Shown: one piece after another, positions 1-64,000 of the stretch | Layout: the number at the start of each line of letters is the position of its first letter | Position numbering within the stretch: the first letter of the stretch is position 1 | Virus record (IMG/VR): IMGVR_UViG_3300030616_000016 | Span: 1-64,000 of that record | Strand: one strand, 5' to 3' | Length of the DNA: 64,000 nt | The notes under the pieces: generated by a model | What the model was told of the DNA's origin: nothing | Databases searched by the model: none | What the model saw: only the letters and a program-made list of their open reading frames with translations | Program-made: the position numbers and the translations under genes

Positions 1-127
1 AAGTAGTAGTTCATCTAATTCTTCAAGTAGTAGTTCATCTAATTCTTCAAGTAGTAGTTCATCTAATTCTTCAAGTAGTAGTTCATCTAATTCTTCAAGT
101 AGTAGTTCATCTAATTCTTCAAGTAGC
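1..127 (+). repeat. 24-bp tandem repeat AAGTAGTAGTTCATCTAATTCTTC x5 plus a partial copy, encoding SSSSSNSS
   Basis: Exact tandem copies seen directly. Confidence 0.95.
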
Positions 128-775
128 TCTAGAAGTAGTAGTATGAGCTCGTCTTCAAATTCGTCAGCTAGCTCAGCGTCATCTGCTAGTTCGGCGTCTC
201 CAGAGTATCCTAAAGTTGACATCACAGTATCTTGGGATGAAGATGTTCTTGTAGATACCGATGAGCTTGATTTTATGGGTAAGACATTCACCAATGGACA
301 AACCCATACCTATGACTCCAATAAATATATTCATTATGATTTTTCTGGTCGCCATGAGGAGTTTTGGAGTGCTTACACATCTGCAATTGGCAGTCACGAT
401 AGACTGATGCTTCAGAATTCTTGGAGAAACTACCCTTGGACAACCTATTACACTTTTACGCATGATTTTTATAATGCTGACGTTTATCTCTTTCAAGAAT
501 GGTCTCCTGACAAAAAATTAGACATGGAAAGGTATGATATATTCTGGTACACTCTTACACCTTCACTTTCTTATACATTGACGTTTGGAACAACTTATAA
601 TACAGTGTCAGCTGGTGTTTCTACTAAAAACCAGGACGCAAGCTCATTGCCATTTTCTAAGAATATTGCAGACGGGTTATTTGGTTATGTTACTTTCACA
701 AACGGTGTTACAATCACTTGGTCAAGAAATAATTCTGTCAACTGGGGAACACAAACTGTTACACCTTATATGTAA
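2..775 (+). CDS. Ser-rich putative virion/surface protein, C-terminal part (5'-truncated by window)
   Basis: Frame is open from base 2 (agt agt agt tca tct aat...) into ORF 143..775; poly-Ser linker followed by a Trp/Tyr-rich domain. Confidence 0.7.
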   Translation, partial: SSSSSNSSSSSSSNSSSSSSSNSSSSSSSNSSSSSSSNSSSSSRSSSMSSSSNSSASSASSASSASPEYPKVDITVSWDEDVLVDTDELDFMGKTFTNGQTHTYDSNKYIHYDFSGRHEEFWSAYTSAIGSHDRLMLQNSWRNYPWTTYYTFTHDFYNADVYLFQEWSPDKKLDMERYDIFWYTLTPSLSYTLTFGTTYNTVSAGVSTKNQDASSLPFSKNIADGLFGYVTFTNGVTITWSRNNSVNWGTQTVTPYM

Positions 776-796
776 ATATTAAATGGAGAATTAATT

Positions 797-1807
797 ATGA
801 TTATTGTAAGCGGATGTCCTAGAAGTGGAACAAGTCTTATGATGGACACCTTAAGAACCGCCCTCGGAGATGATCGAATACTTGGTGCTAAATTCCCACA
901 AGAACACACTCCCAAAAAAGGACCAAACGAATCCAGCTCCCGCTTTGCGGCTAGAAAATATGTTCTTGATAAACACAAAAAATCCAGGAACAAACAACAA
1001 GAAAAAACTAAGGACATGAATCCAAATGGCTTCTTTGAGTGTCGTTATTCAGTTGGCGGTGTATTGTGGCATCTTGGAATCGAAGATATATGCACTCCTG
1101 AGAAGGTTTGCAAGGTTGTTTCTCAAGGCTTGATACATACTGATCCTAAATGGGTTGATAAGATTATATATATGATACGTCATCCAAAAGCTGTAGCTAC
1201 GTCCCAAGAGCAACTAAAACGCTCCAATCTTCCATTGGATGATCTCGGTGTAGTCCATACTCCAAAGATGTTTGTTGATACAACATATAAAGCAGCGGTT
1301 TGGCTTAAAAAATACTCTAATATTCCTATTATTATTATTGATTTTGATGATCTTATCTCTGATCCAGACAATGTCTTATCAAACGTTCAAGAATTTGTTG
1401 GAGAAGGAGATTTCTCAAGTCATCCTGTCGATAAAACCCTGAGACGCAGTAAATACAAGGATATTCCTTCTCTTCTATGGGATATGGCAGAATCTATGTA
1501 TGAAGCCATGTCAAAGCAAGACTACGACTCTGTTATTAAGACGTTTGAGTCTAACAACGGCAGTATTATAAGAGATTCTGGTCGCCATGCGTGCGCTAGG
1601 CTAGGGCGTAGAGTGTCTTATAGAGAATGCCTTAACTGTTATAATAACAAAAAAGTAGCTGCCAATTTTAGATTAAATGCTGAGAAAAGAGGAATTGTTT
1701 GGAGAGAAGAGCCATGCTTGTTTGAGTGTGGTTTTTCTTGTGAAGAAGGCTTTGATCACAAAACAATTGAAGAAAGTATATCAGAGAATCACTGGGAGGA
1801 TTTTTAA
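797..1807 (+). CDS. Sulfotransferase-family protein
   Basis: N-terminal PAPS loop GCPRSGTS, IYMIRHP motif, Cys-rich C-terminus; SD GGAG upstream. Confidence 0.75.
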   Translation: MIIVSGCPRSGTSLMMDTLRTALGDDRILGAKFPQEHTPKKGPNESSSRFAARKYVLDKHKKSRNKQQEKTKDMNPNGFFECRYSVGGVLWHLGIEDICTPEKVCKVVSQGLIHTDPKWVDKIIYMIRHPKAVATSQEQLKRSNLPLDDLGVVHTPKMFVDTTYKAAVWLKKYSNIPIIIIDFDDLISDPDNVLSNVQEFVGEGDFSSHPVDKTLRRSKYKDIPSLLWDMAESMYEAMSKQDYDSVIKTFESNNGSIIRDSGRHACARLGRRVSYRECLNCYNNKKVAANFRLNAEKRGIVWREEPCLFECGFSCEEGFDHKTIEESISENHWEDF

Positions 1808-1811
1808 TTGC

Positions 1812-2120
1812 ATGGGATTATTCAAAACTGTAAATGTTGCTAAGTTCGATATTCCTGTTAATAGCAATATTAATAACATAAATGACTTTTTTGCTTCGCG
1901 CAATATTACCGCTGGAAGGATTTTGAAGGTTAAGACCGTCCCTCGTGATGATAAAATGCAAAGCATATATGTTTTCTATATAAACGGCAAACTTGATAAT
2001 CTGCCTATACCTCCCGGCCTTGAAGGAGAACCTGGAGTTGATGGACAACAAGGCCCTGTTGGAGACACGGGAGTCAATGCATATACTGTAGAAGCTGTAT
2101 GTGTTTATTTCTATAGATAA
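1812..2120 (+). CDS. Hypothetical protein with a short collagen-like G-X-Y tract
   Basis: GLEGEPGVDGQQGPVGDTG; ATG just after the preceding stop. Confidence 0.55.
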   Translation: MGLFKTVNVAKFDIPVNSNINNINDFFASRNITAGRILKVKTVPRDDKMQSIYVFYINGKLDNLPIPPGLEGEPGVDGQQGPVGDTGVNAYTVEAVCVYFYR

Positions 2121-2123
2121 TCA

Positions 2124-2151
2124 TTGAAAATAACTCATAAGGCGTTATAAT
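2124..2151 (+). promoter_or_regulatory. sigma70-like promoter TTGAAA-N16-TATAAT
   Basis: Intergenic, upstream of 2207 gene. Confidence 0.6.
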
Positions 2152-2206
2152 TATTATAGTAACATGAATTATTTTATTCACTAGTAATTATAATGAGGTC
2201 AGATAA

Positions 2207-3769
2207 ATGGCAATAATCAATCCAGTACCAGACACTCCGCTAGGCCCAGATCACCTCAAGGTCCATGATGTTATTAGATCAGATGACGCTGCTCCAAATC
2301 AGTCACTTTGGGTAGATGCATCTGGTAGAATCAATACTCAGGCTAATGGTATTTATATAGGTGAAAGCTATATCGCACGTGATTCTGTTTCTAATGAATT
2401 GAATATTGCCAATATTGACGCTTCTAATGAAATAAATTATGGCGATGAAGATTATGATGTTAATATCGATGCTTCTAATGAAATAAATATGCACGCGGAT
2501 GTTGATATGAATGGCAATTCATTGACAAATGCCGCCGGTTTAATTTCTCAATGGACCAATGATTCTTCTTATGAGCTTCAATCCAATAAAGGATCCGCGC
2601 TTGGCTATGCTTCATTGGATGGCGGTGGTAAAGTTCTTGTGTCAGAACTTCCTTCTGCTGTTATGATATACAAGGGCACATGGGATGCTTCAACTAATAC
2701 TCCGACGCTCGCAGATGGTTCAGGGGACGCTGGAGATGTTTATAGAGTATCAGTAGCGGGAACTCAGGATCTTGGCTCAGGAAGCATAACATTTGGCGTA
2801 GGAGACTATTGTATTTATAATGGTTCAACCTGGGAGAAATCTGATACGACTGATGCTGTCGCTTCTGTCAACGGATATACAGGGGTGGTTGCTCTTGCTC
2901 ATTCAGACATCAATACAATCCTTGGTGATGGTGAGTATCATTTGGACTCAGCCACGGAATCAGCCTTGACGGATGCTAATGCTCAATTATCAGCACTACA
3001 TACGGATGGGACGCCGACTTTTACATCTGTAACTACCGACACAGTTCGGGCGATTGATGGTGACGGACTTCAATTATTTGATGATGGGGGGAATGGAATA
3101 TTTGTTAAAGATGGTGGAAATGTTGGTTTCAACACAACTGATATTGAAAGCGCTGGCTCAACATATAAAGCTATTGAGGCGTATGCTTCAACGCTGGTTT
3201 TTGGTGCGTCAACTGCTGGACTTGGCCTTGCTTCAAATGCTTACAATGATGGAGCTTGGAAAAGAAAAATAGCAGATGAGGCCGCAATGATTTATATGTC
3301 TACAAGTGGAGGTATATATTTGCGAACCGCTGGTTCTGATTCCGCTGATTCTACTATCAGTTGGACTGAGGCAATTAGGGTTCATAATAGTGGTAATGTT
3401 TCAGTTGGTACAGCAGACTTTCCAACCCCAGCCAGTTATAAATTTTTTGTCAAAGCATCAGATACTGGATTGGCTGATGCTGATTTTTATGCTTCAGCAG
3501 TTGCTGCGTTTGAATGTAATGGGGCTTGTTATTTAAATTTTGTAACACCTAATGATCAACCAGGCGGTATAGCAATGCAGGATGAAGATGGGCATACAGC
3601 TACTCTTGATTATGATCATAACACAAATAGTTTTAGAATGTCTGGCGTAGGATGGACTGATACATTACATATTACTAATGCTGTTGATACAGGTGGAACT
3701 GATTCTGGATATATAACATTATCTGTTGGTGGTACAACTAGGTATATTAGACTTAATAGTACGAGTTAG
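2207..3769 (+). CDS. Tail fibre / virion appendage-like protein
   Basis: Gly/Asp/Ser/Thr-rich; YKGTWDASTNTPTL, VASVNGYTGVV and GNVG motifs typical of phage fibre proteins. Confidence 0.6.
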   Translation: MAIINPVPDTPLGPDHLKVHDVIRSDDAAPNQSLWVDASGRINTQANGIYIGESYIARDSVSNELNIANIDASNEINYGDEDYDVNIDASNEINMHADVDMNGNSLTNAAGLISQWTNDSSYELQSNKGSALGYASLDGGGKVLVSELPSAVMIYKGTWDASTNTPTLADGSGDAGDVYRVSVAGTQDLGSGSITFGVGDYCIYNGSTWEKSDTTDAVASVNGYTGVVALAHSDINTILGDGEYHLDSATESALTDANAQLSALHTDGTPTFTSVTTDTVRAIDGDGLQLFDDGGNGIFVKDGGNVGFNTTDIESAGSTYKAIEAYASTLVFGASTAGLGLASNAYNDGAWKRKIADEAAMIYMSTSGGIYLRTAGSDSADSTISWTEAIRVHNSGNVSVGTADFPTPASYKFFVKASDTGLADADFYASAVAAFECNGACYLNFVTPNDQPGGIAMQDEDGHTATLDYDHNTNSFRMSGVGWTDTLHITNAVDTGGTDSGYITLSVGGTTRYIRLNSTS

Positions 3770-3806
3770 AATATGAAAATCAAACGAACCATATTTAGTA
3801 GACCAT

Positions 3807-4010
3807 ATGCATTTAATAACAAAGTTTCGTCGCGATGTCGAAACACAGGCGTTTATCAAGGAAATGCTTATTAGAGATATGAATGCACAGTTATATAATA
3901 ACTATTTGAATGATATGTTTAATGATTATTGGGGCGCGTTTTCTTTTCTAGATGCGCTTAATGATATATCGCATGTTAGGAATATTAAGGAGAATGTAAA
4001 TGAAGGTTAA
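3807..4010 (+). CDS. Hypothetical protein
   Basis: ORF coupled to the next gene. Confidence 0.4.
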   Translation: MHLITKFRRDVETQAFIKEMLIRDMNAQLYNNYLNDMFNDYWGAFSFLDALNDISHVRNIKENVNEG

Positions 4011-4422
4011 AGAAATAGTTTCTACTGTTGAAGGAATCGAGATATCACTTAAAGCAGATTGGACTCCTAAACAAGCTAATTGCTTATCAAAAATAAAGCG
4101 TGCTCTTGTTGGAGAATATGAAGACTATATGGAATCTGTTAAAGCTTACGATAATGCTAGAATTAAGCTTGTAAAAGAATTTGCTGAGAAAGATAAAGAC
4201 GGCAATCCTGTTTTTACAGATGATAATTCTAGTTATAAAATAGTAGACACAGCTGGTTTTAGAAACAAATATGAAGAGAAAATAAAGCCACTTGTTGATG
4301 AACTTGAAGAAATATCGAATAAGGAAATTGATATAAAGTTTGATAAATTTAATATTGATGATTTCCCTAAAAACTGTCCCGCTGAAGCTGTTTATAAAAT
4401 GTATGCTTTGATAGAAGACTAG
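4000..4422 (+). CDS. Hypothetical phage protein (possible fibre-associated chaperone)
   Basis: SD AAGGAG; acidic helical protein downstream of the fibre gene. Confidence 0.55.
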   Translation: MKVKEIVSTVEGIEISLKADWTPKQANCLSKIKRALVGEYEDYMESVKAYDNARIKLVKEFAEKDKDGNPVFTDDNSSYKIVDTAGFRNKYEEKIKPLVDELEEISNKEIDIKFDKFNIDDFPKNCPAEAVYKMYALIED

Positions 4423-4442
4423 ATTAGATGGAGTAACGAAGT

Positions 4443-6401
4443 GTGGCGAAGAGTTATTGGAATGATCCTTATGCGAGTTGGAATGACCCATGTTATACAT
4501 GGCAGGGAGATAATTTTTGCTCGTCTTCCAGTAGTGCTTCATCTGATTCTAGTTCATCAGTGTCAAGCTCAAGTTCTGTTTCTAGCTCAAGTGTATCGAG
4601 TAGTTCAAGGTCATCTGATTCAAGTTCTAGTATCAGCTCTTCGAGCAGATCTTCATCAAGTATAAGTTCAGATAGTTCATCATCTATTTCAAGTTCTAGT
4701 AGCTCAATATCAAGTCTATCGTCGTCTAGCATTAGCTCTGATTCTAGCAGTAGTATTTCAAGCGACAGTTCTTCTTCTGTATCATCTGATTCATCTTCCA
4801 GTAATTCATCATCGTCTTATGCATCTTATTTAAAATACTATGAAGACTGGACTAATCTTGATGACTGGACGACTACAGACGGAACTCCAACTGTAGGTTC
4901 TGCTCTTAGCTCACCTCCGTTTTCTGGTAATGTGTTAAAACTGGATGATGGAGATCCTGATTGTGGAGTATCGCAAGATTTCTCTCCAGTGTTAGGTATT
5001 AATCCTCATATAACTTGGTATTTTTACGCACATAATAGCGACGATCTTGAAATCCAGCTTTATGATAATAATAATGATTTAATTGTAAAAGCGGGGTTTT
5101 TAAGTGTTCAGAATGTATTATACACTGAAAATGGAGCTCAACAAACAGAGTTAGGTGGATGGAGCACAAAGACATGGTACAAGTTAGAGCTAAAGGATTG
5201 GGATTGGCAAAATGAGACTGTTGGATTTTATCTAAACGGTGTTAAGAAGTGGGACGCAAATATCTATGCCGGAACAAAGAGTATCAGATATATTAAGTTT
5301 TTATCTGGCGGTACTTTTGGTACTCAGGTTGGTCCTTTAAATATAAACGAAACTCAGCCTTCAAGCAAGTCTTCGAAGAGCAGTAGGTCAGGATCATCAA
5401 AAAGTTCCAAGAGTAGTAAATCTAGTTTAAGTTCTAGCTCTTCTGACAGTAGTGCATCGTCAGACAGCAGCCGCAGTAGCAGTTCTATCAGTTCAGATTC
5501 ATCGAGTTCCATTAGCAGCAGTTCAATTTCTAGCGATTCGTCGTCTAGTACTTCCTCTTCAAGTATAAGCTCTGATAGCTCAAGTAGTGTTAGTTCTGAT
5601 AGTTCTTCTAGTGTTAGTTCTACATCTAGTGATAGCTCATCTTCTGTCTCAAGCGATAGCAGCTCGTCTATATCTTCTTCAAGTATATCTTCTTCAAGTA
5701 CTTCCTCTTCGAGTGTGTCTTCTTCAAGTACTTCCTCTGATAGTAGTTCTTCATTAAGCTCAGACAGCTCTAGTTCAGTCAGCTCTGACAGTAGTTCATC
5801 GATAAGCAGTAGCTTGTCTTCTTCAAGTTCTGTTAGTTCTTCTAGTATATCTTCATCCAGTAGTGTATCTGATAGCAGCGTATCTTCTAGTAGCTCGAAG
5901 AGCAGCTCTTCAGTAAGTAGCAGCTCTACTAGCTCCTCTTCAGTAAGTAGTTTGTCTTCGACGAGTAGCTCATCTATTAGCTCTGAATCCAGTTCTTCAA
6001 GATCTTCATATAGCTCTAGTAGTATTTCTTCCGATAGCTCAGATAGTTCTAGTAGTACATCAAGCTCTTCTTCTTTATCTAGATCTTCTTTTAGTTCCAG
6101 TTCTGTATCGTCTTATAGCAGTCAATCAAGCTTAAGCAGTTTCTCTAGTTCTAGCGCTCAAAAAACACTACAGGCTGTTTGTTGTGTGAGACTTGAAGAT
6201 CCTATTGTTACCAAAGATGGCTATACTGTTGATGATTGGGCGCCAGGTAATTACTATTATATTGGTCCTTGGACTATATATGTAAGCAAATCCCAGTGTG
6301 ATCCGAATGCTCCATTTGATACTCCTTGCTGTCCTCCATGTGCATCTTGTTTTTCATCAAGCAGTTCTAGCACTAGTTCTTCTAGTAGCTCTGGCGCATG
6401 A
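4443..6401 (+). CDS. Poly-Ser (mucin-like) protein with a central lectin/ConA-like beta domain and Cys-rich C-terminus
   Basis: Two long Ser tracts flank a domain with WSTKTWYKLEL...FYLNG. Confidence 0.65.
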   Translation: MAKSYWNDPYASWNDPCYTWQGDNFCSSSSSASSDSSSSVSSSSSVSSSSVSSSSRSSDSSSSISSSSRSSSSISSDSSSSISSSSSSISSLSSSSISSDSSSSISSDSSSSVSSDSSSSNSSSSYASYLKYYEDWTNLDDWTTTDGTPTVGSALSSPPFSGNVLKLDDGDPDCGVSQDFSPVLGINPHITWYFYAHNSDDLEIQLYDNNNDLIVKAGFLSVQNVLYTENGAQQTELGGWSTKTWYKLELKDWDWQNETVGFYLNGVKKWDANIYAGTKSIRYIKFLSGGTFGTQVGPLNINETQPSSKSSKSSRSGSSKSSKSSKSSLSSSSSDSSASSDSSRSSSSISSDSSSSISSSSISSDSSSSTSSSSISSDSSSSVSSDSSSSVSSTSSDSSSSVSSDSSSSISSSSISSSSTSSSSVSSSSTSSDSSSSLSSDSSSSVSSDSSSSISSSLSSSSSVSSSSISSSSSVSDSSVSSSSSKSSSSVSSSSTSSSSVSSLSSTSSSSISSESSSSRSSYSSSSISSDSSDSSSSTSSSSSLSRSSFSSSSVSSYSSQSSLSSFSSSSAQKTLQAVCCVRLEDPIVTKDGYTVDDWAPGNYYYIGPWTIYVSKSQCDPNAPFDTPCCPPCASCFSSSSSSTSSSSSSGA

Positions 6402-6417
6402 CATCATACATTACCTA

Positions 6418-6445
6418 TTGACATTTAATCATTAATGTGTATAAT
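6418..6445 (+). promoter_or_regulatory. sigma70-like promoter TTGACA-N16-TATAAT
   Basis: Perfect hexamers, intergenic. Confidence 0.75.
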
Positions 6446-6488
6446 TATACCCTTTTAGTTTCTGCAACTTATTTAATGGAGGTTAAAT

Positions 6489-6680
6489 ATGCAGAGTATT
6501 AAGAATTGGTTTAAGAATGTTATTGGTGAAGCAGTTAGCAGTAAGAAAACTCTTGCAACAGCAGGCGTTGTTGGAACACTTGGGCTTACCAATCCTAAGT
6601 ATGTTCTTATTGCTTTCGGTATCTGGTGTGTATGTCAGGCAGCAGTTGATGTTGCTAAGGTAATGAAGGGTAGTAAATAG
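6489..6680 (+). CDS. Small membrane protein (holin-like)
   Basis: SD GGAGG; two short hydrophobic segments, SSKK motif. Confidence 0.5.
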   Translation: MQSIKNWFKNVIGEAVSSKKTLATAGVVGTLGLTNPKYVLIAFGIWCVCQAAVDVAKVMKGSK

Positions 6681-6700
6681 TTATTATTGTGCCCTAATAA

Positions 6701-6735
6701 AAATAAAGCCCGTCATTAAGGCGGGCTTTTTATTT
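6701..6735. terminator. Bidirectional intrinsic terminator
   Basis: AAAGCCCG...CGGGCTTTTTATTT between convergent genes. Confidence 0.85.
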
Positions 6736-6739
6736 GTAC

Positions 6740-7048
6740 TTAGGTTACTGTGATGTTCCATTGATAGTCGCCATCTATTTCACATCCACAAAATGAACAT
6801 AGTTTCTTTGAATCGTTTTTACTATAACTAATATTATATGTTCTTACTATATCGCCCTCTAATACTACATCAAAGTGCGGTGAAACTCCTATGATCCTTA
6901 TCATGTTTCTTTCCCAGTTATTTTCTGTTGTCAAAATTGTTAGCTTCATTGCTCTGAATACTTCACACAACTCATCAAAATTATTGTTATAAAACTCAGC
7001 TGCGATATATATTATGCCTCTTCTTTCTAATAGTCCTGGCTTACTCAT
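6740..7048 (-). CDS. Hypothetical protein with C-terminal CxxCG
   Basis: ORF overlapping upstream stop. Confidence 0.55.
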   Translation of the reverse strand: MSKPGLLERRGIIYIAAEFYNNNFDELCEVFRAMKLTILTTENNWERNMIRIIGVSPHFDVVLEGDIVRTYNISYSKNDSKKLCSFCGCEIDGDYQWNITVT

Positions 7049-7851
7049 CTGTTGTCTCCTAGTTCTATTGCTCTGTCTACCATATTTCCTATCTTTAATA
7101 TAGACTGCTTGTTGTCATATCCTTTCAGTAATGCGTCCACCATTCTATTGATTCCGTTTGGCTCTGCGAAGTTAAAATGCATTCCCTGGTTTACCCTGTA
7201 CATAAATATATGCCTTATTTTTTCTTCAAACCCACTGTCAAGTGAAACCATTACTTGGACCTTAATATCCTTGACTTGTCTTGTGTTAAATGTCATTTTT
7301 ACTTTTGATGTTGTAGGAAACCCACATGCATTTTTACTTGTAGTTTGTACCACTCCATCTACACTAAAGCTGTAATCTTCACCCATTATTTTGTCTAGCA
7401 GACTAAAAGCATGAGTACCTAGAATAGATAGTACGTGTTCTTGTCTGAATCTTCCTTGTTGCTCTATGTATATTTTAATCTCTTTATTATATATATCGAA
7501 TGCCGATAATATATCGCTTTCCAATGTTTCAGTCATGAATGTATATGTATAGTCGCAGGCTAAAAGCGTTCCTTGATCTATTGACATATCACATAAAGCC
7601 TTTGCATCTCTTAGATTACAAGTGAATGCCTTTTCACACATAACATCTTTACCATGTCTAATGCAATCGCTTACTATTTTGTAGTGAGTATTAACCGGCG
7701 TGGCTACTATGACTCTATTTATTCTTGGATCTGTTAATATATGTTTGTAGTCTCTCGTGGCAGTGACTACTTCCATGTCTTTAATTGATTTCAATGCTTG
7801 CTTGATCTTACTACCCCAATACCCTACGCCTATTAGTCCTATTTTAGCCAT
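7045..7851 (-). CDS. Gfo/Idh/MocA-family oxidoreductase
   Basis: GLIGVGYWG Rossmann motif, ATP..H, CEK. Confidence 0.85.
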   Translation of the reverse strand: MAKIGLIGVGYWGSKIKQALKSIKDMEVVTATRDYKHILTDPRINRVIVATPVNTHYKIVSDCIRHGKDVMCEKAFTCNLRDAKALCDMSIDQGTLLACDYTYTFMTETLESDILSAFDIYNKEIKIYIEQQGRFRQEHVLSILGTHAFSLLDKIMGEDYSFSVDGVVQTTSKNACGFPTTSKVKMTFNTRQVKDIKVQVMVSLDSGFEEKIRHIFMYRVNQGMHFNFAEPNGINRMVDALLKGYDNKQSILKIGNMVDRAIELGDNR

Positions 7852-8377
7852 TTTTATGCCCTGAGTATAGTTCTGCCGCTATTTTCTTTTCTTCTTCAGT
7901 AACTGCACCTAAAATGTCTTCTACAAGCTCTATTGTTATATTGCTGTAGTCTGGATCTTGGTATGTGGTAGATAGATTTTGCATTGTGAGCAATGATGTT
8001 CTAAGCAGTTCTTCATTTGATCTGTTTTTGATGATTTTGGCTGGGTTTCCTACTGCTATAGTTTTATCTGGTATGTTTTTTGTGACAACGCTGCCGGCTC
8101 CAACTAGACTTCTGCTCCCTATTGTCACCCCTGGTAATATAATGGATCCATATCCAATGTATGCATAGTCTCCTATGCGTATTTTAAGTCCGCCTGGCCT
8201 CATACTATTACTTGGACAATGAGTCGCTACAAATACATTCCCTGCTACAATTGCATATTTACCAATGATAACATCTCTTGTATGTAGATCTATTGTGCCC
8301 CATATTCTAGTTCCTTCGCCTATCTGTATTCCATTCTTTATCAGGTGGGTATTTTTATCATGTGTCAGGCTCTTCAT
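7844..8377 (-). CDS. Hexapeptide-repeat (LbH) acyltransferase
   Basis: IGDYAYIGYGSIILPGVTIG...GAGSVVTK...GNPA. Confidence 0.9.
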   Translation of the reverse strand: MKSLTHDKNTHLIKNGIQIGEGTRIWGTIDLHTRDVIIGKYAIVAGNVFVATHCPSNSMRPGGLKIRIGDYAYIGYGSIILPGVTIGSRSLVGAGSVVTKNIPDKTIAVGNPAKIIKNRSNEELLRTSLLTMQNLSTTYQDPDYSNITIELVEDILGAVTEEEKKIAAELYSGHKNG

Positions 8378-8380
8378 ACT

Positions 8381-10546
8381 CTACTCCAATGGGTCTTTGA
8401 CCTTGCCTTGGTTTACTAGTTTGCAGTATTCGGTATTGCATTCGAGTGCCATTCGATTACCCCTAAATCCATGAGCAAAACACTTCTCTCTTGGATTAAA
8501 TGTTGGGTCTTGTGCGCGTAATAGTACTTGCTCAAATTCTTCTATGTCGCTAGTAATTTTAGCAATTCTTAAATGTTCTGCTGTAGGAGTGCTTACTGTT
8601 GAGCATGGATAGAAGTAGCCGTCCGCTCCAAGAGTTATCTGGAAGTAGCCATATACACAATGATCAAAGTCAAATCTTTCTATATCTGTAAACCATGGAT
8701 AATTCCAGAATATATATGGTTTCTCATCTTTGCTTTCTGAAACAAGTGGCGCCAGCCACGCTTCATATTGTTTATCTCCCGGCACTTCAACCATTTCTTT
8801 ATACTTCTTTACATCGTCAAATGATTGATTGTACATAGCGAATGGTATAGAAAACCTTACAGAGTCTACTCCAATGTCTTTTGCTATATTCACAAGCGTG
8901 GAGAACTTCTCAGGGCTTGCTGTGTGCTCTGATATTAGGTATCCTAGCCTTATAGCATGTCCTTTGCCTGCTTTCTCTCTGATGTCCACAGCGCGCTTAA
9001 GAGCGTCTATAACCTCCCAGAACCTTTCTGTGTGTCTATGTCGCTTAACCTTTCCCCATCCCCATGGAGTAGCTGCGTCTAATGAAACCTGAAGATATGA
9101 TATAGTATCACCGTCGGCTAGTCTGTTGAGTTCAGTAAGAAAGCCGGTTTCTTGGTCTAGGCGTTTGAGAGCATATCCGTTGGTATGTATACCAAAGTGA
9201 TTTCCATATTCTCTCGTTTTAGCCATGAATGTCATAAAGTATGGATTCATAAGAGGTTCTGTATATGCACCTCCATATATATGCTGTGGAATTCGTCCTG
9301 CTATATTATCCAGAAGATGAAGACCCGTTATTTCCCAATCACCAAGTGCCTTTATGAACTTTTCGCCCGCACAATTTTTTGATACAAAACCGTTGGCTAC
9401 ATAGTTACCAGTTCCAGTTTCTATGCTATATACATCTTGCATACTTCCCTGCTCAATAGCAATAATTTTTGCATTTCCATGTATGGTACCGTCAAAAATT
9501 GCCTTTCTTTTCCTGGTTATTGATGGATTAGTTATACTAAAAAATTTGATGATGTCAGATGTTTTTGAAACTCGTATTTGAGTTTGTGCTTTGTTAACGC
9601 CCTCTCTTGTGGAAATTCCATATCTAACTTCTATAATATCTAATGCTTTTTTGATACGGTCTATTATATTATTATCTGTATTAGATATGGCAATTGTAGT
9701 TGTGGAATATGATCCTTCTGCATCGAAAATGCCACTTAGGAATCCTATCATAAAATCATATGATTTTTTGTGTGATTCCATAATGTTTTGTATTTCATCA
9801 ACTTGTGATTGAATATTTACCTGTATATAATGCAATTCTTTATTTGTACCTTGCATCTTTCCGCTACAAAATTTTAGATGTGGCATATATGATTTAAATC
9901 TTTGTATTGCTTCATAGTCTGTAAGGGCTAGTCTAAAGTTTCTGCATTTTTCATCATATGCTTTGCCGTACCTCTTCCTTTTATACATATGATTTCTCAG
10001 GCACCCATCGCCATTTGCGATACCACATATCCACCCTTCCTTAAAATCTTTACTTTCTGTACATGTTTTGCTTGGATATGATATCCATCTGATGTTTCTT
10101 GAGTGTCTTTTAGTTGCCTCTGTATATCTTTGATCTATTCTTAGCCATTTATGGTCTGGTGTGCATTCTGTAACACCTTTATTTGTTATAAGTTTGATTG
10201 TTTCTGCTTGCCTAATGCCAATCCATTTGACTTTTGTTTTGGTATTTTTCCAGTGAGTTCCGGATATGCCTTTCTTGAATCCGATCAGCTCGTCTCCTAC
10301 CCGTAAATCCTGTATCGGCTTATATTTTAGTTCGCTTGTTAAAACCATTGTATCTGCAGCATGACAATATTCACAAGACAATTGACAAGGCTTGATATGA
10401 TCTGCCGGCAGGTGTATTTCAAACTGTTTTGGATATACTGGTTTGCCATTGAAGAACTGAGACGGATCATCTTTCATATGGTTCATCAACTGATCCCAGT
10501 ATAAGTATTCCTTTATCCTTGGGTCTTCTCTTTCATTCTCAATCAT
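8381..10546 (-). CDS. Radical SAM protein with SPASM/twitch-like C-terminus, intein-containing
   Basis: CQLSCEY|intein|C reconstitutes CxxxCxxC; GGAYTEP, HTNG, VSLDA motifs. Confidence 0.85.
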   Translation of the reverse strand: MIENEREDPRIKEYLYWDQLMNHMKDDPSQFFNGKPVYPKQFEIHLPADHIKPCQLSCEYCHAADTMVLTSELKYKPIQDLRVGDELIGFKKGISGTHWKNTKTKVKWIGIRQAETIKLITNKGVTECTPDHKWLRIDQRYTEATKRHSRNIRWISYPSKTCTESKDFKEGWICGIANGDGCLRNHMYKRKRYGKAYDEKCRNFRLALTDYEAIQRFKSYMPHLKFCSGKMQGTNKELHYIQVNIQSQVDEIQNIMESHKKSYDFMIGFLSGIFDAEGSYSTTTIAISNTDNNIIDRIKKALDIIEVRYGISTREGVNKAQTQIRVSKTSDIIKFFSITNPSITRKRKAIFDGTIHGNAKIIAIEQGSMQDVYSIETGTGNYVANGFVSKNCAGEKFIKALGDWEITGLHLLDNIAGRIPQHIYGGAYTEPLMNPYFMTFMAKTREYGNHFGIHTNGYALKRLDQETGFLTELNRLADGDTISYLQVSLDAATPWGWGKVKRHRHTERFWEVIDALKRAVDIREKAGKGHAIRLGYLISEHTASPEKFSTLVNIAKDIGVDSVRFSIPFAMYNQSFDDVKKYKEMVEVPGDKQYEAWLAPLVSESKDEKPYIFWNYPWFTDIERFDFDHCVYGYFQITLGADGYFYPCSTVSTPTAEHLRIAKITSDIEEFEQVLLRAQDPTFNPREKCFAHGFRGNRMALECNTEYCKLVNQGKVKDPLE
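9374..10366 (-). mobile_element. LAGLIDADG intein (331 aa) in the radical SAM gene
   Basis: Begins CHAADTMVL, TPDH block B, GIANGDG and GIFDAEG motifs, ends YVANGFVSKN followed by C. Confidence 0.9.
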
Positions 10547-11322
10547 ACTATCTCCTTGATTTCTTTGTCTGTAGTCTCTAGCACGCCTATTCTCTCTTCT
10601 AATTCGCCTATGATTCTGTCATAGTCTTCTTTCTTCTCTCTGAAGTGGTTGTACCACCATTTATTCACAAGTCTTTTCTTATGGTATCCATCTCTAAGAA
10701 GCTTGAAATAGAGTCGATTCTTTCTATCTATGAAATATTGGCTATCGTTGCTCTCATGATGATATCCATGGAATATTATTATGTCTGACAAGGCTGGGCT
10801 CGTATTTGCTTCTATTGGTCCGCCATGTATACATCCACTAATCGTAATAGGAGCTTTTGTCCTAAACAATCTATTATAATTAAATTGCTTAAGCTTTCCA
10901 CCTTTCTTTTTATCAAATATTAATAACGTTCTATAGTAATCTTTATCATGCATTCTTGCATCATCTGGAACATACAGGAACTCACCTGTATCCAGCTGCA
11001 GATGATATTCCGACTCACAAATCCGCTGCTGATACTTCAAAAGACCATCAAATCCATGTGTATATATCCATCCCTCAGGAATACCAAAAACCCTACATCC
11101 ATTATTCTTTGCCAATTCTACTGTATTGTCCTGAGAGCAGTCGTCTAATATGATTATCTTATCTGTTATTCTTCTTGCTGAATCAATGAGCTTTTGCAGA
11201 AAATGCGCTTGGTTTGATGTATGACATACAACTGTAATATCGCCTATATCAATTCTTTCTGCCTTAATGTCATCTACAAGAGCGCGCATTTCACCATCAC
11301 TAAGTTTCCATATCTCACTCAT
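10543..11322 (-). CDS. Glycosyltransferase family 2
   Basis: IIILDDCSQDNT, LDTGE, RLFR motifs. Confidence 0.8.
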   Translation of the reverse strand: MSEIWKLSDGEMRALVDDIKAERIDIGDITVVCHTSNQAHFLQKLIDSARRITDKIIILDDCSQDNTVELAKNNGCRVFGIPEGWIYTHGFDGLLKYQQRICESEYHLQLDTGEFLYVPDDARMHDKDYYRTLLIFDKKKGGKLKQFNYNRLFRTKAPITISGCIHGGPIEANTSPALSDIIIFHGYHHESNDSQYFIDRKNRLYFKLLRDGYHKKRLVNKWWYNHFREKKEDYDRIIGELEERIGVLETTDKEIKEIV

Positions 11323-11337
11323 GAAGCTGTCTCCGTT

Positions 11338-11973
11338 CTATTCGTCATAGAACCCCTGATCAAATGTCCACTTGAACATTTCTCTTATTAATTCTTTAGT
11401 CTTATTAGTGTGCTTCCAGTTTTGATATTTATCTTTTGGTGTTTTATTAACTACCGGAATTGTTATAGAGTCGTCTATTGGCACGCCCAGCTCTTTCAAT
11501 TTAACAGGGAATTGATCCATATCTTCCATCTTTACTATGGTAAGATTATCTGGTATCTTACCATCTATATTAAAGTAATCCCAGAAGCTTAGAGCGGATC
11601 CGCCATTCTTATGTTTCATTTCATCCCTAAACCACTCCACAAACTCTCCAAACTCCCTATCATTAGCCGCAAATGATTGCCTATTCCTTCTTCTATGCTC
11701 ATTGTTTAAGTTGTGAAGCCTTCTCCAGAATCTCCAGAAAGAAGGTAGCAAGTCATAAGGATTACGTATGAGAGTAATAATCTTGTTTTCTTCTAGGTTA
11801 AATGTCGGAACCTGGATCTTTCTGCTGAGGGGTTCATGGTAATTTCTTAATACAACTCTTCCATGAGGTCTATGAAAGGAATCATCTTGTCTTTCTAGAT
11901 ATACTTTAATTGAAGTACCACCACATTTCATGCAGTGTAAGAAACCTACTTTGAACTTTGGACTGTATATCAT
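11338..11973 (-). CDS. Sulfotransferase family 2-like protein
   Basis: FLHCMKCGGTS, IRNPYD; start placed downstream of the promoter. Confidence 0.8.
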   Translation of the reverse strand: MIYSPKFKVGFLHCMKCGGTSIKVYLERQDDSFHRPHGRVVLRNYHEPLSRKIQVPTFNLEENKIITLIRNPYDLLPSFWRFWRRLHNLNNEHRRRNRQSFAANDREFGEFVEWFRDEMKHKNGGSALSFWDYFNIDGKIPDNLTIVKMEDMDQFPVKLKELGVPIDDSITIPVVNKTPKDKYQNWKHTNKTKELIREMFKWTFDQGFYDE

Positions 11974-12006
11974 AGTTAAATCTCTCTTGTGTTTTGTATA
12001 TATATA

Positions 12007-12034
12007 ATTATAACACAGACACAAGACGAGTCAA
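12007..12034 (-). promoter_or_regulatory. sigma70-like promoter TTGACT-N16-TATAAT
   Basis: Upstream of the glycan-modification operon. Confidence 0.7.
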
Positions 12035-12061
12035 TAACTTAATCATATACAAGAAACCCAC

Positions 12062-12103
12062 CACCCAAAAGCGGTTTATCCACAAACAAACCGCTTTTGG
12101 GTG
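12062..12103 (-). terminator. 16-bp perfect hairpin, probable terminator
   Basis: CACCCAAAAGCGGTTT-10 nt-AAACCGCTTTTGGGTG just after stop of 12122 gene. Confidence 0.6.
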
Positions 12104-12121
12104 TTACAAGCACAGGCACAG

Positions 12122-12460
12122 CTAGCGCAAATAGTTGTATCGTCTATCGAAAAGCGCAGCTACATCTGCGTGGGTATTAATATCTTTGATGTTACCTAGA
12201 TCTGCTTTCTGTTTCTTGTTCTTATCTATTTGACCATAAGCTTTTATGTTGAATATCTCGCCCGTACTATTTTCAATCATAAAGTATCCGGTTGACCCAC
12301 AATCCAGATAGGTATATTTTCTTTTCTCACGTATTACCCATGTATATGATTCTGTCAAGTTGCCCATGTCATCAAAAAATGCACCGTTTGTATAACCATT
12401 TTTTATAAGGTCGTCACGCTGCCACATGTTTAAATGATTAGCTATCTCTTCTACTGTCAT
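12122..12460 (-). CDS. Hypothetical phage protein
   Basis: SD AGGAG. Confidence 0.6.
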   Translation of the reverse strand: MTVEEIANHLNMWQRDDLIKNGYTNGAFFDDMGNLTESYTWVIREKRKYTYLDCGSTGYFMIENSTGEIFNIKAYGQIDKNKKQKADLGNIKDINTHADVAALFDRRYNYLR

Positions 12461-12562
12461 TTAGTTCTCCTTATATTGCCTTACAGTAGTGTTCCTGGTG
12501 CAAATACACCGCCAACAGCGCCGCGTCTATGACACTTCTCACATGGATGTGTAAGGTGATGT

Positions 12563-12769
12563 TTACAGCACATCTTTCCTACAGAATGTTATTGTAGCTT
12601 TTGGTGCATATATCCCATGCATACCTTTATGATATGTATAAGCACAGCCCGGCGTTTCTTCTGGCTTCTTATATATCCAGTTTCTTCCGCAGTGACAACA
12701 CACATAAATAATTTCTTGTGGGGTTTCTTGTAGTATATGATCGCAATGATCGCAATCTTTATTGCTCAT
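12563..12769 (-). CDS. Small Cys/His-rich hypothetical protein
   Basis: SD AGGAA; CDHCDH and CCHCG. Confidence 0.5.
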   Translation of the reverse strand: MSNKDCDHCDHILQETPQEIIYVCCHCGRNWIYKKPEETPGCAYTYHKGMHGIYAPKATITFCRKDVL

Positions 12770-12783
12770 TGTTAATTCCTTTC

Positions 12784-13260
12784 CTATTCTGCTTCAAGAT
12801 CAAACTTACACCATGGACACTTTCCGTTCTCTGGTCGCATAAACGTGAATAGACTTTTGCATTTTGGACAGCTTTCATAATCTGATGCTTGTGTTTTATC
12901 AAGCAACGCCTCTCTTATGACATCCCAATTAACATAAGGTTTACCACCAGTACGTGGGTTTTCCTTTAATGGACAGCCAAACGCCGCATCATCAATATAC
13001 AGAGGACAATACATCTTCCGACTTTGATTCCAATCTATCTGTTGCGGGTTTTCGTTTATCCCGTGCAGAAAAATCCCCTTTTCGCAAAACCAATTTACTG
13101 CGTCCTCAAGGGTCTGACCTGAGCGTACAGTCCATAAATAAATCCAATTATCTTCCTTTACTAAGTCTTTAAGAGTTTCAACTGCTCCAGGTACATCTTC
13201 ACCTATATCTGGGAAACAATGGTCAACACATGTTCCATCAAAATCTACAGCGATATTCAT
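12784..13260 (-). CDS. HAD-superfamily hydrolase with C-terminal Zn ribbon
   Basis: VDFDGT and YIDD motifs; SD AGGAG before ATG at 13260. Confidence 0.75.
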   Translation of the reverse strand: MNIAVDFDGTCVDHCFPDIGEDVPGAVETLKDLVKEDNWIYLWTVRSGQTLEDAVNWFCEKGIFLHGINENPQQIDWNQSRKMYCPLYIDDAAFGCPLKENPRTGGKPYVNWDVIREALLDKTQASDYESCPKCKSLFTFMRPENGKCPWCKFDLEAE

Positions 13261-13261
13261 A

Positions 13262-13717
13262 TTATTTAACTCCTGTACTCCCAAATCCGCCCTCACCTCT
13301 TTCAGTATCACTCAGCTCTTTGGCTTCGATAAACTGAGCTATTTCTACTTTGGATAAAACAGCCTGCGCTATTCTATCGCCTTTGGATATTTTGAAGTAT
13401 TCATCACCATGATTGATAAGGATAACGCCAATTGTATTTCTGTAATCAGAGTCAATAGTACCTGGAGAGTTAAGCACAGTTACATGATTTTTGTATGCAA
13501 GCCCGCTTCGAGGACGTATTTGTAGTTCATAACCTTGTGGTATTTCTACAATTACGTTGGTATTAATGAGTGCTGTTTCGCGTGGATTCAATATATAATC
13601 TTCAGCCGCGCATAAATCAGCACCAGCAGAACCAGGCGTTTTATACTCAGGTACCTTGCCATCTTCTTTGACAATAGTTTTAACGATTACAGTCTTGATT
13701 GTGTCATGTCCGTCCAT
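13262..13717 (-). CDS. dut: dUTPase
   Basis: AGADL, RPRSG, GTIDSDYR, RIAQ, RGEGGFGSTG. Confidence 0.97.
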   Translation of the reverse strand: MDGHDTIKTVIVKTIVKEDGKVPEYKTPGSAGADLCAAEDYILNPRETALINTNVIVEIPQGYELQIRPRSGLAYKNHVTVLNSPGTIDSDYRNTIGVILINHGDEYFKISKGDRIAQAVLSKVEIAQFIEAKELSDTERGEGGFGSTGVK

Positions 13718-13758
13718 ACTCTTGGCTCCTTACCTAGTTCATATATAAATTATTTATA

Positions 13759-14415
13759 CTACGCTACATCGTAGCTGATTGTTACAAATCTTGGTGCAAA
13801 CTCACGACTGCCTATTATTTCATCATACAAAACAAAATCCATCTCGCTTATATTTGTTGCATTATGTATGGAATATTTACATTCATTATATCCTAGAATA
13901 CTCATTGTTTCAATCATATTATTTTTAGCATCCTGATGTGAATCACATAAGCCGCCGAATACTTCTTCAGAAGGAGAAAATTGCTTTCTTCCTAATGATA
14001 TATCGAATATAGGATCCATTAAAGCGTTCATAAATAGTTCTGCATGATTTTCATCTGATGTTATAATTACAGAAAATGCGGCGCCTATTAATACACTCTT
14101 AGTAATAATAATTGTATTGTTTGGCGTCCCGTTCTGATTCATTCTATCAGTATAATTTTTATATCCATTAGTGAGTGTGTTTCGTTGGTCTTCTATATGT
14201 CCTTCACTAAACACATAGGTATCCATACTGATACTGTTATTAACTTCAAGAATTTTGTCGGTATCTTCTCTTTCTATTCCAAGTGATGCACATAGCATCC
14301 CAACAACACCGCTTTTGGTTGGAAATCTGAGCGTCTTCTTAAACCTGTTTGGGCTTCTATCTCCCCATGACTGCTCTGGTCCAATTAAATTCATGATAAT
14401 ATATTTACTGTTCAT
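13759..14415 (-). CDS. cas5e: Type I-E Cas5e
   Basis: GPEQSWG, PTKSGVVGML, LGRK motifs. Confidence 0.9.
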   Translation of the reverse strand: MNSKYIIMNLIGPEQSWGDRSPNRFKKTLRFPTKSGVVGMLCASLGIEREDTDKILEVNNSISMDTYVFSEGHIEDQRNTLTNGYKNYTDRMNQNGTPNNTIIITKSVLIGAAFSVIITSDENHAELFMNALMDPIFDISLGRKQFSPSEEVFGGLCDSHQDAKNNMIETMSILGYNECKYSIHNATNISEMDFVLYDEIIGSREFAPRFVTISYDVA

Positions 14416-14439
14416 AGCTTCTCCAATTATATGTTAACA

Positions 14440-14894
14440 ACTTATTCCCCACGCATGTGGGGCAAACGTGCAAGCAGGGACTGACGCCCCTCGGAATTGA
14501 GATTCATCCCCACGCATGTGGGGTACACTGTTCTTGGTGTAACTCTTTTAAAGGCATCTGCGATTCATCCCCACGCATGTGGGGCAAACATTCCGTATAT
14601 TTCTGCTTCACGGCTTAACATGGATTCATCCCCACGTATGTGGGGCAAACGCATCCTCGCACTGCCGGTAAAGATACGCCAGCGATTCATCCCCACGCAT
14701 GTGGGGCAAACATTTGTTTGATGCCATGCTCTCGTGCAAGGCGCGATTCATCCCCACGCATGTGGGGCAAACAATGGGTTTCGGCGGCGGTCATGGCATT
14801 TTCTCGATTCATCCCCACGCATGTGGGGCAAACAATGGGTTTCGGCGGCGGTCATGGCATTTTCTCGATTCATCCCCACGCATGTGGGGCAAAC
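14440..14894 (-). CRISPR. Type I-E CRISPR array 1: 8 repeats (terminal one degenerate), 7 spacers
   Basis: 28-bp repeat GTTTGCCCCACATGCGTGGGGATGAATC (minus strand), 61-bp period. Confidence 0.97.
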
Positions 14895-14941
14895 ACCTAC
14901 ATCTTGTAGATGTAGGTGTTGGTTTTGCTACATATTGTATA

Positions 14942-16081
14942 CTAGATTCCCTCTAATATACCTGCTACCGCTGCATCAATTTTAGTATCACCTTTCATAC
15001 CAGTTGTACACTCGAACTTAGGATTGATACAAAACTTTTCTTTAGCTTCGTTCCACTTGTCAGATACTCTTTTGATAGATTCTTCCAAGCAGTTTTTACC
15101 CAGTTCAACAGGGGTTAAGAACTGATCACCGAACGTTTTTGGATAGCCGTTCTTTCTGATCATAAGAATATATGCAGGATAAGTTGATGCAAAGTAAGAT
15201 GTGCTCATTCCTGATGGAGCGGCCATGATTGAACAGACAAGCGCGCATTTAAGTACACCTCTGAACTCTTCATCGTCAAGAACACCGCCAATATTATTCT
15301 CACTTCTGAGCTGATCAAGATTGATAGACTTGAACATATAATAGCAACCGGTATTTGTTTCTTGATAATCCATATGAGCTGCGCCGGCATCATCTTTCTC
15401 ATGCATTTCTTCAGCAGCAATGAACGCATTGATACTTGGAACAGTTCTATGGGTTGTGAATGCAGAGGAGCTTTTTACAGCAGACTCTATATTATCTCTG
15501 CCGGCAATCATTCTTCCAAACAAATAGATATCTGACATATCCTTACATATAGTATCAGTAGCTTGAGTGATTGCTTTTATCGCTTCACTTCTCTTATCAG
15601 GATCAGTCTTGTATGTCAGCTTTTTGTATTTTTCTTTAGTAAATTCTTGAGAAGTTTTGATATCACATGCTTGGACCTTGCCTATATCCTCTTTGTGAGC
15701 TCTTAGAATATCAGCAATGTTTGCCATTTCCTGATTTGAAACAAATACAATAGTAGACAACTTATTAATATCATCTTTATGTGATCCTTTAATGCCATCA
15801 GTACAAATACGCTGAAAGTATGGCATTTCTTCTTCTGGAACCACGTCTGCTATCGCCTTAGCAACTTCTCTGGTGATGTATTTAGTACGATTGCCGCCGA
15901 AGTATTCCGGCATCTCTTCCTTACATACGGTTCTCCAAGCTCTCTTCAATGCTTGAGAAGAAATCATTCCTCTAAGCGAGTCATTAATGTTGACGCTCTT
16001 AGGTGTTCCATCCATGTCTCTATTCATACAGTGAATAGGAAATTCCTGAATTGTGTGTATCTCGATGTGATCCATTTCCAA
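14942..16081 (-). CDS. cas7: Type I-E Cas7 (Cse4)
   Basis: MNRDMDGTPK, ISSQALKRAWR, LFGRM, AFTTH. Confidence 0.92.
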   Translation of the reverse strand: MEMDHIEIHTIQEFPIHCMNRDMDGTPKSVNINDSLRGMISSQALKRAWRTVCKEEMPEYFGGNRTKYITREVAKAIADVVPEEEMPYFQRICTDGIKGSHKDDINKLSTIVFVSNQEMANIADILRAHKEDIGKVQACDIKTSQEFTKEKYKKLTYKTDPDKRSEAIKAITQATDTICKDMSDIYLFGRMIAGRDNIESAVKSSSAFTTHRTVPSINAFIAAEEMHEKDDAGAAHMDYQETNTGCYYMFKSINLDQLRSENNIGGVLDDEEFRGVLKCALVCSIMAAPSGMSTSYFASTYPAYILMIRKNGYPKTFGDQFLTPVELGKNCLEESIKRVSDKWNEAKEKFCINPKFECTTGMKGDTKIDAAVAGILEGI

Positions 16082-16091
16082 CTCCTAATAG

Positions 16092-16667
16092 TTACTTTAT
16101 TGCTTTAAGTGTGATCATTCCATAACCAAATGATTTATATGGCCCAATGCCATTTCTAAATACATTGATAAGACTCTCTCTATCTTTTACTTCCAATACA
16201 CCTACAAATACAGCAGTGCTTATGATGCCGTTCTCGACTTCATTCTTCATGAATACAGAATCAGTATTCTTTGTAATGCTGGTAATTGTAACTTCTTGTG
16301 GCTTAAGCTTCCTGAGTATCCAATCTTTTTTATCTTCTTCTTTGATTATAGGAATTCTGGTAGGTTTGCCATCGTTGTATTTTTTGATGCATGGCGCGGC
16401 TTCAACATTAAACAAATACTTTGACCAATTAAACATCTTTTCTGGTATGCTTATGGTCTCAACATTGAAGTCATCAATCTTAGAGGGAGTTATATCCGAC
16501 AATATGATAAACATATGTCCTTCTCTTTCCTCAGTATATTTGAATAAAAACTGCCTACTATCCAATTGACTGAAAGCTTTCCATATAAACTGATGTCTAT
16601 GATATGGATCATTTAGACAATTCATATAGAAGTTTTCATCATCTAATATTAATCTTGATGCATACAT
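16092..16667 (-). CDS. cas6e: Type I-E Cas6e (Cse3)
   Basis: MYASRL, DPYHRHQ, GIGPYKSFGYG Gly-rich loop. Confidence 0.92.
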   Translation of the reverse strand: MYASRLILDDENFYMNCLNDPYHRHQFIWKAFSQLDSRQFLFKYTEEREGHMFIILSDITPSKIDDFNVETISIPEKMFNWSKYLFNVEAAPCIKKYNDGKPTRIPIIKEEDKKDWILRKLKPQEVTITSITKNTDSVFMKNEVENGIISTAVFVGVLEVKDRESLINVFRNGIGPYKSFGYGMITLKAIK

Positions 16668-17204
16668 CTATTCATCACCTCCCATACACAACTGTTCTTC
16701 TGTGAGGAGGGAGTTTTTATTTCCCCAATATTGAATAGCCCAGTTTTCTCGTACTTGACAGTTCCATTCAAGAATGTTGTGACAAAGCTCATCAAGATCA
16801 TAATACAATGATTTGAAATCAATTGCAATATTCTTGTCTATCATATGCGTTACAGATCTTTTAATAAGTTCAAGCATAGATGACGTGGTATTTGTTTTCA
16901 TGATGCAGTGGAAAATCGTTTCTGTAGAGCTAGATGATCTATTTACAAGTAGTTTCATACACTTACCAAATTTATTTCTGCCACTGGTCTCAGCCTTTTG
17001 ATATAAATATGCAATTGTAGCAGCTACATCTACTCTAACTTTATCAGATAGATTAAATCCAGCTTCAATTAGAACTGGATATATTTTGCATCTAGTATTC
17101 CTATTAATCCCATATTTAATTAGGCCTCTTAATGCACCATCATACTTACTTCTTGCTACAATCTTCAGTAGCCTGTCTATAGGATATTCTTGTGTTTCTG
17201 ACAT
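16668..17204 (-). CDS. cse2: Type I-E small subunit Cse2/Cas11
   Basis: Operon position, size, IDF..L..DL and WA..YW motifs. Confidence 0.8.
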   Translation of the reverse strand: MSETQEYPIDRLLKIVARSKYDGALRGLIKYGINRNTRCKIYPVLIEAGFNLSDKVRVDVAATIAYLYQKAETSGRNKFGKCMKLLVNRSSSSTETIFHCIMKTNTTSSMLELIKRSVTHMIDKNIAIDFKSLYYDLDELCHNILEWNCQVRENWAIQYWGNKNSLLTEEQLCMGGDE

Positions 17205-17216
17205 TATGTATTTCTC

Positions 17217-18731
17217 CTAGGATTGTATAAACTTGTCTCTTAAATTAACAATATCTCTGTTTAGACTATTCTTAGCTTGAACATAAGCACGAATGTCTCT
17301 AGCTGATGACTTTCCACAGATACTATCAAATATTTGCAAAGCAGTGCGGATAACTGGAGATACCCACTTTATCTTCAGGTTTTCTATAGCATTTTCACTA
17401 TTGTCCTCAATAAGCTCTATTAGTATCTTATATTTATTATCCATCTTTGACCAAAACTCTGTCAAAGGATTATATCCCTGACTAGTATCTCTATTAGACT
17501 TAATCCTTTTAAAATATAAATTTATTTTCTCTAATAAAATACGTCCGATTTCATCCATGAATTTACAACTCTTAATATACTTATCAATAGATGATCTTTC
17601 TCTGATGTTCTTTGGCATTACCCCAATCCACTCATCTATATCAAATAGCTTTGTTTTTCTGTTCATGAAATTTGCTTGTACAGACCAAAGGACTATATAA
17701 GGACTACTAATTTCATTGGCCATTTCTCGTAATTGTCTGATATGTAGATTGGTTTTTGCTTGATCATCATATGTATTAATTACGGCTCCTAGATCTTTCC
17801 ATGCATAACTTCCTTTACGTAATGCAAAGTAGCGCTCTTCGCCCTTATAGTTTTTGCGCACTACAGTTTCAGGCTCTTTAACTAATATATTCCCATTAAC
17901 TTGTTTACGTAATTCAGGACAAATTGTTGTTCCGCTAACGAACCTTTTTGTTTCTCTGTCAATCTTTAATATACATGACCAGCTACACATTCTACCAAGA
18001 TATGTTTTATAAGCGTTTTTAGCAAATTCTTCGTCATTGACAGAACTAGGTTGCGTTTCCCACACTGGTTTACCCCATGATTCTTCTGGATTTGAGTAGC
18101 CAAGAAATGGTAGATTTTCTTTAAATATCATATTCATATGAATAGTTTCTTTAAGTGTATTACCAATAAGCTTAGTCATATTTCTATCGGTTCCAACACC
18201 TCTTACCTGGTAGTTGCCAAGTTTTTCTCCCCATGTGATTGGCTGTGCTGTGCCACCAGATGTAAACGTATGGAATGTAATAAGATTTTTGGCTATATTT
18301 GCGTCGCTAATATCTTCTGGTTTATAAGGCCTTGAATTAATACAATCATCAGATCTTGATGCGGTTTGTGATTGTATATTTAACTGAGATACGCATATGC
18401 CCTTTTCCCAGTCTGTGTTTTCTATTGATGGCACCTGCATAAAAGCCCGGTCTCCATATAGGTCAAACAGGTCTACTTTATTATTAATATATTCAATAGC
18501 AGAATCTTTAAACGTATCTTTAATTCTGGTCCACTCTTCCATGTTATCGGGGCCATCAATAGCTGCTTGGGATATACAAACCAACATTCTAATTAATGAC
18601 ATTCTAACAATAGCAGACTCATTGATAAACATAATATTATCTAAGTTCTGGAATAGATCTTTAAGTCCATATGTAGTGAATCGGTTATCTTGAAGCCTAA
18701 CTCGGATCCATGCATCATTTACTAAGTTCAT
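17217..18731 (-). CDS. cas8e: Type I-E large subunit Cas8e (Cse1)
   Basis: MNLVNDAWI, FDLY...AFMQ, GNTLKETI, PVWE. Confidence 0.88.
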   Translation of the reverse strand: MNLVNDAWIRVRLQDNRFTTYGLKDLFQNLDNIMFINESAIVRMSLIRMLVCISQAAIDGPDNMEEWTRIKDTFKDSAIEYINNKVDLFDLYGDRAFMQVPSIENTDWEKGICVSQLNIQSQTASRSDDCINSRPYKPEDISDANIAKNLITFHTFTSGGTAQPITWGEKLGNYQVRGVGTDRNMTKLIGNTLKETIHMNMIFKENLPFLGYSNPEESWGKPVWETQPSSVNDEEFAKNAYKTYLGRMCSWSCILKIDRETKRFVSGTTICPELRKQVNGNILVKEPETVVRKNYKGEERYFALRKGSYAWKDLGAVINTYDDQAKTNLHIRQLREMANEISSPYIVLWSVQANFMNRKTKLFDIDEWIGVMPKNIRERSSIDKYIKSCKFMDEIGRILLEKINLYFKRIKSNRDTSQGYNPLTEFWSKMDNKYKILIELIEDNSENAIENLKIKWVSPVIRTALQIFDSICGKSSARDIRAYVQAKNSLNRDIVNLRDKFIQS

Positions 18732-21250
18732 TCATCTTCTCCTAGTTTATATTTTTCTAGGCCAATAACATCATTATATTTGTAGCCTATATATTTACCA
18801 TAGAATGAGATTCTGCCGTCAAAACCAATTTTAAGGATTGGTGTTCTAGTGTTAAAGTACTTTTGCAGAAATTCTTCTGTTCTCAAATCGAACTTGTCAA
18901 ATACATATGATGGAAGTGATACAAGATTTCTATGTATTTGTATATCTGTCTCCCTATCCTTTAATCCTGGTATAATGGTAACTTCTATGTCATTAGATAG
19001 AGTAATGGTATTGTGCTTCTTATAATTGGATTGTTTGATAAGCAAACAACCAATCTTTCTTATGTTGCTGTGACGAGTTTCGACTTCTGCATCATCATAG
19101 AGTTCATTATAATTTTCATTTGTGATTGTGGCAGCTAGATTTTCTAGACTGTCCTTCTTTATCATATCTTTCTCAAACAGTTCCTGTATGTTCTTGTTCT
19201 TATGTTCTGTCTCTTTATATACAGCCTCTAAAAGAGTTTTTACATCTTCTGGTGTGTTAATCACTTCTGTATTCTTAATTACTTCATATGTTCTAAAAAG
19301 AATATATGTGGAATAGACGAAGTGATCATTAAATCCAAATATTTTGCTAAGATCAGATTCTTTACATAGCTTATCTATATTATCATGCATGATGAGCACT
19401 TCAGGACATACAGCTATTCTTTCTCGTATGTGTCTCCATAGCCTACCAAGTCTTTGGATTAGCATATCTATTGGACATAGTTTTGTAATGAGAAAATCAA
19501 AGTCGATGTCAACACTTTGTTCTAGTACTTGTGTAGATACAAGGATACATCCTTCAGCGTCTCCATCTTTACCTAAGGCATCTAACCACTCCTTTTCTAT
19601 CTCTATTCTTTTCCACTCTGGATAGTTAGAATGCAAGATGCCTATCTTAATATCATCACTGGTTTTTGATTTAATGAGTTTGTATAGATGCTGACACTCT
19701 TTTACTGTGTTCATTATGCATCCTACTCTTTGACCTGCTCTAGCTCTATTAATGGCTATTTCTGCAGATTTGCAATAGTCCGTTTCTTGCATTGTAACTT
19801 TTATATTTTTGTTTACTCCCTGACTACGTACCTTAATGTTCTTAATCTTAGTGCTTTGCTTAATAGTAATAAGGGGATAATCGTGCTTATTTATATCATC
19901 AGATTCTAGAATTTGAGTGCGCATTTTATTTGTCAGTGTAGCAGATAGAATGATAACTGTGCAATCAATCTTGGATAGTAAATTTATGAGCCTGTGAATA
20001 AGTGTGTTGGTAAACACATCGTATGAATGGATCTCATCTAGAATTACAACCTTTCCAGCCAGTCCGGCTTTTCTCAATGTATTATATCTAACAGGTAGAA
20101 CACCAAGTAAAGATTGATCTATTGTACCAACAGCAAACTGACTAAGCAAAGCATAGTTTTTATAATCAAACCAGTTTTTACCTTCTATCTTAATAGAGCT
20201 ATCTGATACAGGGCTTTGTATATTATTCTCATACATCCATGCCTTACCATGAGCTAATTTTACGTAGTCTTTATTATTAGATATAGTTTTTATGAAAGGC
20301 TGAATTCTTTCATAGATCTTATTACTTGTGGTTCTCGTGGGTAATGCGAAATATATCCCGCTGGCTTCTTTCCTATCAAGCAATTTATATGCTGCATAAA
20401 GAGCCGCTTCAGTTTTGCCTAATCCAGTAGGCGCTTCTACAATGGAAATAGCATTTTTAGTTATATTATTTGACAGTTCATATTGAACGTCATAAGGTGA
20501 ATAACCAAAAATGTCTTTAAAGGATAGATTGGGCAAAATATCCAGCTGTTTCCATCCGCATAGCTGTAATGCTTTGCTTGCATCATTATTATTTATATCT
20601 TCGAATAAGCTATTGTTAGATGCTATATGATCTGATATAGATACAAATCCTGTAATGGTATCTATTATATCTATATCTATTATCTCAGACAGCGCTCTCT
20701 TTTCATCTGCAGTTAGATCAGCTAACTGATGTTCTATAAATAGCTTTCGTTGTTCTGACCACGTACTTGATCCATATCTTTCACTTTCATCATTGTCTGC
20801 TATATCATACTTAGTAGCTCCATGATGCTTATATGCAATAATGCTCAGAATGTTGGCAATAGATGCCTCAGCATATGTTCGTAAAGATGTGTTACCTATT
20901 TTAGCATGGTTATCTTCGAATGACATTCCAAATAGTTTACATAGATACATAAAGATAGGATCATTTCTTAATTCTTCTTGTGCCTCAGCTGGTAGATTGT
21001 TAAACATCTTTTTATCAAACCCTGGACTTATTTTACCAGTATCATGTGTTCTGGATCCGCATATAACTGGTAAACTATATTTATCAATCATAAAATCAGG
21101 CATGATATTGATAAGTTCTCTTGCAACATCTTCTACCTTTTTAGAATGTTGCAACACTGTCTCGCCAAAACCACCATCTTTTGTTTTTGCTGGACAGTCG
21201 AGCCATGGTATAGCAGGAATATCCACGACATTAGATTCTATTCTTGGCAT
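18728..21250 (-). CDS. cas3: Cas3 HD nuclease-helicase
   Basis: HDTGK, HHG, SDH, APTGLGKT, DEIH, SAT, QRLGRLWRH. Confidence 0.95.
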   Translation of the reverse strand: MPRIESNVVDIPAIPWLDCPAKTKDGGFGETVLQHSKKVEDVARELINIMPDFMIDKYSLPVICGSRTHDTGKISPGFDKKMFNNLPAEAQEELRNDPIFMYLCKLFGMSFEDNHAKIGNTSLRTYAEASIANILSIIAYKHHGATKYDIADNDESERYGSSTWSEQRKLFIEHQLADLTADEKRALSEIIDIDIIDTITGFVSISDHIASNNSLFEDINNNDASKALQLCGWKQLDILPNLSFKDIFGYSPYDVQYELSNNITKNAISIVEAPTGLGKTEAALYAAYKLLDRKEASGIYFALPTRTTSNKIYERIQPFIKTISNNKDYVKLAHGKAWMYENNIQSPVSDSSIKIEGKNWFDYKNYALLSQFAVGTIDQSLLGVLPVRYNTLRKAGLAGKVVILDEIHSYDVFTNTLIHRLINLLSKIDCTVIILSATLTNKMRTQILESDDINKHDYPLITIKQSTKIKNIKVRSQGVNKNIKVTMQETDYCKSAEIAINRARAGQRVGCIMNTVKECQHLYKLIKSKTSDDIKIGILHSNYPEWKRIEIEKEWLDALGKDGDAEGCILVSTQVLEQSVDIDFDFLITKLCPIDMLIQRLGRLWRHIRERIAVCPEVLIMHDNIDKLCKESDLSKIFGFNDHFVYSTYILFRTYEVIKNTEVINTPEDVKTLLEAVYKETEHKNKNIQELFEKDMIKKDSLENLAATITNENYNELYDDAEVETRHSNIRKIGCLLIKQSNYKKHNTITLSNDIEVTIIPGLKDRETDIQIHRNLVSLPSYVFDKFDLRTEEFLQKYFNTRTPILKIGFDGRISFYGKYIGYKYNDVIGLEKYKLGEDE

Positions 21251-21269
21251 TAGTCATAATCCTATTATA

Positions 21270-21968
21270 AATAAATCCCCACGTATGTGGGGCAAACAAT
21301 ATTCCTGAGTACAAATTCAGAAAAGATTTCGATTCATCCCCACTTATGTGGGGCAAACTTTGGGGTGGGTTAAAGTGTTGCGACGCTGATCGATTCATCC
21401 CCACGCGTGTGGGGTACACATGTTGACATGATCCGGCAGGACGGCACGCTGAGATTCATCCCCACGCGTGTGGGGTACACATGCAAAGCAAGAAGATGGT
21501 GCAGTCGAGGAGCGATTCATCCCCACGCGTGTGGGGTACACATGATATGCCATGGATTATCCCTGATTACCCTCGATTCATCCCCACGCACGTGGGGTAC
21601 ACTTCAGAGTCGCTATTGGATTTGAACCTGACACCGATTCATCCCCACGCACGTGGGGTACACGCATAACGGGAGATCGGACGCGAAGCGTAGAGCGATT
21701 CATCCCCACGCACGTGGGGTACACCAGTTTTTTGCCAATCAGGATGGAGCAGTTTGCGATTCATCCCCACGCACGTGGGGTACACATAACAAGGCAGCAG
21801 GCCATCAATGCCCAGTGCGATTCATCCCCACGCGTGTGGGGTACACATGTTGACATGATCCGGCAGGACGGCACGCTGAGATTCATCCCCACGCGTGTGG
21901 GGTACACATGATATCGCTTTTGCGAAGCTTCCAGTCCGGAGATTCATCCCCACGCGTGTGGGGTACAC
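21270..21968 (-). CRISPR. Type I-E CRISPR array 2: 12 repeats, 11 spacers
   Basis: Repeat GTGTACCCCACRYGCGTGGGGATGAATC (minus strand), 61-bp period. Confidence 0.97.
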
Positions 21969-22253
21969 GCCAAGATTTGGTGCCATGTGAATACATCAAC
22001 CACAATGTATTGTGGTTAAATCATGCTAAGAGGTTAACGGATTGTCTTATGTTTAGAACAATTTGGACTTGCTTATAAATGCCGCCATATTGTCAACATA
22101 AGTCTCAATCATTTCAAGCTCAGCCAAGGACATAGCTATAAGCTTGTCCTTGGTGATCTTTTTGATAATCGATTCCGCGATTTCTTCTTTCTTTACTTCT
22201 TCAGGTGTACTTGCTGAATCCATATTATATACCTAGAATAATTGTTGGTTGTA

Positions 22254-22505
22254 TTAAAAGCGCTTTTTAGCAATTCTGTCTTCGATATCAAGGAACAGTC
22301 TTTTGGTTACTTGGAATCCGCATACATAGTATGTGAAATCCGTAGGAATGAACTCTTCCCTAATTGGCTGGCCACATAGAACACAGTTCTCAGTAATAAT
22401 CTCTATTTGACGCCTATGATTTAAGCTTATAGGCAAATCGCTATCAATAAGGCTATAAATATCGAACGGCAAACTTGACATAGTTGAATAAACTTTCTCT
22501 TGCAT
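22254..22505 (-). CDS. Hypothetical protein
   Basis: SD AAGGAG. Confidence 0.5.
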   Translation of the reverse strand: MQEKVYSTMSSLPFDIYSLIDSDLPISLNHRRQIEIITENCVLCGQPIREEFIPTDFTYYVCGFQVTKRLFLDIEDRIAKKRF

Positions 22506-22558
22506 ATTCTAACTCCTTACAATAAGTGTTGTGATAAATAGTACGATCAAAACAGTAC

Positions 22559-22892
22559 GACTTTTCCCCACACATTGTGGGGCTAACTTACTCTGGGCAA
22601 TAATTCATAGTCCAGTTAGTGATTCATCCCCACATACGTGGGGTAAACGGAGGAGACCTGGATGGCGATATGTGTATGTTAGATTCATCCCCACGCATGT
22701 GGGGAAAACGCAATTTGTTTACGCTCGCCATCTTTATAAGCAGATTCATCCCCACATACGTGGGGCAAACTTGACGAAGAAAGATCCGTCAATTCAAACG
22801 CTCGATTCATCCCCACGCACGTGGGGTAAACGATTTTGCTCTTTGTGTCGCCTGCTCAACAAAAGATTCATCCCCACATACGTGGGGTACAC
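22559..22892 (-). CRISPR. Type I-E CRISPR array 3: 6 variable repeats, 5 spacers
   Basis: Same repeat family, 61-bp period. Confidence 0.95.
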
Positions 22893-22913
22893 CTACATAT
22901 TGTATAATAAAAA

Positions 22914-22966
22914 TACCCCTGACAGGAGTCGAACCTGCACGCCCGAAGGCACTAGATTCTAAGTCT
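22914..22966 (-). pseudogene. 3' half of an interrupted tRNA-Leu(TAG)
   Basis: AGACTTAGAATCTAG, variable arm, T arm, then CAGGGGTA; no adjoining 5' half. Confidence 0.85.
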
Positions 22967-23363
22967 TACGGCTAAGTTGTAATCTTCTACACCATTTACC
23001 GACGCACGATTTACCGCAGAATGGACCGTTCATTTTATCTTTCTGTCTGCGGCGTTCATCCTTTGCCATTACCTTTTTTGTATTACCACATTCAACGCAT
23101 ACTATGGTTGTCCATTCTATCTGCTTGCGATGATGATTTATATGTTCCGCTTTTGATTTAATTTCTAAGTTATATATACTATTATTCTGTTTGTTTCCAT
23201 CCTTGTGATGTACAAGTTCAGATGAGTCCAATTTTCTTCCAAGACTCTTCTCCATAACTTCTCGGTGCATCAACACAGTTGCTTTGCTGTCATCGCTGTA
23301 TTTTACTGTACACGCAAGATATCCTTCTAGGTTGAACCAATTAGATCGGTAAACTTCTTTCAT
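22959..23363 (-). CDS. HNH homing endonuclease
   Basis: MHR..., VHHKDGNKQNN..NL; SD GGAG before ATG 23363. Confidence 0.88.
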   Translation of the reverse strand: MKEVYRSNWFNLEGYLACTVKYSDDSKATVLMHREVMEKSLGRKLDSSELVHHKDGNKQNNSIYNLEIKSKAEHINHHRKQIEWTTIVCVECGNTKKVMAKDERRRQKDKMNGPFCGKSCVGKWCRRLQLSRKT

Positions 23364-23384
23364 CTTGATCTCCAAATATAATAA

Positions 23385-23466
23385 TGGGAGTAGAGGGACT
23401 CGAACCCTCACGCCTTGCGGCAACGGTTTCTAAGACCGTCCTGTCTGCCATTTCCAGCATACTCCC
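23385..23466 (-). tRNA. tRNA-Leu(TAG)
   Basis: ACGGT-CTTAGAA-ACCGT, long variable arm. Confidence 0.9.
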
Positions 23467-23468
23467 AA

Positions 23469-23496
23469 AGTATAATATATATCCTAAGAAAGTCAA
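23469..23496 (-). promoter_or_regulatory. sigma70-like promoter TTGACT-N16-TATACT
   Basis: Inside the inserted tRNA-HNH cassette, very close to the tRNA 5' end. Confidence 0.5.
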
Positions 23497-23509
23497 GTAA
23501 AGTGTTTGC

Positions 23510-23545
23510 CTAATCTAGCGTGTATGCCAGTTTCACCACAGGGGC
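23510..23545 (-). pseudogene. 5' half of the interrupted tRNA-Leu(TAG)
   Basis: GCCCCTG-TG-D arm-CTAGATTAG; acceptor strand pairs with the 22914 half. Confidence 0.85.
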
Positions 23546-23552
23546 ATAATAA

Positions 23553-23639
23553 TGGTAGCCAGGGAGGGAGTCGAACCCACACACCGCAATGGATATCCGG
23601 GCTTAAACCGGATGCGTCTGCCAGTTCCGCCACCTGGCC
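23553..23639 (-). tRNA. tRNA-Leu(TAA)
   Basis: TCCGG-TTTAAGC-CCGGA, CCA end. Confidence 0.9.
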
Positions 23640-23641
23640 AT

Positions 23642-24145
23642 TTATTCTTGATGTTTATGCTTCATCTTTTCTAGTGCAGTTTGTATGATATGATTAATTT
23701 CTACTTCAGATCCACAGAATGGACAGTTCGTTTTATCATGAATACTGCGAATAAAAATGCTTTGTGTTGGTATTTCATCTCTATCTACTTCTCTAAAGCT
23801 GTCATGTTCTAGTATAATAATAATTGCTTTATCACTGTAGTCTACTTCAATGCTCATGATTCGAGACTCGTTAATCTTTACATCTGGATAGTCTTCTATC
23901 ATATAGCAATAGCAGCTATTGTCCATCATACGAAGCAAGGATATAAAATCACAATCAACTTGTATAAATTTACCTGTTTGTGGTAATATAACATTTCTAT
24001 TCATAGTCGAATAAGGTATCCATCCAGATTCACTAGTAGAAGTAGTAGTATGGGTGCTATTATAAGTAAGACCATTCACGAGATTTACTAGTGAATCCAT
24101 ATTAAAACTATTGCTGGTTGAATCATCCGTTGACATGTATCTCAC
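23642..24145 (-). CDS. Hypothetical protein with C-terminal CPFCG
   Basis: ORF; resembles 6740..7048. Confidence 0.55.
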   Translation of the reverse strand: MRYMSTDDSTSNSFNMDSLVNLVNGLTYNSTHTTTSTSESGWIPYSTMNRNVILPQTGKFIQVDCDFISLLRMMDNSCYCYMIEDYPDVKINESRIMSIEVDYSDKAIIIILEHDSFREVDRDEIPTQSIFIRSIHDKTNCPFCGSEVEINHIIQTALEKMKHKHQE

Positions 24146-24425
24146 TCCATATTAAAAAGAATAAACCAGTTGCGGCGTGTGAAAGATGGCTTAGGCCTGA
24201 TTCTTCATCTAGTTTCTCACCCTTACGATATGCTAAAAGATGACGCAAAACGGCGGCATAATATCTATCATTCATGTTTTCTACATGCTTCCAGTTATCG
24301 TCGTCGTATTTCTTTGCGCCGAATGTAAGTACCTTTCCTACTTCTTCTATACATTCAGGTGGAATAAGATCCATGCGGATTTTATCGCCGTCAAACTTCA
24401 TACCATTAGTATCTGACATTCTCAT
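24123..24425 (-). CDS. dATP/dGTP diphosphohydrolase-like (DUF5664)
   Basis: KFDGDK.RMDLIP, GAKKY..NW, RH, D.ESGLSHL.HA. Confidence 0.8.
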   Translation of the reverse strand: MRMSDTNGMKFDGDKIRMDLIPPECIEEVGKVLTFGAKKYDDDNWKHVENMNDRYYAAVLRHLLAYRKGEKLDEESGLSHLSHAATGLFFLIWSEIHVNG

Positions 24426-24479
24426 TCTCCTATTGCTTACAATACACGCGCCAGCGAGGGCGCGATTCTAAATATTAAA

Positions 24480-24551
24480 AGCATGCGACTGGATTTGAAC
24501 CAGCGTATATGGAATTTGCAATCCCACGCCTAACCACTTGGCTACGCATGC
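24480..24551 (-). tRNA. tRNA-Cys(GCA)
   Basis: TGGGA-TTGCAAA-TTCCA. Confidence 0.9.
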
Positions 24552-24774
24552 ATTATAAATAAACTTCAAAGCCGTTGTCTTGATCAGACATTACTTTGCT
24601 CCCATAAGATATATTACTGATAGATTGAGAGTACCGGCGGCAAACCAGTATAATGAACAGCCCCAGTTTTTGTAATAAAGATATACAAAGCTGGCCACAA
24701 ATGATTCAATCATTATCAGCGTAGGTAGTATTCTAGATATTATACTCTCCATGAAGTTACCTTTCAAGTTAAAA

Positions 24775-24816
24775 ATGGAAGGTTGACTGTAGCTCTACCG
24801 ACTGAGCTACCCAAGC
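24775..24816 (-). pseudogene. Truncated tRNA 5' half
   Basis: GCTTGGG-TA-GCTCAGTCGGTAGAGC with no anticodon or T arm. Confidence 0.65.
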
Positions 24817-24826
24817 ATAAAAATCA

Positions 24827-25023
24827 CCTGATATATAGATACATTTTTCGAAGGAAATATCTCCTGGTGCAGGCGCCTTCCGGATTAAGATCACTCCTCT
24901 ACCGCCCATATGTATTTCTAGGTGTTGAGGGGGATCGGTATCCGGAAGGCGGTTATCATTTATGCGATGAATACACCGCACTATTCTTTTTACATTCAAA
25001 AGAATAAAACTCTATATACCAGG
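24827..25023 (-). ncRNA. Unknown structured RNA family, copy 1
   Basis: Closing stem, long hairpin with loop GAAAUACAUAU (24908-24918), 7-bp tetraloop hairpin. Confidence 0.75.
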
Positions 25024-25030
25024 CTTATTT

Positions 25031-25105
25031 TGGAGCGCCATGTGGGAATCAAACCCACTCCTTCAGGTTGGAGGCCTGACATGCGATCATTAACACCTAT
25101 GGCGC
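25031..25105 (-). tRNA. tRNA-Gly(TCC)
   Basis: TCAGG-CCTCCAA-CCTGA, CCA. Confidence 0.85.
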
Positions 25106-25114
25106 GTTATATTA

Positions 25115-25393
25115 TTACAATTCAATTGAACATGTTATTGCATCCACACGCATTATCATACTAGACAATCTATTGTTGCATACCCTAATATTATCTGCTA
25201 AAGGAACCAATTCTTGTTCTTTTTCTGCATTTATTGTGTCTGTATTTTTGGTACTAAGAATTGGTATAAGACGATCTTGTAATGCACTTAGTTTTCCATT
25301 TAGTAGATCAATATTTTGTTCTAATGACTCTATTTGTGTATAAACTTGGGGGTTCTTTTGCTGGTACTGCTTTTTTATCAGCCTCGCTATCAT
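25115..25393 (-). CDS. Coiled-coil hypothetical protein
   Basis: ORF between tRNAs. Confidence 0.5.
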   Translation of the reverse strand: MIARLIKKQYQQKNPQVYTQIESLEQNIDLLNGKLSALQDRLIPILSTKNTDTINAEKEQELVPLADNIRVCNNRLSSMIMRVDAITCSIEL

Positions 25394-25473
25394 ATCTTTC
25401 TGCCATTGTTATTTTCCTTAAAAAGGGTTTAAGTATAAAAAGCCCGTGCTGCCACGGATTATAAATTAAATAG

Positions 25474-25545
25474 AGCGCCTAGCGGGGCTCGAACCCGCAG
25501 CATCAACCTCGGCAAGGTTGCACTCTACCATTGAGTTATAGGCGC
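25474..25545 (-). tRNA. tRNA-Gly(GCC)
   Basis: CAACC-TTGCCGA-GGTTG. Confidence 0.9.
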
Positions 25546-25554
25546 TTTGTTTAT

Positions 25555-25630
25555 TGGTACTCCTGCGAGGACTCGAACCCCGAGAGCCAGATTAGAAATC
25601 TGGTGCTTTGTCCAGTTAAGCAACAGGAGC
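25555..25630 (-). tRNA. tRNA-Arg(TCT)
   Basis: CCAGA-TTTCTAA-TCTGG, CCA. Confidence 0.9.
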
Positions 25631-25631
25631 T

Positions 25632-26234
25632 CTAGTCTTCATCAAGTTCAACATCCCAATAAGCATCAGAAACAAACTTCTGCCATGACACTTTTCTCTT
25701 AAATATAGGTATTTTAAGAGCAGTCATGCCATGAGGCTCAATTGGTTTCTTTCTTAGCTTCATACCAGATTCTGCAGGAGTTCTATTGCCCTTATTGTTG
25801 TTACATTTAACACAGGCAATAACACAGTTCTTCCAGGTAGTTTTACCACCCTGTGCTTTAGGGATGATATGATCAATTGTGGCGTCTGAAGTTTGTAGCT
25901 GAACACCGCAGTATTGACATGAACAGCTATCACGTTTAAATAGATTGCGGCGTGACAGCTTCAACCGATGTGTAGGCATCTTGCCATAGCTAATCAGACG
26001 TATTACTTCAGGCACCTTTACTTCTAGTCTAACAGTTTTTATAAACTGTTCTCCTTCAACGACTTTCAAATCGGCCCATTCCTCAAAATTATATATAGAA
26101 TAGTCATCTGGTAGTATGGCTTGTGCACGGTCTTTAGCCATTAATTCAATGGCATGACGTACAGATGCAAATCCGATTGGCGTCCAGTTTTTGTTTAGTA
26201 CAAGCGTTGGTTCCTGAAGTACCACATTAATCAC
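25632..26234 (-). CDS. HNH endonuclease (McrA-like)
   Basis: LVLN..., RD..CQYCG, TIDHIIP..GG..W.N...C..CN. Confidence 0.9.
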   Translation of the reverse strand: MINVVLQEPTLVLNKNWTPIGFASVRHAIELMAKDRAQAILPDDYSIYNFEEWADLKVVEGEQFIKTVRLEVKVPEVIRLISYGKMPTHRLKLSRRNLFKRDSCSCQYCGVQLQTSDATIDHIIPKAQGGKTTWKNCVIACVKCNNNKGNRTPAESGMKLRKKPIEPHGMTALKIPIFKRKVSWQKFVSDAYWDVELDED

Positions 26235-26253
26235 CTCCTAATTGTGGTATAAA

Positions 26254-26328
26254 TGGCACCCCTGCAAGGATTTAAACCTTGATTAATAGGTCCGTAACCT
26301 ATCGTGTTATTCGTTACACTACAGGAGC
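26254..26328 (-). tRNA. tRNA-Arg(ACG)
   Basis: ATAGG-TTACGGA-CCTAT, CCA. Confidence 0.85.
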
Positions 26329-26348
26329 ATTATTAAATAATGGAATAA

Positions 26349-26425
26349 TGGTGGGCTGACTAGGACTTGAACCTAGGACCCGCTGATTATGAGTCAGCTG
26401 CTCTGACCAACTGAGCTACCAGCCC
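26349..26425 (-). tRNA. tRNA-Ile2/Met(CAT)
   Basis: GCTGA-CTCATAA-TCAGC; GGGC acceptor start is Ile2-like. Confidence 0.85.
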
Positions 26426-26427
26426 AA

Positions 26428-26498
26428 ATAGGGTCGTAGGTGGTTACGACTCCGCCAGGCGCCCCTGACTTCTTAGCCGAGTTAACCTCGTGCCCTAT
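26428..26498 (-). ncRNA. Small GC-rich four-way-junction RNA, unknown class
   Basis: ATAGGG/CCCTAT closes three hairpins; lies between two tRNAs. Confidence 0.55.
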
Positions 26499-26507
26499 AT
26501 ATATATT

Positions 26508-26583
26508 TGGTAGCGGGGCCGGGACTCGAACCCGACTTGGCGGATTATGGGGCCACCCAGACCACCTGGCCTTGCCCCCCGCG
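26508..26583 (-). tRNA. Atypical initiator-like tRNA-Met(CAT)
   Basis: CGCGGGG/CCCCGCT with 1:72 mismatch; loop CCCATAA; CCA. Confidence 0.7.
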
Positions 26584-26591
26584 ATATGTCT

Positions 26592-26668
26592 TGGTACACC
26601 CGAGAGGGCTTGAACCTCCATGACCCCTGATTAAAAGTCAGGTGCTTAGCCATTTAAGCTACGGGTGC
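26592..26668 (-). tRNA. tRNA-Lys(TTT)
   Basis: CCTGA-CTTTTAA-TCAGG, CCA. Confidence 0.9.
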
Positions 26669-26868
26669 TCTATAATTTCTTTTATGTTAGTTATGCTCTC
26701 ACGTGCATCTATAAAATTCTCATGCTCCCATTCTATGTCCACGCTGACATAATCAATCATTTTTCTTTTAGCATCTTCTATTGAGTCAGCCTCTATTACT
26801 TTTGTGCTTTCCATGATTTCTTCTCTTCTCATTGTAATTGCATATTTAGGCATTCTATTCCCTTTCAA
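26659..26868 (-). CDS. Hypothetical protein
   Basis: ORF between tRNAs, end overlaps tRNA-Lys 5' end. Confidence 0.5.
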   Translation of the reverse strand: MKGNRMPKYAITMRREEIMESTKVIEADSIEDAKRKMIDYVSVDIEWEHENFIDARESITNIKEIIEHP

Positions 26869-26872
26869 ATAT

Positions 26873-26949
26873 TGGTGCTACTGGTAGGAGTTGAACCTAC
26901 TACCTCTTCGTTATCAGCGAAGCGCTCTGACCAAATGAGCTACAGTAGC
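26873..26949 (-). tRNA. tRNA-Ile(GAT)
   Basis: CTTCG-CTGATAA-CGAAG, CCA. Confidence 0.9.
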
Positions 26950-26956
26950 ATGATAA

Positions 26957-27032
26957 TGGGGTGTCCGACTGGGTTCGAACCAGCAATTACTTGGGCCACA
27001 ACCAAGCGGCTTACCAGTTAGCCTACGGACAC
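26957..27032 (-). tRNA. tRNA-His(GTG)
   Basis: CTTGG-TTGTGGC-CCAAG, C discriminator, CCA. Confidence 0.9.
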
Positions 27033-27041
27033 AAAATATTT

Positions 27042-27446
27042 TCATTCAAATATGACTACTATATCATATTTGAATAGCTGTTTGTTTAGTTCTTTTAGAC
27101 ATGGCAACGGTCCCATGTCCTTAAATACTTCATTTGCAATACGTGTTGTAAGTTCGTTTGCTTTTTCTAAGGACATTGCTTCTGACCAGCCGCCCATGTC
27201 TCCATCATCAATAGTATTTATACGTATTCTTGTGTGGTATACATCGCCCGGCATCATTCGAGTTGTCTCAATAACTACGCAAAGCATACCTACGTTATAG
27301 TCACAAAGTTCTATATTGCCAGTAGGACACATCTTTGTATAACAAAGCTTGTCTGAATAACAAAACTCTTTCATGGGTTTTGTAATTTTCTTGATCTTTT
27401 CAAAGTCATTATACATGGTTGTTGTATGGTCTTTATGATTATTCAT
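27042..27446 (-). CDS. Hypothetical protein
   Basis: ORF with SD GGGGA. Confidence 0.55.
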   Translation of the reverse strand: MNNHKDHTTTMYNDFEKIKKITKPMKEFCYSDKLCYTKMCPTGNIELCDYNVGMLCVVIETTRMMPGDVYHTRIRINTIDDGDMGGWSEAMSLEKANELTTRIANEVFKDMGPLPCLKELNKQLFKYDIVVIFE

Positions 27447-27498
27447 TATGTCTATTCCCCATCAGGATTATTATTATTACAGTAAGTACAACAAAACC

Positions 27499-27690
27499 CT
27501 AGTGCATAAGGGTTGCCACATTCACAGCAAGAATATATAGAAGGACAGTGATCTTTTGCAACACTGTTGCTCGTCTTTCCCACTCATCTTCAGTAGTATC
27601 GTCACCTTCCTCATATGTTCTTTCTCTATCCATAGCAAGATAGATAGCCTCGACTGAGGTCATTTCATCATTCAGGCATTTTAATATCAT
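27499..27690 (-). CDS. Hypothetical protein
   Basis: ATGA overlap with upstream gene. Confidence 0.45.
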   Translation of the reverse strand: MILKCLNDEMTSVEAIYLAMDRERTYEEGDDTTEDEWERRATVLQKITVLLYILAVNVATLMH

Positions 27691-27935
27691 CCAGAATGGA
27701 CTATGTAATACATTTTACAATTGTTGCATTGAGCGCTAGTTTCATAACTGCCAGTTATAAGTATTTCAAAGCTCAATCCACCACAATTACGACATTGTAG
27801 TCTTGTGAATGTATCTTCGTCTGTAAATTTATGACTCAAATTTGTGTCTGACCAGGTTAAATTTGCTCTTTTTACTAGGTCAGCGCTTTCATTGAAACAA
27901 CCGTCTAATTTTTCTACTCTTTCACTTGTTCCCAT
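27687..27935 (-). CDS. Zn-ribbon protein
   Basis: CRNC...CNNC. Confidence 0.55.
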   Translation of the reverse strand: MGTSERVEKLDGCFNESADLVKRANLTWSDTNLSHKFTDEDTFTRLQCRNCGGLSFEILITGSYETSAQCNNCKMYYIVHSG

Positions 27936-28438
27936 ACTTGTGACTCCTTTACCTCAGCATTTTGAACCTCGGATGTTTCTAGCATAATATCATCAAATTT
28001 ACATGTTACTTGTATTTTATTTACAAGATATGTAGTTTTGAATTTGCCGTTTTTTATTCTCACATCTGTGTTCCCATCTACAGATGTGAATATAATATCT
28101 GTTCTATAGTTATTTTCATTCTGCATACGAAGCTTAAGTTGTTTGCAAGTAAGACTATCTATCTCTATTTTCGTTTGATCGTCCATTATAATTAGTTTCA
28201 TCTTGATGTAATATTTATTATCATCGTCGTTGTAATCAAAGGATATGCTTTCAACACAATTCAGTTCCTTATCATCGGCAAATACTTGCATATCTAATCC
28301 ACTATAAGACTCTGGATAAGTAGTATGCTTTCGTGTAGCAATCTCTTGACATACAATATCATGTAATTTTTGAAGCTCTTCTAAACGACTTTTAGAAGAC
28401 TTTACAATGTGTAGTTTTTCTAATATCTTCATAAACAT
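27914..28438 (-). CDS. Hypothetical protein
   Basis: SD AGGAG. Confidence 0.55.
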   Translation of the reverse strand: MFMKILEKLHIVKSSKSRLEELQKLHDIVCQEIATRKHTTYPESYSGLDMQVFADDKELNCVESISFDYNDDDNKYYIKMKLIIMDDQTKIEIDSLTCKQLKLRMQNENNYRTDIIFTSVDGNTDVRIKNGKFKTTYLVNKIQVTCKFDDIMLETSEVQNAEVKESQVWEQVKE

Positions 28439-28594
28439 TTAAGTTCTCCTTAGTTGCAATATTTATTTTGATTTATCTTTCTTTTCAGAATCTTTCTTTG
28501 CCATTTCATAATGAGCCATTGAAGGAAATGAGGTAACAAGTTTTCCATTTACCATTAGAAGAGCTTCAAATAGACATATATTATAGATGAATAA

Positions 28595-28671
28595 TGGAGC
28601 CTCTGGCGTGGAATTGCACCCGCAACATCTGCTTTACAAGAGCAGCGCTCTACTATTGGAGCTACAGAGGC
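28595..28671 (-). tRNA. tRNA-Thr(TGT)
   Basis: CTGCT-CTTGTAA-AGCAG, CCA. Confidence 0.85.
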
Positions 28672-28675
28672 ATTT

Positions 28676-28882
28676 TTATGATTTTTTGTTGTTGTGGATA
28701 GTGACTCCGATATTCAAATCAGCATGACCTTTAATTCCGTGGCAGGATGGCGACTGCGAATATCCGGTGGTTTTCTTGAAGTCCAATCGGGGGTCAGTCA
28801 GAAGCTCAATTGCTTTTGCTCTCGCCTTTCGTACTTGTTCAAGATTATCTCCATCGATTTCTACTTTAAGATGATATTTCAT
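28676..28882 (-). CDS. Hypothetical protein
   Basis: SD GAGG. Confidence 0.5.
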   Translation of the reverse strand: MKYHLKVEIDGDNLEQVRKARAKAIELLTDPRLDFKKTTGYSQSPSCHGIKGHADLNIGVTIHNNKKS

Positions 28883-28902
28883 ATTGTTCCTCTAAAAAAT
28901 AA

Positions 28903-28980
28903 TGGTGGCGGGGGTGGGATTCGAACCCACGACTTTCAGCGTATGAAACTGACGAGCTGACCGGACTGCTCTACCCCGCT
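28903..28980 (-). tRNA. Initiator-like tRNA-Met(CAT)
   Basis: AGCGGGG/CCCCGCC 1:72 mismatch; TCAGT-TTCATAC-GCTGA. Confidence 0.85.
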
Positions 28981-28989
28981 ATGGTTATA

Positions 28990-29781
28990 CTATGTATATT
29001 TAGTTTCTGGTGATGCCCATCCAGCAAAATCAGAAATATCTTGCTTATCAAAATCATCTGAATAATGTATCAAGTACATCTTGTCTTTGATTGATTTATC
29101 AAGCATTTTCAAGTCTGCTAATGGAGCATGAACAGCACCAGGAAAGAACTGCACGTCGTGAAACATTATTTTTGACTTATGAGCATACATTTCAATAAGT
29201 TCTGGATCAAATCTTGTGTCACCAGATACAAATATTTTCTCATCAGGAAGATATATACCAAATGATATAAAGGAGCTTTCCCAGTCTGCAGATTGTTCAG
29301 GGATATGTTTGGTTCTGAATATCTCTATATTTATTCCTTGATATTCAACTTCGAATATCTCTCTAGGTTCATGTTGTTTCCATTTAGGTCTAATAACATC
29401 AAAGAAATCTTCAAAATTAAGTTTCTTCATCTGATCGTTTTCTTCATTGTATTCAAGACCACCGCGTAATGTATAATCCCAGAGAATTCTTTGGTAGTTT
29501 TGTTCAATAATCATCTTGAGTTTTGGTTTACCTAGAAACTCTTGGCCGACATATCTATTCATAAGAGCTAGCATTTCTATTCCACCAACATGATCTGCAT
29601 GAGAATGTGTTGGGAGAATACATTCTATATCTATCGGTTGGATTCCTTTATCGGCGATAGCTCTTGGGCCGGTCATGCCAAAATCTACAAAGACATCGCT
29701 TTTTGTACCATGAATGATAAAGTTAGTTTGGTGATTTTTTGCCGCGAAGGCTGATCCAACACCAAGGAATTCGATGCTCAT
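28990..29781 (-). CDS. Metallo-beta-lactamase-fold hydrolase (RNase Z-like)
   Basis: FLGVGSA, THSHADH, SGDT, VHA, HY motifs; located in the tRNA cluster. Confidence 0.8.
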   Translation of the reverse strand: MSIEFLGVGSAFAAKNHQTNFIIHGTKSDVFVDFGMTGPRAIADKGIQPIDIECILPTHSHADHVGGIEMLALMNRYVGQEFLGKPKLKMIIEQNYQRILWDYTLRGGLEYNEENDQMKKLNFEDFFDVIRPKWKQHEPREIFEVEYQGINIEIFRTKHIPEQSADWESSFISFGIYLPDEKIFVSGDTRFDPELIEMYAHKSKIMFHDVQFFPGAVHAPLADLKMLDKSIKDKMYLIHYSDDFDKQDISDFAGWASPETKYT

Positions 29782-29800
29782 ATATTGCTCCTTCGAATAA

Positions 29801-29887
29801 TGGTGGGGATAGGTAGAATCGAACTACCCTAAGTCAACGACTAACGGATTTACAATCCGCCGCACATCCATAGTGCAATATATCCCC
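29801..29887 (-). tRNA. tRNA-Tyr(GTA)
   Basis: GCGGA-TTGTAAA-TCCGT, variable arm, CCA. Confidence 0.85.
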
Positions 29888-29893
29888 ATTAAA

Positions 29894-30295
29894 TTACCAA
29901 TCTATATCAATTGCGTATTTGCCGGCCTCTATAAGACCTTTCTTATATAAATCGTTTGCAATTACATAAGTATCAGGATAGAAGTTTCTTTCCCAGAACA
30001 TATGTAATTCCCAGTCATATTTCTGGCCCTCAATAGGTTGTTCTGGATCGCGTTCAAGCCATGTTTTTAGCTTTACGCCCATGATTTCGCCATTGACTTT
30101 TTCTGGTATAGAATCATTCATTGCTTTATCATTTGCTTCATTGGATGGAATATCTAAATAAAATATGCTGCGTTCTCTACAACCTGCTTGTTGCTGGAAT
30201 GAATATACACGTTTATATGTATCCATAACCAGTTTGTCCCAGTCATTAACATCAATGATTTGTATAGATTTGGTCTTAATCATTTCTTTCTCCAA
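29894..30295 (-). CDS. Hypothetical phage protein
   Basis: ORF. Confidence 0.6.
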   Translation of the reverse strand: MEKEMIKTKSIQIIDVNDWDKLVMDTYKRVYSFQQQAGCRERSIFYLDIPSNEANDKAMNDSIPEKVNGEIMGVKLKTWLERDPEQPIEGQKYDWELHMFWERNFYPDTYVIANDLYKKGLIEAGKYAIDIDW

Positions 30296-30311
30296 TCGAT
30301 TTTCAGAATAT

Positions 30312-30387
30312 TGGCTACCCGAGAAGGACTTGAACCTTCAACATGCAGTTCCAGAGACTGCCGCTCTACCAATTGAGCTATCGGGTA
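30312..30387 (-). tRNA. tRNA-Gln(CTG)
   Basis: GCAGT-CTCTGGA-ACTGC, CCA. Confidence 0.9.
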
Positions 30388-30394
30388 AAAATAA

Positions 30395-30469
30395 TGGCTC
30401 CGGCGGTTGGGATCGAACCAACGACAAACTGGTTAACAGCCAGCCACTCTACCGCTGAGCTACACCGGA
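30395..30469 (-). tRNA. tRNA-Asn(GTT)
   Basis: GCTGG-CTGTTAA-CCAGT, CCA. Confidence 0.9.
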
Positions 30470-30475
30470 ATGATT

Positions 30476-30895
30476 TTATAATGGTTTTTTGGGACAGTCA
30501 TGCAAATTGTCTTCATCAAACAATCTCCATTTATCATTGATCTGTTTCCATGTAAGATTCTTTTTACCACAACATCTACAGGTCACAGCTGCGCTTTCTT
30601 TTGGATTGCTTCTGCGTCTTGGTTTACGCGACGTATTTCCAACACAATTATGTAGTATCCCCTGATCGAATAGCCTCCATCCATTTTCGGTTTCTCCCCA
30701 TTCGAGGCCGCCTTTACCACAATATCTACATTTGTGGGTTGAAGGGGCTTTAGCACTAAACTCGTACCCTTGGTAATCTATAATGCCTTTTTCGATAGCT
30801 GTTTCAATACCCATATGTCCCATTCTATAGTCTAGAACACTTTCTTCGAAATCCATTACAGTGTCTAGTGTAAAATCTGCCATGTCTCCCATCAT
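30476..30895 (-). CDS. Protein with a duplicated CxxCG..W..WRLFD..HxC Zn module
   Basis: Two internal repeats; SD AGGAG. Confidence 0.6.
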   Translation of the reverse strand: MMGDMADFTLDTVMDFEESVLDYRMGHMGIETAIEKGIIDYQGYEFSAKAPSTHKCRYCGKGGLEWGETENGWRLFDQGILHNCVGNTSRKPRRRSNPKESAAVTCRCCGKKNLTWKQINDKWRLFDEDNLHDCPKKPL

Positions 30896-30917
30896 TTTAC
30901 TCCTAAAATATTATAAA

Positions 30918-30999
30918 ACTTGCGAGTGGGAATTGAACCTGCTTGTCATTTGACAGAGAAACTCCGGAGTCGCTCCAGCCCACCAGGGCTAACCGCAAG
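30918..30999 (-). ncRNA. Atypical tRNA-like RNA with a tRNA-Sec-style D arm
   Basis: CTTGCG/CGCAAG acceptor, AGCCC-TGGT-GGGCT, variable arm, GGTTCAATTCC; no canonical anticodon loop. Confidence 0.6.
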
Positions 31000-31211
31000 A
31001 TTTATTTTAATCGATACTCTCTTCATAGATTTCAGGTATAATGGTTATGCTATCCCTCTCCCAATCTACACGTGGCTCTACTCTCTCGATATACTTTGCA
31101 ATTCTATCGAGAGTTATTGGTGATTTACTCTTGTATTTCATCACATGTGGTTCTGTATTATTAAACTGGACTAATATTATACATGAATGCATGTTTCGCT
31201 CCTTGGTATAT

Positions 31212-31286
31212 TGGCTACCCTGCATGGACTCGAACCATGGTACTCAGCTCCAAAGGCTGATGTCCTACCAACTGGACGACAGGGTA
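31212..31286 (-). tRNA. tRNA-Gln(TTG)
   Basis: TCAGC-CTTTGGA-GCTGA, CCA. Confidence 0.9.
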
Positions 31287-31289
31287 ATA

Positions 31290-31383
31290 TGGCAGTGGGT
31301 GTGGGATTCGAACCCACGGAACCTCTTCCAAGGCCCGCTTGTTTTCAAGACAAGTGCGATCAACCGGACTCTGCCAACCCACT
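31290..31383 (-). tRNA. tRNA-Ser(TGA)
   Basis: CTTGT-CTTGAAA-ACAAG, long variable arm, CCA. Confidence 0.9.
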
Positions 31384-31398
31384 AATAATTTAGAATAT

Positions 31399-31490
31399 TG
31401 GCGGAACGGAGAGGATTTGAACCTCTGGTGCGACGGATGCCGCACGATGATTTAGCAAACCATTGCTTTAAGCCACTCAGCCACCGTTCC
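31399..31490 (-). tRNA. tRNA-Ser(GCT)
   Basis: ATGGT-TTGCTAA-ATCAT, long variable arm, CCA. Confidence 0.9.
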
Positions 31491-31492
31491 TT

Positions 31493-31915
31493 TTATCCAA
31501 CTAAAAGATATACTTTACTGGGTCCAAATGTATTGTATATATCATCTAGTTTTTGTTTTGATATCATAGAAGATATGTCAATTATTACAACATTAATTGA
31601 ACATCCAGCTCTTTCTTTATATGTATCCCATGTTTCTACAAATTTACCATATTTAATGCTAATTTTACTAGATATATTGGGAACTATTGTAATTGTATTT
31701 AGCCAACCTCTTCTTCCTAGTTCATTAGCGATAGTAGAATTACCACATCTTCTAGGTAATCTAACAGAAACAGTGCAAAGCTCTTTACAAGCTGCAAGTG
31801 GTGAAAATTTCTCAATCAATTCAGCTACTTCTTTGCTTGCGTTTCTTTCTAGAGTTTCTTCAACTAAAGTTACTGCAAATTCTTTAGCAGCATTTGATAA
31901 TTTATAATTATCCAT
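31493..31915 (-). CDS. Hypothetical protein with a degenerate P-loop (PRRCGNS)
   Basis: SD AGGAGG. Confidence 0.55.
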   Translation of the reverse strand: MDNYKLSNAAKEFAVTLVEETLERNASKEVAELIEKFSPLAACKELCTVSVRLPRRCGNSTIANELGRRGWLNTITIVPNISSKISIKYGKFVETWDTYKERAGCSINVVIIDISSMISKQKLDDIYNTFGPSKVYLLVG

Positions 31916-31962
31916 GAGACGTCCTCCTAGGCTTACTAGCCTTAAAAATTAAAGTGGAATAA

Positions 31963-32038
31963 TGGTGGAGGTGATCGGGATCGAACCGACGACCTCTTGC
32001 TTGCAAAGCAGGCGCTCTCCCAGCTGAGCTACACCCCC
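31963..32038 (-). tRNA. tRNA-Ala(TGC)
   Basis: GGGGGTG acceptor with G3:U70, TTTGCAA loop, CCA. Confidence 0.92.
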
Positions 32039-32289
32039 ACACTGAATATAATTAGTTCCTTTTCCATCTTTTGGCCACTCAGGGCTTGTCTTGTTAATAA
32101 ACTTATGAAAGTCGAGAATCTTACCATTATCGATAACTAATAGTTTATTACAAGATGGACAGTCTACCGTAGCGCCTTCGGCCTCTTTGATGGAATTACA
32201 GTTGACATCAAATTCAGAATTGCATTCTACACAAACCAACTTAATCATGGTATTACTCCTGAATAATGGTCTCATTATTGAATAATAAA

Positions 32290-32373
32290 TCGGGACGGGA
32301 GGATTTGAACCTCCGAGGGCATTAATGCCACCTGGTCCCAAACATAGCGTTATAGCAGATTTAGCTATAGACC
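32290..32373 (-). pseudogene. Damaged tRNA(TGG) with an intact 3' half (long variable arm) and a diverged 5' half
   Basis: TTTGGGA-CCAGG...GGTTCAAATCC-CGTCCCGA; 5' strand does not pair. Confidence 0.7.
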
Positions 32374-32874
32374 AATATTTTTAATTTGTCCATTATGAAA
32401 TGCGGCATGACAATTTTTACACAATACAGTGCATTTTTTAAGCTCAGACTCTAATCTCTTCCATGACCAATATCTCATTGTTTTAAATGATTGGTCCTTA
32501 ACATTAGGGTCTATATGGTGAATATCCAAAGAGCAAATGAATTTATTGAATCCACAATGCATGCACTTCCCGCCTAAAAACTCCACTGCCTTTTGTCTTG
32601 TTTCTTTTGCCTTTTTGTTATTATACGCATTCTGACATTTGCCGCAAATACTCTTTTTATGTCCATAAAACTTTTTGGGATCCGTCTCTCCACAAGAACA
32701 TTTCCTTATAGTGGCCATATCTTTTGGGAGTTTTCCTTTTGGTCCACGCCTAGTTTTCAATCCAAATTTTTTCAACCAATATCTAACACAGTCCTGAGAT
32801 ACTGACAATTTGTCTGATATCTGGCGTAAGCTCAAACCTTCTTCTATTAATTTATTTAAAATATTCTGTTCCAT
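32365..32874 (-). CDS. HTH-HNH endonuclease
   Basis: N-terminal HTH; GGKCMHCG...LDIHH...KCTVLCKNCH. Confidence 0.85.
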   Translation of the reverse strand: MEQNILNKLIEEGLSLRQISDKLSVSQDCVRYWLKKFGLKTRRGPKGKLPKDMATIRKCSCGETDPKKFYGHKKSICGKCQNAYNNKKAKETRQKAVEFLGGKCMHCGFNKFICSLDIHHIDPNVKDQSFKTMRYWSWKRLESELKKCTVLCKNCHAAFHNGQIKNIGL

Positions 32875-32881
32875 GTAGAGT

Positions 32882-32909
32882 ATTATAACACAGGTTTAAA
32901 AAATGTCAA
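32882..32909 (-). promoter_or_regulatory. sigma70-like promoter TTGACA-N16-TATAAT (likely leaderless HNH mRNA)
   Basis: Perfect hexamers; ATG 7 nt after the -10. Confidence 0.75.
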
Positions 32910-33044
32910 TTTAAGATATCTGCATCTCTATTATTATTTCAAATTACGGTGCGAATCAATGGGCTTTAACCATCGGTCTTTGGCGCTAGTCATAAAGTAT
33001 GCACCAATATTCTTCTAGGTAGGACTAATTCCATACTGAATAAA

Positions 33045-33122
33045 TGGTCCGGGTAGCTGGATTCGGACCAGCGGTTTCCACGCCCCAAACGTGGCGGGAT
33101 GACCAAGCTTCCCCATACCCGG
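33045..33122 (-). tRNA. tRNA-Pro(TGG)
   Basis: CCACG-TTTGGGG-CGTGG, CCA. Confidence 0.85.
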
Positions 33123-33133
33123 ACAGAATTTAA

Positions 33134-33211
33134 TGGCGGGACCAACGAGAGTCGCACTCGCTTCACTCCACCTTGACAGGGTGGCGGCTCCACTACTTTG
33201 CCCTTGGCCCC
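33134..33211 (-). tRNA. tRNA-Asp(GTC)
   Basis: CCACC-CTGTCAA-GGTGG, CCA. Confidence 0.85.
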
Positions 33212-33238
33212 ATGGATATTGGTAGTTCTTATCTAACA

Positions 33239-33667
33239 TTACGATTTTATTGCCATAAATATTATTGCTATGATAGTCACTATTTGGACTATTCCAAATA
33301 CAGGCCAAAATCTTTTTGTATGTTTATCTAATACTTCTTTATGTTTACTATAATAATTTTTATCGCAACATAGCTGGACACTTTTTATATAGCTTGCAGG
33401 ATATTTGGTGTTTGTACTATAATCACTAAATCCTTCTCTTGCTATTTCAGCAGTATCTAGTTGTGATATAAATGAATTTTCGGCAGGGGTATCAATCTTT
33501 TTGCCATCTATCAGTGTAACTCTAATAAAAGATTCATCTTCACGTTCGATCTCATCTTGTGCTTTAGTATATAGAATTGCAGCTGTTACAGCGGCACAGA
33601 AACCAAAGTCAAATAACAAAAATATAAATGTTACTGCGATATTATAAGTCATTTTACTTCCTTCCAA
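33239..33667 (-). CDS. Membrane protein (2 TM)
   Basis: Hydrophobic N- and C-terminal segments. Confidence 0.55.
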   Translation of the reverse strand: MEGSKMTYNIAVTFIFLLFDFGFCAAVTAAILYTKAQDEIEREDESFIRVTLIDGKKIDTPAENSFISQLDTAEIAREGFSDYSTNTKYPASYIKSVQLCCDKNYYSKHKEVLDKHTKRFWPVFGIVQIVTIIAIIFMAIKS

Positions 33668-33685
33668 TACATGAACAAATAAAGA

Positions 33686-33949
33686 TCATTCTACGAAACT
33701 ACCTATTATCATACATGCAATCCACATAACCTGTATTCCACAGAACAATCCATTAATTACAATACCCGCAATGGATAATCCGTGCTGTTTCCAATTTGTT
33801 TGTATTAGACCAAGTATTAAGCCTAAAACAGGTAAAGGCGCTCCTAGTAATGGGATCCATCCAAAAAATATACACATACATCCAAGAACAAATGATGCTA
33901 TACCTAAACCAAAATTTCCTGTGCGCTTTGCTTCCATGATTTTCTCCAA
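33686..33949 (-). CDS. Small membrane protein (DUF4190-like)
   Basis: GIASFVLG...GLILG...AGIVI. Confidence 0.6.
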   Translation of the reverse strand: MEKIMEAKRTGNFGLGIASFVLGCMCIFFGWIPLLGAPLPVLGLILGLIQTNWKQHGLSIAGIVINGLFCGIQVMWIACMIIGSFVE

Positions 33950-33997
33950 ATTAAGTTTGTTTATGACAACCTGTTTAATTATATTTTGAATTTCAAT

Positions 33998-34675
33998 TCA
34001 AAAACGTATAGAAGATTTACTATTTACACTTTGATGATTCTTAAATGTTCTATAAGTTATAATTATCTGTAATCCATAATCTCCTTGATAGAGATATGTA
34101 TCTTCATCTTCTATAGATATATAATGATAGCCCCATTCGCCTAATATATTAGCTACCTGTTTTCTGGACATGCCTCTCGTAATTTTGTTATATCCTATCA
34201 TAGTGACGCCAACATTATTAGGATATAGTCGTTGTTTCATTTCATATCTTTTTTGATACCATGATTTGTTTCTTTCTTTCTCTTTCTCTTTTCTTCTTTC
34301 TTCAGCTTTTCTAGCTGCTTCTTCTTTTTCTAATAGCAAGGCTATCTTTTTACTTTGAATTTCTTGAATCTTATCTTTATATTTTTTACCTAATCCAGTT
34401 TTATAAAATGTATTTTTTGTTTCTGTAAATAATGATTTCCATGCTGGTGCTAATGTATCAGAATTTATTAATCTGTCTATTCTTAATATAATCAGATGTG
34501 CTTGATTTATGTCGTCGGCAGATTCAAGACTGTCTGATAGTGATTGTAAGGCTACTGGAGAAAGTGCAGTTTCGGGACCATCATTAGTATGAGCACATAG
34601 TATTAATAATATTACAAAACCAGTTATTGCAATTAATGATACAGTTATAAGCAGTTTTTTATATCTTTCTTCCAT
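33998..34675 (-). CDS. Membrane-anchored protein with a SmpA/BLIP-like C-terminal domain
   Basis: N-terminal TM; YNKITRGMSRKQVANILG. Confidence 0.55.
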   Translation of the reverse strand: MEERYKKLLITVSLIAITGFVILLILCAHTNDGPETALSPVALQSLSDSLESADDINQAHLIILRIDRLINSDTLAPAWKSLFTETKNTFYKTGLGKKYKDKIQEIQSKKIALLLEKEEAARKAEERRKEKEKERNKSWYQKRYEMKQRLYPNNVGVTMIGYNKITRGMSRKQVANILGEWGYHYISIEDEDTYLYQGDYGLQIIITYRTFKNHQSVNSKSSIRF

Positions 34676-34755
34676 AACGATAAAAATTCTCCTTCATATT
34701 TATCGAACTTATAAAGTATTGTTTTGTTAACAAATAGACGTTAGTTTGATATAAA

Positions 34756-34826
34756 TACCCCTTGATGGAATCGAACCACCGCTCAGTGGATGTAAGCCAC
34801 CAGCCCTGCCATTAGGCTAAAGGGGT
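34756..34826 (-). tRNA. tRNA-Val(TAC)
   Basis: GGTGG-CTTACAT-CCACT. Confidence 0.85.
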
Positions 34827-35177
34827 CTTGGATTATATTCTGTTAATTTTGTCATATGGTCAAATGTAAAAGTAAAATGTAGGTCTTCTACCTTGAAAAT
34901 TGATTTCACTCCGTATATAATCCTTTTATATAACTGACTTAAACCGTCTGCACAAAATATTTCTATTTTGTATATAGAATCCATATTTATCATTTCTTCA
35001 TTTAGAAATAACAATAGAAACATTCCTGTTTTTTGTTTCAGGGTAAGCTGATAAGGCTTGTAATTCTTGCATTTGATTGACGCCTGATTGTGTTATTTCT
35101 GAGGATATTGCAAACATATCGCAGCCGCCAAACTCGTTTATATGTACCGCTTCTGTCTCAATTTCCATTATACTTTC

Positions 35178-35528
35178 CTACAAATTAAATGATATATTGT
35201 TTGTTACAGCATCAAAGATAAATTCACAGACAGTTCCAGTTTCTTTAGTTTCAATATCAGTTATTTTGACACCGATAATATATCTTATATGAGCTAAAGG
35301 ATAGCTATTTGTTACTACTCTAAATAGACATATCATATACATTTTCTTTATATCTTCTATGTCTTCGTTATAACTAGATAATATAAATCTGCCTGTTTTT
35401 GTTTTGGTATTTGCATTAATAGCATATATCATTTGTGTCTTAGGATATCCACCTGCATAATCTTCATGTGTAATACCAAATATATCTGTGTTTTGATAAC
35501 CTGTTACTTTTAGTTCTTCTTTGTCCAT
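35178..35528 (-). CDS. Hypothetical protein
   Basis: SD AAGGA before MDKEELK. Confidence 0.5.
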   Translation of the reverse strand: MDKEELKVTGYQNTDIFGITHEDYAGGYPKTQMIYAINANTKTKTGRFILSSYNEDIEDIKKMYMICLFRVVTNSYPLAHIRYIIGVKITDIETKETGTVCEFIFDAVTNNISFNL

Positions 35529-35549
35529 GATTATCCTTAAGTAAATAAA

Positions 35550-35625
35550 TGGTGACCCCACGGGGAATCGAACCCCGATCCACAGACTGAAAATCTGTTA
35601 TGCTCAACCGTTACACCATGGGGCC
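35550..35625 (-). tRNA. tRNA-Glu(TTC), first tRNA of the cluster
   Basis: ACAGA-TTTTCAG-TCTGT, CCA. Confidence 0.9.
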
Positions 35626-35698
35626 ACATTGAATAAGATACACTGCCTGACTATTGCTGGCCAGGCAGTGTTTGGTTGCCATTATTCTAGATATATAA

Positions 35699-35710
35699 TT
35701 TTCAAAGATC
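35699..35710 (-). promoter_or_regulatory. rrn-type boxA-like antitermination element GATCTTTGAAAA
   Basis: Resembles rRNA-leader boxA; lies between the attenuator and the first tRNA. Confidence 0.55.
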
Positions 35711-35785
35711 TACATTACCCATATTCTACAGAGTAATGATTGCTACAATAATTGCAATATACGTGTTCTCACGGGCACGATATTC

Positions 35786-35821
35786 AAATAAAAAACCCGC
35801 AGGTTTTTAGGTCTGCGGGTT
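35786..35821 (-). terminator. Intrinsic terminator (attenuator) of the tRNA operon leader
   Basis: AACCCGCAG-10 nt-CTGCGGGTT-TTTTATTT. Confidence 0.85.
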
Positions 35822-35850
35822 AGATGTTTTTTATTTCTGTGTTGCTTACC

Positions 35851-35970
35851 CTAACCCGCTCCGCTCCAATCGACCATTGTTCGATATGATCCACTAATGG
35901 ATATACCGGTGGCCGGCAGGCAATCTGCCTGTTCGAACGTATTAATGGGTTGTTTATGTAAGCTAAGCAT
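35851..35970 (-). CDS. 39-aa leader peptide MLSLHKQPINTFEQADCLPATGISISGSYRTMVDWSGAG
   Basis: GGAG upstream, ATG..TAG; all 20 amino acids; its 3' end is complementary to the terminator 5' arm. Confidence 0.75.
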   Translation of the reverse strand: MLSLHKQPINTFEQADCLPATGISISGSYRTMVDWSGAG

Positions 35971-36006
35971 TTGAATTCTATAACTCCATAATTAGGTTAT
36001 AGCATA

Positions 36007-36034
36007 ATAATAGCACTGAAACGTATTAAGTCAA
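36007..36034 (-). promoter_or_regulatory. Promoter TTGACT-N16-TATTAT of the leader/tRNA operon
   Basis: Same geometry as the other promoters in the window. Confidence 0.65.
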
Positions 36035-36054
36035 GAACAAAATTAGTTTTTTGT

Positions 36055-36480
36055 TTAGGACCCGCAGTTCTTACATGTTTCATCTTTGGTTTCTTTCTTC
36101 CAACCACAATACTCACACTTTACATCTAATGGTTTTATCGCATCAAGAAATTCTTCATCATTGCTTTGTAGCAATGAAGCGTATAAGAGATAGTCAGGCT
36201 TATGAGTGTCATATGGCAATTCTTCTAAATAAGTAGCAGTTATTTCTACATCACAATAACCTTTGTTTGCAATCCATATTTCTCTGGCTGCTCTTTCAGA
36301 GAATTCATCTTCACTTTCACCTCCGCATAGATGTCCTTCTCCAGACATCCATATATGATAATCATTTCCAGGGCCTACACTATCTATGCTCCATATTTCT
36401 TCTATAGCTTCGACTATTTCATCACGTCTGTTTTTGTCGAACTCTTTTATACTGAATTCCATTTGGTAATATCTACTCAT
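36055..36480 (-). CDS. Hypothetical protein with C-terminal Zn ribbon
   Basis: CEYC...CKNC. Confidence 0.55.
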   Translation of the reverse strand: MSRYYQMEFSIKEFDKNRRDEIVEAIEEIWSIDSVGPGNDYHIWMSGEGHLCGGESEDEFSERAAREIWIANKGYCDVEITATYLEELPYDTHKPDYLLYASLLQSNDEEFLDAIKPLDVKCEYCGWKKETKDETCKNCGS

Positions 36481-36482
36481 TT

Positions 36483-37910
36483 TTATCTATCCAGTGCAAG
36501 TATATTATTTTTGAAGTATTTGAACGTACTGTGATTTCTAAGAAAATCTGTAATCTTTTCATTAACTTCAAGACCATATGCCTTCATCTTGCATGCTATG
36601 TATTTGACGGGCTGTTCATTTACATGACCACGCCCACCTTGGCCTGGAGTTGCCCAGCTAAGTACCATATGCTTTGAACATACACTGGCAATATTTCTTA
36701 GAAATGCATCTTCCTTTTCTCTTGGAATGTGTTCTCCTACCTCAAGACACATAACAAAATCTGCTTTCTCTTTCCATTCTTGTGGTTCGCTTAGGTCTAT
36801 CTGTGTTATGTCGTCGATCTTGGATACTTCTTCAATATCTCCTGTTCCTTCAAAGCCCTTGATCTTCCATCCACATGATCTTAATATTGACACATATGTG
36901 CCATCACCACAACCAAGATCGAAAGCTAGTTCTGGTGAATATGTATGTGCGATTGCTCCAGCAAGAAGATAGTCGTGTTTATGTTTCTTGGCTTCTTTAA
37001 CAGGCCATATACCACTACTCTTGTCAATCTTTTCTTGCTTCTTATCTTTCTTTGGTTTTGGTTTAATAATTACTTTCTCTATATTATCAGAAATCTTAGG
37101 ATTAGTTGTTTGTTCAAAGTTGGGGCGCTCCCATCCACCTTTATGTCCACGATCTTTATCATAGTTATAATCTTTGATGAATGGATAGAATCTTTCTTTA
37201 AGAATGCTATATAGCCTGTTATCAACTGGTGAGTATCCTAACAGTTCTCTGTCACGAACAAAGGTGTCCCATGCTGTCCTGTTAGTAGGATGAAAGTGGC
37301 AAACCTTGATTGGTTTTTCGGCGTTCTGATACCTCTTTTTGAAGCCGGAACAACCGAGGTTATATGAAGTATCTAACAATGTAACTCGGTCTGCATACTT
37401 TGCATTATTCTTAGGATTCAGCAGTTCATTCAGAACAGGCTCTTCCTTATCCTCATTGCGTTCAATAATGATATCGCGCAGCTCTTTTACAATATCTTTC
37501 GCGCTTGGTCTATAGAATACACTGCCGCCATTTAGCTTAGGTTTGCTGTATGTGGAGATTCCTACATCTTTCATGTCTCCGACTTTGAATTTGCTTATTT
37601 GCCATGCATCAAGGTCATGGACCCATGCAAGTTCATCTATAATACCAGTATCAAATAGCTCAAACATAGACATGGTTTTACTACCAGTAAGACAAGTCTC
37701 ATTCATTTCCATCTTTATGGTAGAAACACCCTTATGCTCAAAATCAATATTAGATGCGATGATGATCTGGCTTGGTTTCCAACCGATAGATAGTGCATTG
37801 TCGATCTGTGCAAGCATATATGCAATGAGCTTTCCTGATTCTGCTTGTTTATGCTTGTCATTTCCAGACTTTGCTCCTTCCTGAAGATTGGCTATCATAA
37901 CATTCTTCAT
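36483..37910 (-). CDS. GT-A-like domain fused to a class I SAM methyltransferase
   Basis: HDLDA (DxD); DLGCGDG, CLEVGEHI, GQGG.GHVN. Confidence 0.75.
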   Translation of the reverse strand: MKNVMIANLQEGAKSGNDKHKQAESGKLIAYMLAQIDNALSIGWKPSQIIIASNIDFEHKGVSTIKMEMNETCLTGSKTMSMFELFDTGIIDELAWVHDLDAWQISKFKVGDMKDVGISTYSKPKLNGGSVFYRPSAKDIVKELRDIIIERNEDKEEPVLNELLNPKNNAKYADRVTLLDTSYNLGCSGFKKRYQNAEKPIKVCHFHPTNRTAWDTFVRDRELLGYSPVDNRLYSILKERFYPFIKDYNYDKDRGHKGGWERPNFEQTTNPKISDNIEKVIIKPKPKKDKKQEKIDKSSGIWPVKEAKKHKHDYLLAGAIAHTYSPELAFDLGCGDGTYVSILRSCGWKIKGFEGTGDIEEVSKIDDITQIDLSEPQEWKEKADFVMCLEVGEHIPREKEDAFLRNIASVCSKHMVLSWATPGQGGRGHVNEQPVKYIACKMKAYGLEVNEKITDFLRNHSTFKYFKNNILALDR

Positions 37911-38704
37911 ACTTCTATCTCCTGTTCGAAATTTACAACCAGTTTTGCTTTACCCCATGGCTTATTTTTGTTAACAGTTAGATTGCCTTGAGATAGATTA
38001 TCTGCAGCAATCTTTTTATTGGCTTCTTCAGTTTCTTTCCACTTGCCTTCCATATATTTGTCTACTTCTGATCTGGGTGTTCTAATTCTGTTCATAAAGT
38101 CGCCTAATTTATTCCACCACATTAGTTTATAGCCACTAGCTAAAGCCCTGTGCATTAAGTCTTTATCATCGGCTCCATAGCCTATCATAGACTCATCGTA
38201 TCCACCAAGCTCCATAAACTCATCTTTATATAAACCTAATCTACCATGAATCAACTTCTTACCTTTAGAGAATACTGCTTTAGCAGGACATATGTTGGCA
38301 AGATCATTTATTGCATGTACAAAATGGTGGCCTATGTAATTATCTGCGTCTACATTGTTTACTATGTCAGCATCTGCTGCCTTAAATGCTATGTTTCTTG
38401 AATGCCCCATCTTATATTTTTCTGGTTCAGTAGTATGTATATATTTCACAATGCCTGATTTTATGTATGGAAGCATATGTGTCTGCATCCATTTATCTAG
38501 ATGGTCTGCACTATTATAATCGAGAATGACAAACTGTACGCCTGGATAATCGATGTTATTCAATATATTTACAGGCAACGTCCTCTCAAGATCATGAGTT
38601 CTGTTCATGCATGTAGTACATATTGCAATGTTATAGTATTTCTTTGGAGCAGTAATAGGTTCTTTATCTGGATCCCAATACTGCCATTTATCTTCTGGTA
38701 CCAA
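37907..38704 (-). CDS. Glycosyltransferase family 2
   Basis: TTCMNR, LDYNS, NVDADN, GGYDE...GYG.DD; TTG start after SD AGGAGA. Confidence 0.8.
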   Translation of the reverse strand: MVPEDKWQYWDPDKEPITAPKKYYNIAICTTCMNRTHDLERTLPVNILNNIDYPGVQFVILDYNSADHLDKWMQTHMLPYIKSGIVKYIHTTEPEKYKMGHSRNIAFKAADADIVNNVDADNYIGHHFVHAINDLANICPAKAVFSKGKKLIHGRLGLYKDEFMELGGYDESMIGYGADDKDLMHRALASGYKLMWWNKLGDFMNRIRTPRSEVDKYMEGKWKETEEANKKIAADNLSQGNLTVNKNKPWGKAKLVVNFEQEIEV

Positions 38705-38725
38705 TGTATATTCTCCTGTAAAAAG

Positions 38726-38920
38726 ATAGCTAGTATGCATTTAATTTTATGTTTTGAAGACATAGTCGTCGTCGTCTTCGCAAACCGTTTGATTTAATAT
38801 GTATTTCTGAAAATCAACTTTGCGAGACGCAGACGACATTGTCTTCAAAAGTTTTGTGAACATAAAGCATTCTTTATGCAATTCTATAATGAGGTAGAAA
38901 TAAAACTGCATACTAGCTAT
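38726..38920 (-). ncRNA. Unknown structured RNA family, copy 2
   Basis: 14-bp perfect closing stem; loop motif at 38797-38807. Confidence 0.75.
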
Positions 38921-39476
38921 TATTAATTGGAAACTGTTGATGAGCTACAGGAAATTGCTCATCTGGTATTTCTTTACCAAGGAATGGGCACAGTTTCTCC
39001 CATCCTTCACCTGCACAAATATTTATTTCCATATACTTGTCTTGTTTGTCAGCAAAAAATTCTCTAACGCCTGCATAGTAACTCCTATAAGCAATGTCAA
39101 ATTTCTCAAACTCATATGTAAAACATCCATATAAATTGAATCTATTTTCCTTTGCTCTAATACTACCAAGACCGCGTCTCCTAGACCATCTTTCATTTGA
39201 TCTATGCCAGCTTTCTCTTTCTCTTATACAGCATATGAACTTAGCATTAGGTAACAGGTACTCTAGGAATCGATACTTAGGAGCTACATAGATATCATTT
39301 ATAAAATCATATTTTTGTACATCTGCAATCTCTTTTGGAGAATGATGTGCTGTGTATCCAAGGATACGCATTGCATGTGTAAGACTCAGTGTTCCTGTCT
39401 TTCCTAAACCTAACCCAAAAATCTTAAAGGCTGGATGTTGGCCTGGCTTGTAATCCTCTGGGATTTCTACGCTCAT
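38913..39476 (-). CDS. Sulfotransferase-family protein (Sulfotransfer_4-like)
   Basis: GLGKTGTLS, RERESWHRS, GWEKLCPFLG..P..FP. Confidence 0.8.
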   Translation of the reverse strand: MSVEIPEDYKPGQHPAFKIFGLGLGKTGTLSLTHAMRILGYTAHHSPKEIADVQKYDFINDIYVAPKYRFLEYLLPNAKFICCIRERESWHRSNERWSRRRGLGSIRAKENRFNLYGCFTYEFEKFDIAYRSYYAGVREFFADKQDKYMEINICAGEGWEKLCPFLGKEIPDEQFPVAHQQFPINNS

Positions 39477-40185
39477 TGTTTAAATACCTCAAGATAAAAA
39501 TTATGCCTATACCAATGGATCCTACAAATCTGTCGTCAGTATTTATAAGTTCTGTGTGAGTATATTTTCTTTTAATCTCATCCCAGAATCTGTGTACTTG
39601 CACCTTAGGTATATGTGTCAGCTTAATATCATGAAAACCAATATACTTTGGTTGCGTATGTTGTATAATAAGTTCGTAATCTGCTTTTACGTTCTCATAT
39701 GTATGTTTTGCATCTATAAAACAAAAATCTGCTTTGTTATTATAGATGATTGTTGCAGCCTTGTCTGATCTCATATCGACTTGTATAAATTTGGAAGATG
39801 GAAACTTCTTTGAATATGATTTGAATTTATTGGCCGCCATATTAGTGATATCAATAGCTGTGCTTTTAAACCAATGATCTTTAAGAGCTTTCATGTAGCT
39901 ATCTACAATGAAGAAAGTGCCTGCTCTTTCACAACCTATTTCAAGATAGCTATTTATATTGCCTCTATTCTTACCCATGAATATTAATAGTTTTGCTAAC
40001 TCTTGTGGATATTGTTTTGACTTTAGTCCGCCCATGTTAGAGACTATTTCTTCTGATATATCCATACTCTTTGCATTAAGATATATGCCACAATCAAGAA
40101 TAAAATCAGTAAGATAATGCATATCAAATATCTTTTCTTTTGAAATTATTGCTCGAAAGTTGTCATATAACTCTAAATGTTTCAT
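39424..40185 (-). CDS. Class I SAM methyltransferase (Methyltransf_24-like)
   Basis: YLEIG, FIDAKHTYE.VK.DY, FHDI. Confidence 0.8.
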   Translation of the reverse strand: MKHLELYDNFRAIISKEKIFDMHYLTDFILDCGIYLNAKSMDISEEIVSNMGGLKSKQYPQELAKLLIFMGKNRGNINSYLEIGCERAGTFFIVDSYMKALKDHWFKSTAIDITNMAANKFKSYSKKFPSSKFIQVDMRSDKAATIIYNNKADFCFIDAKHTYENVKADYELIIQHTQPKYIGFHDIKLTHIPKVQVHRFWDEIKRKYTHTELINTDDRFVGSIGIGIIFILRYLNNERRNPRGLQARPTSSL

Positions 40186-40193
40186 TTATGCCT

Positions 40194-41249
40194 CTAATCA
40201 GATATAAATCTAAGTAGCTTGTTTATAATGTTTTCAGTCTCAAATTCTTTTGAATATATCATAGAATTTTTACGCATTTGTTTTCGTAGTTCTTGATCTT
40301 TAACTAGCTTATATATACAAGTTGCAAAGTCATTGACATTCTTACACAAGAATCCATTGTTGTTGTGTATGACTTGCATTCTGTTGCCTCCGTCAACATC
40401 AGTAGCAACAATTGGGCATCCACTCATCATAGCCTCAGCTACACATCTTGACCAAGGTTCTTGTCTGGAATAGTCTATAAAGAATAAGTATATGTCTATA
40501 CCAAATAGGAAATTAGGTACTGATATAGAGAATTCTTTTCTAGTAATGACATTATCGAATTCTGATAACTCATATGCAACTTGCTGATTTACACCAAGTA
40601 GATCCCACATGATTTTATCATGTATATCTGATCTATTAAGAGTATTAACAAGCTCATAGTAATCACTGTTCCATTTACTTCCCATACCTTTGGAATGTTG
40701 TCCAATCACTATACATGGTCCATTATGCTTGTCTTGATAAACACTTGCTTTGTCAATTGGGCTTTCTAATACCATCTTTGGGAGATGTTTGACAGCATCT
40801 AGTTTCTCCTTGTAGCTGAGCTCATTGTAGAATCTCAGGTTGGTAGTTATGAGGCGGATGTCTTTACATTTACTACATAGACTATCTTTGTCTTGATTTA
40901 GAAACCTAGATGGACTGACAATGAAATTAAATAGAAATATCATTCGCTTGATTTTACATGGATCACAAAACTCTTCCCAGAACTCGCTAGTAGTGAAGCT
41001 TTTACTATCTGTATTTATGGTAAGCAATGCATCAAGATCATATAGAGTCTCTGGTTCATTTCTAAAGTTTAGAACTGTGACTCTATCATCTAGTTTATTT
41101 TTTAGTTCTCTAGATAATGTTTGTTCAGAGTATAGTCTCACGTGATGTCCGGCTCTAGCCATGCCTGACGCCAACTCCATACATCTGAACTCCGAGCCGC
41201 CGTTTATTTTAAACTTAGAAAGAATTCCTACTTCCATAGTCTTTCCCAT
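40194..41249 (-). CDS. Glycosyltransferase family 4
   Basis: GGSE; EPWSRCVAEAMMSGCPIVATD. Confidence 0.85.
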   Translation of the reverse strand: MGKTMEVGILSKFKINGGSEFRCMELASGMARAGHHVRLYSEQTLSRELKNKLDDRVTVLNFRNEPETLYDLDALLTINTDSKSFTTSEFWEEFCDPCKIKRMIFLFNFIVSPSRFLNQDKDSLCSKCKDIRLITTNLRFYNELSYKEKLDAVKHLPKMVLESPIDKASVYQDKHNGPCIVIGQHSKGMGSKWNSDYYELVNTLNRSDIHDKIMWDLLGVNQQVAYELSEFDNVITRKEFSISVPNFLFGIDIYLFFIDYSRQEPWSRCVAEAMMSGCPIVATDVDGGNRMQVIHNNNGFLCKNVNDFATCIYKLVKDQELRKQMRKNSMIYSKEFETENIINKLLRFISD

Positions 41250-42355
41250 TCCATATATTCTCTCAGATGTCTTGAAACATCATCTGCGGTTATCATTTCT
41301 AGACATTTAGGTATAGTATATCCATACTCAGATTCTACTGGAAACTCGCATAAACTTTCATCTTGTAATACTGGTGTACCATCAGCATGCATGCCTTCTG
41401 TTATGGCTCCATCTCCTAATGGTACTGTTCTGGATTTCCAACAACCACCGTTGTCACAACAAGGTAGTTTACCACATGTATGAAGATATGCATGATTGGT
41501 ATATGCTTCCCAATGTGACGGTTCTCTACCGCCAGCAAGAACTATACAAGGCCTGGTTCGTCTGCCATAGTCAAGTTTAGGTTCAATTGCTGCAGCAAGA
41601 TGCATAGGCAAGCTTACGGGAGAGATAACTCCATATGAATGATATACTAGGCGTATAAGCTTTCTTAGATCATCAGTTTGACCAACGAGATTAATTAAAT
41701 TATCTCCAATAAGACTTGGATGATAATGATCAGCCTCATCTTTGCCAATCTGTACAAAAGTAATTTGTGGATTATCATCCACTACTTGCTGGAATCTTCC
41801 TGGACACCAGTGCTTGGCAGTATAGTCTGACTTGCATCCAGCATCTATAATCCAGTAAGGAATATTGATATTCATTATTTCTTTTACTTGACTTATCCAC
41901 GATTTTTCTTCGTTACTAATGTGGATATCGCCTTTGAGATGTTTCACATGAATCTTAACGCCTAGTCTATTCTCCATGTCTTTTGCATAGCCATGAACGA
42001 AATGATATGCACCTTCATTGCATTCATGTACAATGGGGTACTGAATTTTTATCTTCTCAGCTTCAGGATCTTTTGATAGATCTGTAATATATGGGCTATG
42101 CTCAAATATTTCTCTGCATCCTGTACTGACATCTGTTATGAATAGCCCTGGATTGCTCTCATGCAGATCTCTTATGGATCCAGATAGCATTACAAGATCT
42201 CCTGGAGACAACCAGCAGTCAAAGATAATCTTTCTAACCTTCCTGCTTGTCCTGAGATTCAGATTGGCCTTCTGGTACTCTAGAACTTTGATGTTCTTCA
42301 TTCTCTCTCTCCTCTTCCGCTTCTGTGTTTTCTGTGCTCTCTTCTGGCTCATCAA
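41228..42355 (-). CDS. GT9 / heptosyltransferase-like glycosyltransferase
   Basis: SPGDL, KHW, NLVGQT, MHLAAA. Confidence 0.75.
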   Translation of the reverse strand: MMSQKRAQKTQKRKRRERMKNIKVLEYQKANLNLRTSRKVRKIIFDCWLSPGDLVMLSGSIRDLHESNPGLFITDVSTGCREIFEHSPYITDLSKDPEAEKIKIQYPIVHECNEGAYHFVHGYAKDMENRLGVKIHVKHLKGDIHISNEEKSWISQVKEIMNINIPYWIIDAGCKSDYTAKHWCPGRFQQVVDDNPQITFVQIGKDEADHYHPSLIGDNLINLVGQTDDLRKLIRLVYHSYGVISPVSLPMHLAAAIEPKLDYGRRTRPCIVLAGGREPSHWEAYTNHAYLHTCGKLPCCDNGGCWKSRTVPLGDGAITEGMHADGTPVLQDESLCEFPVESEYGYTIPKCLEMITADDVSRHLREYMEWERLWK

Positions 42356-42824
42356 CAGACTCCATAGTATATATTATGCAAAGATTGTTCTTGTCTATTG
42401 GATCATTGTATACAGATATTAATGCATCGGCACCTTCTTCATAAGATATTTCACTTAGTGCTGAGTCAACAGAATCTGCTGGCACAGTCATTTTTACTAA
42501 AGTCTTTCTCTTCTTAGGAATTATAGAGTGAAATGGCGCGAGGTAAAGATTTTTGCCCTTATATATATCAATTTCATTGAGCTTTTCTGCACCAAGCCTT
42601 GCAATATCATAAATAACTCTTCTGTTAATAGCTGAGTTATAGTTTTCTGCAAAGGCCTTAATCCTATCTTGAAGATTTGGGTATGCCGCTGCAAATTTGT
42701 CAGGATACTTTCTGACATGATGAAACAGCGACTCGTAAGTAATTACGAGATTATCTAACATTGATTTCTCCTTGAATATAATAATGATTATGGCAATAAT
42801 ACCTCTTGTGACACCAAAAATCAA
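42234..42824 (-). CDS. Hypothetical protein with acidic tail (true start probably MLDNL)
   Basis: ORF; SD AAGGAG before internal ATG. Confidence 0.5.
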   Translation of the reverse strand: MIFGVTRGIIAIIIIIFKEKSMLDNLVITYESLFHHVRKYPDKFAAAYPNLQDRIKAFAENYNSAINRRVIYDIARLGAEKLNEIDIYKGKNLYLAPFHSIIPKKRKTLVKMTVPADSVDSALSEISYEEGADALISVYNDPIDKNNLCIIYTMESVDEPEESTENTEAEEERENEEHQSSRVPEGQSESQDKQEG

Positions 42825-42832
42825 GTTTAATC

Positions 42833-42860
42833 TTGACTAAATATCTTGATGAGTTATAAT
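42833..42860 (+). promoter_or_regulatory. Promoter TTGACT-N16-TATAAT
   Basis: Upstream of the plus-strand operon. Confidence 0.7.
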
Positions 42861-42895
42861 AATAATAGTAAATCCCTTAATATGAGGAGCTAACT

Positions 42896-43318
42896 ATGAC
42901 ATGGCCTTATAACCCAATGAGAAAAGTTGATGGAACCTTGAATATATCTTGGGATCAGTTCAGAAAAGACGTATTATCTAATGACAAATTTTTAGAAGTA
43001 TTTAGCGACTTATCTAAAGAGATTATTAAGTTTAGAAAGGCTCCAGGTTGTTCTCCTTGTGCTAGAGTTCTGAATAAGATTGCTAATCAGAAGAACAAGC
43101 TGATAGAAATTTACAATGATACTGTTAACATCCTGCCACCTACTGGGCAGAAGCCTGAATTCAAAAGATCCGACGTTATAGAACAAGTTCATGAAGAAGA
43201 GCTATATGATTCTATTGATAGGATAGGCAAAGCCGGCGGTAGAATTATTACAATTGTACCGTCACATGATGGCGAGAGTTATTATATATTATATAGGAAA
43301 ACTATAAGGAATAAATAG
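42896..43318 (+). CDS. Hypothetical protein (CSPC)
   Basis: SD GAGGAG. Confidence 0.6.
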   Translation: MTWPYNPMRKVDGTLNISWDQFRKDVLSNDKFLEVFSDLSKEIIKFRKAPGCSPCARVLNKIANQKNKLIEIYNDTVNILPPTGQKPEFKRSDVIEQVHEEELYDSIDRIGKAGGRIITIVPSHDGESYYILYRKTIRNK

Positions 43319-43581
43319 TGTACGTTTTAATTTTAGTTTTATCTATACTTGCCTTGTTGATATCACTAGTTTCTTTAGTAGTAAGCATCACAATATTTGT
43401 TATGGTATACAATGGTCTTGGTCAATCCGATAAACTATGTTCAGCGTCTGATATGAATTCTTTCAAAAAGAATACTAACTATGAAGAAAGTAGTTGTGGA
43501 GTTGATTCAAGCGATATTATAAATGAGGATATGTTTAAAGACATACCTACTTCAAACTTTGGCCAGAATGCGTCTGACTAG
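43318..43581 (+). CDS. Single-TM membrane protein
   Basis: Hydrophobic N-terminus. Confidence 0.55.
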   Translation: MYVLILVLSILALLISLVSLVVSITIFVMVYNGLGQSDKLCSASDMNSFKKNTNYEESSCGVDSSDIINEDMFKDIPTSNFGQNASD

Positions 43582-43592
43582 GAGGCATATAA

Positions 43593-45647
43593 ATGAAAGC
43601 ATTAGGATTTGATTGTGGAACGTACAACTTAGTAATGGCGTCTCCTGGCAAGGAAGAGGGAAAGCCAAGTATCAAGCGTGAGATTAATGTATTCCTTAAG
43701 ATTGAGAACCCACAAAAGTTTACTTTAGGTATGTTACGCAAACAAGGTGTTCCAATGATGGAAGAAGATGGCTCAGTATATATTCTTGGACAAGCTGCAA
43801 TTGACCTTGCAGTAGATCTAGGTACTACATATCGCAGACCTATGAAAGCAGGGTGCTTGTCTCCTGAAGAGAAAGATGCATTTAAGATCCTTGGTTATAT
43901 GCTCAAAGGAATGGTTGGAAGTCTTAAGGAAGAGACTGTATTGTTCTATAGTGTACCTGCAGAACCTATTGATGCACAAGGCGATACAAAATACCATGAG
44001 AAGGTTATTGGATCCATTCTTGGAACAATTGATAACCTAACGGCTAAACCTCTAAATGAAGCTTCAGCAATCATTTATGCATGTACTAATAATCAAACAG
44101 GCATTGGCATTTCATGTGTTACACCTGATACTTCTATCATAACAGATAAAGGTATTATAGAAATAGCAAAATTACATGAAGGTGATAGAGTTTTAACAAG
44201 ACTTGGTACTTATGAACAAGTATCTAAAGTAACAGTAAGTGAAAGGGATGAAGAGATACAAGAGATAAATTTTTTCTGTTCTAATCGAAACCTTAGAATA
44301 ACGTCGGAACACAAAATTTATACAAAAAGTAATGGCATTGAACAATGGAAGCGTTCTGATCAAGTAACTAATGAAGATTATGTTATGATGCCCAGTGTAT
44401 CTTATAAAGATAAAACGTGTTATATAGCTATAGACAAACGTGTTACATGCTCTAAAGACACAAAACGAGAATTCTATGAAGTACATGAAAATGTAGCAAA
44501 GTTCATAGGCCTTTTTCTAGGAGATGGACATATAGAACTATCTAAAGGTGGAATATTCTTTGATTTTGGTAAGCATGAAACAAATTTGCACCAATTTGTA
44601 ATGGATATAGCAAAAGAAAAATTTGGTAATTCTATGTCTTTTATCGAAAAGGGAGAAGAATGTATAAGATGTCAAATGAATAATAAGGCACTTGCAAGGT
44701 GGTTAAAAGAAAATTGTTACGATAGTAGTGGTAAAAAGAAATTGCCTTGGTTAGTAGACGAGTTAAATAGACCGGCAAGAATCGGTTTGTTGTCAGGATT
44801 ATTAGAGAGCGATGGGCATATTGGAGATAATGAAGTATCATTTGAGAATACTAGCTCAGCTCTTACTATGTTAGTTCAACAATTATGTTTATCTGAGGGA
44901 TATACTGGTAGTTATTGGTTCAGAGATTCTAGGTCTGGTGGAACAATAGAAAATAGAACAATAACAGGAAACGATAGCTGCTGTTTCACATTGCATGAGC
45001 AATATATACAATCGCTCAAGTTTCTGATTAGTGGCAATAGACATAGGACAACATCTTTCCAAGATAGTAAACAATGGAACAAAGTGCGCAGTAATCAAAA
45101 AGTTAAATATACAGGCAAAGTGTATGATTTAACAGTTGAAAATGAACATTCTTTTTGCGTACCAGGATGCTGTATACACAATTGTGGTGCTGGTATGATT
45201 AACGTAGCTTTTGTAAAGATGGGTGTCAATATATTTGAGTTTAGTCTTACAAGCTCTGGTGATTGGATTGATAGGGAAAGTGCTAGGGTTACAGGAGAAT
45301 CAGAAGCTTTTATTAATCAGGCTAAACATAATATTGACTTGTCTAAAGAACCACAAAATATGACTGAGATGGCTATTTCTAAGAATTATGAGATACTTAT
45401 TGAGCGTAGCATTCTTAAGATCAAAGATGGCATTATCAATTCTAAAGGCAAGGCTAAGACACAGAATCCTATACCTATTGTTATAGCAGGTGGTACTAGT
45501 TCTGTGAATGGTTTTATGGCAGTGTTTAAGAAAACACTAGAAAGGATTGAAATGCCTATTCCTATATCAGAATGCATACAGCCTCTGAAGCCATTACATT
45601 CAGTAGCTAAAGGATGTCTTGTTGCTGCAGAGCTTGAAGCTGGATAG
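43593..45647 (+). CDS. Actin-like (MreB/ParM-type) ATPase, intein-containing
   Basis: GFDCGT, RRPMKAG, VPA, NEA.A, GIS|CGAG, AGGTS, VAKG. Confidence 0.8.
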   Translation: MKALGFDCGTYNLVMASPGKEEGKPSIKREINVFLKIENPQKFTLGMLRKQGVPMMEEDGSVYILGQAAIDLAVDLGTTYRRPMKAGCLSPEEKDAFKILGYMLKGMVGSLKEETVLFYSVPAEPIDAQGDTKYHEKVIGSILGTIDNLTAKPLNEASAIIYACTNNQTGIGISCVTPDTSIITDKGIIEIAKLHEGDRVLTRLGTYEQVSKVTVSERDEEIQEINFFCSNRNLRITSEHKIYTKSNGIEQWKRSDQVTNEDYVMMPSVSYKDKTCYIAIDKRVTCSKDTKREFYEVHENVAKFIGLFLGDGHIELSKGGIFFDFGKHETNLHQFVMDIAKEKFGNSMSFIEKGEECIRCQMNNKALARWLKENCYDSSGKKKLPWLVDELNRPARIGLLSGLLESDGHIGDNEVSFENTSSALTMLVQQLCLSEGYTGSYWFRDSRSGGTIENRTITGNDSCCFTLHEQYIQSLKFLISGNRHRTTSFQDSKQWNKVRSNQKVKYTGKVYDLTVENEHSFCVPGCCIHNCGAGMINVAFVKMGVNIFEFSLTSSGDWIDRESARVTGESEAFINQAKHNIDLSKEPQNMTEMAISKNYEILIERSILKIKDGIINSKGKAKTQNPIPIVIAGGTSSVNGFMAVFKKTLERIEMPIPISECIQPLKPLHSVAKGCLVAAELEAG
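44115..45182 (+). mobile_element. LAGLIDADG intein (356 aa)
   Basis: CVTPDT, TSEH, GLFLGDG, GLLESDG, VYDLTV...HN followed by C. Confidence 0.92.
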
Positions 45648-45648
45648 A

Positions 45649-46080
45649 TTATATTATAAAATATTGGTGCTCAATACTTTCAGACAGCATTTCCATGGCT
45701 TGCTCAAAATCTTCACCATATTTATGATGCTTAGTATCTGGTGGTGGACATACTAATCTACTTATCCCAGCATTTATTATACCACCCATACATTGTGAGC
45801 AAGGATGTAATGTAACATATATTGAACATCCATCAAGATTTCTGTCTGCATTATATATTGCATTAACCTCTGCGTGTTGAGTCCAGTAGTATTTCAAAGG
45901 ACGCTCGTATCTTTCTTCTACTTCATCATCAACACCCCTAGGAAACCCATTATATCCTAGTGATACAATGGTCTTTCTATTGTCAACTATAACTGCGCCA
46001 ACCTTTCTTGATTTATCTTTACTCCATTCAGCTATATAAAATGCTAAGTCAACAAATCTTTTGTCCCATTTGTTAAGCAT
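45649..46080 (-). CDS. dCMP deaminase
   Basis: GYNGFP, HAEVN, PCSQC. Confidence 0.9.
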   Translation of the reverse strand: MLNKWDKRFVDLAFYIAEWSKDKSRKVGAVIVDNRKTIVSLGYNGFPRGVDDEVEERYERPLKYYWTQHAEVNAIYNADRNLDGCSIYVTLHPCSQCMGGIINAGISRLVCPPPDTKHHKYGEDFEQAMEMLSESIEHQYFII

Positions 46081-46415
46081 TAACTATCCTTTCTATATTG
46101 ATCTATTTTTGATAGAAGTTCTTCACACTGTTGTTTGTTAAACATAGCTATATGGGCTTTCTTGCTATCCATATTCATAGCTTCACGAAGCCATTTATAC
46201 CTTTTATTTCTGTCACCAATAAACATCTTATCAAACTTAGAATGAGCTTCCATTCTTGCTAATTTAGTCTCTTTGTCTCCAGGTATACCAAGAGGACTTC
46301 CATCAGGATGGGCTCCATGTGTTGCTTTACATCTAGGAAAATGCGAACACCCATAAAATTTTCCATACTTAGATTCTCTTAGAATCATGATACCATCACA
46401 TTCTGGACATTTCAT
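46080..46415 (-). CDS. Topoisomerase-type Zn-ribbon protein (DUF3268-like)
   Basis: CPEC...FYGCS.FP.C; PLG, AH..FD, AHI. Confidence 0.7.
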   Translation of the reverse strand: MKCPECDGIMILRESKYGKFYGCSHFPRCKATHGAHPDGSPLGIPGDKETKLARMEAHSKFDKMFIGDRNKRYKWLREAMNMDSKKAHIAMFNKQQCEELLSKIDQYRKDS

Positions 46416-46642
46416 TTTATTACTTACCTTTTAATTTGCATTGATATTCATTGAATTTTGCATAGAAGTCCTCTATTCTTCGTTTAGCTCTATTTAGCAT
46501 AGTTTTAAGATGTTGTCCCTGCCTACCAGAAAATTCTACCTGGAGAAGTTCAAATGCCATATCCAGTCTTCCTTGAGCTTTATCTATACATTGATCGATG
46601 CCATCTTTAATAGCAATTGATACATGCTTAGATTTGTTTCTC

Positions 46643-47080
46643 TTAGCCATTGTTACCTCTACATTTATCACAAAGTGTTTGAATCCAGCCATCACTGCTT
46701 ATATCACCAGGAGCTCCACACTGCTCACAGATAGTATACGACATCTTTTCAGCAAAACATATTACAGCCTCAATATTACCCATAGTTGTAGCATTTTCTG
46801 ATGGTAAGCCTTTGTTTTCATTATCATTTGACACCCATTGATAATAGAATCTAAGACCGCCCATCTTTTCTTTAACCTGAACTGCTATTAACTGAAAAGA
46901 ATTGGTGCTTCCTTGGTCTAGCTCAGTTTGGATAAATGAGCACAACATATCAATAAGATTGTACCAACCGTCACCGGTTTCAATCCCAAATGCCATACAT
47001 GATTGCTCAGGTCTTGTACCACAATCAGTAAATATTTTTGGATATTTATTGATTAACTTTTGTTCAAGTTCCAGTCTCAT
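46643..47080 (-). CDS. Conserved phage protein
   Basis: GDGW, QVKEKMGGLRFY, CEQCG...TLC. Confidence 0.65.
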   Translation of the reverse strand: MRLELEQKLINKYPKIFTDCGTRPEQSCMAFGIETGDGWYNLIDMLCSFIQTELDQGSTNSFQLIAVQVKEKMGGLRFYYQWVSNDNENKGLPSENATTMGNIEAVICFAEKMSYTICEQCGAPGDISSDGWIQTLCDKCRGNNG

Positions 47081-47354
47081 TTTGTAGCTCCAATACTTGT
47101 TTCATTACTGAATCCAACATCTCTTGGACTGTATCTATATCAGAAATGATATTTTGTTTTAATCGGTGAAAGTCATTCTCTTTTGTATCTGTATTGTTTA
47201 CTTGTTCACAACTACTATTTTCTTCCCATTCAATTAATACGCCTGAAAATGAGCCTTTATGGTTTCCTTCATGTCCTTTTTCTAATGTGCATACAACCAT
47301 ACATCCATTAGGACCTGGCTTTGATGCGCCACATATATTTTTATATTCTGGCAT
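47064..47354 (-). CDS. Hypothetical protein
   Basis: SD GGAG. Confidence 0.5.
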   Translation of the reverse strand: MPEYKNICGASKPGPNGCMVVCTLEKGHEGNHKGSFSGVLIEWEENSSCEQVNNTDTKENDFHRLKQNIISDIDTVQEMLDSVMKQVLELQNETGT

Positions 47355-47369
47355 ATATTGTACTCCCTA

Positions 47370-47858
47370 CTATGTAGATGGATTATTGTTTGTAGGAATA
47401 AACTTACTAACAATGTCTTTCAAAACGATATGTGAATAACAATTATCACATTCTTCCATATGCGCAGTATCACTCAAATCTTTCCCGCAATATGGGCAAT
47501 TACATAAACTGATATTTTCTATAGGCCAAAAGTTTGAAACTGGAAAGCCTCTAGTATGCGTACTATAAATATTAGATGATGTAGAAGATGAAGATATTGA
47601 TGATGATGAATAAGATATTGATGAAGAATAAGGCCTTGTTAAGTATTCTTGTTGTATTCTACTAGCTGTAGCAGACGTGTTTCTGGTATGTTCAGTAGCA
47701 TTTGGACAACTTATACAAAGTAATTGAACTAGTATTGCACCTTGTGAGGTATATGTGTCTATGATTTCATGGGGATAGTTTATGCAATCGAACATAGAAG
47801 CCACAAATACAATTTGTGGATTATCTGCAAATGATTCTATTGGTTTGGCTAATAACAT
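47370..47858 (-). CDS. Hypothetical protein with Ser tract and Zn ribbon
   Basis: CPYC...CDNC. Confidence 0.5.
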   Translation of the reverse strand: MLLAKPIESFADNPQIVFVASMFDCINYPHEIIDTYTSQGAILVQLLCISCPNATEHTRNTSATASRIQQEYLTRPYSSSISYSSSSISSSSTSSNIYSTHTRGFPVSNFWPIENISLCNCPYCGKDLSDTAHMEECDNCYSHIVLKDIVSKFIPTNNNPST

Positions 47859-47895
47859 TTGTCGCCTCTTTTAGCTTAATATTATAGACAATTAT

Positions 47896-48387
47896 TTATC
47901 TAACCCTCTTTCTCAATTCTTCTATATAGGGTTTTAATATAATAGATCGTGTTAGTCTTCTTACTATTCTTTCATTTGCAATACCTACGCTCTCTTCTGT
48001 AGTAAATCTTTGCATGGCGAAGTACTCTATCTCTGCATTCATGAGATGTATGGCTTCATGTACGCCAAATAGAACTGGGTCAAATGGATCATCTTCAGCA
48101 TACTCATTTAGCAAAGTCGCTGTAGCCACCATGCCAGTGTGATCAATTTCTATAGTCGCATAAGCATCAATTCTTTCTAAGGTAAAGAGAACGTCATACT
48201 CTTCGAGACTAAGATCTTTTTGAGTTATGCAAAAACTATTTTTGAATAGTTCGAATTGTTTTTTGGTAGTTCTCTTCAAATGTTTTGACGATATCTTTCT
48301 GTCACGAAGTTTTTCAGCCCTGTATAGGGTATCTTTAGGAGATATAGAAGATCTCTTGGTGATTCGCATATCAAGTCCTTTGAACAT
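47896..48387 (-). CDS. Putative metalloprotease-like protein (start uncertain)
   Basis: HEAIH (HExxH). Confidence 0.45.
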   Translation of the reverse strand: MFKGLDMRITKRSSISPKDTLYRAEKLRDRKISSKHLKRTTKKQFELFKNSFCITQKDLSLEEYDVLFTLERIDAYATIEIDHTGMVATATLLNEYAEDDPFDPVLFGVHEAIHLMNAEIEYFAMQRFTTEESVGIANERIVRRLTRSIILKPYIEELRKRVR

Positions 48388-49034
48388 ACCACTTCAATTG
48401 GATCAATATTAGAAGCGTAGTTGCAAAATAGCATGTATAATTTAACAAAGTTTTCCACTATAGATTTATCTATAGTGCCCTCTCCCAATCTAAACTCAAC
48501 AGTTTTTCTTGAATTATAGTGATATAATGACATAGATGCATGATGGTCTTTAGCTATTTCTTCAGCATCCTTGAAGAAATTAGCTATTCTTCCATATGCT
48601 GGTTTTTTATCTGCAAGTCTCTCACAATAGTATCTGTTTCTTTGTCTACTTTTAGGATAGCAATGCAATATAACAGGTTCTATTTGTAGCCATGCAGCTA
48701 TCATATTATGCGGATTAACATCCTCAATGCATATATGAATATGAACTGAATCTCTATTAGTAATTTCTATGTCATATTTACTCAGCTTAGTTAATACACT
48801 TTGAATTTTCTTAAGGTCTTTAATTGTTGAAACTGGTGTAGCTAGCTCACATCCAGTAGATGGGTCTTGCTTAAGGTGCCATTTCCTATTATTATGAGAG
48901 TCTTTCATCTTGCGATATACTTTAAAGGAATCAGGACCGTAAACACTTGGTATAACTATCTTTATAATATCATGAAGTTCATCTATGTCGCTTGAAAACT
49001 CGAATTCAATACCAAATTTGCGGTAGTATCTCAT
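48276..49034 (-). CDS. Putative amidoligase (Amidoligase_2-like)
   Basis: FGIEFE, W..K.D.S, ELATP, HIH, TVEFR. Confidence 0.75.
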   Translation of the reverse strand: MRYYRKFGIEFEFSSDIDELHDIIKIVIPSVYGPDSFKVYRKMKDSHNNRKWHLKQDPSTGCELATPVSTIKDLKKIQSVLTKLSKYDIEITNRDSVHIHICIEDVNPHNMIAAWLQIEPVILHCYPKSRQRNRYYCERLADKKPAYGRIANFFKDAEEIAKDHHASMSLYHYNSRKTVEFRLGEGTIDKSIVENFVKLYMLFCNYASNIDPIEVVCSKDLICESPRDLLYLLKIPYTGLKNFVTERYRQNI

Positions 49035-49062
49035 GACGTTTACCTCATCAGGTTATATTTTC

Positions 49063-49090
49063 ATTATAACCAAATTGCCTGTTATGTCAA
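49063..49090 (-). promoter_or_regulatory. Promoter TTGACA-N16-TATAAT
   Basis: Perfect hexamers. Confidence 0.75.
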
Positions 49091-49124
49091 TGAAATACTA
49101 TTCAACTATTCACTTATTATTAAA

Positions 49125-49322
49125 TCAATCGTCATCGTCTTTTTGCTTGTAATCAGTTGAATAAAAACCGGATCCTTTAAAGTGGATTGCCGGAGCAAAT
49201 ATGATGCGCTCAAGAGTATCTGTATTGCATTTGGGACATGTCTTATTAGGTTCGGCTTTTATGCTATGCACAACCTTAATTTTCTTAGAACAATTTTTGC
49301 ATTGATATACATACGTTGGCAT
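49125..49322 (-). CDS. FmdB-family Zn-ribbon protein
   Basis: MPTY.Y.C..C...CPKC...FKGSGFY.TDY. Confidence 0.85.
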   Translation of the reverse strand: MPTYVYQCKNCSKKIKVVHSIKAEPNKTCPKCNTDTLERIIFAPAIHFKGSGFYSTDYKQKDDDD

Positions 49323-49918
49323 TATCGTTTCTCCTTCGCCATCATATTTTTTAGTCTCTCAAATTGATGTATAAACATTGCTTCTGCTTCTTTGCACTCC
49401 CAGCAATTTATTTTAATATGATCACTCATCTTTTTATACCATTCTTCATCCTGAATAAGCACTATGCTTGGTGTATCAAATAGAGATCTTTCTTCTAATA
49501 CTGTCATATGTATGTCGGTTTTCTTAACGCAATCACTAAGATTTGTATCTACATTAAAGTGCTTGAGTATTTCGTGCAAACCATCATCTTCGATATCACT
49601 TGGCAATAGTAATTCATCATATTCTTTGATGAGAATATGTCTTTTAATCGGCTGAATTATATCACTCATGTAGGCTTCGAAAGAATCGTGAAGAAGGAAT
49701 TGCATTGCGTGTTCTGTTTTACCACATAGCATAGACTTTTCTAAGAATATGCTGCCAAGAACACAGTGTTCTGCTACAGACATAAATTTGTTGCAATGAC
49801 CATTCCATCTACATTGTAGTGCCAAAGAATGGGCTATGCCTTTTATATCTATATCTTTGGCCTGCAGATCTGTAATATCAATTGGATCATTTCTGCTAAA
49901 TACTTTAAGGACGTTCAT
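49322..49918 (-). CDS. HD phosphohydrolase (YfbR-like deoxynucleotidase)
   Basis: IAHSL...R.NGH, SVAEH, LLHD..EAY..D. Confidence 0.8.
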   Translation of the reverse strand: MNVLKVFSRNDPIDITDLQAKDIDIKGIAHSLALQCRWNGHCNKFMSVAEHCVLGSIFLEKSMLCGKTEHAMQFLLHDSFEAYMSDIIQPIKRHILIKEYDELLLPSDIEDDGLHEILKHFNVDTNLSDCVKKTDIHMTVLEERSLFDTPSIVLIQDEEWYKKMSDHIKINCWECKEAEAMFIHQFERLKNMMAKEKR

Positions 49919-50846
49919 TATATTTCCTTAGTTCTCTAAAGTAATTTCGTATGCTGATATCTCCTGCGCTCTTTGCGAAGGTTTTATGATAGCTATCTCT
50001 ATAATATGTCTCACTAACAGCATCATAGTACATAGTGAAATCGCCATCGTCACCCATATAAAACTTATCCCAGAACTCTTGACTAAGACTAGATTTAACA
50101 TCAAGTTGTTCCAAGGCTAGATTGTCAAAAGATATGATAGCATCATTAAGATTAAGTAGCTTCTCCATATTATTATATATAGAAAGCTGTTTCTCTCTTA
50201 TGATTTTATGATTTCTATTATCAAACATCCTGCCTCTGCCAGTGCCTTTATATCCTAATATTAGGCATCGACACATACCAGTGGCTTCAGATACCCTAGC
50301 AATAGTATTATATATATATTCGAACGAGTGAATACCAGATATAAAATGGAATACTACATGAGGAGAAATCTGTGCTATTGATACCAAATGATTATTACAT
50401 TCTTTGACAGATATACCTAACCCATGTATCATTTTCTTAGATACTATTAGCTTAATTGTGTTCATATATTTTTGGACGTGGGCTTGGTTCACAGTTAAAT
50501 TTGCGATATGTCCTTGTTGTCCTACTATTGTTAGTATCTGAAGTAACCTAGGATGTGCTAAAGGATTTCCACCACCAATAGCAAGCTCACATGGATGTGG
50601 AATATCTGCGAGTGATAGTGTGGTATATATATTGCAATGGTTTCCAACTTCACAAGAAGACTCATAACAGTATGGACAACCAAGATCACAAAAACTAGTT
50701 ATCTTGACGTCCATGCTTTCTGGATATATGGGTTTTGGTTTACCTTCATATCTTCTAATTTTTGTACCATCTTTCAATATTGTTACATGAACATTACCAT
50801 TTGTATATGATGTAAGAATATCATCGGCTATTTCTAGTGTTGCCAT
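49905..50846 (-). CDS. Radical SAM protein
   Basis: CDLGCPYC, GGGNP, TVN. Confidence 0.85.
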   Translation of the reverse strand: MATLEIADDILTSYTNGNVHVTILKDGTKIRRYEGKPKPIYPESMDVKITSFCDLGCPYCYESSCEVGNHCNIYTTLSLADIPHPCELAIGGGNPLAHPRLLQILTIVGQQGHIANLTVNQAHVQKYMNTIKLIVSKKMIHGLGISVKECNNHLVSIAQISPHVVFHFISGIHSFEYIYNTIARVSEATGMCRCLILGYKGTGRGRMFDNRNHKIIREKQLSIYNNMEKLLNLNDAIISFDNLALEQLDVKSSLSQEFWDKFYMGDDGDFTMYYDAVSETYYRDSYHKTFAKSAGDISIRNYFRELRKYNERP

Positions 50847-50859
50847 TAACTATCCATTC

Positions 50860-51312
50860 TCAATGATTATCATTGTCAATATAGAGTATAGAGTTTGGAC
50901 TAAATATGAAATTTATGAGTGTAGTCTTGCTGCGAAATGCAATAGCAGATGTACCTAGAGAGTTATGATCGATGTAAGCGTATTCCTTTCCAGTGCTATT
51001 AATGTCCCAGTCAGTTGTAAAATTAAACTCAATCTCTTGGGCTCCCGTCATTTCTTTAATGACATCTACTAGCATTTCCATTCTTTCTTCGTTATGTTTG
51101 TTGTCTATTGCACAATAAGCTGCTTTTGCATAGCAGTCATTATAAGTCTCATAACCCCAGCCAAATTCATATGCATCAATTACCACACGGCCATTAGAAT
51201 CTGGTTTCATAATGTCTAAAGAAGATTTTAGATTATTGTTGACTGGAGCTATAGATATTGAATGACAACTGGATGAGTTTGTCTCAAACAATCCATTTCT
51301 TATATTAATCAT
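50860..51312 (-). CDS. Conserved phage protein (FETNSSS motif)
   Basis: FETNSSS.HS, FGW, YIDH. Confidence 0.65.
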   Translation of the reverse strand: MINIRNGLFETNSSSCHSISIAPVNNNLKSSLDIMKPDSNGRVVIDAYEFGWGYETYNDCYAKAAYCAIDNKHNEERMEMLVDVIKEMTGAQEIEFNFTTDWDINSTGKEYAYIDHNSLGTSAIAFRSKTTLINFIFSPNSILYIDNDNH

Positions 51313-51329
51313 TGGTTTCTCCTATAATG

Positions 51330-51362
51330 TCAAAAAGCTACTTATAATAAGTAGCTTTTTGA
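51330..51362. terminator. 15-bp perfect inverted repeat (terminator or operator)
   Basis: TCAAAAAGCTACTTA-TAA-TAAGTAGCTTTTTGA. Confidence 0.55.
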
Positions 51363-51456
51363 TAGGTATATACGTAATTATATTGTTTAATACATAGCAA
51401 TTTTAAACATAGTTTCAACTAAACAAATGATTGCAAATGTAAAACAATATGTAACT

Positions 51457-52632
51457 TTATTGATTAGCCAGTTCATAGTCATAGACTTCAGTCTCATTAA
51501 AAAGGTTAACTTTGTATCTTTGAGGTTCTTCTAACTCTTTGGTTTCCCAATCTTTACAACGAATATTAAAATAGTTTCTCCATGTTACCCCATCTTCTGG
51601 ACTCACACCAAATGCCATTTGTGTGGGTTGCAAGAATGCGGCTTTTTCTTCAAAGAGATATTCTGTTGTCCCAAGAAAGGAACCATTAATTAGTACTTCG
51701 CCAGTGTTATGAGGCAATCCTGTTGGTTGATGAAAGTGACCAAGTAGGAAGTAATTATAGGTTATGTCTTTTACGGCGCCTAGAGCTACCATATTGCCCA
51801 CATTTCTTCTTATACCATAGTGAGGTATACCTAAACTGTTTCCGCCTCTTATTTGGTGTCCATGAGAGACTACAAAGTTCCAATTGTGTATACCAAGAGA
51901 TACAGACCATGCATCTGGTATTACAAAATCTACCTTGCCGGCACTCACCATTTCTTTACATCTTGTATATGCATACATTGATGATAGGTAGTCCCAGTTC
52001 GTCTGAGGTTCCTTCCAGTTAACTTTCTTACCAAATCTTCCATGATTACCTGACACACATACAACTGTAATTCCCTGTTCTGGAAACTTAGCTGCTAAGT
52101 CTTGAATCATCATGCCATATACTTCACCAGATGCCATAGATGATTTGATACAATTCTTCCATTCAGAATGTTTTGATAGACCGTGAATGTCACCATCAGA
52201 CCCATGGTCTCCCATAAGCAGAAAGTATATATGATCAAATCGTCTGTTGTTTAAACTGGAACAGTATGTGAACAATGAATCCATATATCGTTCTGCTCTA
52301 TGACAGAAAGGTGTAAAACCATAGTGCTCATAGAACCTGACTCTTTCCTGTTTCAAAATGTGATCTGGATGAGAGTCAGATACCATTAGTACTAATGATT
52401 CTACAATATCTGTATCTGGTCTTGATTTCTTTTGAGTAGGCTTGTATGGCATTGGATCCACAGTATGAATCACATCTACCAAGTCTGAGAATAGTCTGTT
52501 GTAGTCTCCAGCCTGTCTTTTCAAGGAAGCATTTCTAGTCCTAAGACCCTCGGCTTCTTTTATTAAAGATTGCATCTCCGGAGAATACTTATCCTTTGCC
52601 TGCTCTAAGGTGATTCCTTTACTCTTAGCCAT
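51457..52632 (-). CDS. Calcineurin-like metallophosphoesterase
   Basis: SDSH, GD, GNHG, HGH, GHFH. Confidence 0.85.
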   Translation of the reverse strand: MAKSKGITLEQAKDKYSPEMQSLIKEAEGLRTRNASLKRQAGDYNRLFSDLVDVIHTVDPMPYKPTQKKSRPDTDIVESLVLMVSDSHPDHILKQERVRFYEHYGFTPFCHRAERYMDSLFTYCSSLNNRRFDHIYFLLMGDHGSDGDIHGLSKHSEWKNCIKSSMASGEVYGMMIQDLAAKFPEQGITVVCVSGNHGRFGKKVNWKEPQTNWDYLSSMYAYTRCKEMVSAGKVDFVIPDAWSVSLGIHNWNFVVSHGHQIRGGNSLGIPHYGIRRNVGNMVALGAVKDITYNYFLLGHFHQPTGLPHNTGEVLINGSFLGTTEYLFEEKAAFLQPTQMAFGVSPEDGVTWRNYFNIRCKDWETKELEEPQRYKVNLFNETEVYDYELANQ

Positions 52633-52636
52633 TGTT

Positions 52637-53161
52637 CTACTCCTTGCGTAGCAACCTAGAATCAGGCAATTCTTTCTTGAATTTCAATACCTCACTTCTA
52701 GGACCATACGCTATGTCTTTGTTTTCAAACTGAATGGCATACCAACGAACTTCCTCAGACTTAATAGCAGCGAACCACTTAGGGTTACGTCTACAGCCTG
52801 TTTCTTCAAGCAAGACACTTTCAGGATATAGTATGCCTTTTGGCATGTTATTAATAACCTTCTTGATTTTGTACACAACATCAAATTTGTTCTTCAAATC
52901 CTCAATTGTATATCCTTTACCAGATTTATTCTTAGGTTGCTTTTTGCTGATTTCGTCTTCCTCCTTTTTGGGTTTATTTTTCTTGAACTTGACAGAATGT
53001 CCTGGTCCAGGTAAACTGTATCCGAGAGATCTAACTATGCTACCTACTTCGTCTACTGAGAGCCCAGTACTTCTTGAGATTTTATACTCATCCCAGCAAT
53101 CTTTCCTCTGGTTGATATAGTTTTGGATCCTTTTCTGCATATGTGCATTTGCACGACTCAT
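52637..53161 (-). CDS. Hypothetical basic protein
   Basis: Coupled ORF. Confidence 0.55.
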   Translation of the reverse strand: MSRANAHMQKRIQNYINQRKDCWDEYKISRSTGLSVDEVGSIVRSLGYSLPGPGHSVKFKKNKPKKEEDEISKKQPKNKSGKGYTIEDLKNKFDVVYKIKKVINNMPKGILYPESVLLEETGCRRNPKWFAAIKSEEVRWYAIQFENKDIAYGPRSEVLKFKKELPDSRLLRKE

Positions 53162-53799
53162 ATCTTTATGCCTCCTGCAACTGGTTCAGATACTGCACCT
53201 AGGAGACCCTCACAATCTTTTACAAGCTTGTCTGCATCTTCGTCACTGTATACCATTGCTTTTAATGCAATTCTGCACAGACTACCTGTATATGGAAGAA
53301 TTGTTCTAAAAATTACCATTGGTAGCACTGGAATAGAATCATGAAGCATTAGCGTATCACCAGGATTAGGAGCTGTATTTGAAATCCATGATGGTAAGTT
53401 TAGTGAATACTTAGGAGTCATTTCTTTAGGAATTGATGCAGCATCTCTTGGTACCACACATATCATAAGCTTGGCAACAATTACATTTGCCATATAAGGA
53501 AGCCCGAAAGACTCTGCAGCAAGTTTACAAATTTCTTGTGATACTGCGGTGAGTTTTTCTTCTGGTATATTGTTTTCACTCAAAGAAGTTGAAAGCATAT
53601 TTTTAATAACAGGAGAACTGCCGGCAATCCACTTACTGAGAAGATTGTTTTCTCTCATCTGAGTTTTTGAATTCGTTTCTGGTTTAACTTGGTTGATATC
53701 TACTATGTTGTCTTTTTCTTCAGTCATTATTATCTCCCTAGATACAAACTTCTGGTTTGGAGTCGATGATTTCGTCTTCGGTAGGTGTTTCAAGAACAA
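53158..53799 (-). CDS. Hypothetical protein (likely start MTEEK)
   Basis: ORF. Confidence 0.5.
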   Translation of the reverse strand: MFLKHLPKTKSSTPNQKFVSREIIMTEEKDNIVDINQVKPETNSKTQMRENNLLSKWIAGSSPVIKNMLSTSLSENNIPEEKLTAVSQEICKLAAESFGLPYMANVIVAKLMICVVPRDAASIPKEMTPKYSLNLPSWISNTAPNPGDTLMLHDSIPVLPMVIFRTILPYTGSLCRIALKAMVYSDEDADKLVKDCEGLLGAVSEPVAGGIKI

Positions 53800-54055
53800 A
53801 CTCTCTCGTAATTCGGAAGCCTTCGGATCTGTCTACTACGTCTTTGATCTTGTAAATAGTTCCTTTTATCTTGATAATACAAGGACTCTTCTTAGAGTAC
53901 TTTGAAAGCTCTTTGCCATTAATTGCAGACTCTATTTTGCCCTTGATTTCCTTGACAACAAGACCACCTGAGGTGATAAATTTTGTTGAACATACAACTC
54001 CACCACAGAATTCTGGTTTGTCTTTTACCCTAATATCTTCTTTCGCCATATTCAT
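53738..54055 (-). CDS. Hypothetical protein
   Basis: SD GGAG. Confidence 0.5.
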   Translation of the reverse strand: MNMAKEDIRVKDKPEFCGGVVCSTKFITSGGLVVKEIKGKIESAINGKELSKYSKKSPCIIKIKGTIYKIKDVVDRSEGFRITREFVLETPTEDEIIDSKPEVCI

Positions 54056-54086
54056 ATCTCCGAAAAATTAATATACTTAATATAAT

Positions 54087-54114
54087 ATTGTAATGCATAA
54101 GCCCGAAATGTCAA
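54087..54114 (-). promoter_or_regulatory. Promoter TTGACA-N16-TACAAT
   Basis: Intergenic. Confidence 0.65.
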
Positions 54115-54167
54115 CAATCAATTTCGGTTTTTCGGCAGTTAAATTGCCGGATACATTGATTGTAAAA

Positions 54168-54314
54168 GGAATAGGATATGTAGTAGCTTTAAGTCCACAA
54201 CATAAAGTCGTTCAGGTATTGCACTTTTTGGTACGGGGAGGAGAAAGTGCACTCTCACCTTAGGAGAGGAAAGGTATATACCACAGACCCCTAGGTAACT
54301 ACTACTCCTATTCC
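54168..54314 (-). ncRNA. Second type of structured RNA, unknown class
   Basis: GGAATAGGA/TCCTATTCC plus GTAGTAG/CTACTAC closing stem and internal hairpins. Confidence 0.55.
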
Positions 54315-54326
54315 AAGAATAAAAAC

Positions 54327-54497
54327 GGCTTCTCAGAGTTAATTTGCAATTGAAGCTGCAGTTATAAGCTTAGCATGCATTAAAAATCTAATATGTGTTC
54401 CTCGTTTTTAATGCATGCTAAGCTTTACTCTTATACATTGTGTATTCACAATGCTTTATCACCTATATTAAAGATGATTAAAAACCTCTGAGAAGCC
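54327..54497 (-). ncRNA. Unknown structured RNA family, copy 3
   Basis: 12-bp closing stem; 21-bp hairpin with loop GGAACACAUAU (54391-54401). Confidence 0.75.
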
Positions 54498-54503
54498 TTT
54501 TAT

Positions 54504-55511
54504 TTATGCCATCATTTCATTAATCAAAGCGTCTAGGTCGTACATAGGACTCCATCCTAGTTCAGACCGCGCTTTTCTTGAATCTCCAAGGAGAGTATAT
54601 ACCTCTGTAGGTCTATAATATGCTGGATTGACCTTAATCATTGGCTTATCTTCAATCATTCCAACTTCGTCCTCAGGCTTATCTCCCTTAACCCATGTGA
54701 ATTTCTTGCCCGCTAATTTAATAGCGGATTCTATGAACTCTCTTACACTAGTTGTCCTATTGCTTGAAAGTACATAGTCTTGCATAGGCTTATTGTCTTT
54801 TCTGATTTCTCTCTGATTGAGGATTCGCCACATTCCTTCCACCATGTCTTTAGCATGACTCCAATCTCTTCTAGCCTCCATGTTTCCAATCTCTAATGGA
54901 GTATTATCACCAGTGCTTAGTCTTTTTGCCCACTCAGTTATCTTACTTGTGACAAATATTTTGGGCCTGCGTTGTGACTCATGATTAAATAAGATACCAG
55001 AGCACGCCATTAAATCATAAGATTCTCTGTAGTTGATAACAGACCAGTGGGCGGCTAATTTTGCAACTCCATAAGGACTTCTGGGATAGAATGCACTATT
55101 TTCATTATACTTGTCACTCTTTAGTCCACCAAACATTTCTGAAGTTGATGCCTGATAAAACTTAGTGTATGGAGACAATGATTTTATTGCGTCTAGAAAT
55201 ATAATCACAGCTTGAGCATTGATTTTAAAAGTTGCAGCAGGAATATTAAAGCTTTCTTTTACAAAAGACATTGCTCCAAGATTGTATATTTCATCAAACT
55301 TATCTTGCACAAGTCTTTTAATAGAAGTTTCGTCTGTCAGATCGCCTTTTCTGATAATAATATCATTTTTGATATGTTCTATATTACAAAGATTTTCTCT
55401 GGATTGGTGACGAACCATACCATGTACTTCATAACCTTTTTCTAGCATCAGTTCTGCTAGATAAGACCCATCTTGGCCATTTACACCTGTGATCAGGCAC
55501 TTCATACTCAT
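54504..55511 (-). CDS. gmd: GDP-mannose 4,6-dehydratase
   Basis: ITGVNGQDGSYLA, YQASTSE, SPYGVAK, GILFNHES, RPTEV. Confidence 0.95.
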   Translation of the reverse strand: MSMKCLITGVNGQDGSYLAELMLEKGYEVHGMVRHQSRENLCNIEHIKNDIIIRKGDLTDETSIKRLVQDKFDEIYNLGAMSFVKESFNIPAATFKINAQAVIIFLDAIKSLSPYTKFYQASTSEMFGGLKSDKYNENSAFYPRSPYGVAKLAAHWSVINYRESYDLMACSGILFNHESQRRPKIFVTSKITEWAKRLSTGDNTPLEIGNMEARRDWSHAKDMVEGMWRILNQREIRKDNKPMQDYVLSSNRTTSVREFIESAIKLAGKKFTWVKGDKPEDEVGMIEDKPMIKVNPAYYRPTEVYTLLGDSRKARSELGWSPMYDLDALINEMMA

Positions 55512-55538
55512 AGCTCCTTTAGTAAAAGAATAAAAAGG

Positions 55539-55711
55539 TGAAAGCTAGTACGTATGCCAGCCGGCCGATTCCGGGCCCACCAGGCAGAGCTCAGCGTAAG
55601 ATTATATGTATTTCTCTTCGTCGCTGAGCTCAGCCTGGTGGAATTTAGTCACACTAAGTATGCTTAGCGCTATTTACTTATTAAGTAAATATAACTACGT
55701 ACTAGCTTTCA
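55539..55711 (-). ncRNA. Unknown structured RNA family, copy 4
   Basis: 16-bp perfect closing stem; loop motif at 55604-55614. Confidence 0.78.
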
Positions 55712-55722
55712 TAAGATAAAGC

Positions 55723-55903
55723 GACTGGTACACATTACTTCAGGATCCAAGATCCTGAAGCCTAGCGCAGGACCAGGGTGCTCTGGGTAATTTAATATGT
55801 ATTTCAAAAATTACTCTAATGCACCCAGGTCCTGCGATTATTTAATATTGAGCATACTCAATACCTCTAATACATTTGGTATTAAATGCGCTGTGTACCA
55901 GTC
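55723..55903 (-). ncRNA. Unknown structured RNA family, copy 5
   Basis: 12-bp closing stem; loop motif at 55795-55805. Confidence 0.78.
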
Positions 55904-55907
55904 TTTA

Positions 55908-56708
55908 TTAAAGTTTCTTAGAAGCTTTTAGCTTCTTAATATGCGCGACTTCTTCTGGTGTCTGTAACTTCTCTAGCTTGCTGTGTAGTAGATCTAGATG
56001 TCGTTTAGCGTTTTCATCATGTTCTTTCTCCACCTTTTCTTTCAGTTCCGTTCTCATTTCTTGCACCGCCTTCATAGTATTTTTGCCGGCGCTTATTGTT
56101 AATCCAATAGTTGCACCCCATATTCTTCTTGCCAAAGGAATACCTAGTGATGGAACGAATATTATAAGTACTACTACTCCGATTATGATGATCCAAAAAA
56201 TAAGCATAATCCAAGCCCATAAAGATCCAAGTTTTGTCTTCAGAGTTGAGTTCTCTTTGGACTTCATCTCAAGTTCTTTTGCTTTATCTCTTATGATCTT
56301 TGCTTTCTCGTTGTTTACTTGCTTGATCTGTTCCATGAGCACTGCATTTTGCTCACGAATCTTTGCGTTTGCCTCATCGATTCCACTAAATACTTTCTCA
56401 ACAGACTTAGGGTCACTAGGATCGAAATCAGTATTAATGCCAAGTGTAGATATAAATTTCTTGGCAAGCTTAAGTATGATTTCTGCAGACTTTTCTTTTG
56501 GCTCTGCTCCTTCATAGTAAACCTTCTCTGCTTTGTCAAGATTTAAAGCAGTTGCTCTACTTAGTTGCTCCTTATTCTTGAACGGAAGCTCAGGTCTTTG
56601 AGGTACATTCTTTTCTGCGCGAAAAGCATGATCTTCTCTCGTTATTTCTACAAAACTGCAACCTGTTGCAAATAAAGAAAATATACTTATAATAAGTAGT
56701 TTTCTCAT
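55908..56708 (-). CDS. Lipoprotein with coiled coil and an additional TM segment
   Basis: MRKLL...FATGC lipobox; hydrophobic segment near the C-terminus. Confidence 0.6.
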   Translation of the reverse strand: MRKLLIISIFSLFATGCSFVEITREDHAFRAEKNVPQRPELPFKNKEQLSRATALNLDKAEKVYYEGAEPKEKSAEIILKLAKKFISTLGINTDFDPSDPKSVEKVFSGIDEANAKIREQNAVLMEQIKQVNNEKAKIIRDKAKELEMKSKENSTLKTKLGSLWAWIMLIFWIIIIGVVVLIIFVPSLGIPLARRIWGATIGLTISAGKNTMKAVQEMRTELKEKVEKEHDENAKRHLDLLHSKLEKLQTPEEVAHIKKLKASKKL

Positions 56709-56710
56709 GC

Positions 56711-57610
56711 TTACTGCTCCTCGCCACTCCACAACTTCTGGCCATCATATCCATCCCAGCATTTGCTAGAATATTTGCAGTAGCGGCATCGCCAATCGCC
56801 CTTGTCAACAAACCTTCCTTCTTTGGCTTTGGCTGTATCATCTTTGCTTAAATCACCAGCCTCTGCCAGTGCCAATAGTTTCTCTTTATTATATTGTATC
56901 ACATAATCGCGCGGAGGCAACTCATTTGCATTAACATATCCCCAAAATTTGCTAAATCTATCTTTAATTCCTTGAATCTTGAGATCGGGATAGTGTATAT
57001 AAGTGCCGCCTATACCAGATTTTATACATGCATGTTTGTCTTCGCCTTCGAACTTTATTGTATGTTCATTATATTCACCATTATCTCTTGCTATATAAAA
57101 CAGCTTCCATAATTCCATACCAAATTGACTAAAGAAGTCTAGATATATTAATGACTGTAACACATGGTCTTGTTTAGGTTCTAACACACCTCTCTGCGGT
57201 ATGATTACAAGTTTCTTACCATGATAGCCCCATACACTCTTAATTTCTACTCCGATTTTATTATCGGTTTCATCATCAGCTACTATCGCATCAATGCGAC
57301 CGTGGATTCTATATTCTGGAATCCATATATCTGTCTCAATTGCATCTATAATCCTTGCTTCTGTAAGGACTTCTGTTACCAGCTCATGCATTTTATCGCC
57401 CATGCGAAACTTCATTTGTTGCATTGGTGTGGTGCGCTCTGTTGGCTCTTCGCCTGTAATCCGGTAGTATTCTGATCTTAAACATCCACCTACAATACTT
57501 CCGTCACTTAACTCTATTGAAGCAGCTGAAGGATGAGCCGTAAGCCTGGGCCTGATACTTGGAATTGTTGGGTTACATAGCTGTTCGTCCATTATGTCAG
57601 TCAAATTCAT
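56711..57610 (-). CDS. Cas4-like PD-(D/E)XK exonuclease
   Basis: CLR, G..MH, GRIDA, EIKS, Q...Y, CRYC.Y...C. Confidence 0.8.
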   Translation of the reverse strand: MNLTDIMDEQLCNPTIPSIRPRLTAHPSAASIELSDGSIVGGCLRSEYYRITGEEPTERTTPMQQMKFRMGDKMHELVTEVLTEARIIDAIETDIWIPEYRIHGRIDAIVADDETDNKIGVEIKSVWGYHGKKLVIIPQRGVLEPKQDHVLQSLIYLDFFSQFGMELWKLFYIARDNGEYNEHTIKFEGEDKHACIKSGIGGTYIHYPDLKIQGIKDRFSKFWGYVNANELPPRDYVIQYNKEKLLALAEAGDLSKDDTAKAKEGRFVDKGDWRCRYCKYSSKCWDGYDGQKLWSGEEQ

Positions 57611-57893
57611 CGTCTAACTCCATTTCATCATCTAATTGTTCATTGTTTATTTCATCTGCCTGCAGCTCTGCTTCTGCTTCATAACTCATCACTTCTTCCA
57701 ATTCACTGATCTTTCTATTTGCTTTTCTTAACTCGTTGGTAAGCTTAATGTTAAGTATGTTTGCTTTCTTTAGATCAGCTTTTAAACGGTTAATTTCATT
57801 GCTGTTAGAAGATATAGGATTCTTTTTCTTCTTTACAATCTCTATGTCCTTAACCAAGTTTGGAAATAGTTCTTCTATCGGAACGTTTTGCAT
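57597..57893 (-). CDS. Coiled-coil hypothetical protein
   Basis: SD GGAG. Confidence 0.5.
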   Translation of the reverse strand: MQNVPIEELFPNLVKDIEIVKKKKNPISSNSNEINRLKADLKKANILNIKLTNELRKANRKISELEEVMSYEAEAELQADEINNEQLDDEMELDDEFD

Positions 57894-60258
57894 GTCTCCT
57901 CGCTTTTGCCTCTGTTGTCTCGAACATTTCGCCAGTATATGGATTCATCTCTAGATAGATAGTTGTTTCATCGCCGGTATGTTTGTTCTTGGCAATATTT
58001 GCTTCAAAAACAGGCATCTTCATTATTGAAGATTTTTCTTGTAGCCAATATACACTAGATCTATCTCTTAATTCATGTACTTCATTGTAACCAAGAATAA
58101 TTGATGTACAATCATACTCAATTGCACCTGTCTCAAGAATGTCTCTTAACACAGGACGCATTCCATCTAGTGTTTTACACAGCTCAAGAGTACAAATCAT
58201 TGTGAAATCTTCAGATACAACATCATTCTTAATCCTTCCAGACAGTTCTTTATACTTAGTTCTTTCACTATCTCCAACAGAGTCTGAGAGTTTATGTAAA
58301 TTGTCTAAGAATGCTACGATATGTCGTGAAGGATCTAATGTTTTAATGTATCTGATTGTCTCAACCATTTGACTATATAATGAACAAGTACTTGCATCAA
58401 ATATATATAGCCGGCGTTTGCTTGTTAAATCAACGAACTTGTTTTGTGCATTAACCACTCTATTAAAATCATTAATATCAGTAAGGTATTTTCTGGGGAA
58501 TTTAATATGTTTAGATGGAATACCAGAATCAATTCCTAAAAGCCTAGGTATAAATTGCATCTTTGAATCATCAATAGTGAATACTACTATTGTAAGATTC
58601 TCATTTTCTTCTATGGTTGCCATCTTCCATACAAGATTTGCAAAGAAAGTAGTTTTACCCATAGATGGAGATGCTGCCAAGCCTATATAGCCATGTCTTT
58701 TAGGGATTCCGTCATATGTTTCATTGATAAGATCGAATCCGGTGTCCCAACCATCCAGTTTCTTTTCTGGATCTTTGCTTTCCCACTCTCTAAATATTTG
58801 TCCTGCTTCTTCAAGATGAGATTCTATGTTGACAATATCTTCGCTATTCTGTTTGTCGACATTTCTAATCTGGTCCATAGCAGAAGCAAGTGTGATATTT
58901 GGATCTTGTTTATGATGTATAATATCACGATATGCTTCTTGGACAATGTTGGTCTTCTTTGCTGTAAGGGCCGCCTCTTTCTTATCGGCATAATTTATTA
59001 CCTCTCTCAGAATTAAGCCTTCCATTATACCTGTAGCTTTTGACAAGATTTTTATATCATGATTCCATTTGCTAGGTCTAATGCTTCTAGCTATGTGAGG
59101 AATCATTTCCTCACATACTTCTTCTGGCTCTTTATTTTCTGAGAGATATCTTAGCAGCCAATCAAAGCTCTTTTCAACAGGCAACCCAAGAAACGCTTCT
59201 TTACCATTACATCTTATAAAAGCATCTGGGTCACTATTCTCTTTACTAGAACCTTCTGGTAAGTGTACAAGCTGTATAACGATATCACTTAATAAGGTAG
59301 AGATATCTTTTAACTTATCATATGTGGCTCGTTTGCCACCTTTGTCAGCATCAAAGCATAATCTAACGCATTTGAACCCCATGCCTTCAAGCTTAGTAAA
59401 CTGTTGTTTTGTTAAACTTACACCGCCTATAGCAACTGCATTATATATACCATGCTGGTATGCTGTAACCGCGTCTGCATATCCTTCAAATATATACAAG
59501 GGTTCTTCAATATGTTTTCTTGCTAAATGTAGTCCATATAGATAATTACTTTTATCATATATTTCTTTAGACAGATTATAATATTTGGGAAATGGATTTT
59601 TCTCTCCATCTTTGTATCGAAGATCCCTTGCTGCAAATGACACAGTAGATCCATTCTCATCTTTGAGAGAGAATGTAAGCTTGCGTCCGCCAAATATATT
59701 TTTGCCTAGATGTTTAGAATCTTGACTAGAAGGATAAAACTCTTTGTAAAAGTTATTTTTAAAGTCGTTATGAGATATAGTACCTATACCTAAGTCTTCA
59801 CAAAGCTGTGCTGACCAACCTCTTTCTTCACCATATCTGGTTGATCCAAATTCATTTAAGATTTTAGTAGCACCATTAAACAAAGTTTTGTGTTTTAAAT
59901 TTTTAATTTCTTGTTCGGTAAAGTTAACATCATTCTCAAAAGGTATGCCAAATTCTTTGGCTAGGAAGTATATATTTTCTGTTATAAATTCTTTACCATA
60001 CAGAGGTTTATTGTCTAAGAGATGCGCTGCTGTAAAGATATCCCCATGTGCATTACATAAATGACAATACCATCTGGTCTGTTCTTTATCAGCGAATCTG
60101 CAGTTGTAATTACCAGGAGTATCCTTGTGCTCAGGAACATTGATGCACTGAAACTTATTTTGTTCGGTCAGCCTTCTTCCAAATCTTTTGATATACTCAT
60201 ACAGCTTAGGTCGTATCTTTTCTTTTAGAGCTTCAATTTTATCTATTGCTGCTGACAT
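57850..60258 (-). CDS. DnaG primase fused to a DnaB-like helicase
   Basis: Zn finger (C..H..C..C), KYYN, EGY.D, FDADKGG, DPD; ASPSMGKT, DNL, IE.D, KNK. Confidence 0.88.
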   Translation of the reverse strand: MSAAIDKIEALKEKIRPKLYEYIKRFGRRLTEQNKFQCINVPEHKDTPGNYNCRFADKEQTRWYCHLCNAHGDIFTAAHLLDNKPLYGKEFITENIYFLAKEFGIPFENDVNFTEQEIKNLKHKTLFNGATKILNEFGSTRYGEERGWSAQLCEDLGIGTISHNDFKNNFYKEFYPSSQDSKHLGKNIFGGRKLTFSLKDENGSTVSFAARDLRYKDGEKNPFPKYYNLSKEIYDKSNYLYGLHLARKHIEEPLYIFEGYADAVTAYQHGIYNAVAIGGVSLTKQQFTKLEGMGFKCVRLCFDADKGGKRATYDKLKDISTLLSDIVIQLVHLPEGSSKENSDPDAFIRCNGKEAFLGLPVEKSFDWLLRYLSENKEPEEVCEEMIPHIARSIRPSKWNHDIKILSKATGIMEGLILREVINYADKKEAALTAKKTNIVQEAYRDIIHHKQDPNITLASAMDQIRNVDKQNSEDIVNIESHLEEAGQIFREWESKDPEKKLDGWDTGFDLINETYDGIPKRHGYIGLAASPSMGKTTFFANLVWKMATIEENENLTIVVFTIDDSKMQFIPRLLGIDSGIPSKHIKFPRKYLTDINDFNRVVNAQNKFVDLTSKRRLYIFDASTCSLYSQMVETIRYIKTLDPSRHIVAFLDNLHKLSDSVGDSERTKYKELSGRIKNDVVSEDFTMICTLELCKTLDGMRPVLRDILETGAIEYDCTSIILGYNEVHELRDRSSVYWLQEKSSIMKMPVFEANIAKNKHTGDETTIYLEMNPYTGEMFETTEAKARRHAKRSDRRTISKLG

Positions 60259-60467
60259 TTACCTTTCTCCTGGTAGTATCTCATGTTGTATTGTCTTACC
60301 TTCTCTTTATTTGCACGCTTCCAAGCAGCTGAGGTTACATTCATCTTTGCTTTTACACCAGGCCTAGTTTTATAGTCTTCTTTCATATAGCAACTATCAC
60401 ACTTGCCATTTCTACGGCGAATATTCTTTAATTGGTTACAACTTGTACAAATTTTTACTGTTGCCAT
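60243..60467 (-). CDS. Small Zn-finger protein
   Basis: CTSC...CDSC. Confidence 0.5.
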   Translation of the reverse strand: MATVKICTSCNQLKNIRRRNGKCDSCYMKEDYKTRPGVKAKMNVTSAAWKRANKEKVRQYNMRYYQEKGKCQQQ

Positions 60468-60498
60468 ATTAGTATTTTGATGTTATAATAATATTATT

Positions 60499-61296
60499 AT
60501 GAAAACAAATATTAAACAGCTAGACCAAGCGATGCTATGCCCGTCTTATGTAGAACTCTCTAAACAATATTCTCCAATGAATCTTGAAAGTACTGGCTAT
60601 AATTCTAGAGCTGCAGAAATTATTGATATATATTACAGTCGATTTATAGGTGCTACTAATTTTAAGAAAACTAGAATCAGACAAATGTTTTCGGAGTTGG
60701 TTGATGAACATTACTTGAAGCATGGTGGAGATATAAATAAAATAGACGCCGAGAAACTTTTGTTTGACGAGTTTATCAATTGCTGTTTCAAACGAGTTGA
60801 TAACAACTCGGAAGTAATGACAAAAGTACCTATAGAAATGAGCGTTGACTATAATCATATTATTTATGGTACAATAGATGCAATTGTTGATAAAATAAAA
60901 AGACCGAGAACACTCAGCATAATATTATATGAACACAAGCCTTTATATCCAATAGGACGTGAGAGTACATCTAGTATGACTCTAAAATTTATTAAGTCAT
61001 GTCTTATGGATATATATAACTTCGAGTCTTTGTCTAGAAGCAATTTTGTCATTTATAGCTTCTCTCCGCCAAGTGTAAGAATTATTAAAATGTCTTCTGT
61101 GAGCCTCAGAAATTTTAGAAACATAGCAGGAAGAATTGCAACCTCTATTGAGATTGGGTTACTGTATCCTCATCCTGGTCATCATTGTTATACGTGTGAT
61201 ATGCGAAATCGTTGCATGTATCGGATCCACCGCTCAGCTTCTGAGTCAGATGGTCAGCAGGACGGAAACGAACTCTTAAAGTTTCTGGAAGCTTAA
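60499..61296 (+). CDS. PD-(D/E)XK-like protein (possibly inactive)
   Basis: CP, GTIDAI, C..C....C Fe-S-like Cys; ExK degenerate. Confidence 0.55.
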   Translation: MKTNIKQLDQAMLCPSYVELSKQYSPMNLESTGYNSRAAEIIDIYYSRFIGATNFKKTRIRQMFSELVDEHYLKHGGDINKIDAEKLLFDEFINCCFKRVDNNSEVMTKVPIEMSVDYNHIIYGTIDAIVDKIKRPRTLSIILYEHKPLYPIGRESTSSMTLKFIKSCLMDIYNFESLSRSNFVIYSFSPPSVRIIKMSSVSLRNFRNIAGRIATSIEIGLLYPHPGHHCYTCDMRNRCMYRIHRSASESDGQQDGNELLKFLEA

Positions 61297-61504
61297 GTAT
61301 CCTACCTCTTTGCATATCATATCCTACTTTACCTGCTTGACTGGTAATATCAAACCTGCCAAACTTGTATAGCCGAAGCTCCATACCTGAGCCCAATACA
61401 TCAAGCATTGTATCTACCATAGTGTCTATCACTTCTTTCGTATCTTTTTGTGAGACACTACATTTTCTAGATACACGTTTAATTAGTTCTGATTGAGTTA
61501 TCAT
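61145..61504 (-). CDS. HU-family DNA-binding protein
   Basis: ELIK.V, FGRF, VRFRP. Confidence 0.85.
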   Translation of the reverse strand: MITQSELIKRVSRKCSVSQKDTKEVIDTMVDTMLDVLGSGMELRLYKFGRFDITSQAGKVGYDMQRGRILKLPETLRVRFRPADHLTQKLSGGSDTCNDFAYHTYNNDDQDEDTVTQSQ

Positions 61505-61532
61505 GCTTGCTCCGAAATTGGGACGTAGAATA

Positions 61533-61560
61533 AGTATATACTGATAAATAGTATTGTCAA
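61533..61560 (-). promoter_or_regulatory. Promoter TTGACA-N16-TATACT
   Basis: Upstream of the HU gene. Confidence 0.65.
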
Positions 61561-61952
61561 GTCATTAATGATTCTTTTAATTCATCTACTTCACTCATAG
61601 TAGAGTCATATAGATCCTTAAGTGCTTGACTGATATCACTATCTGTAAAAGTTCTTACATTATTTACAAGAGTAAAAATTGTTGTGGCTCTTGCAAGAAC
61701 GACCAGCTTGTGGATCTCGTCTTCCTCAAATCCGAATTCTTCAAGATCCTTTCGTTCCAGACTACGATCAATTATTGCTTGCAATACAGTGTGATGATTT
61801 GGACATAAGACAATTTGGTTGATTGTCATGTCTGAGCCACCATCTGACTTTGAATGTATATGGTGGACATTGACGATGCATTGGGCGCCGCCCCAACCAC
61901 AGATAGAACACTTATATCCACTTCTAATTAATACTTCTTCTTTTGTCTGCAT
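61557..61952 (-). CDS. HNH endonuclease
   Basis: CSICG, VHHI...GG...N...LCPNHH. Confidence 0.85.
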   Translation of the reverse strand: MQTKEEVLIRSGYKCSICGWGGAQCIVNVHHIHSKSDGGSDMTINQIVLCPNHHTVLQAIIDRSLERKDLEEFGFEEDEIHKLVVLARATTIFTLVNNVRTFTDSDISQALKDLYDSTMSEVDELKESLMT

Positions 61953-61953
61953 G

Positions 61954-62310
61954 TTACGACTTCCGTCCCAGTATTTCGTTAATCATATCAAACTCATCAT
62001 TTGTTATAGTCCGAGGATTTAGTTCAAATAATCCAACACTCCCACATCCAAGACATCTTGGACACTGGATAGGTTTTCTGCGAATCGATCCTTTTCCATT
62101 ACACAGATTACAAGTTTGCCTATATCTGAGATTTTGATTTAAGATATGAATCGACTCATTACGTGTCCGATTTTGTGGTTTAGGAGTTGCAGAATCCGTT
62201 TTAGATTCCTTTTTAGACTCTTCTTTGCATGAGACTATGATGCTCACAAACATAAACATTGCAAATACTATAGCGATAGCTATTAAAAAACAAATACAAA
62301 TCATTGTCAA
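61954..62310 (-). CDS. Membrane-anchored DnaJ-type Zn-finger protein
   Basis: TM followed by CxxCxGxG x2. Confidence 0.65.
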   Translation of the reverse strand: MTMICICFLIAIAIVFAMFMFVSIIVSCKEESKKESKTDSATPKPQNRTRNESIHILNQNLRYRQTCNLCNGKGSIRRKPIQCPRCLGCGSVGLFELNPRTITNDEFDMINEILGRKS

Positions 62311-62326
62311 ATCCTTTCATAATAAG

Positions 62327-63502
62327 TTATAATTTACCGGTCATAAATTTTATTGCTTTGCCAAATGAATCAACCTTATTAAGTTCAATTACATTGGCTA
62401 CTTGGAACTCATTCCTGCCTTGTTTAGTTTTATTAGTACGTATACGTCCTCTAACAAGACATGTCTTGTTTGCTTCGCCAAGTTCTTCAAGTGTTTTCTT
62501 CAAAGATTTCTCTGCTTTTTTATATGAAACAACTGGAGCTATGCTATGTCCATCTTCCATATAAAGAATACGCCTCTTTGATTCTTCAACTATGAATAAC
62601 TGGCAGGCAACGGTTACGAACATCCAATGTTGCAATCTGCTATCTTCGCCCATAGCTACTCTAGATGCATCAGATAAAGTTTTAATATCACAATCCTTTA
62701 TCCTCTCAAGTCTTTCTTTGTTGTCATCTAGAAATGGTGCGCTTTCAGATAGACTGAAACCAAGATGATAAAGCTCTTCTTTATGATACACATTTTTATC
62801 CATAGGTTCACAGTCTAACATTTCTATATTAAATACTTCGTTCTTCTTTTCTTCGTCATTCAGAGTCTTGCGTTTCATTATCTTGTTAGACTCTTTTTTT
62901 ATGTTCTCAATATTAATGACAATCCAATTTCTATTTGGCTTACCATCTTCTGTAGTTTCAGCTATTGGATCAAAGAATCCAATCTTTGCCAAAGCATATA
63001 AGGCTGATGTATATATGGTTTTATAATTATTAATATAAGCCCATATAAACTCTGTTAGACTGTCGAATGGTCCATACTTTTTAACCAGTTCTTCAATAGC
63101 TGAGGCAGCATTGCTATTCACATAGCGTATACCATCCATGCCTACTCTTATGCCGTACCCATTCTCTAATGGCTGGCATATTTGTGAGCATCCTTCTATA
63201 CTTGGCGGTCTAACTTCAAGCCCAGCAGATGTCGCTTCTTCAATATATTTACTGACAGTAGATTTGTTGTTGGACCTGGCATTAATCATTGCGCTTATGT
63301 ATTCTTCAAGATATAAGCATTTTAGGTATGCAGTCTTATAGGTAAGATAGGCATAGCTTACACTATGTGAGTTTTTTGATATAAGACCACTAGATAAGAT
63401 ATAATTATGGGGCTCGTTTTCCATTCTAATATTATATAGTCTACGCTTACCTAGTTTTCTTATCTTATTTATCTTTACTTTCTTCAATTGCAAGTTTTGC
63501 AC
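62327..63502 (-). CDS. dnaE: DNA polymerase III alpha C-terminal fragment preceded by a split-intein C-half
   Basis: SHSVSYA..Y.TAYLK, PPSI, GPFDS, GFFD, E...LG, OB-like C-terminus; GTG start with SD AGGAG. Confidence 0.85.
   Translation of the reverse strand: MQNLQLKKVKINKIRKLGKRRLYNIRMENEPHNYILSSGLISKNSHSVSYAYLTYKTAYLKCLYLEEYISAMINARSNNKSTVSKYIEEATSAGLEVRPPSIEGCSQICQPLENGYGIRVGMDGIRYVNSNAASAIEELVKKYGPFDSLTEFIWAYINNYKTIYTSALYALAKIGFFDPIAETTEDGKPNRNWIVINIENIKKESNKIMKRKTLNDEEKKNEVFNIEMLDCEPMDKNVYHKEELYHLGFSLSESAPFLDDNKERLERIKDCDIKTLSDASRVAMGEDSRLQHWMFVTVACQLFIVEESKRRILYMEDGHSIAPVVSYKKAEKSLKKTLEELGEANKTCLVRGRIRTNKTKQGRNEFQVANVIELNKVDSFGKAIKFMTGKL
63371..63502 (-). mobile_element. Split intein IntC (44 aa)
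   Basis: KVKINKIRKLG..LYNI....PHNYILSSGLISKN followed by S. Confidence 0.8.
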
Positions 63503-63998
63503 GATTGAATTTTCTCCTCATACAAAATTCAGCATTATTATACATGAGTCTTAGCACTTTTGTTAAATCCCTTTCTATATACCACTCTATATAATATAAA
63601 ATACCTCTTTGCTGTGAGGGTATTTTATAATCTATATCTAGTATATGGAATAGCATATATGATATTTGTGATACAACAGATTTCGTTCCTAGAAATCTTA
63701 TGCACCATTTTTTATTAACGCTATTTCTATATAGAGTTCCATCACCATCAAAAAATCCTCTTAGCATATGTCCAAATAAATCTATTTTTATAGGAGGTAA
63801 TACTGCATCATTTGTTTTATCACTTGTAAAACCAAATCTGTAAAGATCTTCAACCATTTTTGGAGATGCTACTGTAATTCTGGACATTGGTTTTACATTG
63901 ACTTCTCTGCCTGCTATTATCTTTTTACCTCCAGGTATTTCTATTATCTTGTTATCAGTTTTCCATTGTTTTTTAACATAGTTGATTATATATCTGTC
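63465..63998 (-). CDS. LAGLIDADG homing endonuclease (5'-truncated by window)
   Basis: LRGFFDGDG; frame open to the window edge and different from the IntC frame. Confidence 0.85.
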   Translation of the reverse strand, partial: DRYIINYVKKQWKTDNKIIEIPGGKKIIAGREVNVKPMSRITVASPKMVEDLYRFGFTSDKTNDAVLPPIKIDLFGHMLRGFFDGDGTLYRNSVNKKWCIRFLGTKSVVSQISYMLFHILDIDYKIPSQQRGILYYIEWYIERDLTKVLRLMYNNAEFCMRRKFNRAKLAIEESKDK

Positions 63999-64000
63999 GC

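What the first reader, a model, noticed from the sequence alone, without database searches (positions are those of the whole stretch)
13759..22892. Phage-encoded type I-E CRISPR-Cas without cas1/cas2, with arrays interleaved in the operon
Seen: a full Cascade plus a Cas3 with intact-looking HD and helicase motifs, and three arrays (8, 12 and 6 repeats); one lies between cas7 and cas5e and one directly upstream of cas3. Established: huge phages can carry adaptation-less CRISPR systems. Inference: Cas6e processing of the embedded arrays would also cut the cas mRNA, giving autoregulation or stoichiometry control, and spacers may be acquired through host Cas1-Cas2.
Basis: partly seen in the sequence, partly recalled or inferred. 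Interest (0 to 1): 0.62.

Follow-up and report, generated by a model that had tools for sequence, protein, structure and literature searches.

The report
Phage type I-E CRISPR-Cas, arrays inside operon
A roughly 232 kb marine-sediment phage carries an intact-looking type I-E CRISPR-Cas interference machine with no spacer-acquisition genes and with its CRISPR arrays placed between the cas genes, a known kind of system in an unusual layout that also appears in at least two other huge phages.

Summary
On the minus strand of 13759-22906 the order is: array C (6 repeats), two small ORFs, array B (12 repeats), cas3, cas8e, cse2, cas6e, cas7, array A (8 repeats), cas5e.

- **System type.** Repeats are 29 nt and spacers 32 nt. 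Cas3 HD and helicase motifs and the Cas6e catalytic His are present.
- **Phage origin.** The record is a 231,647 bp viral contig, about 95% complete, with terminase, DNA polymerase, tail fibre and 22 tRNAs.
- **No adaptation genes.** Pfam models, custom HMMs and tblastn found no Cas1 or Cas2 anywhere in the record.
- **Lineage.** The proteins are very divergent: Cas7 is at most 33% identical to anything searched. They group with an I-E lineage that shares the order cas6e-cas7-cas5e and includes bacterial loci.
- **Co-transcription.** Arrays and genes point the same way. Only 18 nt (array B to cas3) and 23 nt (array A to cas5e) separate the last repeat from the next start codon. Co-transcription and Cas6e cutting of the shared RNA are therefore likely, but no RNA data exist.
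- **Not supported.** Autoregulation and spacer uptake through host Cas1-Cas2 remain untested. No protospacer or host was found, and duplicated spacers point to recombination.
- **Precedent.** Two other huge-phage I-E loci without Cas1 (L203, L207) and Corynebacterium diphtheriae I-E-a also have arrays between cas genes.

This is a new variant of a known kind.

The parts
22558..22892 (-). CRISPR array C: 5 clean 29-nt repeats plus a degenerate 30-nt sixth repeat (22558-22587); 5 spacers of 32 nt
22893..22906 (-). 14-nt motif TATACAATATGTAG abutting the first repeat of array C; a leader stub or possible -10 element
   Evidence: the exact motif occurs only twice in 231,647 bp, both times upstream of an array
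22254..22505 (-). 83-aa ORF between arrays C and B; no family, possibly a zinc ribbon
22053..22223 (-). 56-aa acidic ORF between arrays C and B; no family
21269..21968 (-). CRISPR array B: 12 repeats, 11 spacers (B2 = B9). The last repeat is degenerate; its hairpin plus a U-rich tail looks like a terminator. It ends 18 nt before the cas3 ATG
18728..21250 (-). cas3 (840 aa), HD nuclease fused to an SF2 helicase, motifs intact
17217..18731 (-). cas8e/cse1 (504 aa)
   Evidence: PF09481, E 1.8e-41
16668..17204 (-). cse2/cas11 small subunit (178 aa)
   Evidence: PF09485, 36.7 bits against a cut-off of 24.6; weak in NCBIfam
16092..16667 (-). cas6e (191 aa), placed before cas7 (non-canonical); catalytic His25 and the glycine-rich loop are kept
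14942..16081 (-). cas7/casC (379 aa), very divergent
14928..14941 (-). second copy of the 14-nt motif TATACAATATGTAG, directly after the cas7 stop codon
14892..14920 (-). 13-bp hairpin between cas7 and array A, overlapping the first 3 nt of repeat 1
   Evidence: z = -4.5; 0 of 200 shuffles fold as well
14439..14894 (-). CRISPR array A: 8 repeats, 7 spacers (A1 = A2), embedded between cas7 and cas5e; 47 nt after the cas7 stop and 23 nt before the cas5e ATG
13759..14415 (-). cas5e (218 aa), last gene of the module, preceded by a GGAG ribosome-binding site
   Evidence: TIGR01868, 95.9 bits against a cut-off of 68.95

Best explanation
This is an adaptation-less but otherwise complete type I-E CRISPR-Cas interference module, resident in a roughly 232 kb marine-sediment phage.

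It belongs to a distinct I-E lineage whose effector genes run cas3-cas8e-cse2-cas6e-cas7-cas5e. Three co-oriented arrays, about 21 distinct spacers in total, sit upstream of cas3 (C and B) and between cas7 and cas5e (A).

Most likely mechanism (inferred, not shown): the block is transcribed in one direction as long RNAs that carry arrays and cas genes together. Cas6e cuts at the 3' base of each repeat hairpin. This releases 61-nt crRNAs with an 8-nt 5' handle (AUGAAUCG). It also splits the message into a cas3-to-cas7 segment that ends in a repeat hairpin, and a cas5e segment that keeps its ribosome-binding site. Cascade loaded with these crRNAs then recruits the intact Cas3 to degrade matching DNA from a competitor element or the host.

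The scattered arrays most likely arose by recombination and duplication of array units that carried a short leader stub. This is tolerated, and perhaps favoured, because a system without Cas1-Cas2 needs no full leader, only transcription.
For: - **Identity.** Family matches for all six genes. Catalytic and helicase motifs are present. The repeat hairpin covers positions 6-21 and leaves an 8-nt tail.
- **Phage.** DNA polymerase, large terminase and tail fibre. 22 tRNAs. The record is an IMG/VR virus record with a CheckV estimate of 95%. The same sequence occurs in two marine-sediment studies at about 99.8% identity, and an X1 contig bridges the cas5e/dut junction.
- **Resident, not a recent graft.** The cas genes are 34.6% GC against 38.1% for the genome. 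Cas7 is at most 33% identical to any representative of about 15 billion proteins.
- **Lineage.** The Cas7 tree places the phage with all loci of order cas6e-cas7-cas5e (L062, L122, L125, L131, L138), apart from canonical-order loci with 93/88 support.
- **No Cas1/Cas2**.
- **Co-transcription.** Same strand; trailer repeats degenerate on the downstream side. Gaps between cas genes are -4, 12, 0 and 10 nt. Gaps are 18 and 23 nt from an array to the next ATG. Promoter-like sites are no more frequent than in shuffled sequence.
- **Recombination.** Duplicated spacers and mixed repeat variants within arrays. The 14-nt motif is found only upstream of arrays A and C.
- **Recurrence.** L207 is a complete 437 kb phage with terminal repeats and no Cas1. 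It has arrays between cas7 and cas6e and between cas6e and cas5e, ending 12 and 32 nt before the next start. L203, from a 225 kb viral contig with no Cas1, has a 6-repeat array between cas3 and cas8e.
Against: - There is no RNA evidence at all.
- No protospacer was found. This covers the phage itself, reference phages for array B, IMG/VR for spacers A1 and B2, and all fetched loci. The target and the PAM are therefore unknown.
- The 14-nt motif contains TACAAT and could be an array-specific promoter.
- The last repeat of array B looks like an intrinsic terminator just before cas3.
- About 5% of the genome is unseen.
- The Cas7 branch is very long (3.3 changes per column) with a skewed composition, so its exact place in the tree is unsure.
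- The recurrence rests on a small, post-hoc sample: 3 of 5 viral loci without adaptation genes.
Confidence: 0.65

Rival explanations
1. The arrays are independent transcription units. The shared 14-nt motif upstream of arrays A and C is a promoter, and hairpins such as the last repeat of array B or the 13-bp stem before array A insulate them. Any Cas6e cutting of cas mRNA would then be incidental or absent.
For: The motif contains a TACAAT -10-like hexamer and occurs only at arrays A and C. The last repeat of array B followed by a U-rich tract scores as terminator-like. A strong 13-bp hairpin lies between cas7 and array A.
Against: Even with its own promoter, each array runs into the next gene: 18 and 23 nt remain, and there is no terminator-like site after array A. 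The 13-bp hairpin has no U-tract on the coding strand. Array B has no such motif. Promoter-like sites are at the chance level.
Confidence: 0.2
2. The locus is a decaying or non-functional relic of a captured bacterial I-E system, and the scattered arrays and shuffled gene order are the debris of rearrangement.
For: Loss of cas1/cas2. Duplicated spacers and degenerate terminal repeats. Extreme divergence. No targets found.
Against: All six ORFs are full length with tight operon spacing. Catalytic residues of Cas3 and Cas6e are kept. 24 of the 26 repeat hairpin stems are intact. The gene order is shared with bacterial relatives, some of which have cas1-cas2, so it is ancestral to a lineage and not debris. 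The composition matches the phage.
Confidence: 0.1
3. The embedded arrays act as regulatory cr-like RNAs, like the mini-arrays or CreR/CreTA elements found in about 19% of I-E loci. They would repress cas or phage promoters through partial complementarity.
For: Mini-arrays in intergenic regions of I-E operons are common and can autoregulate (PMC10120712). Terminal spacer B11 is AT-rich like the phage genome.
Against: These arrays have 6 to 12 repeats with full 32-nt spacers and a mean GC of 48%, unlike the phage. The best self-matches are 12 to 16 nt, at the chance level, and lie outside the locus. Multi-repeat cases were rare in that survey, with only 12 intergenic mini-arrays of three or more repeats; larger arrays were excluded by the method.
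Confidence: 0.05

Closest known systems
Canonical type I-E CRISPR-Cas (E. coli K-12, Thermobifida fusca)
   Same: The same six effector families: Cas3 with HD and helicase domains, Cas8e, Cse2, Cas7, Cas5e and Cas6e. 29-nt repeats with a hairpin at positions 6-21 and 32-nt spacers. The Cas6e catalytic His aligns with E. coli H20.
   Different: No cas1-cas2. The gene order is cas6e-cas7-cas5e instead of cas7-cas5e-cas6e. Arrays lie upstream of cas3 and inside the operon rather than after cas2. Protein identity is only 22-33%. The system is carried by a phage.
Adaptation-less CRISPR-Cas of huge phages (Al-Shayeb et al. 2020, PMC7162821; later surveys PMC12676247 and PMC12826114)
   Same: A huge phage genome, compact arrays, no Cas1/Cas2, and interference nuclease motifs kept. 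Subtype I-E has been reported in pig-gut jumbo phages. About 84% of phage systems lack the acquisition proteins Cas1, Cas2 and Cas4.
   Different: I found no text in those papers that describes multi-spacer arrays placed between effector genes. This locus comes from marine sediment and is a very divergent I-E lineage.
Corynebacterium diphtheriae type I-E-a and C. striatum I-E' (Sangal 2013, as cited in PMC12231136 and PMC9944170)
   Same: A type I-E operon with a CRISPR array between cas genes (cas3 and cse1), or with a rearranged gene order.
   Different: These are bacterial chromosomes. The array sits between cas3 and cse1, not between cas7 and cas5e. C. striatum I-E' carries a cas1 gene; I did not check this for C. 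diphtheriae I-E-a.
Huge-phage I-E loci found here: L207 (IMG/VR 3300021978_000001, 437 kb, terminal repeats) and L203 (IMG/VR 3300035698_018317, 225 kb)
   Same: No Cas1 in either record. Co-oriented multi-repeat arrays lie between I-E cas genes, and the last repeat in L207 ends 12-32 nt before the next start codon. Short conserved leader stubs recur before the L207 arrays.
   Different: The phages are unrelated (59% and 38% GC, with no homology outside the cas genes). Gene orders differ: L207 runs cas3-cas7-cas6e-cas5e-cas8e::cse2 fusion, and L203 is canonical. Repeat sequences also differ.
Vibrio phage ICP1 type I-F system
   Same: A phage-encoded type I system with arrays flanking the cas genes, used against a host defence element (PMC11656645).
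   Different: ICP1 is I-F, has Cas1 and a Cas2-3 fusion, and acquires spacers itself. Its targets are known.
Regulatory mini-arrays in I-E loci (Shmakov et al. 2023, PMC10120712)
   Same: Repeat units inside the cas operon, most often next to cas3.
   Different: Mini-arrays have two repeats and a spacer that partly matches a cas promoter. Here there are 6 to 12 repeats, and no self-match was found.

Membership tests
Type I-E CRISPR-Cas | Cas8e (Cse1) large subunit | tested here: met
   PF09481, E 1.8e-41, 143 bits against a cut-off of 24.7. It falls below the NCBIfam equivalog cut-off (62 against 70), so it is divergent.
Type I-E CRISPR-Cas | Cse2 (Cas11) small subunit | tested here: met
   PF09485, 36.7 bits against a cut-off of 24.6. 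NCBIfam gives only 17.5 bits against 28.5.
Type I-E CRISPR-Cas | Cas7 (CasC), Cas5e and Cas6e of the I-E families | tested here: met
   PF09344, E 5.6e-57. TIGR01868, 95.9 bits (cut-off 68.95). TIGR01907, 106.3 bits (cut-off 45.2). Cas6e His25 aligns with E. coli CasE His20.
Type I-E CRISPR-Cas | Single-chain Cas3 with an HD nuclease and an SF2 helicase | tested here: met
   Cas3_HD, DEAD and Cas3 C-terminal domains. Helicase motifs I, II, III and VI align with PDB 4q2c and 4qqw. HD residues were read from the translation.
Type I-E CRISPR-Cas | 29-nt hairpin repeats with 32-nt spacers | tested here: met
   61-nt period in all three arrays. A 6-bp stem with a tetraloop at positions 6-21.
Type I-E CRISPR-Cas | Adaptation module (I-E type cas1 and cas2) | tested here: not met
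   No hit in the 231,647 bp record with PF01867, PF09707 or PF09827, with custom Cas1/Cas2 HMMs run without filters, or with tblastn. The record is about 95% complete.
Type I-E CRISPR-Cas | Canonical order cas3-cas8e-cse2-cas7-cas5e-cas6e with the array after the operon | tested here: not met
   The order here is cas3-cas8e-cse2-cas6e-cas7-[array A]-cas5e, with two arrays upstream of cas3. The gene order, though not the embedded array, is shared with L062, L122, L125, L131 and L138.
Phage-encoded adaptation-less CRISPR-Cas (huge phages) | Encoded in a phage genome | tested here: met
   DNA polymerase phrog_405, large terminase phrog_2 and tail fibre. 22 tRNAs. An IMG/VR record with a CheckV estimate of 95%. 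The cas5e/dut junction is bridged by an independent X1 contig.
Phage-encoded adaptation-less CRISPR-Cas (huge phages) | Arrays and an effector present but Cas1/Cas2 absent | tested here: met
   Cas4 was not searched.
Regulatory mini-array / CreR-like element | A two-repeat unit whose spacer partly matches a promoter within the locus, next to a PAM | tested here: not met
   The arrays have 6, 8 and 12 repeats. The best self-matches of any spacer are 12 to 16 nt, at the chance level, and none lies in 12-24 kb except a 12-nt tRNA-loop match of spacer B6.

The most novel reading that the evidence does not exclude
Placing multi-spacer arrays between cas genes may be a selected expression design of adaptation-less type I-E systems in huge phages. 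One phage transcript would be cut by Cas6e into crRNAs and separate cas mRNA segments. That would tie guide and effector production to a single promoter and cap the upstream mRNA segments with Cas6e-bound hairpins. The design would have arisen independently in at least three unrelated huge-phage lineages: this phage, L207 and L203.
Probability: 0.25. Interest if true: 0.65.

Novelty: new variant of a known kind. Interest (0 to 1): 0.5.

Why it matters
Phage-borne CRISPR-Cas systems without acquisition genes are known, and so is type I-E in jumbo phages.

What is new is the layout. Full multi-spacer arrays sit inside the effector operon, 12 to 32 nt from the next start codon, in at least two unrelated huge phages (this one and L207). 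A third, L203, has an array between cas3 and cas8e with a gap of about 140 nt. The host lineage of I-E here also has a non-canonical gene order and very divergent proteins.

If the arrays and genes share a transcript, Cas6e would act as an mRNA-processing enzyme for its own operon. That is directly testable by expressing the cloned 9 kb locus with and without the catalytic His.

The locus is also a compact, Cas3-competent I-E module from an AT-rich phage background. It could show what minimal leader an array needs once adaptation is lost.

Tried and rejected
**Close relatives of the locus**
- None in the reference phage collection.
- None in IMG/VR using Cas7 alone.
- None among 110 metagenome loci that share the repeat core.

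**Spacer targets**
- No self-targets.
- No match for array B in reference phages.
- No match for A1 or B2 in IMG/VR, even with every sixth base free.
- No match in any fetched locus.
- The plasmid collection and arrays A and C against reference phages were not searched.

**Host by repeat**
- A SAR324 MAG array is 28/29 identical to the array A repeat. I first took this as a host link.
- I downgraded it for three reasons. The repeat family is very common, and the L122 repeat is 27/29 identical to the phage's other repeat type. The SAR324 Cas proteins are only 22-30% identical to the phage's. No spacers match in either direction, including arrays from five further SAR324-phylum genomes.

**Spacer turnover from reads**
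- One call on 13500-19499, within the 6,000-letter limit, gave only fragmentary contigs at 3-5x depth.
- The loose ends inside array A in run X2 cannot be told apart from other arrays that share the repeat.

**Other checks**
- Rfam found no CRISPR repeat family and no tRNA at the tRNA-like fragment.
- The small ORFs between arrays C and B match nothing in Pfam, NCBIfam or PHROGs. The 83-aa ORF also has no informative Atlas match; the 56-aa ORF was searched in PHROGs only.
- The sigma-70 promoter scan was at the chance level.
- Structure and complex prediction were not used, because the family assignments were already clear.

Full report
**What is there**

All features lie on the minus strand of the window, read 5' to 3' in this order.
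- A 14-nt motif (22906-22893).
- Array C (22892-22558): five clean 29-nt repeats and a degenerate sixth.
- Two small ORFs of 83 and 56 aa with no family.
- Array B (21968-21269): 12 repeats.
- cas3 (21250-18728), cas8e (18731-17217), cse2 (17204-16668), cas6e (16667-16092), cas7 (16081-14942).
- A second copy of the 14-nt motif, then a 13-bp hairpin.
- Array A (14894-14439): 8 repeats.
- cas5e (14415-13759), followed by a dUTPase gene.

Repeats are 29 nt and spacers 32 nt. The repeat core occurs nowhere else in the genome.

**Is the machinery intact?**

All six proteins pass Pfam gathering scores for the I-E families. Cas5e and Cas6e also pass the NCBIfam equivalog cut-offs.
- Cas3 aligns with solved Cas3 structures through helicase motifs I, II, III and VI.
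- The HD residues, including the THDTGK motif, are present in the translation (read by eye).
- Cas6e keeps the His that aligns with catalytic His20 of E. coli CasE, and it keeps the C-terminal glycine-rich loop.
- Each repeat folds into a 6-bp GC stem with a tetraloop at positions 6-21. This leaves the 8-nt tail that would become the crRNA 5' handle. The cleavage geometry is taken from established knowledge of I-E.

**Is it a phage, and does it lack adaptation genes?**

The window is the first 64 kb of a 231,647 bp IMG/VR virus record, with a CheckV estimate of 95% and no terminal repeats.
- The record encodes a phage-type DNA polymerase, a large terminase and a tail fibre.
- It carries 22 tRNAs next to the locus.
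- The sequence is found in two marine-sediment studies at about 99.8% identity, and a contig from run X1 bridges the cas5e/dut junction.
- The cas genes are 34.6% GC against a genome mean of 38.1%, so this is not a recent graft or a chimera with GC-richer bacterial DNA.
- Cas1 and Cas2 are absent by Pfam models. They are also absent by custom HMMs built from six I-E Cas1 and Cas2 sequences, run without filters on every six-frame ORF, and by tblastn.
- The unseen 5% is the only loophole, and the usual place for cas1-cas2 is taken by a dUTPase gene.

**Where does it come from?**

The proteins are very divergent. An exhaustive search of representatives of about 15 billion proteins gives no Cas7 above 33% identity. 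The word-based search gives 29%.

The closest relative with known context is L062, a bacterial assembly. It has the same non-canonical order cas3-cas8e-cse2-cas6e-cas7-cas5e, with the array directly after cas5e.

Four metagenome loci share the cas6e-cas7-cas5e order. Two of them have cas1-cas2 after cas5e.

A Cas7 tree puts the phage, on a very long branch, with all variant-order loci and apart from canonical-order loci, with 93/88 support. The gene order is therefore a lineage trait. The embedded array is an addition, because cas7 and cas5e abut or overlap in the relatives.

**Do the arrays share transcripts with the genes?**

- The trailer-end repeats are the degenerate ones, and they lie downstream on the minus strand. 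The arrays therefore read in the same direction as the genes.
- Gaps between cas genes are -4, 12, 0 and 10 nt.
- Array A starts 47 nt after the cas7 stop and ends 23 nt before the cas5e ATG. Array B ends 18 nt before the cas3 ATG. Each downstream gene has a purine-rich ribosome-binding site.
- That leaves no room for a promoter between an array and the next gene. Promoter-like sites in the region are as frequent as in shuffled sequence.
- Co-transcription is the most economical reading. Predicted Cas6e cuts would fall outside coding sequence, so they would segment the message, not destroy it.

Three points cut the other way.
- The motif TATACAATATGTAG occurs exactly twice in the genome, both times upstream of an array, and it contains a -10-like hexamer.
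- The last repeat of array B plus its U-rich tail looks like a terminator.
- No RNA run holds this phage.

**Spacers, targets and host**

- The 24 spacers (about 21 distinct) average 48% GC against 38% for the phage. None matches the phage itself.
- No protospacer was found in the searches run.
- Spacers A1=A2 and B2=B9 are duplicated together with their flanking repeats, and repeat variants are mixed within arrays. This points to recombination, not stepwise acquisition.
- One SAR324 MAG has an array whose repeat is 28/29 identical to the array A repeat, next to a canonical I-E locus with cas1-cas2.
- That link is weak. The repeat family is widespread, and one variant-order locus (L122) is 27/29 identical to the phage's other repeat type. 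The SAR324 Cas proteins are only 22-30% identical. No spacers match in either direction, including five more genomes of that phylum.
- Host-assisted acquisition has a precedent in type IV-A3 plasmids (PMC11656645), but nothing here supports it.

**Is interleaving unique?**

No.
- Corynebacterium diphtheriae I-E-a has its array between cas3 and cse1.
- Two-repeat mini-arrays occur in about 19% of I-E loci, mostly next to cas3.
- A profile search of IMG/VR found nine viral I-E loci.
- Among these, L207 comes from a complete 437 kb phage with terminal repeats and no Cas1. It has at least seven arrays. One lies between cas7 and cas6e and one between cas6e and cas5e, ending 12 and 32 nt before the next start. 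Each is preceded by a short conserved stub.
- L203, from a 225 kb viral contig with no Cas1, has a 6-repeat array between cas3 and cas8e.
- These phages share nothing with the present one outside the cas genes.
- Two metagenome loci, L111 and L122, also show arrays between or immediately upstream of effector genes.
- In my small post-hoc sample, 3 of 5 adaptation-less viral I-E loci are interleaved, and none of the loci with cas1-cas2 is.

**Verdict**

The system is a phage-resident, adaptation-less, probably active type I-E module of a divergent variant-order lineage.

Autoregulation and host-assisted acquisition are unsupported.

The kind of system is known. The layout is a new variant, and it seems to recur in huge phages.

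Noticed in passing
window 23384-35625 (minus strand): A cluster of 21 tRNA genes found by ARAGORN lies directly upstream of the CRISPR-Cas block and is co-oriented with it. Rfam adds a 22nd tRNA at 25034-25105 that ARAGORN missed.
   Followed up: partly
window 22904-22943, and the ORF at 22959-23423: A fragment resembling a tRNA 3' half (T-arm and acceptor) abuts the array C motif, but neither ARAGORN nor Rfam calls it a tRNA. An HNH endonuclease ORF lies between it and tRNA-Leu (23384-23467). This may be a tRNA gene disrupted by a homing endonuclease, or a remnant of an insertion junction.
   Followed up: partly
window arrays A and B: Spacer A1 equals A2 and spacer B2 equals B9, each duplicated with its flanking repeats. 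Two repeat types (GTTTG... and GTGTA...) and several loop variants are mixed within and between arrays. This suggests recombination between arrays.
   Followed up: partly
window 21574-21634 (spacer B6): Spacer B6 contains a 12-nt stretch like a tRNA T-loop (GGTTCAAATCC). It matches several of the phage's own tRNA genes at the chance level. Its real target may be a tRNA-like sequence elsewhere.
   Followed up: no
L207 (IMG/VR 3300021978_000001, 437,490 bp, terminal repeats), locus 472-16425: This complete huge phage has at least seven I-E arrays and the shuffled gene order cas3-cas7-cas6e-cas5e. It also has a single 725-aa protein that matches both Cse1 and Cse2, apparently a fusion. The record has no Cas1.
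   Followed up: partly
L202 (IMG/VR 3300044557_000292, 419,707 bp, terminal repeats): This complete huge phage carries a canonical I-E locus that does include cas1 and cas2, with an array after them.
   Followed up: partly
L122 (Ga0315284_10068794, 4.8 kb): This short metagenome contig reads array, cse2, cas6e, cas7, cas5e, array. The upstream array ends 28 nt before cse2. Whether cas3 and cas8e lie beyond the contig end is unknown.
   Followed up: partly
window 14535 and 14706 in run X2: Contigs from the second sediment study match into array A and then continue with unrelated sequence. This could be a variant spacer set or another array that shares the repeat. Depth of 3-5x is too low to tell.
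   Followed up: no
window 12784-13717 and 24123-24425: The locus is flanked by nucleotide-metabolism genes: a dUTPase, a BT0820-type HAD phosphatase and a MazG-like pyrophosphohydrolase.
   Followed up: no
G002 (SAR324 MAG, 7.6 Mb): The MAG with the closest repeat has Cas1 matches on four different contigs and is unusually large. It may hold several CRISPR systems, or it may be a mixed bin.
   Followed up: no

Follow-up and report, generated by a model that had tools for sequence, protein, structure and literature searches.

The locus analyzed here raises the question of why a phage should carry a tRNA-Leu(UAG) gene broken in two around an HNH nuclease gene together with a second, intact tRNA-Leu(UAG) gene, and whether the broken gene still yields a tRNA. 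The window, i.e., the whole 64,000-nucleotide stretch of DNA that was analyzed, comprises positions 1 to 64,000 of IMGVR_UViG_3300030616_000016, a 231,647-bp phage contig of IMG/VR from marine-sediment metagenome runs. Its tRNA cluster, on the minus strand, extends from about 35625 down to 22914; ARAGORN called 21 tRNAs in it, and Rfam alone added a few more. At the downstream end of the cluster, the order on the minus strand is tRNA-Leu(UAA) (23639-23553), a 7-nt spacer, the 5' half of the broken gene, a 43-nt AT-rich leader, the intact tRNA-Leu(UAG), a ribosome-binding site (RBS) with a 134-aa open reading frame (ORF), and finally the 3' half. The individual features are as follows.

23545-23510, minus strand: 5' part of the broken tRNA-Leu(UAG) (acceptor GCCCCTG, TG, D arm GTGAAACTGGCATACAC, G, CTAGA, TTAG; G1 is 23545)
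23518-23514, minus strand: anticodon-stem strand CTAGA of the 5' part
23513-23510, minus strand: TTAG ending the 5' part, which may be tRNA loop or insert
23509-23467, minus strand: cassette leader, AT-rich, beginning GCAAAC
23496-23491, minus strand: -35-like TTGACT in the cassette leader
23488-23481, minus strand: conserved CTTAGGAT in the cassette leader, probably an old anticodon-loop scar
23474-23469, minus strand: -10-like TATACT in the cassette leader
23466-23385, minus strand: intact cassette tRNA-Leu(UAG), 82 nt (ARAGORN tag call; Rfam 54.4 bits)
23373-23370, minus strand: GGAG ribosome-binding site, 6 nt before the HNH ATG
23363-22959, minus strand: HNH_3 and zinc-ribbon gene, 134 aa (Pfam HNH_3; homing-endonuclease-like)
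22961-22959, minus strand: TAG stop codon of the HNH gene, equal to positions 34-36 (the anticodon) of the 3' half
22966-22914, minus strand: 3' part of the broken tRNA-Leu(UAG) (variable arm, T arm, acceptor CAGGGGT, discriminator A73 at 22914)
22966-22964, 22963-22957 and 22956-22952, minus strand: start of the 3' part, namely AGA, the full loop CTTAGAA and the stem strand TCTAG

The broken gene is of class II. The acceptor strands of its halves pair at 7 of 7 positions (one G-U) and the anticodon stem at 5 of 5, and ARAGORN called a tRNA-Leu(tag) once 23514 was joined to 22963, as well as in neighboring registers. From the native, unjoined sequence, ARAGORN called no tRNA for the split gene. 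Profiles of the 5' and 3' parts of tRNA-Leu, searched with nhmmer, detected both halves (E values of 2.5e-5 and 8.2e-5). As an unbroken sequence, GCTAGACTTAGAATCTAGTG, the rejoined arm plus its flanks, is present in 13 viral and 90 bacterial contigs, so the register of the rejoined halves is a natural one. The split tRNA-Leu(UAG) claimed by the first-pass annotation was thereby borne out at the same positions, and its figure of about 545 bp for the separation at the anticodon arm agrees with the 543 to 547 bp measured. This insert is filled by the 82-nt tRNA and the 405-nt ORF. AGA(C)TTAG is duplicated imperfectly, with one copy at each junction, and the 5' copy is without C32. Neither piece of the broken gene is able to give a tRNA. 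The cassette tRNA, which has an A discriminator and no encoded CCA, is the sole intact tRNA-Leu(UAG) within the 64-kb window of the 231-kb contig.

With a complex sediment metagenome sequenced at low depth (about 6x), and with tRNA genes being repetitive, similar tRNA sequences might have misjoined contigs of different phages. However, a 906-nt Logan contig from run X1, an independent assembly, covers 22808-23713 with both junctions and zero differences, and thus reproduces the JGI assembly. In addition, the acceptor stems of the halves match, which a random chimera would not give, and the same architecture occurs in other samples and with other assemblers. An assembly chimera is therefore extremely improbable, and the misassembly against which the first-pass annotation had cautioned is contradicted at both junctions.

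An uninterrupted allele in a close relative of the phage was not found in IMG/VR, in the Logan contigs or among the matches to GCTAGACTTAGAATCTAGTG; the best identity of a whole tRNA to the rejoined gene was 67/82. An exact search of IMG/VR with the 5' half returned the source contig only, and blastn against INPHARED in distant mode gave short tRNA matches only and hence no related isolate. Joints of 22963 to 23614, considered as an empty allele, were rejected as matches to unrelated bacterial tRNA-Leu genes. These joints had arisen when contigs of two runs were compared at 85% likeness, which mostly picked up bacterial tRNA-Leu.

Could the halves nevertheless be joined as RNA, by self-splicing, protein splicing or trans-assembly, so that the resident tRNA is still made? 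Relatives of the HNH ride in group I introns that split tRNA-Arg(UCU), and a group I intron splits tRNA-Leu(UAA) in one of the loci compared (L053; L numbers denote these loci). In the window insert, however, Rfam found no group I intron and an R/S motif scan no R/S-like elements. A covariance model made from the intron-borne relatives (R1) found nothing in the window or in any Leu-clade locus, the best score across 22500-24000 with filters off being 2.8 bits, whereas it does detect the relatives and the L053 intron. The space of the insert is moreover taken up by the tRNA and the ORF, and the HNH ORF is a separate gene with its own RBS, outside any intron core found. The junctions do not abut cleanly as exons that restore a tRNA, with AGA(C)TTAG present on both sides. 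As for the complementarity of archaeal-type split tRNAs, between a trailer after the 5' half and a leader before the 3' half, it was not seen here: the trailer-leader duplex reached -11.9 kcal/mol versus -11.2 ± 3.0 kcal/mol for shuffles, 37% of which were as good, i.e., no better than chance. Splicing or trans-assembly of the halves thus appears very unlikely, and continued production of the resident tRNA by this route is a reading to which very little credence can be given. The insert that the first-pass annotation had called freestanding shows no group I core by any of the three approaches.

The intron-borne cousins were obtained by scanning for uncalled T arms with a distant matching acceptor strand. 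At six loci, about 600 nt encoding an HNH of the Arg clade interrupt a tRNA-Arg(UCU)-like gene after U34. In these inserts, the last 165-180 nt at the 3' end show much stronger conservation than the ORF and fold with compensatory changes in 23/45 pairs. The inserts also have AGAGACTA...ATAGTCC in common with the L053 group I intron validated by Rfam, and these motifs match the classical R and S elements of group I introns. Model R1 recovered its six training loci and, beyond them, two more loci of the Arg clade as well as the intron of L053 (47 bits). At the gathering threshold, Rfam Intron_gpI left the six scanned Arg loci unrecognized, L139 even at E <= 10; the Arg-clade introns were recognized via covariation analysis and the custom model. 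The Arg clade is a sister clade residing in group I introns of tRNA-Arg(UCU) genes. The Arg loci are L139, L140, L065, L073, L077, L107, L195 and L148, with the HNH at the 5' end of the intron, and ARAGORN misses their split tRNA-Arg(UCU) genes. In L053, a group I intron of 275 nt that lacks an endonuclease gene interrupts the tRNA-Leu(UAA) at 5-374 after U34. The tRNA pieces on both sides of a "76-aa ORF" in this locus had been taken for another cassette; this candidate was dropped as an ordinary group I intron, the ORF being a spurious gene call.

The nuclease gene itself was examined next to its relatives. As first annotated, the insert holds an HNH gene whose TAG stop coincides with the anticodon of the 3' half: residues 31-74 of the ORF match Pfam HNH_3 (PF13392) with an E value of 8e-10. 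H52, H53, N61, N65, H74 and H78, together with the zinc-ribbon residues C89, C92, C116 and C120, are invariant in an alignment of 30 relatives, and the AlphaFold model is confident (pLDDT 94.6). Neither sequence nor Foldseek searches of the PDB gave a match. From these data, the gene looks intact and active. In a 5.8-billion-protein set, 58 relatives were found, about 30 of them full-length at 43-66% identity. An IMG/VR scan with the single protein gave only distant HNH_3 genes with no tRNA nearby, and alignment-based scans were needed to reach the close relatives.

The neighbors of these relatives are tRNA genes. Every relative of at least 50% identity whose context was fetched directly adjoins a tRNA-Leu gene, and all Leu-clade members lie within 0-150 nt of one, usually UAG. 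The tRNA-Leu(UAG) is immediately upstream of the HNH in the window, L052, L053-56, L059, L060, L061 and L219. It is immediately downstream, with the ORF running into the tRNA, in L057 and L220, and L138 and L218 show the same order with AAG-type tRNAs. In a maximum-likelihood tree, the Leu clade (20 rows; support 96/94) is separate from the Arg clade (14 rows; 98/98), and the window HNH is sister to that of L219 (64% identity), followed by L052. The specificity of the nuclease thus appears to track the tRNA isotype (Leu clade, Arg clade). When all ORFs of the window's 26-kb neighborhood were compared with the relatives' loci by tblastn, only HNH genes were in common, namely this family and two others that are also present in the window's tRNA cluster. 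Such unrelated neighborhoods around shared HNH genes have the look of mobile genes. A 26-nt stretch in the zinc ribbon of the HNH (23014-23039, DKMNGPFCG) is 88% identical to 23712-23737, in the C-terminal region of the upstream 167-aa ORF (DKTNCPFCG); kinship of the two genes was considered on this basis and dropped, as the proteins are otherwise unrelated.

Other features were noted in the window and at the relatives' loci. The second endonuclease gene, at 25632-26234 on the minus strand (HNH_5/HNH, E value of 1e-17), lies exactly between tRNA-Arg(ACG) and tRNA-Arg(TCT), with its TAG stop 1 nt before the next tRNA and relatives in L057, L060 and L053. A third nuclease-like gene at 32365-32874 (minus strand) has a helix-turn-helix (HTH), a faint HNH_2 match and a consensus TTGACA-N17-TATAAT promoter. 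It is followed by a tRNA 3' fragment at 32290-32345 (minus strand; variable arm, T arm, acceptor CGTCCCG A), for which no matching 5' part is visible. Two tRNA-like sequences at 26507-26575 and 30915-30990 (both minus strand) have good T arms and acceptor stems, odd D arms and no ARAGORN call; one of them is a weak Rfam tRNA-Sec match. An anti-Pycsar Apyc1-like gene of the metallo-beta-lactamase fold (28990-29781, minus strand; E value of 4e-31) lies inside the tRNA cluster, and a gene with a dATP/dGTP diphosphohydrolase N-terminal domain (24123-24425, minus strand; E value of 2e-33) lies near its downstream end.

Beyond the cluster, a type I-E CRISPR-Cas interference set occupies 13759-21250 on the minus strand, comprising cas3, cse1, cse2, cas7, cas5 and a PF08798 (CRISPR_assoc) protein taken as cas6e. 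Two CRISPR arrays (21262-21968 and 22613-22892) have 28-nt repeats with a 61-nt period, and the second starts about 20 nt after the 3' end of the broken tRNA. One repeat-spacer-repeat unit is duplicated exactly (21391-21483 and 21818-21910). A spacer contains a perfect tRNA T-loop motif, GGTTCAAATCC, at 21618-21628 (minus strand) and may derive from another phage's tRNA region.

At the relatives' loci, the tRNA after the HNH of L218 (407-494) has an 8-nt anticodon loop, CTAAAGGA, one base longer than that of the otherwise corresponding tRNA-Leu(AAG) of L138; it is either a pseudogene or a reader of four-base codons. Some tRNAs at these loci have a class I shape, being 75-78 nt long with a short variable arm, together with leucine anticodons (TAG, CAG, CAA or TAA), and many of them adjoin HNH genes:

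L058, 412-487 and 911-987: class I-shaped tRNAs with leucine anticodons
L061, 1103-1180: class I-shaped tRNA with a leucine anticodon
L062, 2262-2336: class I-shaped tRNA with a leucine anticodon
L052, 2429-2504: class I-shaped tRNA with a leucine anticodon
L057, 3639-3715: class I-shaped tRNA with a leucine anticodon
L220, 3396-3470: class I-shaped tRNA with a leucine anticodon

Does the intact tRNA belong to the nuclease gene or to the phage? The cassette tRNA is 75%, 73%, 67% and 66% identical to the HNH-linked tRNAs of L052, L057, L060 and L053, respectively, versus 59% to the broken tRNA-Leu(UAG) and 53% to the tRNA-Leu(UAA) of its own genome. Together with the ARAGORN and Rfam calls, this agrees with the intact but divergent tRNA of the first-pass annotation. 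An unusual D-arm start, TG[CT]TGGAA or TGTCGGAA in place of the usual TGGYG, was found in 7 of the 120 distinct class II tRNA-Leu genes in all DNA fetched, and six of these seven adjoin Leu-clade HNH genes, either upstream or downstream of the HNH. The window's cassette tRNA has the D-arm start TGCTGGAA, common to other HNH-linked tRNAs. Because the linked tRNAs share this rare signature, the tRNA and HNH appear to travel together. They seem to form a real co-inherited unit in unrelated phage contexts, for which the D-arm signature is the strongest evidence, and the view of the cassette as one module is upheld by this lineage of linked tRNAs. The immunity to cleavage ascribed to the cassette tRNA at first pass is not obviously encoded in L219, because the linked tRNA there has the CTAGA/TCTAG anticodon stem of the window's broken gene.

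The leader preserves a further trace. It contains TTGACT-N16-TATACT, with the -10 ending 2 nt before the first base of the cassette tRNA. Four loci have a motif of this kind; its -10 and the tRNA are separated by 0-2 nt or, in L061, overlap at the first bases of the tRNA. The motif is doubtful as the tRNA's own promoter, since transcription from a standard start site would begin within the tRNA. It could drive the HNH gene, initiate exactly at the first base of the tRNA, or not act as a promoter at all. The promoter-like pattern reported at first pass is thus present, but its promoter role is doubtful, as the -10 abuts the tRNA and the spacer holds the conserved CTTAGGAT. In the window, L052, L053 and L061, CTTAGGAT is found 13-15 nt ahead of the cassette tRNA; in L220, it immediately precedes the RBS of the HNH. 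Its sequence is that of the tRNA-Leu(UAG) anticodon loop plus the next base. We infer that it is the scar of an earlier target carried along with the cassette, and that the 5' half in the window is the most recent layer. The overlap between the TAG stop and the anticodon is probably incidental, because relatives stop elsewhere in or before the neighboring tRNA: the HNH gene of L220 terminates within the D arm of the following tRNA and that of L138 within the anticodon loop; in L057, the gene runs past the 3' end of the following tRNA, and in L052 and L053, it stops short of that tRNA.

A tRNA-Leu split around an HNH gene and an intact tRNA was found at three more loci, one in L220 and two in L057. 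The phage of L220 encodes a T7-like RNA polymerase, and the HNH at this locus shares 54% identity with that of the window. The layout of L220 is GGTCAAG...CCAGAC, 7 nt, TTAGGAT and the RBS, the HNH, tRNA(tag), and ...GA TCTGG...CTTGACCA (CTTGACC A), and the acceptor and anticodon-stem strands of its halves match perfectly. The first case in L057 reads GCCACAG..., HNH (34% identical), tRNA(taa), ...CTGTGGT A; the second, which is shorter, surrounds a 57%-identical HNH and a tRNA-Leu(tag). These loci share the flanking geometry, with diverged HNH genes and a gene order opposite to that of the window. To this extent, and by comparison, the homing element of the first-pass annotation gains support from the recurrence of the split design in L220 and L057.

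At other loci, the picture is less tidy. In L052, L053, L058 and L061, the tRNA-HNH pair is immediately preceded, always at a corresponding position, by a 5' tRNA-Leu fragment (acceptor and D arm). In the first three, this fragment alone remains, and L061 adds a nonmatching 3' fragment after the HNH. In a half-profile scan of 12 loci, each uncalled 5' fragment with E<0.1 either adjoined an HNH-tRNA module or was a group I exon. Because only the 5' fragment is left or the fragments do not match, the junctions of many relatives are messy recombination products. The window's locus might likewise be a recombination scar with no dedicated element, in which breaks, spontaneous or induced by a nuclease, in a cluster of similar tRNAs were repaired by ectopic or microhomology recombination, the HNH is not specific to this tRNA, and the intact tRNA is a mere neighbor. 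The single or mismatched fragments of the relatives are in keeping with this, as are the other tRNA-like fragments and the two other HNH genes in the window's cluster; a precedent exists in the rearrangements driven by the nuclease SegB, which use microhomology between tRNA and nuclease genes and truncate the nuclease (PMC13096335). However, both halves in the window are complete, matched and undecayed and flank the module exactly, and the same geometry is seen in L220 and L057 despite diverged HNH genes and the opposite gene order. In addition, the linked tRNAs are a lineage of their own, and what follows the HNH is a 3' half, where simple tandem duplication would leave a complete tRNA. On balance, a mere scar seems unlikely.

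It is instead probable that a freestanding, tRNA-specialized HNH gene with its linked tRNA-Leu(UAG) landed in the anticodon arm of a resident tRNA-Leu(UAG). The linked tRNA would take over CUN decoding, which would make the insertion tolerable without splicing. In co-infecting phages, tRNA-Leu genes free of the HNH would be recognized by the enzyme through their anticodon-arm DNA and broken there, and repair of the break would copy the HNH and the tRNA, with the conserved tRNA sequences on both sides as homology. The spare tRNA would then remove the cost that introns remove by splicing. The AGA(C)TTAG duplication and, inside the leader, the older CTTAGGAT scar would have been left behind by insertions that took place one after another and were in part illegitimate. 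Homing by double-strand-break repair normally makes no target duplications, which counts against this explanation. The cleavage and repair steps are modeled on SegB (PMC2330249; PMC13096335) and on intron homing in general. More tentatively, the HNH and tRNA may represent a distinct "self-compensating" homing cassette, kin of the tRNA-intron nucleases, in which a spare gene copy replaces the ribozyme. The halves might be kept as homology arms, refreshed with each homing, and the cassette might spread tRNA-Leu variants between unrelated phages.

Several known systems resemble this arrangement in part. SegB of T4 and T6 is a freestanding GIY-YIG homing endonuclease in a tRNA cluster, which cuts tRNA genes, spreads with neighboring tRNA genes and recognizes the T-psi-C motif of many tRNAs (PMC2330249; PMC13096335). 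Like SegB, the window's HNH gene stands free among phage tRNA genes, and its ORF reaches up to or into the following tRNA; SegB also rearranges with tRNA genes via short homologies. The HNH would thus act in the manner of SegB without being related to it. In contrast, Pfam gives HNH_3 only, with no GIY-YIG domain; the HNH family tracks one isotype per clade; and a tRNA gene is split around the nuclease and a spare tRNA, whereas SegB lies between intact tRNA genes.

The genes F-TflI/II/IV of phage T5 are HNH-type homing or nicking endonuclease genes among phage tRNA genes and are, by description, similar to the window's HNH in this respect. They are not known to split a target tRNA and supply a replacement for it. 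The HNH ORFs F-TflI/II/IV are mentioned for the T5 tRNA region (PMC2330249). Group I introns, with or without a homing endonuclease, occur in tRNA anticodon loops, e.g., that of tRNA-Leu(UAA) (PMC3984707). They share with the present case the insertion in the anticodon arm, and the sister clade of the HNH sits in such introns; here, unlike there, no ribozyme is present, the junctions are duplicated, and a second gene, rather than splicing, is proposed to meet the cost. In fractured genes, a protein gene is split by a freestanding homing endonuclease gene between split-intein halves, and protein trans-splicing restores the product (PMC2677866). Both arrangements have two collinear pieces around an endonuclease gene that is not itself spliced out, but in the window it is an RNA gene that is broken, nothing rejoins the pieces, and a spare copy is carried. 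In the full-text literature, which was covered incompletely, no phage tRNA gene was found that is split and accompanied by both a nuclease and a replacement tRNA.

Selfish nuclease genes usually spare their host by sitting between genes or in self-splicing introns or inteins. If the proposed explanation is true, the cassette would represent a third solution, in which the target gene is broken and a working copy is brought along. It would also explain the tRNA fragments and nuclease genes that litter the tRNA clusters of large phages, and would provide a set of small (about 134 aa) nucleases whose specificity apparently tracks the isotype (Leu and Arg clades). For annotation, tRNA finders and Rfam miss the broken halves as well as the intron-split tRNA-Arg genes. 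Finally, such cassettes would offer a route for tRNA genes between unrelated phages; the movement of tRNA genes is, as has been argued for SegB, relevant to phage escape from tRNA-cutting host defenses (PMC13096335).

What the first reader, a model, noticed from the sequence alone, without database searches (positions are those of the whole stretch)
32290..33122. Second HNH flanked by a damaged and an intact tRNA of the same anticodon (TGG)
Seen: an intact tRNA-Pro(TGG) (33122-33045), a perfect promoter and an HTH-HNH gene that ends inside a tRNA(TGG). That tRNA has an intact 3' half but a non-pairing 5' half, and a long variable arm, which is abnormal for Pro. This parallels the Leu cassette and suggests a recurring replace-and-disrupt strategy.
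Basis: partly seen in the sequence, partly recalled or inferred. Interest (0 to 1): 0.6.

Follow-up and report, generated by a model that had tools for sequence, protein, structure and literature searches.

The report
HNH homing gene beside dead tRNA-Pro
A selfish HNH nuclease gene, from a family that usually sits fused to the front end of phage proline-tRNA genes, lies here between the phage's one working tRNA-Pro and a decayed second copy; it shows how mobile nucleases reshape phage tRNA arrays but belongs to a known kind of system.

Summary
On the minus strand lie an intact tRNA-Pro(UGG) (33122-33045), a 12/12 sigma-70 promoter with a TG extension (32909-32882), a 169-aa HTH/zinc/HNH ORF (32874-32365) and an 85-nt tRNA-Pro relic (32374-32290). 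ARAGORN and Infernal do not call the relic.

The ORF belongs to a large uncharacterised family of free-standing HNH homing genes in phage tRNA arrays.
- In 58 of 89 related loci (19 of 37 clusters), the ORF's stop codon lies inside or next to the 5' end of a tRNA-Pro.
- At one tRNA-Pro type the gene is present in 42 phage contigs and absent in 76.
- So ending inside a tRNA is normal for this family and is not damage in itself.

Several relatives carry tRNA-Pro on both sides of the gene, with only one good copy. The pair L010/L011 shows the downstream copy being lost by deletion.

My preferred reading is that the homing gene brought together two tRNA-Pro genes of different descent (56% identical), and the redundant copy overlapped by the ORF then decayed.

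A true insert-and-replace cassette does exist 9 kb away, where a tRNA-Leu(UAG) is split around an HNH gene plus a spare tRNA-Leu. For Pro that route is possible but not shown, because no close relatives of this marine-sediment jumbo phage were found.

The parts
33045..33122 (-). Intact tRNA-Pro(UGG) with encoded CCA. It is the only tRNA-Pro called in the genome.
   Evidence: ARAGORN; Infernal tRNA model 53.6 bits against a gathering score of 29.
32910..33044 (-). 135-nt spacer between the intact tRNA-Pro and the promoter, with no recognisable feature. The matching spacer in related tandem loci is only about 25-36 nt.
   Evidence: No Rfam match at E<=10; only sub-threshold ARAGORN noise; spacers in L010, L022 and L100 seen.
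32882..32909 (-). Sigma-70 promoter TTGACA-16-TATAAT with a TG extension. It ends 7 nt before the ATG, so the mRNA is predicted to be leaderless or nearly so. The core CTGTGTTATA plus about 8 nt plus ATG is conserved upstream of homologous HNH genes.
   Evidence: Scan finds a 12/12 match. Only 5 such sites in 231 kb. The same extended -10 motif occurs in L009, L010, L021 and L100, with close variants in L002 and L022. The transcription start is inferred, not shown.
32365..32874 (-). Free-standing HTH / zinc-knuckle / HNH homing endonuclease gene, 169 aa. It is the only copy of this family in the genome.
   Evidence: ORF. PHROG 2255 'HNH endonuclease' at E=3.4e-25. Pfam HTH_23 and HNH_2 match below their cut-offs. 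214 homologues found. Invariant residues include C59, C61, C77, C80, C104, C107, H119, H120, C152, C155, H156 and H160. AF2 model pLDDT 90.9; best fold matches are HNH domains, though weak. Single copy.
32290..32374 (-). Pseudo-tRNA-Pro(UGG), 85 nt and colinear with a tRNA. The 5' acceptor remnant (32374-32368) and the stop codon at tRNA positions 8-10 (32367-32365) overlap the end of the HNH ORF.
   Evidence: Alignment A2 keeps every invariant column: T8, A14, a D-loop G, T33-G36, the T loop, G72 and A73. No tRNA call. The relic without its palindrome is 62% (median) to 69% identical to family tRNA-Pro genes and 56% identical to the intact copy.
32336..32342 (-). Former anticodon loop TTTGGGA (anticodon TGG at 32340-32338). 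Its stem pairs at only 3 of 5 positions.
   Evidence: Read from the sequence; alignment A2.
32318..32329 (-). Perfect 12-nt palindrome GGCATTAATGCC inserted in the variable region. This is the 'long variable arm'. Origin unknown.
   Evidence: About 11 extra columns relative to all 18 other tRNA-Pro genes in A2; occurs once in the genome.
32290..32314 (-). Intact T arm (GGAGG / TTCAAAT / CCTCC), then the 3' acceptor strand CGTCCCG and discriminator A. No CCA follows.
   Evidence: Sequence; T-arm regex hit. The acceptor plus discriminator is the same as in the intact tRNA-Pro that follows the HNH homologue in L003.

Best explanation
The ORF is a free-standing HNH homing endonuclease gene. Its family specialises in tRNA genes of phage tRNA arrays, most often tRNA-Pro(UGG).

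Family members carry their own extended -10 promoter. They sit directly in front of the tRNA, and their last codons and stop codon lie inside the tRNA's 5' end.

In the lineage nearest to the window, the gene is flanked by tRNA-Pro on both sides, and only one copy stays good. In this phage the upstream copy is the working tRNA-Pro. The copy fused to the end of the ORF became redundant and decayed: mispairs accumulated in the acceptor, D and anticodon stems, and a 12-bp palindrome was inserted in the variable loop. Its first 10 nt survive only as HNH codons.

Shown:
- the anatomy of the locus;
- the link between this family and tRNA-Pro;
- presence/absence of the gene at homologous sites in related phages;
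- repeated cases of one good and one bad tRNA copy;
- a deletion that removed the 5' part of the downstream copy in L011.

Inferred:
- nuclease activity and a target inside tRNA-Pro;
- that the two copies were brought together by homing or recombination;
- that decay followed redundancy.
For: Family and mobility:
- 214 homologues in the protein database and 495 in IMG/VR.
- A tRNA-Pro starts -24 to +7 nt from the stop codon in 58 of 89 loci, which is 19 of 37 clusters at 80% identity. This includes the nearest usable relative, L002, at 63% identity.
- Among 118 phage contigs sharing one tRNA-Pro motif, 42 carry the gene and 76 do not.
- The occupied locus L106 and the empty locus L204 align on both sides of a 380-nt versus 55-nt difference that ends at tRNA position 1.

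Tandem loci, Infernal bits for the upstream / downstream tRNA-Pro (ARAGORN):
- window 53.6 / none
- L022 60.9 / none
- L021 54.8 / 19.8
- L010 60.4 / called by ARAGORN only
- L100 57.1 / 44.1
- L020 called by ARAGORN only / 64.9

Decay after insertion: L011 encodes the same HNH protein as L010 but has lost the 5' part of the downstream copy by a deletion of about 60 nt.

The relic itself:
- It is full length and in register. The stop codon falls at U8-A9-G10, as in L003 and L020, and lies 22 nt before the anticodon loop (21 and 23 nt in those two loci).
- The two copies are only 56% identical, so they are not a recent local duplication.

Precedent: the segB ORF of phage T4 also abuts its downstream tRNA, so that tRNA-Arg maturation cuts between its last codon and its stop codon (PMC2330249). 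SegB drives tandem duplication of tRNA-Tyr plus segB (PMC13096335).
Against: - No close relative of this phage exists in the collections I searched, so the order of events here is inferred by analogy. Laid contigs show no allele lacking the HNH.
- Damage is concentrated in the 5' two-thirds while the last 25 nt are flawless. My rough estimate of the probability of this under uniform decay is about 0.1. It could instead mark a recombination joint or selection on the 3' part.
- The same genome holds a true split-and-replace cassette at tRNA-Leu, so that route is available to this phage.
- The 135-nt spacer and the palindrome are unexplained.
- Nuclease activity and target are untested.
Confidence: 0.6

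Rival explanations
1. One reading: a composite cassette (spare tRNA-Pro + promoter + HNH) inserted into the resident tRNA-Pro gene. It destroyed the gene's 5' half at once while bringing its own replacement.
For: - This layout exists 9 kb away. The halves of a tRNA-Leu(UAG) (23545-23510 and 22958-22914) flank a promoter, an intact tRNA-Leu(UAG) and an HNH_3 gene. Their acceptor strands pair 7/7, and the joined halves fold as a complete tRNA.
- L028/L030 show the same layout for tRNA-Ala in this HNH family. L004, L023 and L026 also have flanking halves that pair 7/7.
- The two Pro copies are only 56% identical, as expected for different origins.
Against: - No 5' fragment able to pair with CGTCCCG and followed by a D arm lies anywhere in 30-36 kb.
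- In the Leu and Ala cases the ORF ends at the joint in the anticodon loop. Here the stop sits at tRNA positions 8-10, followed by a colinear, partly paired D-arm and anticodon-stem region (D stem 3/4). This is the family's normal non-disruptive register.
Confidence: 0.25
2. The relic is kept for a function. It might be a structured 3' end for the HNH mRNA. A broken acceptor stem would stop RNase P from cutting off the stop codon, as is proposed to happen to segB. It might also serve as a homology arm or a protected recognition site for homing, or as a decoy for tRNA-targeting host defences.
For: - The T arm and 3' acceptor strand are flawless, while the 5' part is degraded.
- The RNA is predicted to refold. 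The former anticodon loop pairs with the 3' acceptor strand over 7 bp and, with the palindrome hairpin and the T arm, forms a three-way junction. MFE is -28.3 kcal/mol, z = -2.45.
- Relatives L009, L021 and L022 share an odd tRNA-Pro-like element downstream that ARAGORN does not call.
- Processing of a tRNA precursor is proposed to cut segB mRNA between its last codon and its stop codon (PMC2330249).
Against: - No covariation or conservation test is possible for this locus.
- The refolding is partly built into any tRNA-Pro, because UGGG in the anticodon loop complements CCCG/CCCA in the acceptor strand.
- The z-score is modest.
- L011 lost the 5' part of its downstream copy and several clades have no downstream tRNA at all, yet the ORF stays open in them.
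Confidence: 0.1
3. The resemblance to a tRNA is chance, or the element is half of a split or intron-containing tRNA that is still functional.
For: tRNA finders do not call it. With very long introns allowed, ARAGORN can join the 5' end of the intact tRNA-Pro to this 3' end.
Against: - Chance of a T arm at this spot is about 0.004, and the position is homologous to the family's tRNA-Pro partner.
- The intact tRNA-Pro has its own complete 3' half.
- There is no group I intron or other ribozyme match in 32200-33300.
- The intervening DNA is almost filled by the ORF, its promoter and a featureless 135-nt spacer that has no Rfam match.
Confidence: 0.03

Closest known systems
Phage T4/T6 SegB, a free-standing GIY-YIG homing endonuclease in the tRNA gene cluster (PMC2330249; PMC13096335)
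   Same: - A free-standing nuclease gene inside a phage tRNA array that targets tRNA genes.
- The ORF abuts the downstream tRNA, so that tRNA maturation is proposed to cut the mRNA between its last codon and its stop codon.
- Presence/absence among related phages.
- SegB cleavage plus recombination makes tandem tRNA-Tyr/segB repeats through microhomology between the tRNA 5' end and the segB 3' end.
   Different: - A different nuclease fold (HNH with an HTH and zinc knuckle, not GIY-YIG).
- SegB shows no isotype preference (PMC13096335), while this family is tied to tRNA-Pro(UGG) in most clusters.
- Here the flanking copies are diverged (56%), and one is a pseudogene rather than a fresh repeat.
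- Activity is untested.
[quoted passage not shown] 2004, as cited in PMC2330249)
   Same: Endonuclease ORFs located within a phage tRNA gene cluster, with expression thought to be limited by tRNA precursor processing.
   Different: I could not read the primary paper or compare sequences. That they are of the HNH type is my recollection, not stated in the cited text. The tblastn hits to T5-unrelated phages (Vequintavirus, Salmonella phages 7t3 and Arash) say nothing about kinship to F-Tfl. No link to tRNA-Pro and no flanking pseudo-tRNA is known to me for T5.
Integrating elements that insert into tRNA genes and carry a replacement copy of the displaced tRNA end (general knowledge of tRNA-gene att sites)
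   Same: The mobile DNA restores the interrupted tRNA by carrying a substitute. This leaves a tRNA fragment at one border, as in the window's Leu cassette, L028 and L004.
   Different: Those elements use integrases and short identical att repeats and replace the 3' end. Here there is no integrase, the spare is a whole and diverged tRNA gene, and mobility would be by double-strand-break repair.

Membership tests
HNH (beta-beta-alpha-Me) endonuclease superfamily | Catalytic His...Asn...His signature with zinc-binding CxxC pairs | tested here: met
   DIHH (H119, H120) and CKNCH (C152, C155, H156) are present in the window protein. Those residues plus H160 and C104/C107 are invariant across 46 homologues.
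HNH (beta-beta-alpha-Me) endonuclease superfamily | Significant match to curated family profiles | tested here: inconclusive
   Pfam HNH_2 gives 17.3 bits against a cut-off of 21. PHROG 2255 'HNH endonuclease' gives E=3.4e-25, and ten further PHROGs match, eight of them annotated HNH. A PDB profile search finds only weak hits to the LtrA endonuclease domain and McrA.
HNH (beta-beta-alpha-Me) endonuclease superfamily | HNH fold | tested here: inconclusive
   The AF2 model has pLDDT 90.9. The top Foldseek matches are nearly all HNH domains (Cap5, Cas9 HNH, McrA, Gme HNH nickase, T5 SciA), but with E values of 0.04-0.3 and TM scores near 0.25 over the whole model.
HNH (beta-beta-alpha-Me) endonuclease superfamily | DNA cleavage or nicking activity | not testable with these tools
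   Needs purified protein and tRNA-Pro gene substrates.
Free-standing homing endonuclease gene of phage tRNA arrays (SegB-like in behaviour) | Present or absent at the same site in otherwise homologous genomes | tested here: met
   Shown for the family: 42 occupied and 76 empty among 118 contigs with one tRNA-Pro motif. Flank alignment of L106 against L204 confirms a homologous site. Not testable for the window's own phage, which has no close relatives.
Free-standing homing endonuclease gene of phage tRNA arrays (SegB-like in behaviour) | Not embedded in an intron or intein; has its own expression signals | tested here: met
   Has its own 12/12 promoter. No ribozyme match in 32200-33300. The ORF is intergenic and reads into the next tRNA.
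Free-standing homing endonuclease gene of phage tRNA arrays (SegB-like in behaviour) | Cuts the allele that lacks the gene near the insertion site and is copied in by repair | not testable with these tools
   Needs cleavage mapping and mixed-infection crosses.
Functional tRNA (for the element at 32374-32290) | Cloverleaf that reaches tRNA model thresholds | tested here: not met
   No Infernal tRNA hit at E<=10. No ARAGORN call at 60-80% thresholds. Acceptor pairs 4/7 and anticodon stem 3/5, with a 12-nt insertion.
Intron-containing or split tRNA gene | Matching 5' exon or half, and a self-splicing intron or a partner half | tested here: not met
   No 5' partner for CGTCCCG with a D arm in 30-36 kb. 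No group I or II intron match. The nearby intact tRNA-Pro is complete on its own.

The most novel reading that the evidence does not exclude
These HNH genes travel as self-complementing units: nuclease gene, own promoter and a spare or overlapping tRNA. This lets them invade a useful tRNA gene in unrelated phages without costing the phage that tRNA.

The leftover copy would then not be mere debris. After duplication, one copy serves as the tRNA. The other is kept as the ORF's end and 3' structure, with a disabled acceptor stem so that RNase P no longer removes the stop codon. It may also act as a homology arm for the next homing event.
Probability: 0.22. Interest if true: 0.65.

Novelty: new variant of a known kind. 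Interest (0 to 1): 0.45.

Why it matters
Phage tRNA arrays are now seen as anti-defence and codon-supply modules, and homing endonucleases as drivers of their change (SegB, 2026).

This locus and its roughly 500 relatives add three things:
- An HNH family bound to one isoacceptor, with its ORF fused onto the tRNA.
- A series of natural stages: empty site, simple insertion, tandem tRNAs, one copy decayed, and a resident gene split around a spare copy.
- A ready comparative data set for asking how a nuclease can target a conserved, useful gene without costing its carrier that gene.

It also explains many 'pseudo-tRNA' and tRNA-fragment calls in phage genomes.

For this window alone it is a well-explained, moderately interesting case.

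Tried and rejected
- Close relatives of the window phage. I tried search for related loci with the HNH and with the upstream 142-aa protein, a protein word search with that neighbour (self only) and exact tRNA-Pro 28-mers in IMG/VR.
- The 3' 25-mer of the relic in IMG/VR. It hit only unrelated tRNA 3' ends and a tRNA-Ile, which was not informative.
- Sequencing runs. Only Logan contigs from two marine-sediment metagenomes were available. One 1,083-nt contig reproduces 32009-33091 exactly. There were no joints showing an allele without the HNH and no RNA data. Depth spikes at the tRNA-Ala gene and at the relic's 3' end probably come from other organisms' tRNA genes.
- Intron or split-tRNA reading. 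ARAGORN with long introns made only low-grade chimeras, and Rfam found no ribozyme. Rejected.
- A 5' fragment of a split tRNA-Pro in the window. None was found.
- A tRNA relic in the 135-nt spacer. Only an ARAGORN hit at the 60% threshold, among many such hits. Rejected as noise.
- The palindrome as a repeated element. It is unique in the genome, and its origin is unexplained.
- An intrinsic terminator after the ORF. None was found.
- Selective retention of the relic's 3' part. My rough estimate is p about 0.1, so it is not established.
- Literature on an HNH/tRNA-Pro association or on homing cassettes that carry a spare tRNA. Nothing was found in the searchable library. That library is incomplete.

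No other genetic code was used.

Full report
**Setting.** The window is the first 64 kb of a 231,647-bp IMG/VR virus record that CheckV rates 95% complete. Contigs of this phage occur in two marine-sediment metagenomes. A tRNA array runs on the minus strand from about 23.3 to 35.7 kb.
- ARAGORN tRNAs.
- Infernal adds tRNA-Thr(UGU) at 28671-28598 and tRNA-Gly(UCC) at 25105-25034, plus weaker tRNA-like elements.
- At least three HNH genes of different Pfam types lie between the tRNAs.

**The observation.**
- The intact tRNA-Pro(UGG) is at 33122-33045 (53.6 bits). It is the only tRNA-Pro in the genome.
- After a 135-nt spacer comes a promoter, TTGACA-16-TATAAT with a TG extension, at 32909-32882. 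It matches 12/12 and is one of five such sites in the genome.
- The promoter ends 7 nt before the ATG of a 169-aa ORF (32874-32365), and there is no ribosome-binding site. A leaderless mRNA is therefore predicted. This is an inference.
- The ORF's stop codon TAG lies where U8-A9-G10 of a tRNA would be.
- From 32374 to 32290 the sequence aligns column for column with tRNA-Pro genes of related loci. It keeps every invariant column of that alignment (A2).
- Its stems pair as follows: acceptor 4/7, D 3/4, anticodon 3/5, T arm 5/5.
- A perfect 12-nt palindrome, unique in the genome, is inserted in the variable loop.
- Neither Infernal at E<=10 nor relaxed ARAGORN calls it a tRNA.
- A T arm at this spot is not chance: about 0.004, from 12 orphan T-arm motifs in 463 kb.

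**What the ORF is.**
- Pfam gives only sub-threshold HTH and HNH_2 matches. PHROG 2255, annotated 'HNH endonuclease', matches at E=3.4e-25.
- 214 homologues of about 167 aa share an N-terminal helix-turn-helix, a CxC...CxxC knuckle and an HNH core: CxxC, HH, CxxCH, H.
- The AF2 model is confident (pLDDT 90.9). Its best structural matches, though weak, are nearly all HNH nuclease domains.
- The genome has one copy.

**The family is tied to tRNA-Pro.** I fetched 9 metagenomic loci and 80 IMG/VR loci, out of 495 relatives found there.
- In 58 of 89 loci a tRNA-Pro starts between -24 and +7 nt from the stop codon (57 UGG, 1 CGG). Most often it starts 15 nt before the end of the ORF, which puts the stop in the D loop.
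- Collapsed at 80% protein identity, this is 19 of 37 clusters. About six more clusters, the window included, have a tRNA-Pro-like remnant at that place.
- Other clades sit next to tRNA-Thr, tRNA-Ala or tRNA-Val.
- In a quick tree the window protein falls in a group whose members are nearly all tRNA-Pro-associated. Its nearest relative is L002, at 63% identity.
- The extended -10 core CTGTGTTATA, followed by about 8 nt and the ATG, recurs upstream of homologues in L009, L010, L021 and L100, with close variants in L002 and L022. The promoter therefore belongs to the unit.

**The family is mobile.** A 23-nt motif from the tRNA-Pro of one clade retrieved 118 phage contigs with enough upstream sequence. 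The HNH lies in front of the tRNA in 42 of them and is missing in 76.
- The occupied locus L106 and the empty locus L204 align upstream (82% identity) and across the tRNA (89%).
- They differ by 380 nt versus 55 nt, and the difference ends at tRNA position 1.
- Occupied and empty alleles share that 5' motif, and the tRNA-Pro behind the gene is still called by ARAGORN in occupied loci.
- So reading into the tRNA does not damage it. 'Ends inside a tRNA' is the family's normal state.
- T4 segB has a similar geometry with tRNA-Arg. Maturation of that tRNA is proposed to cut the mRNA between its last codon and its stop codon (PMC2330249).

**Duplicated and broken tRNAs around the gene.** In the clade nearest the window, the gene often has tRNA-Pro on both sides, and usually only one copy is good.

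| Locus | Upstream tRNA-Pro (Infernal bits) | Downstream tRNA-Pro (Infernal bits) |
|---|---|---|
| window | 53.6 | none |
| L022 | 60.9 | none |
| L021 | 54.8 | 19.8 |
| L010 | 60.4 | ARAGORN call only |
| L100 | 57.1 | 44.1 |
| L020 | ARAGORN call only | 64.9 |

- L011 encodes the identical protein to L010, but a deletion of about 60 nt has removed the 5' part of the downstream copy. This is the window's layout reached by a different lesion, after the gene was already in place.
- Other loci keep only a 5' fragment (acceptor strand plus D arm) upstream of the gene: L004, L006, L007, L008, L020, L023, L026, L065 and L097.
- In L008, L023, L026 and L028/L030, the 5' fragment upstream and a 3' acceptor strand downstream pair 7/7. 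By eye the same holds for L004, where the matching 3' fragment lies after the cassette's own intact tRNA-Pro.
- In L004 and L028 the matching halves enclose the HNH together with an intact spare tRNA. In L023 the two halves flank the HNH alone, with no replacement copy.

**The Leu cassette in the window.**
- A 5' half of tRNA-Leu(UAG) lies at 23545-23510 and its 3' half at 22958-22914.
- Between them are a promoter, an intact but different tRNA-Leu(UAG) (23467-23384) and an HNH_3 gene with a ribosome-binding site.
- The stop codon of that HNH_3 gene is the old anticodon TAG.
- The joined halves fold as a complete class II tRNA, with a 7/7 acceptor stem and a 5/5 anticodon stem.

**Which route produced the Pro locus?** Two histories fit.
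- (a) The relic is the family's usual partner tRNA, or the resident target that the gene parked on. It decayed once a second tRNA-Pro made it redundant.
- (b) A cassette of spare tRNA-Pro plus HNH was inserted into the resident gene and broke it at once, as at Leu.

I prefer (a) for these reasons:
- The relic is full length.
- Its stop codon is in the same register as in L003 and L020.
- The distance from the stop to the anticodon loop is 22 nt (21 and 23 nt in those loci).
- T8, A14 and a D-loop G are kept.
- No 5' fragment of a split gene exists nearby.

In favour of (b), or of a mixed history:
- The two copies are only 56% identical, so they have different origins.
- All the damage lies 5' of the T arm.

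I cannot separate the two firmly without relatives, and none were found. Laid contigs confirm the arrangement but show no allele lacking the HNH.

**Mechanism.** This part is inferred.
- The protein is probably a site-specific nickase or nuclease whose target lies in or beside tRNA-Pro genes of co-infecting phages. Repair from the carrier genome would copy the gene in.
- tRNA sequence on one or both sides would give homology even between otherwise unrelated phages. It would also explain the duplications.
- SegB shows experimentally that cleavage plus recombination between a tRNA 5' end and the nuclease gene's 3' end makes tandem tRNA/nuclease repeats (PMC13096335).
- After fixation, one of two isoacceptor copies is free to decay.

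A more adventurous reading is that the decayed copy is useful. Its broken acceptor stem would stop RNase P from removing the stop codon, and the RNA is predicted to refold into a compact three-way junction. There is no conservation evidence for this.

**Comparison and novelty.** Free-standing homing genes in phage tRNA clusters, the ORF/tRNA overlap and nuclease-driven tRNA duplication are all known (PMC2330249; PMC13096335; T5 F-Tfl enzymes as cited there). This family differs in three ways:
- It has an HNH fold with an HTH.
- It is tied to one isoacceptor, whereas SegB shows no isotype preference.
- It has a recurrent set of intact/decayed pairs and split resident genes with a spare copy.

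I found no description of these features in the searchable literature, which is incomplete. I rate it a new variant of a known kind, with moderate interest.

Noticed in passing
window 22914-23545 (-): A resident tRNA-Leu(UAG) is split in its anticodon loop into a 5' half (23545-23510) and a 3' half (22958-22914). Between them lie a promoter (TTGACT-17-TATACT), an intact and different tRNA-Leu(UAG) (23467-23384) and an HNH_3 gene (ATG at about 23362, ending at 22959). That gene's stop codon is the old anticodon TAG. The joined halves fold as a complete tRNA in ARAGORN.
   Followed up: yes
window 25555-26328 (-): A third HNH gene (HNH_5 type, 26234-25632) lies between tRNA-Arg(ACG) and tRNA-Arg(UCU). 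Both tRNAs begin with the same 8 nt, GCTCCTGT. The gene's stop is 1 nt before the second tRNA. So all three HNH genes in the array sit between tRNAs for the same amino acid.
   Followed up: partly
window 33134-33212 (-): A tRNA-Asp(GUC)-like gene lies just upstream of tRNA-Pro. It scores 27.4 bits, just under the Rfam gathering score, and ARAGORN does not call it. It has a paired acceptor stem, encoded CCA and an unusual T loop, TGCGACT, with G where the second T normally is. The same T-loop type occurs in several tRNAs of related loci.
   Followed up: partly
window 28598-28671, 25034-25105, 26513-26582 (-): Infernal finds tRNA genes that default ARAGORN missed: tRNA-Thr(UGU) and tRNA-Gly(UCC). 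There is also a weak CAU-anticodon tRNA-like element with a good T arm.
   Followed up: partly
window 31949-32248 (-): The zinc-ribbon ORF that follows the tRNA-Pro relic has no stop codon before tRNA-Ala (32038-31963). It reads right through that tRNA to 31949. Maturation of the tRNA would therefore cut its mRNA, the same ORF-into-tRNA geometry as the HNH.
   Followed up: no
window 28990-29781 (-) and 24123-24425 (-): Inside the tRNA array there is an Apyc1-type anti-Pycsar metallo-beta-lactamase-fold protein (Pfam E=3.6e-31) and a dATP/dGTP diphosphohydrolase N-terminal domain protein (E=2.3e-33).
   Followed up: no
L009:3529-3612, L021:1111-1178, L022:1120-1195, L010:3606-3680: The tRNA-Pro-like elements downstream of the HNH in this clade share odd features: C instead of U at position 33 next to the UGG anticodon, a T loop of type TGCAAnT or TGCGAGT, and a D arm that contains the ORF's TAA. 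They keep full acceptor pairing but score poorly or not at all as tRNAs.
   Followed up: partly
L009:about 2854-2965 and L021:419-518: In these loci the upstream tRNA-Pro carries an insertion of roughly 25-45 nt in the anticodon loop. The L021 copy still scores 54.8 bits as a tRNA.
   Followed up: no
L034, L036, L043, and L052/L079/L082/L083/L087 (about 50 nt upstream of the ATG): In these clades the HNH gene is preceded by a T4-late-promoter-like TATAAATA box set inside an inverted repeat, rather than by the extended -10 promoter. In the L052 clade the C-terminal coding region contains a tRNA-Val(UAC)-like anticodon arm.
   Followed up: no
G000:C1 93947 and 94113 (-), outside the window: Two orphan T-arm-like motifs with G+C-rich 5-bp stems lie 166 nt apart, far from the tRNA array. 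They could be further tRNA relics or uncalled tRNAs.
   Followed up: no
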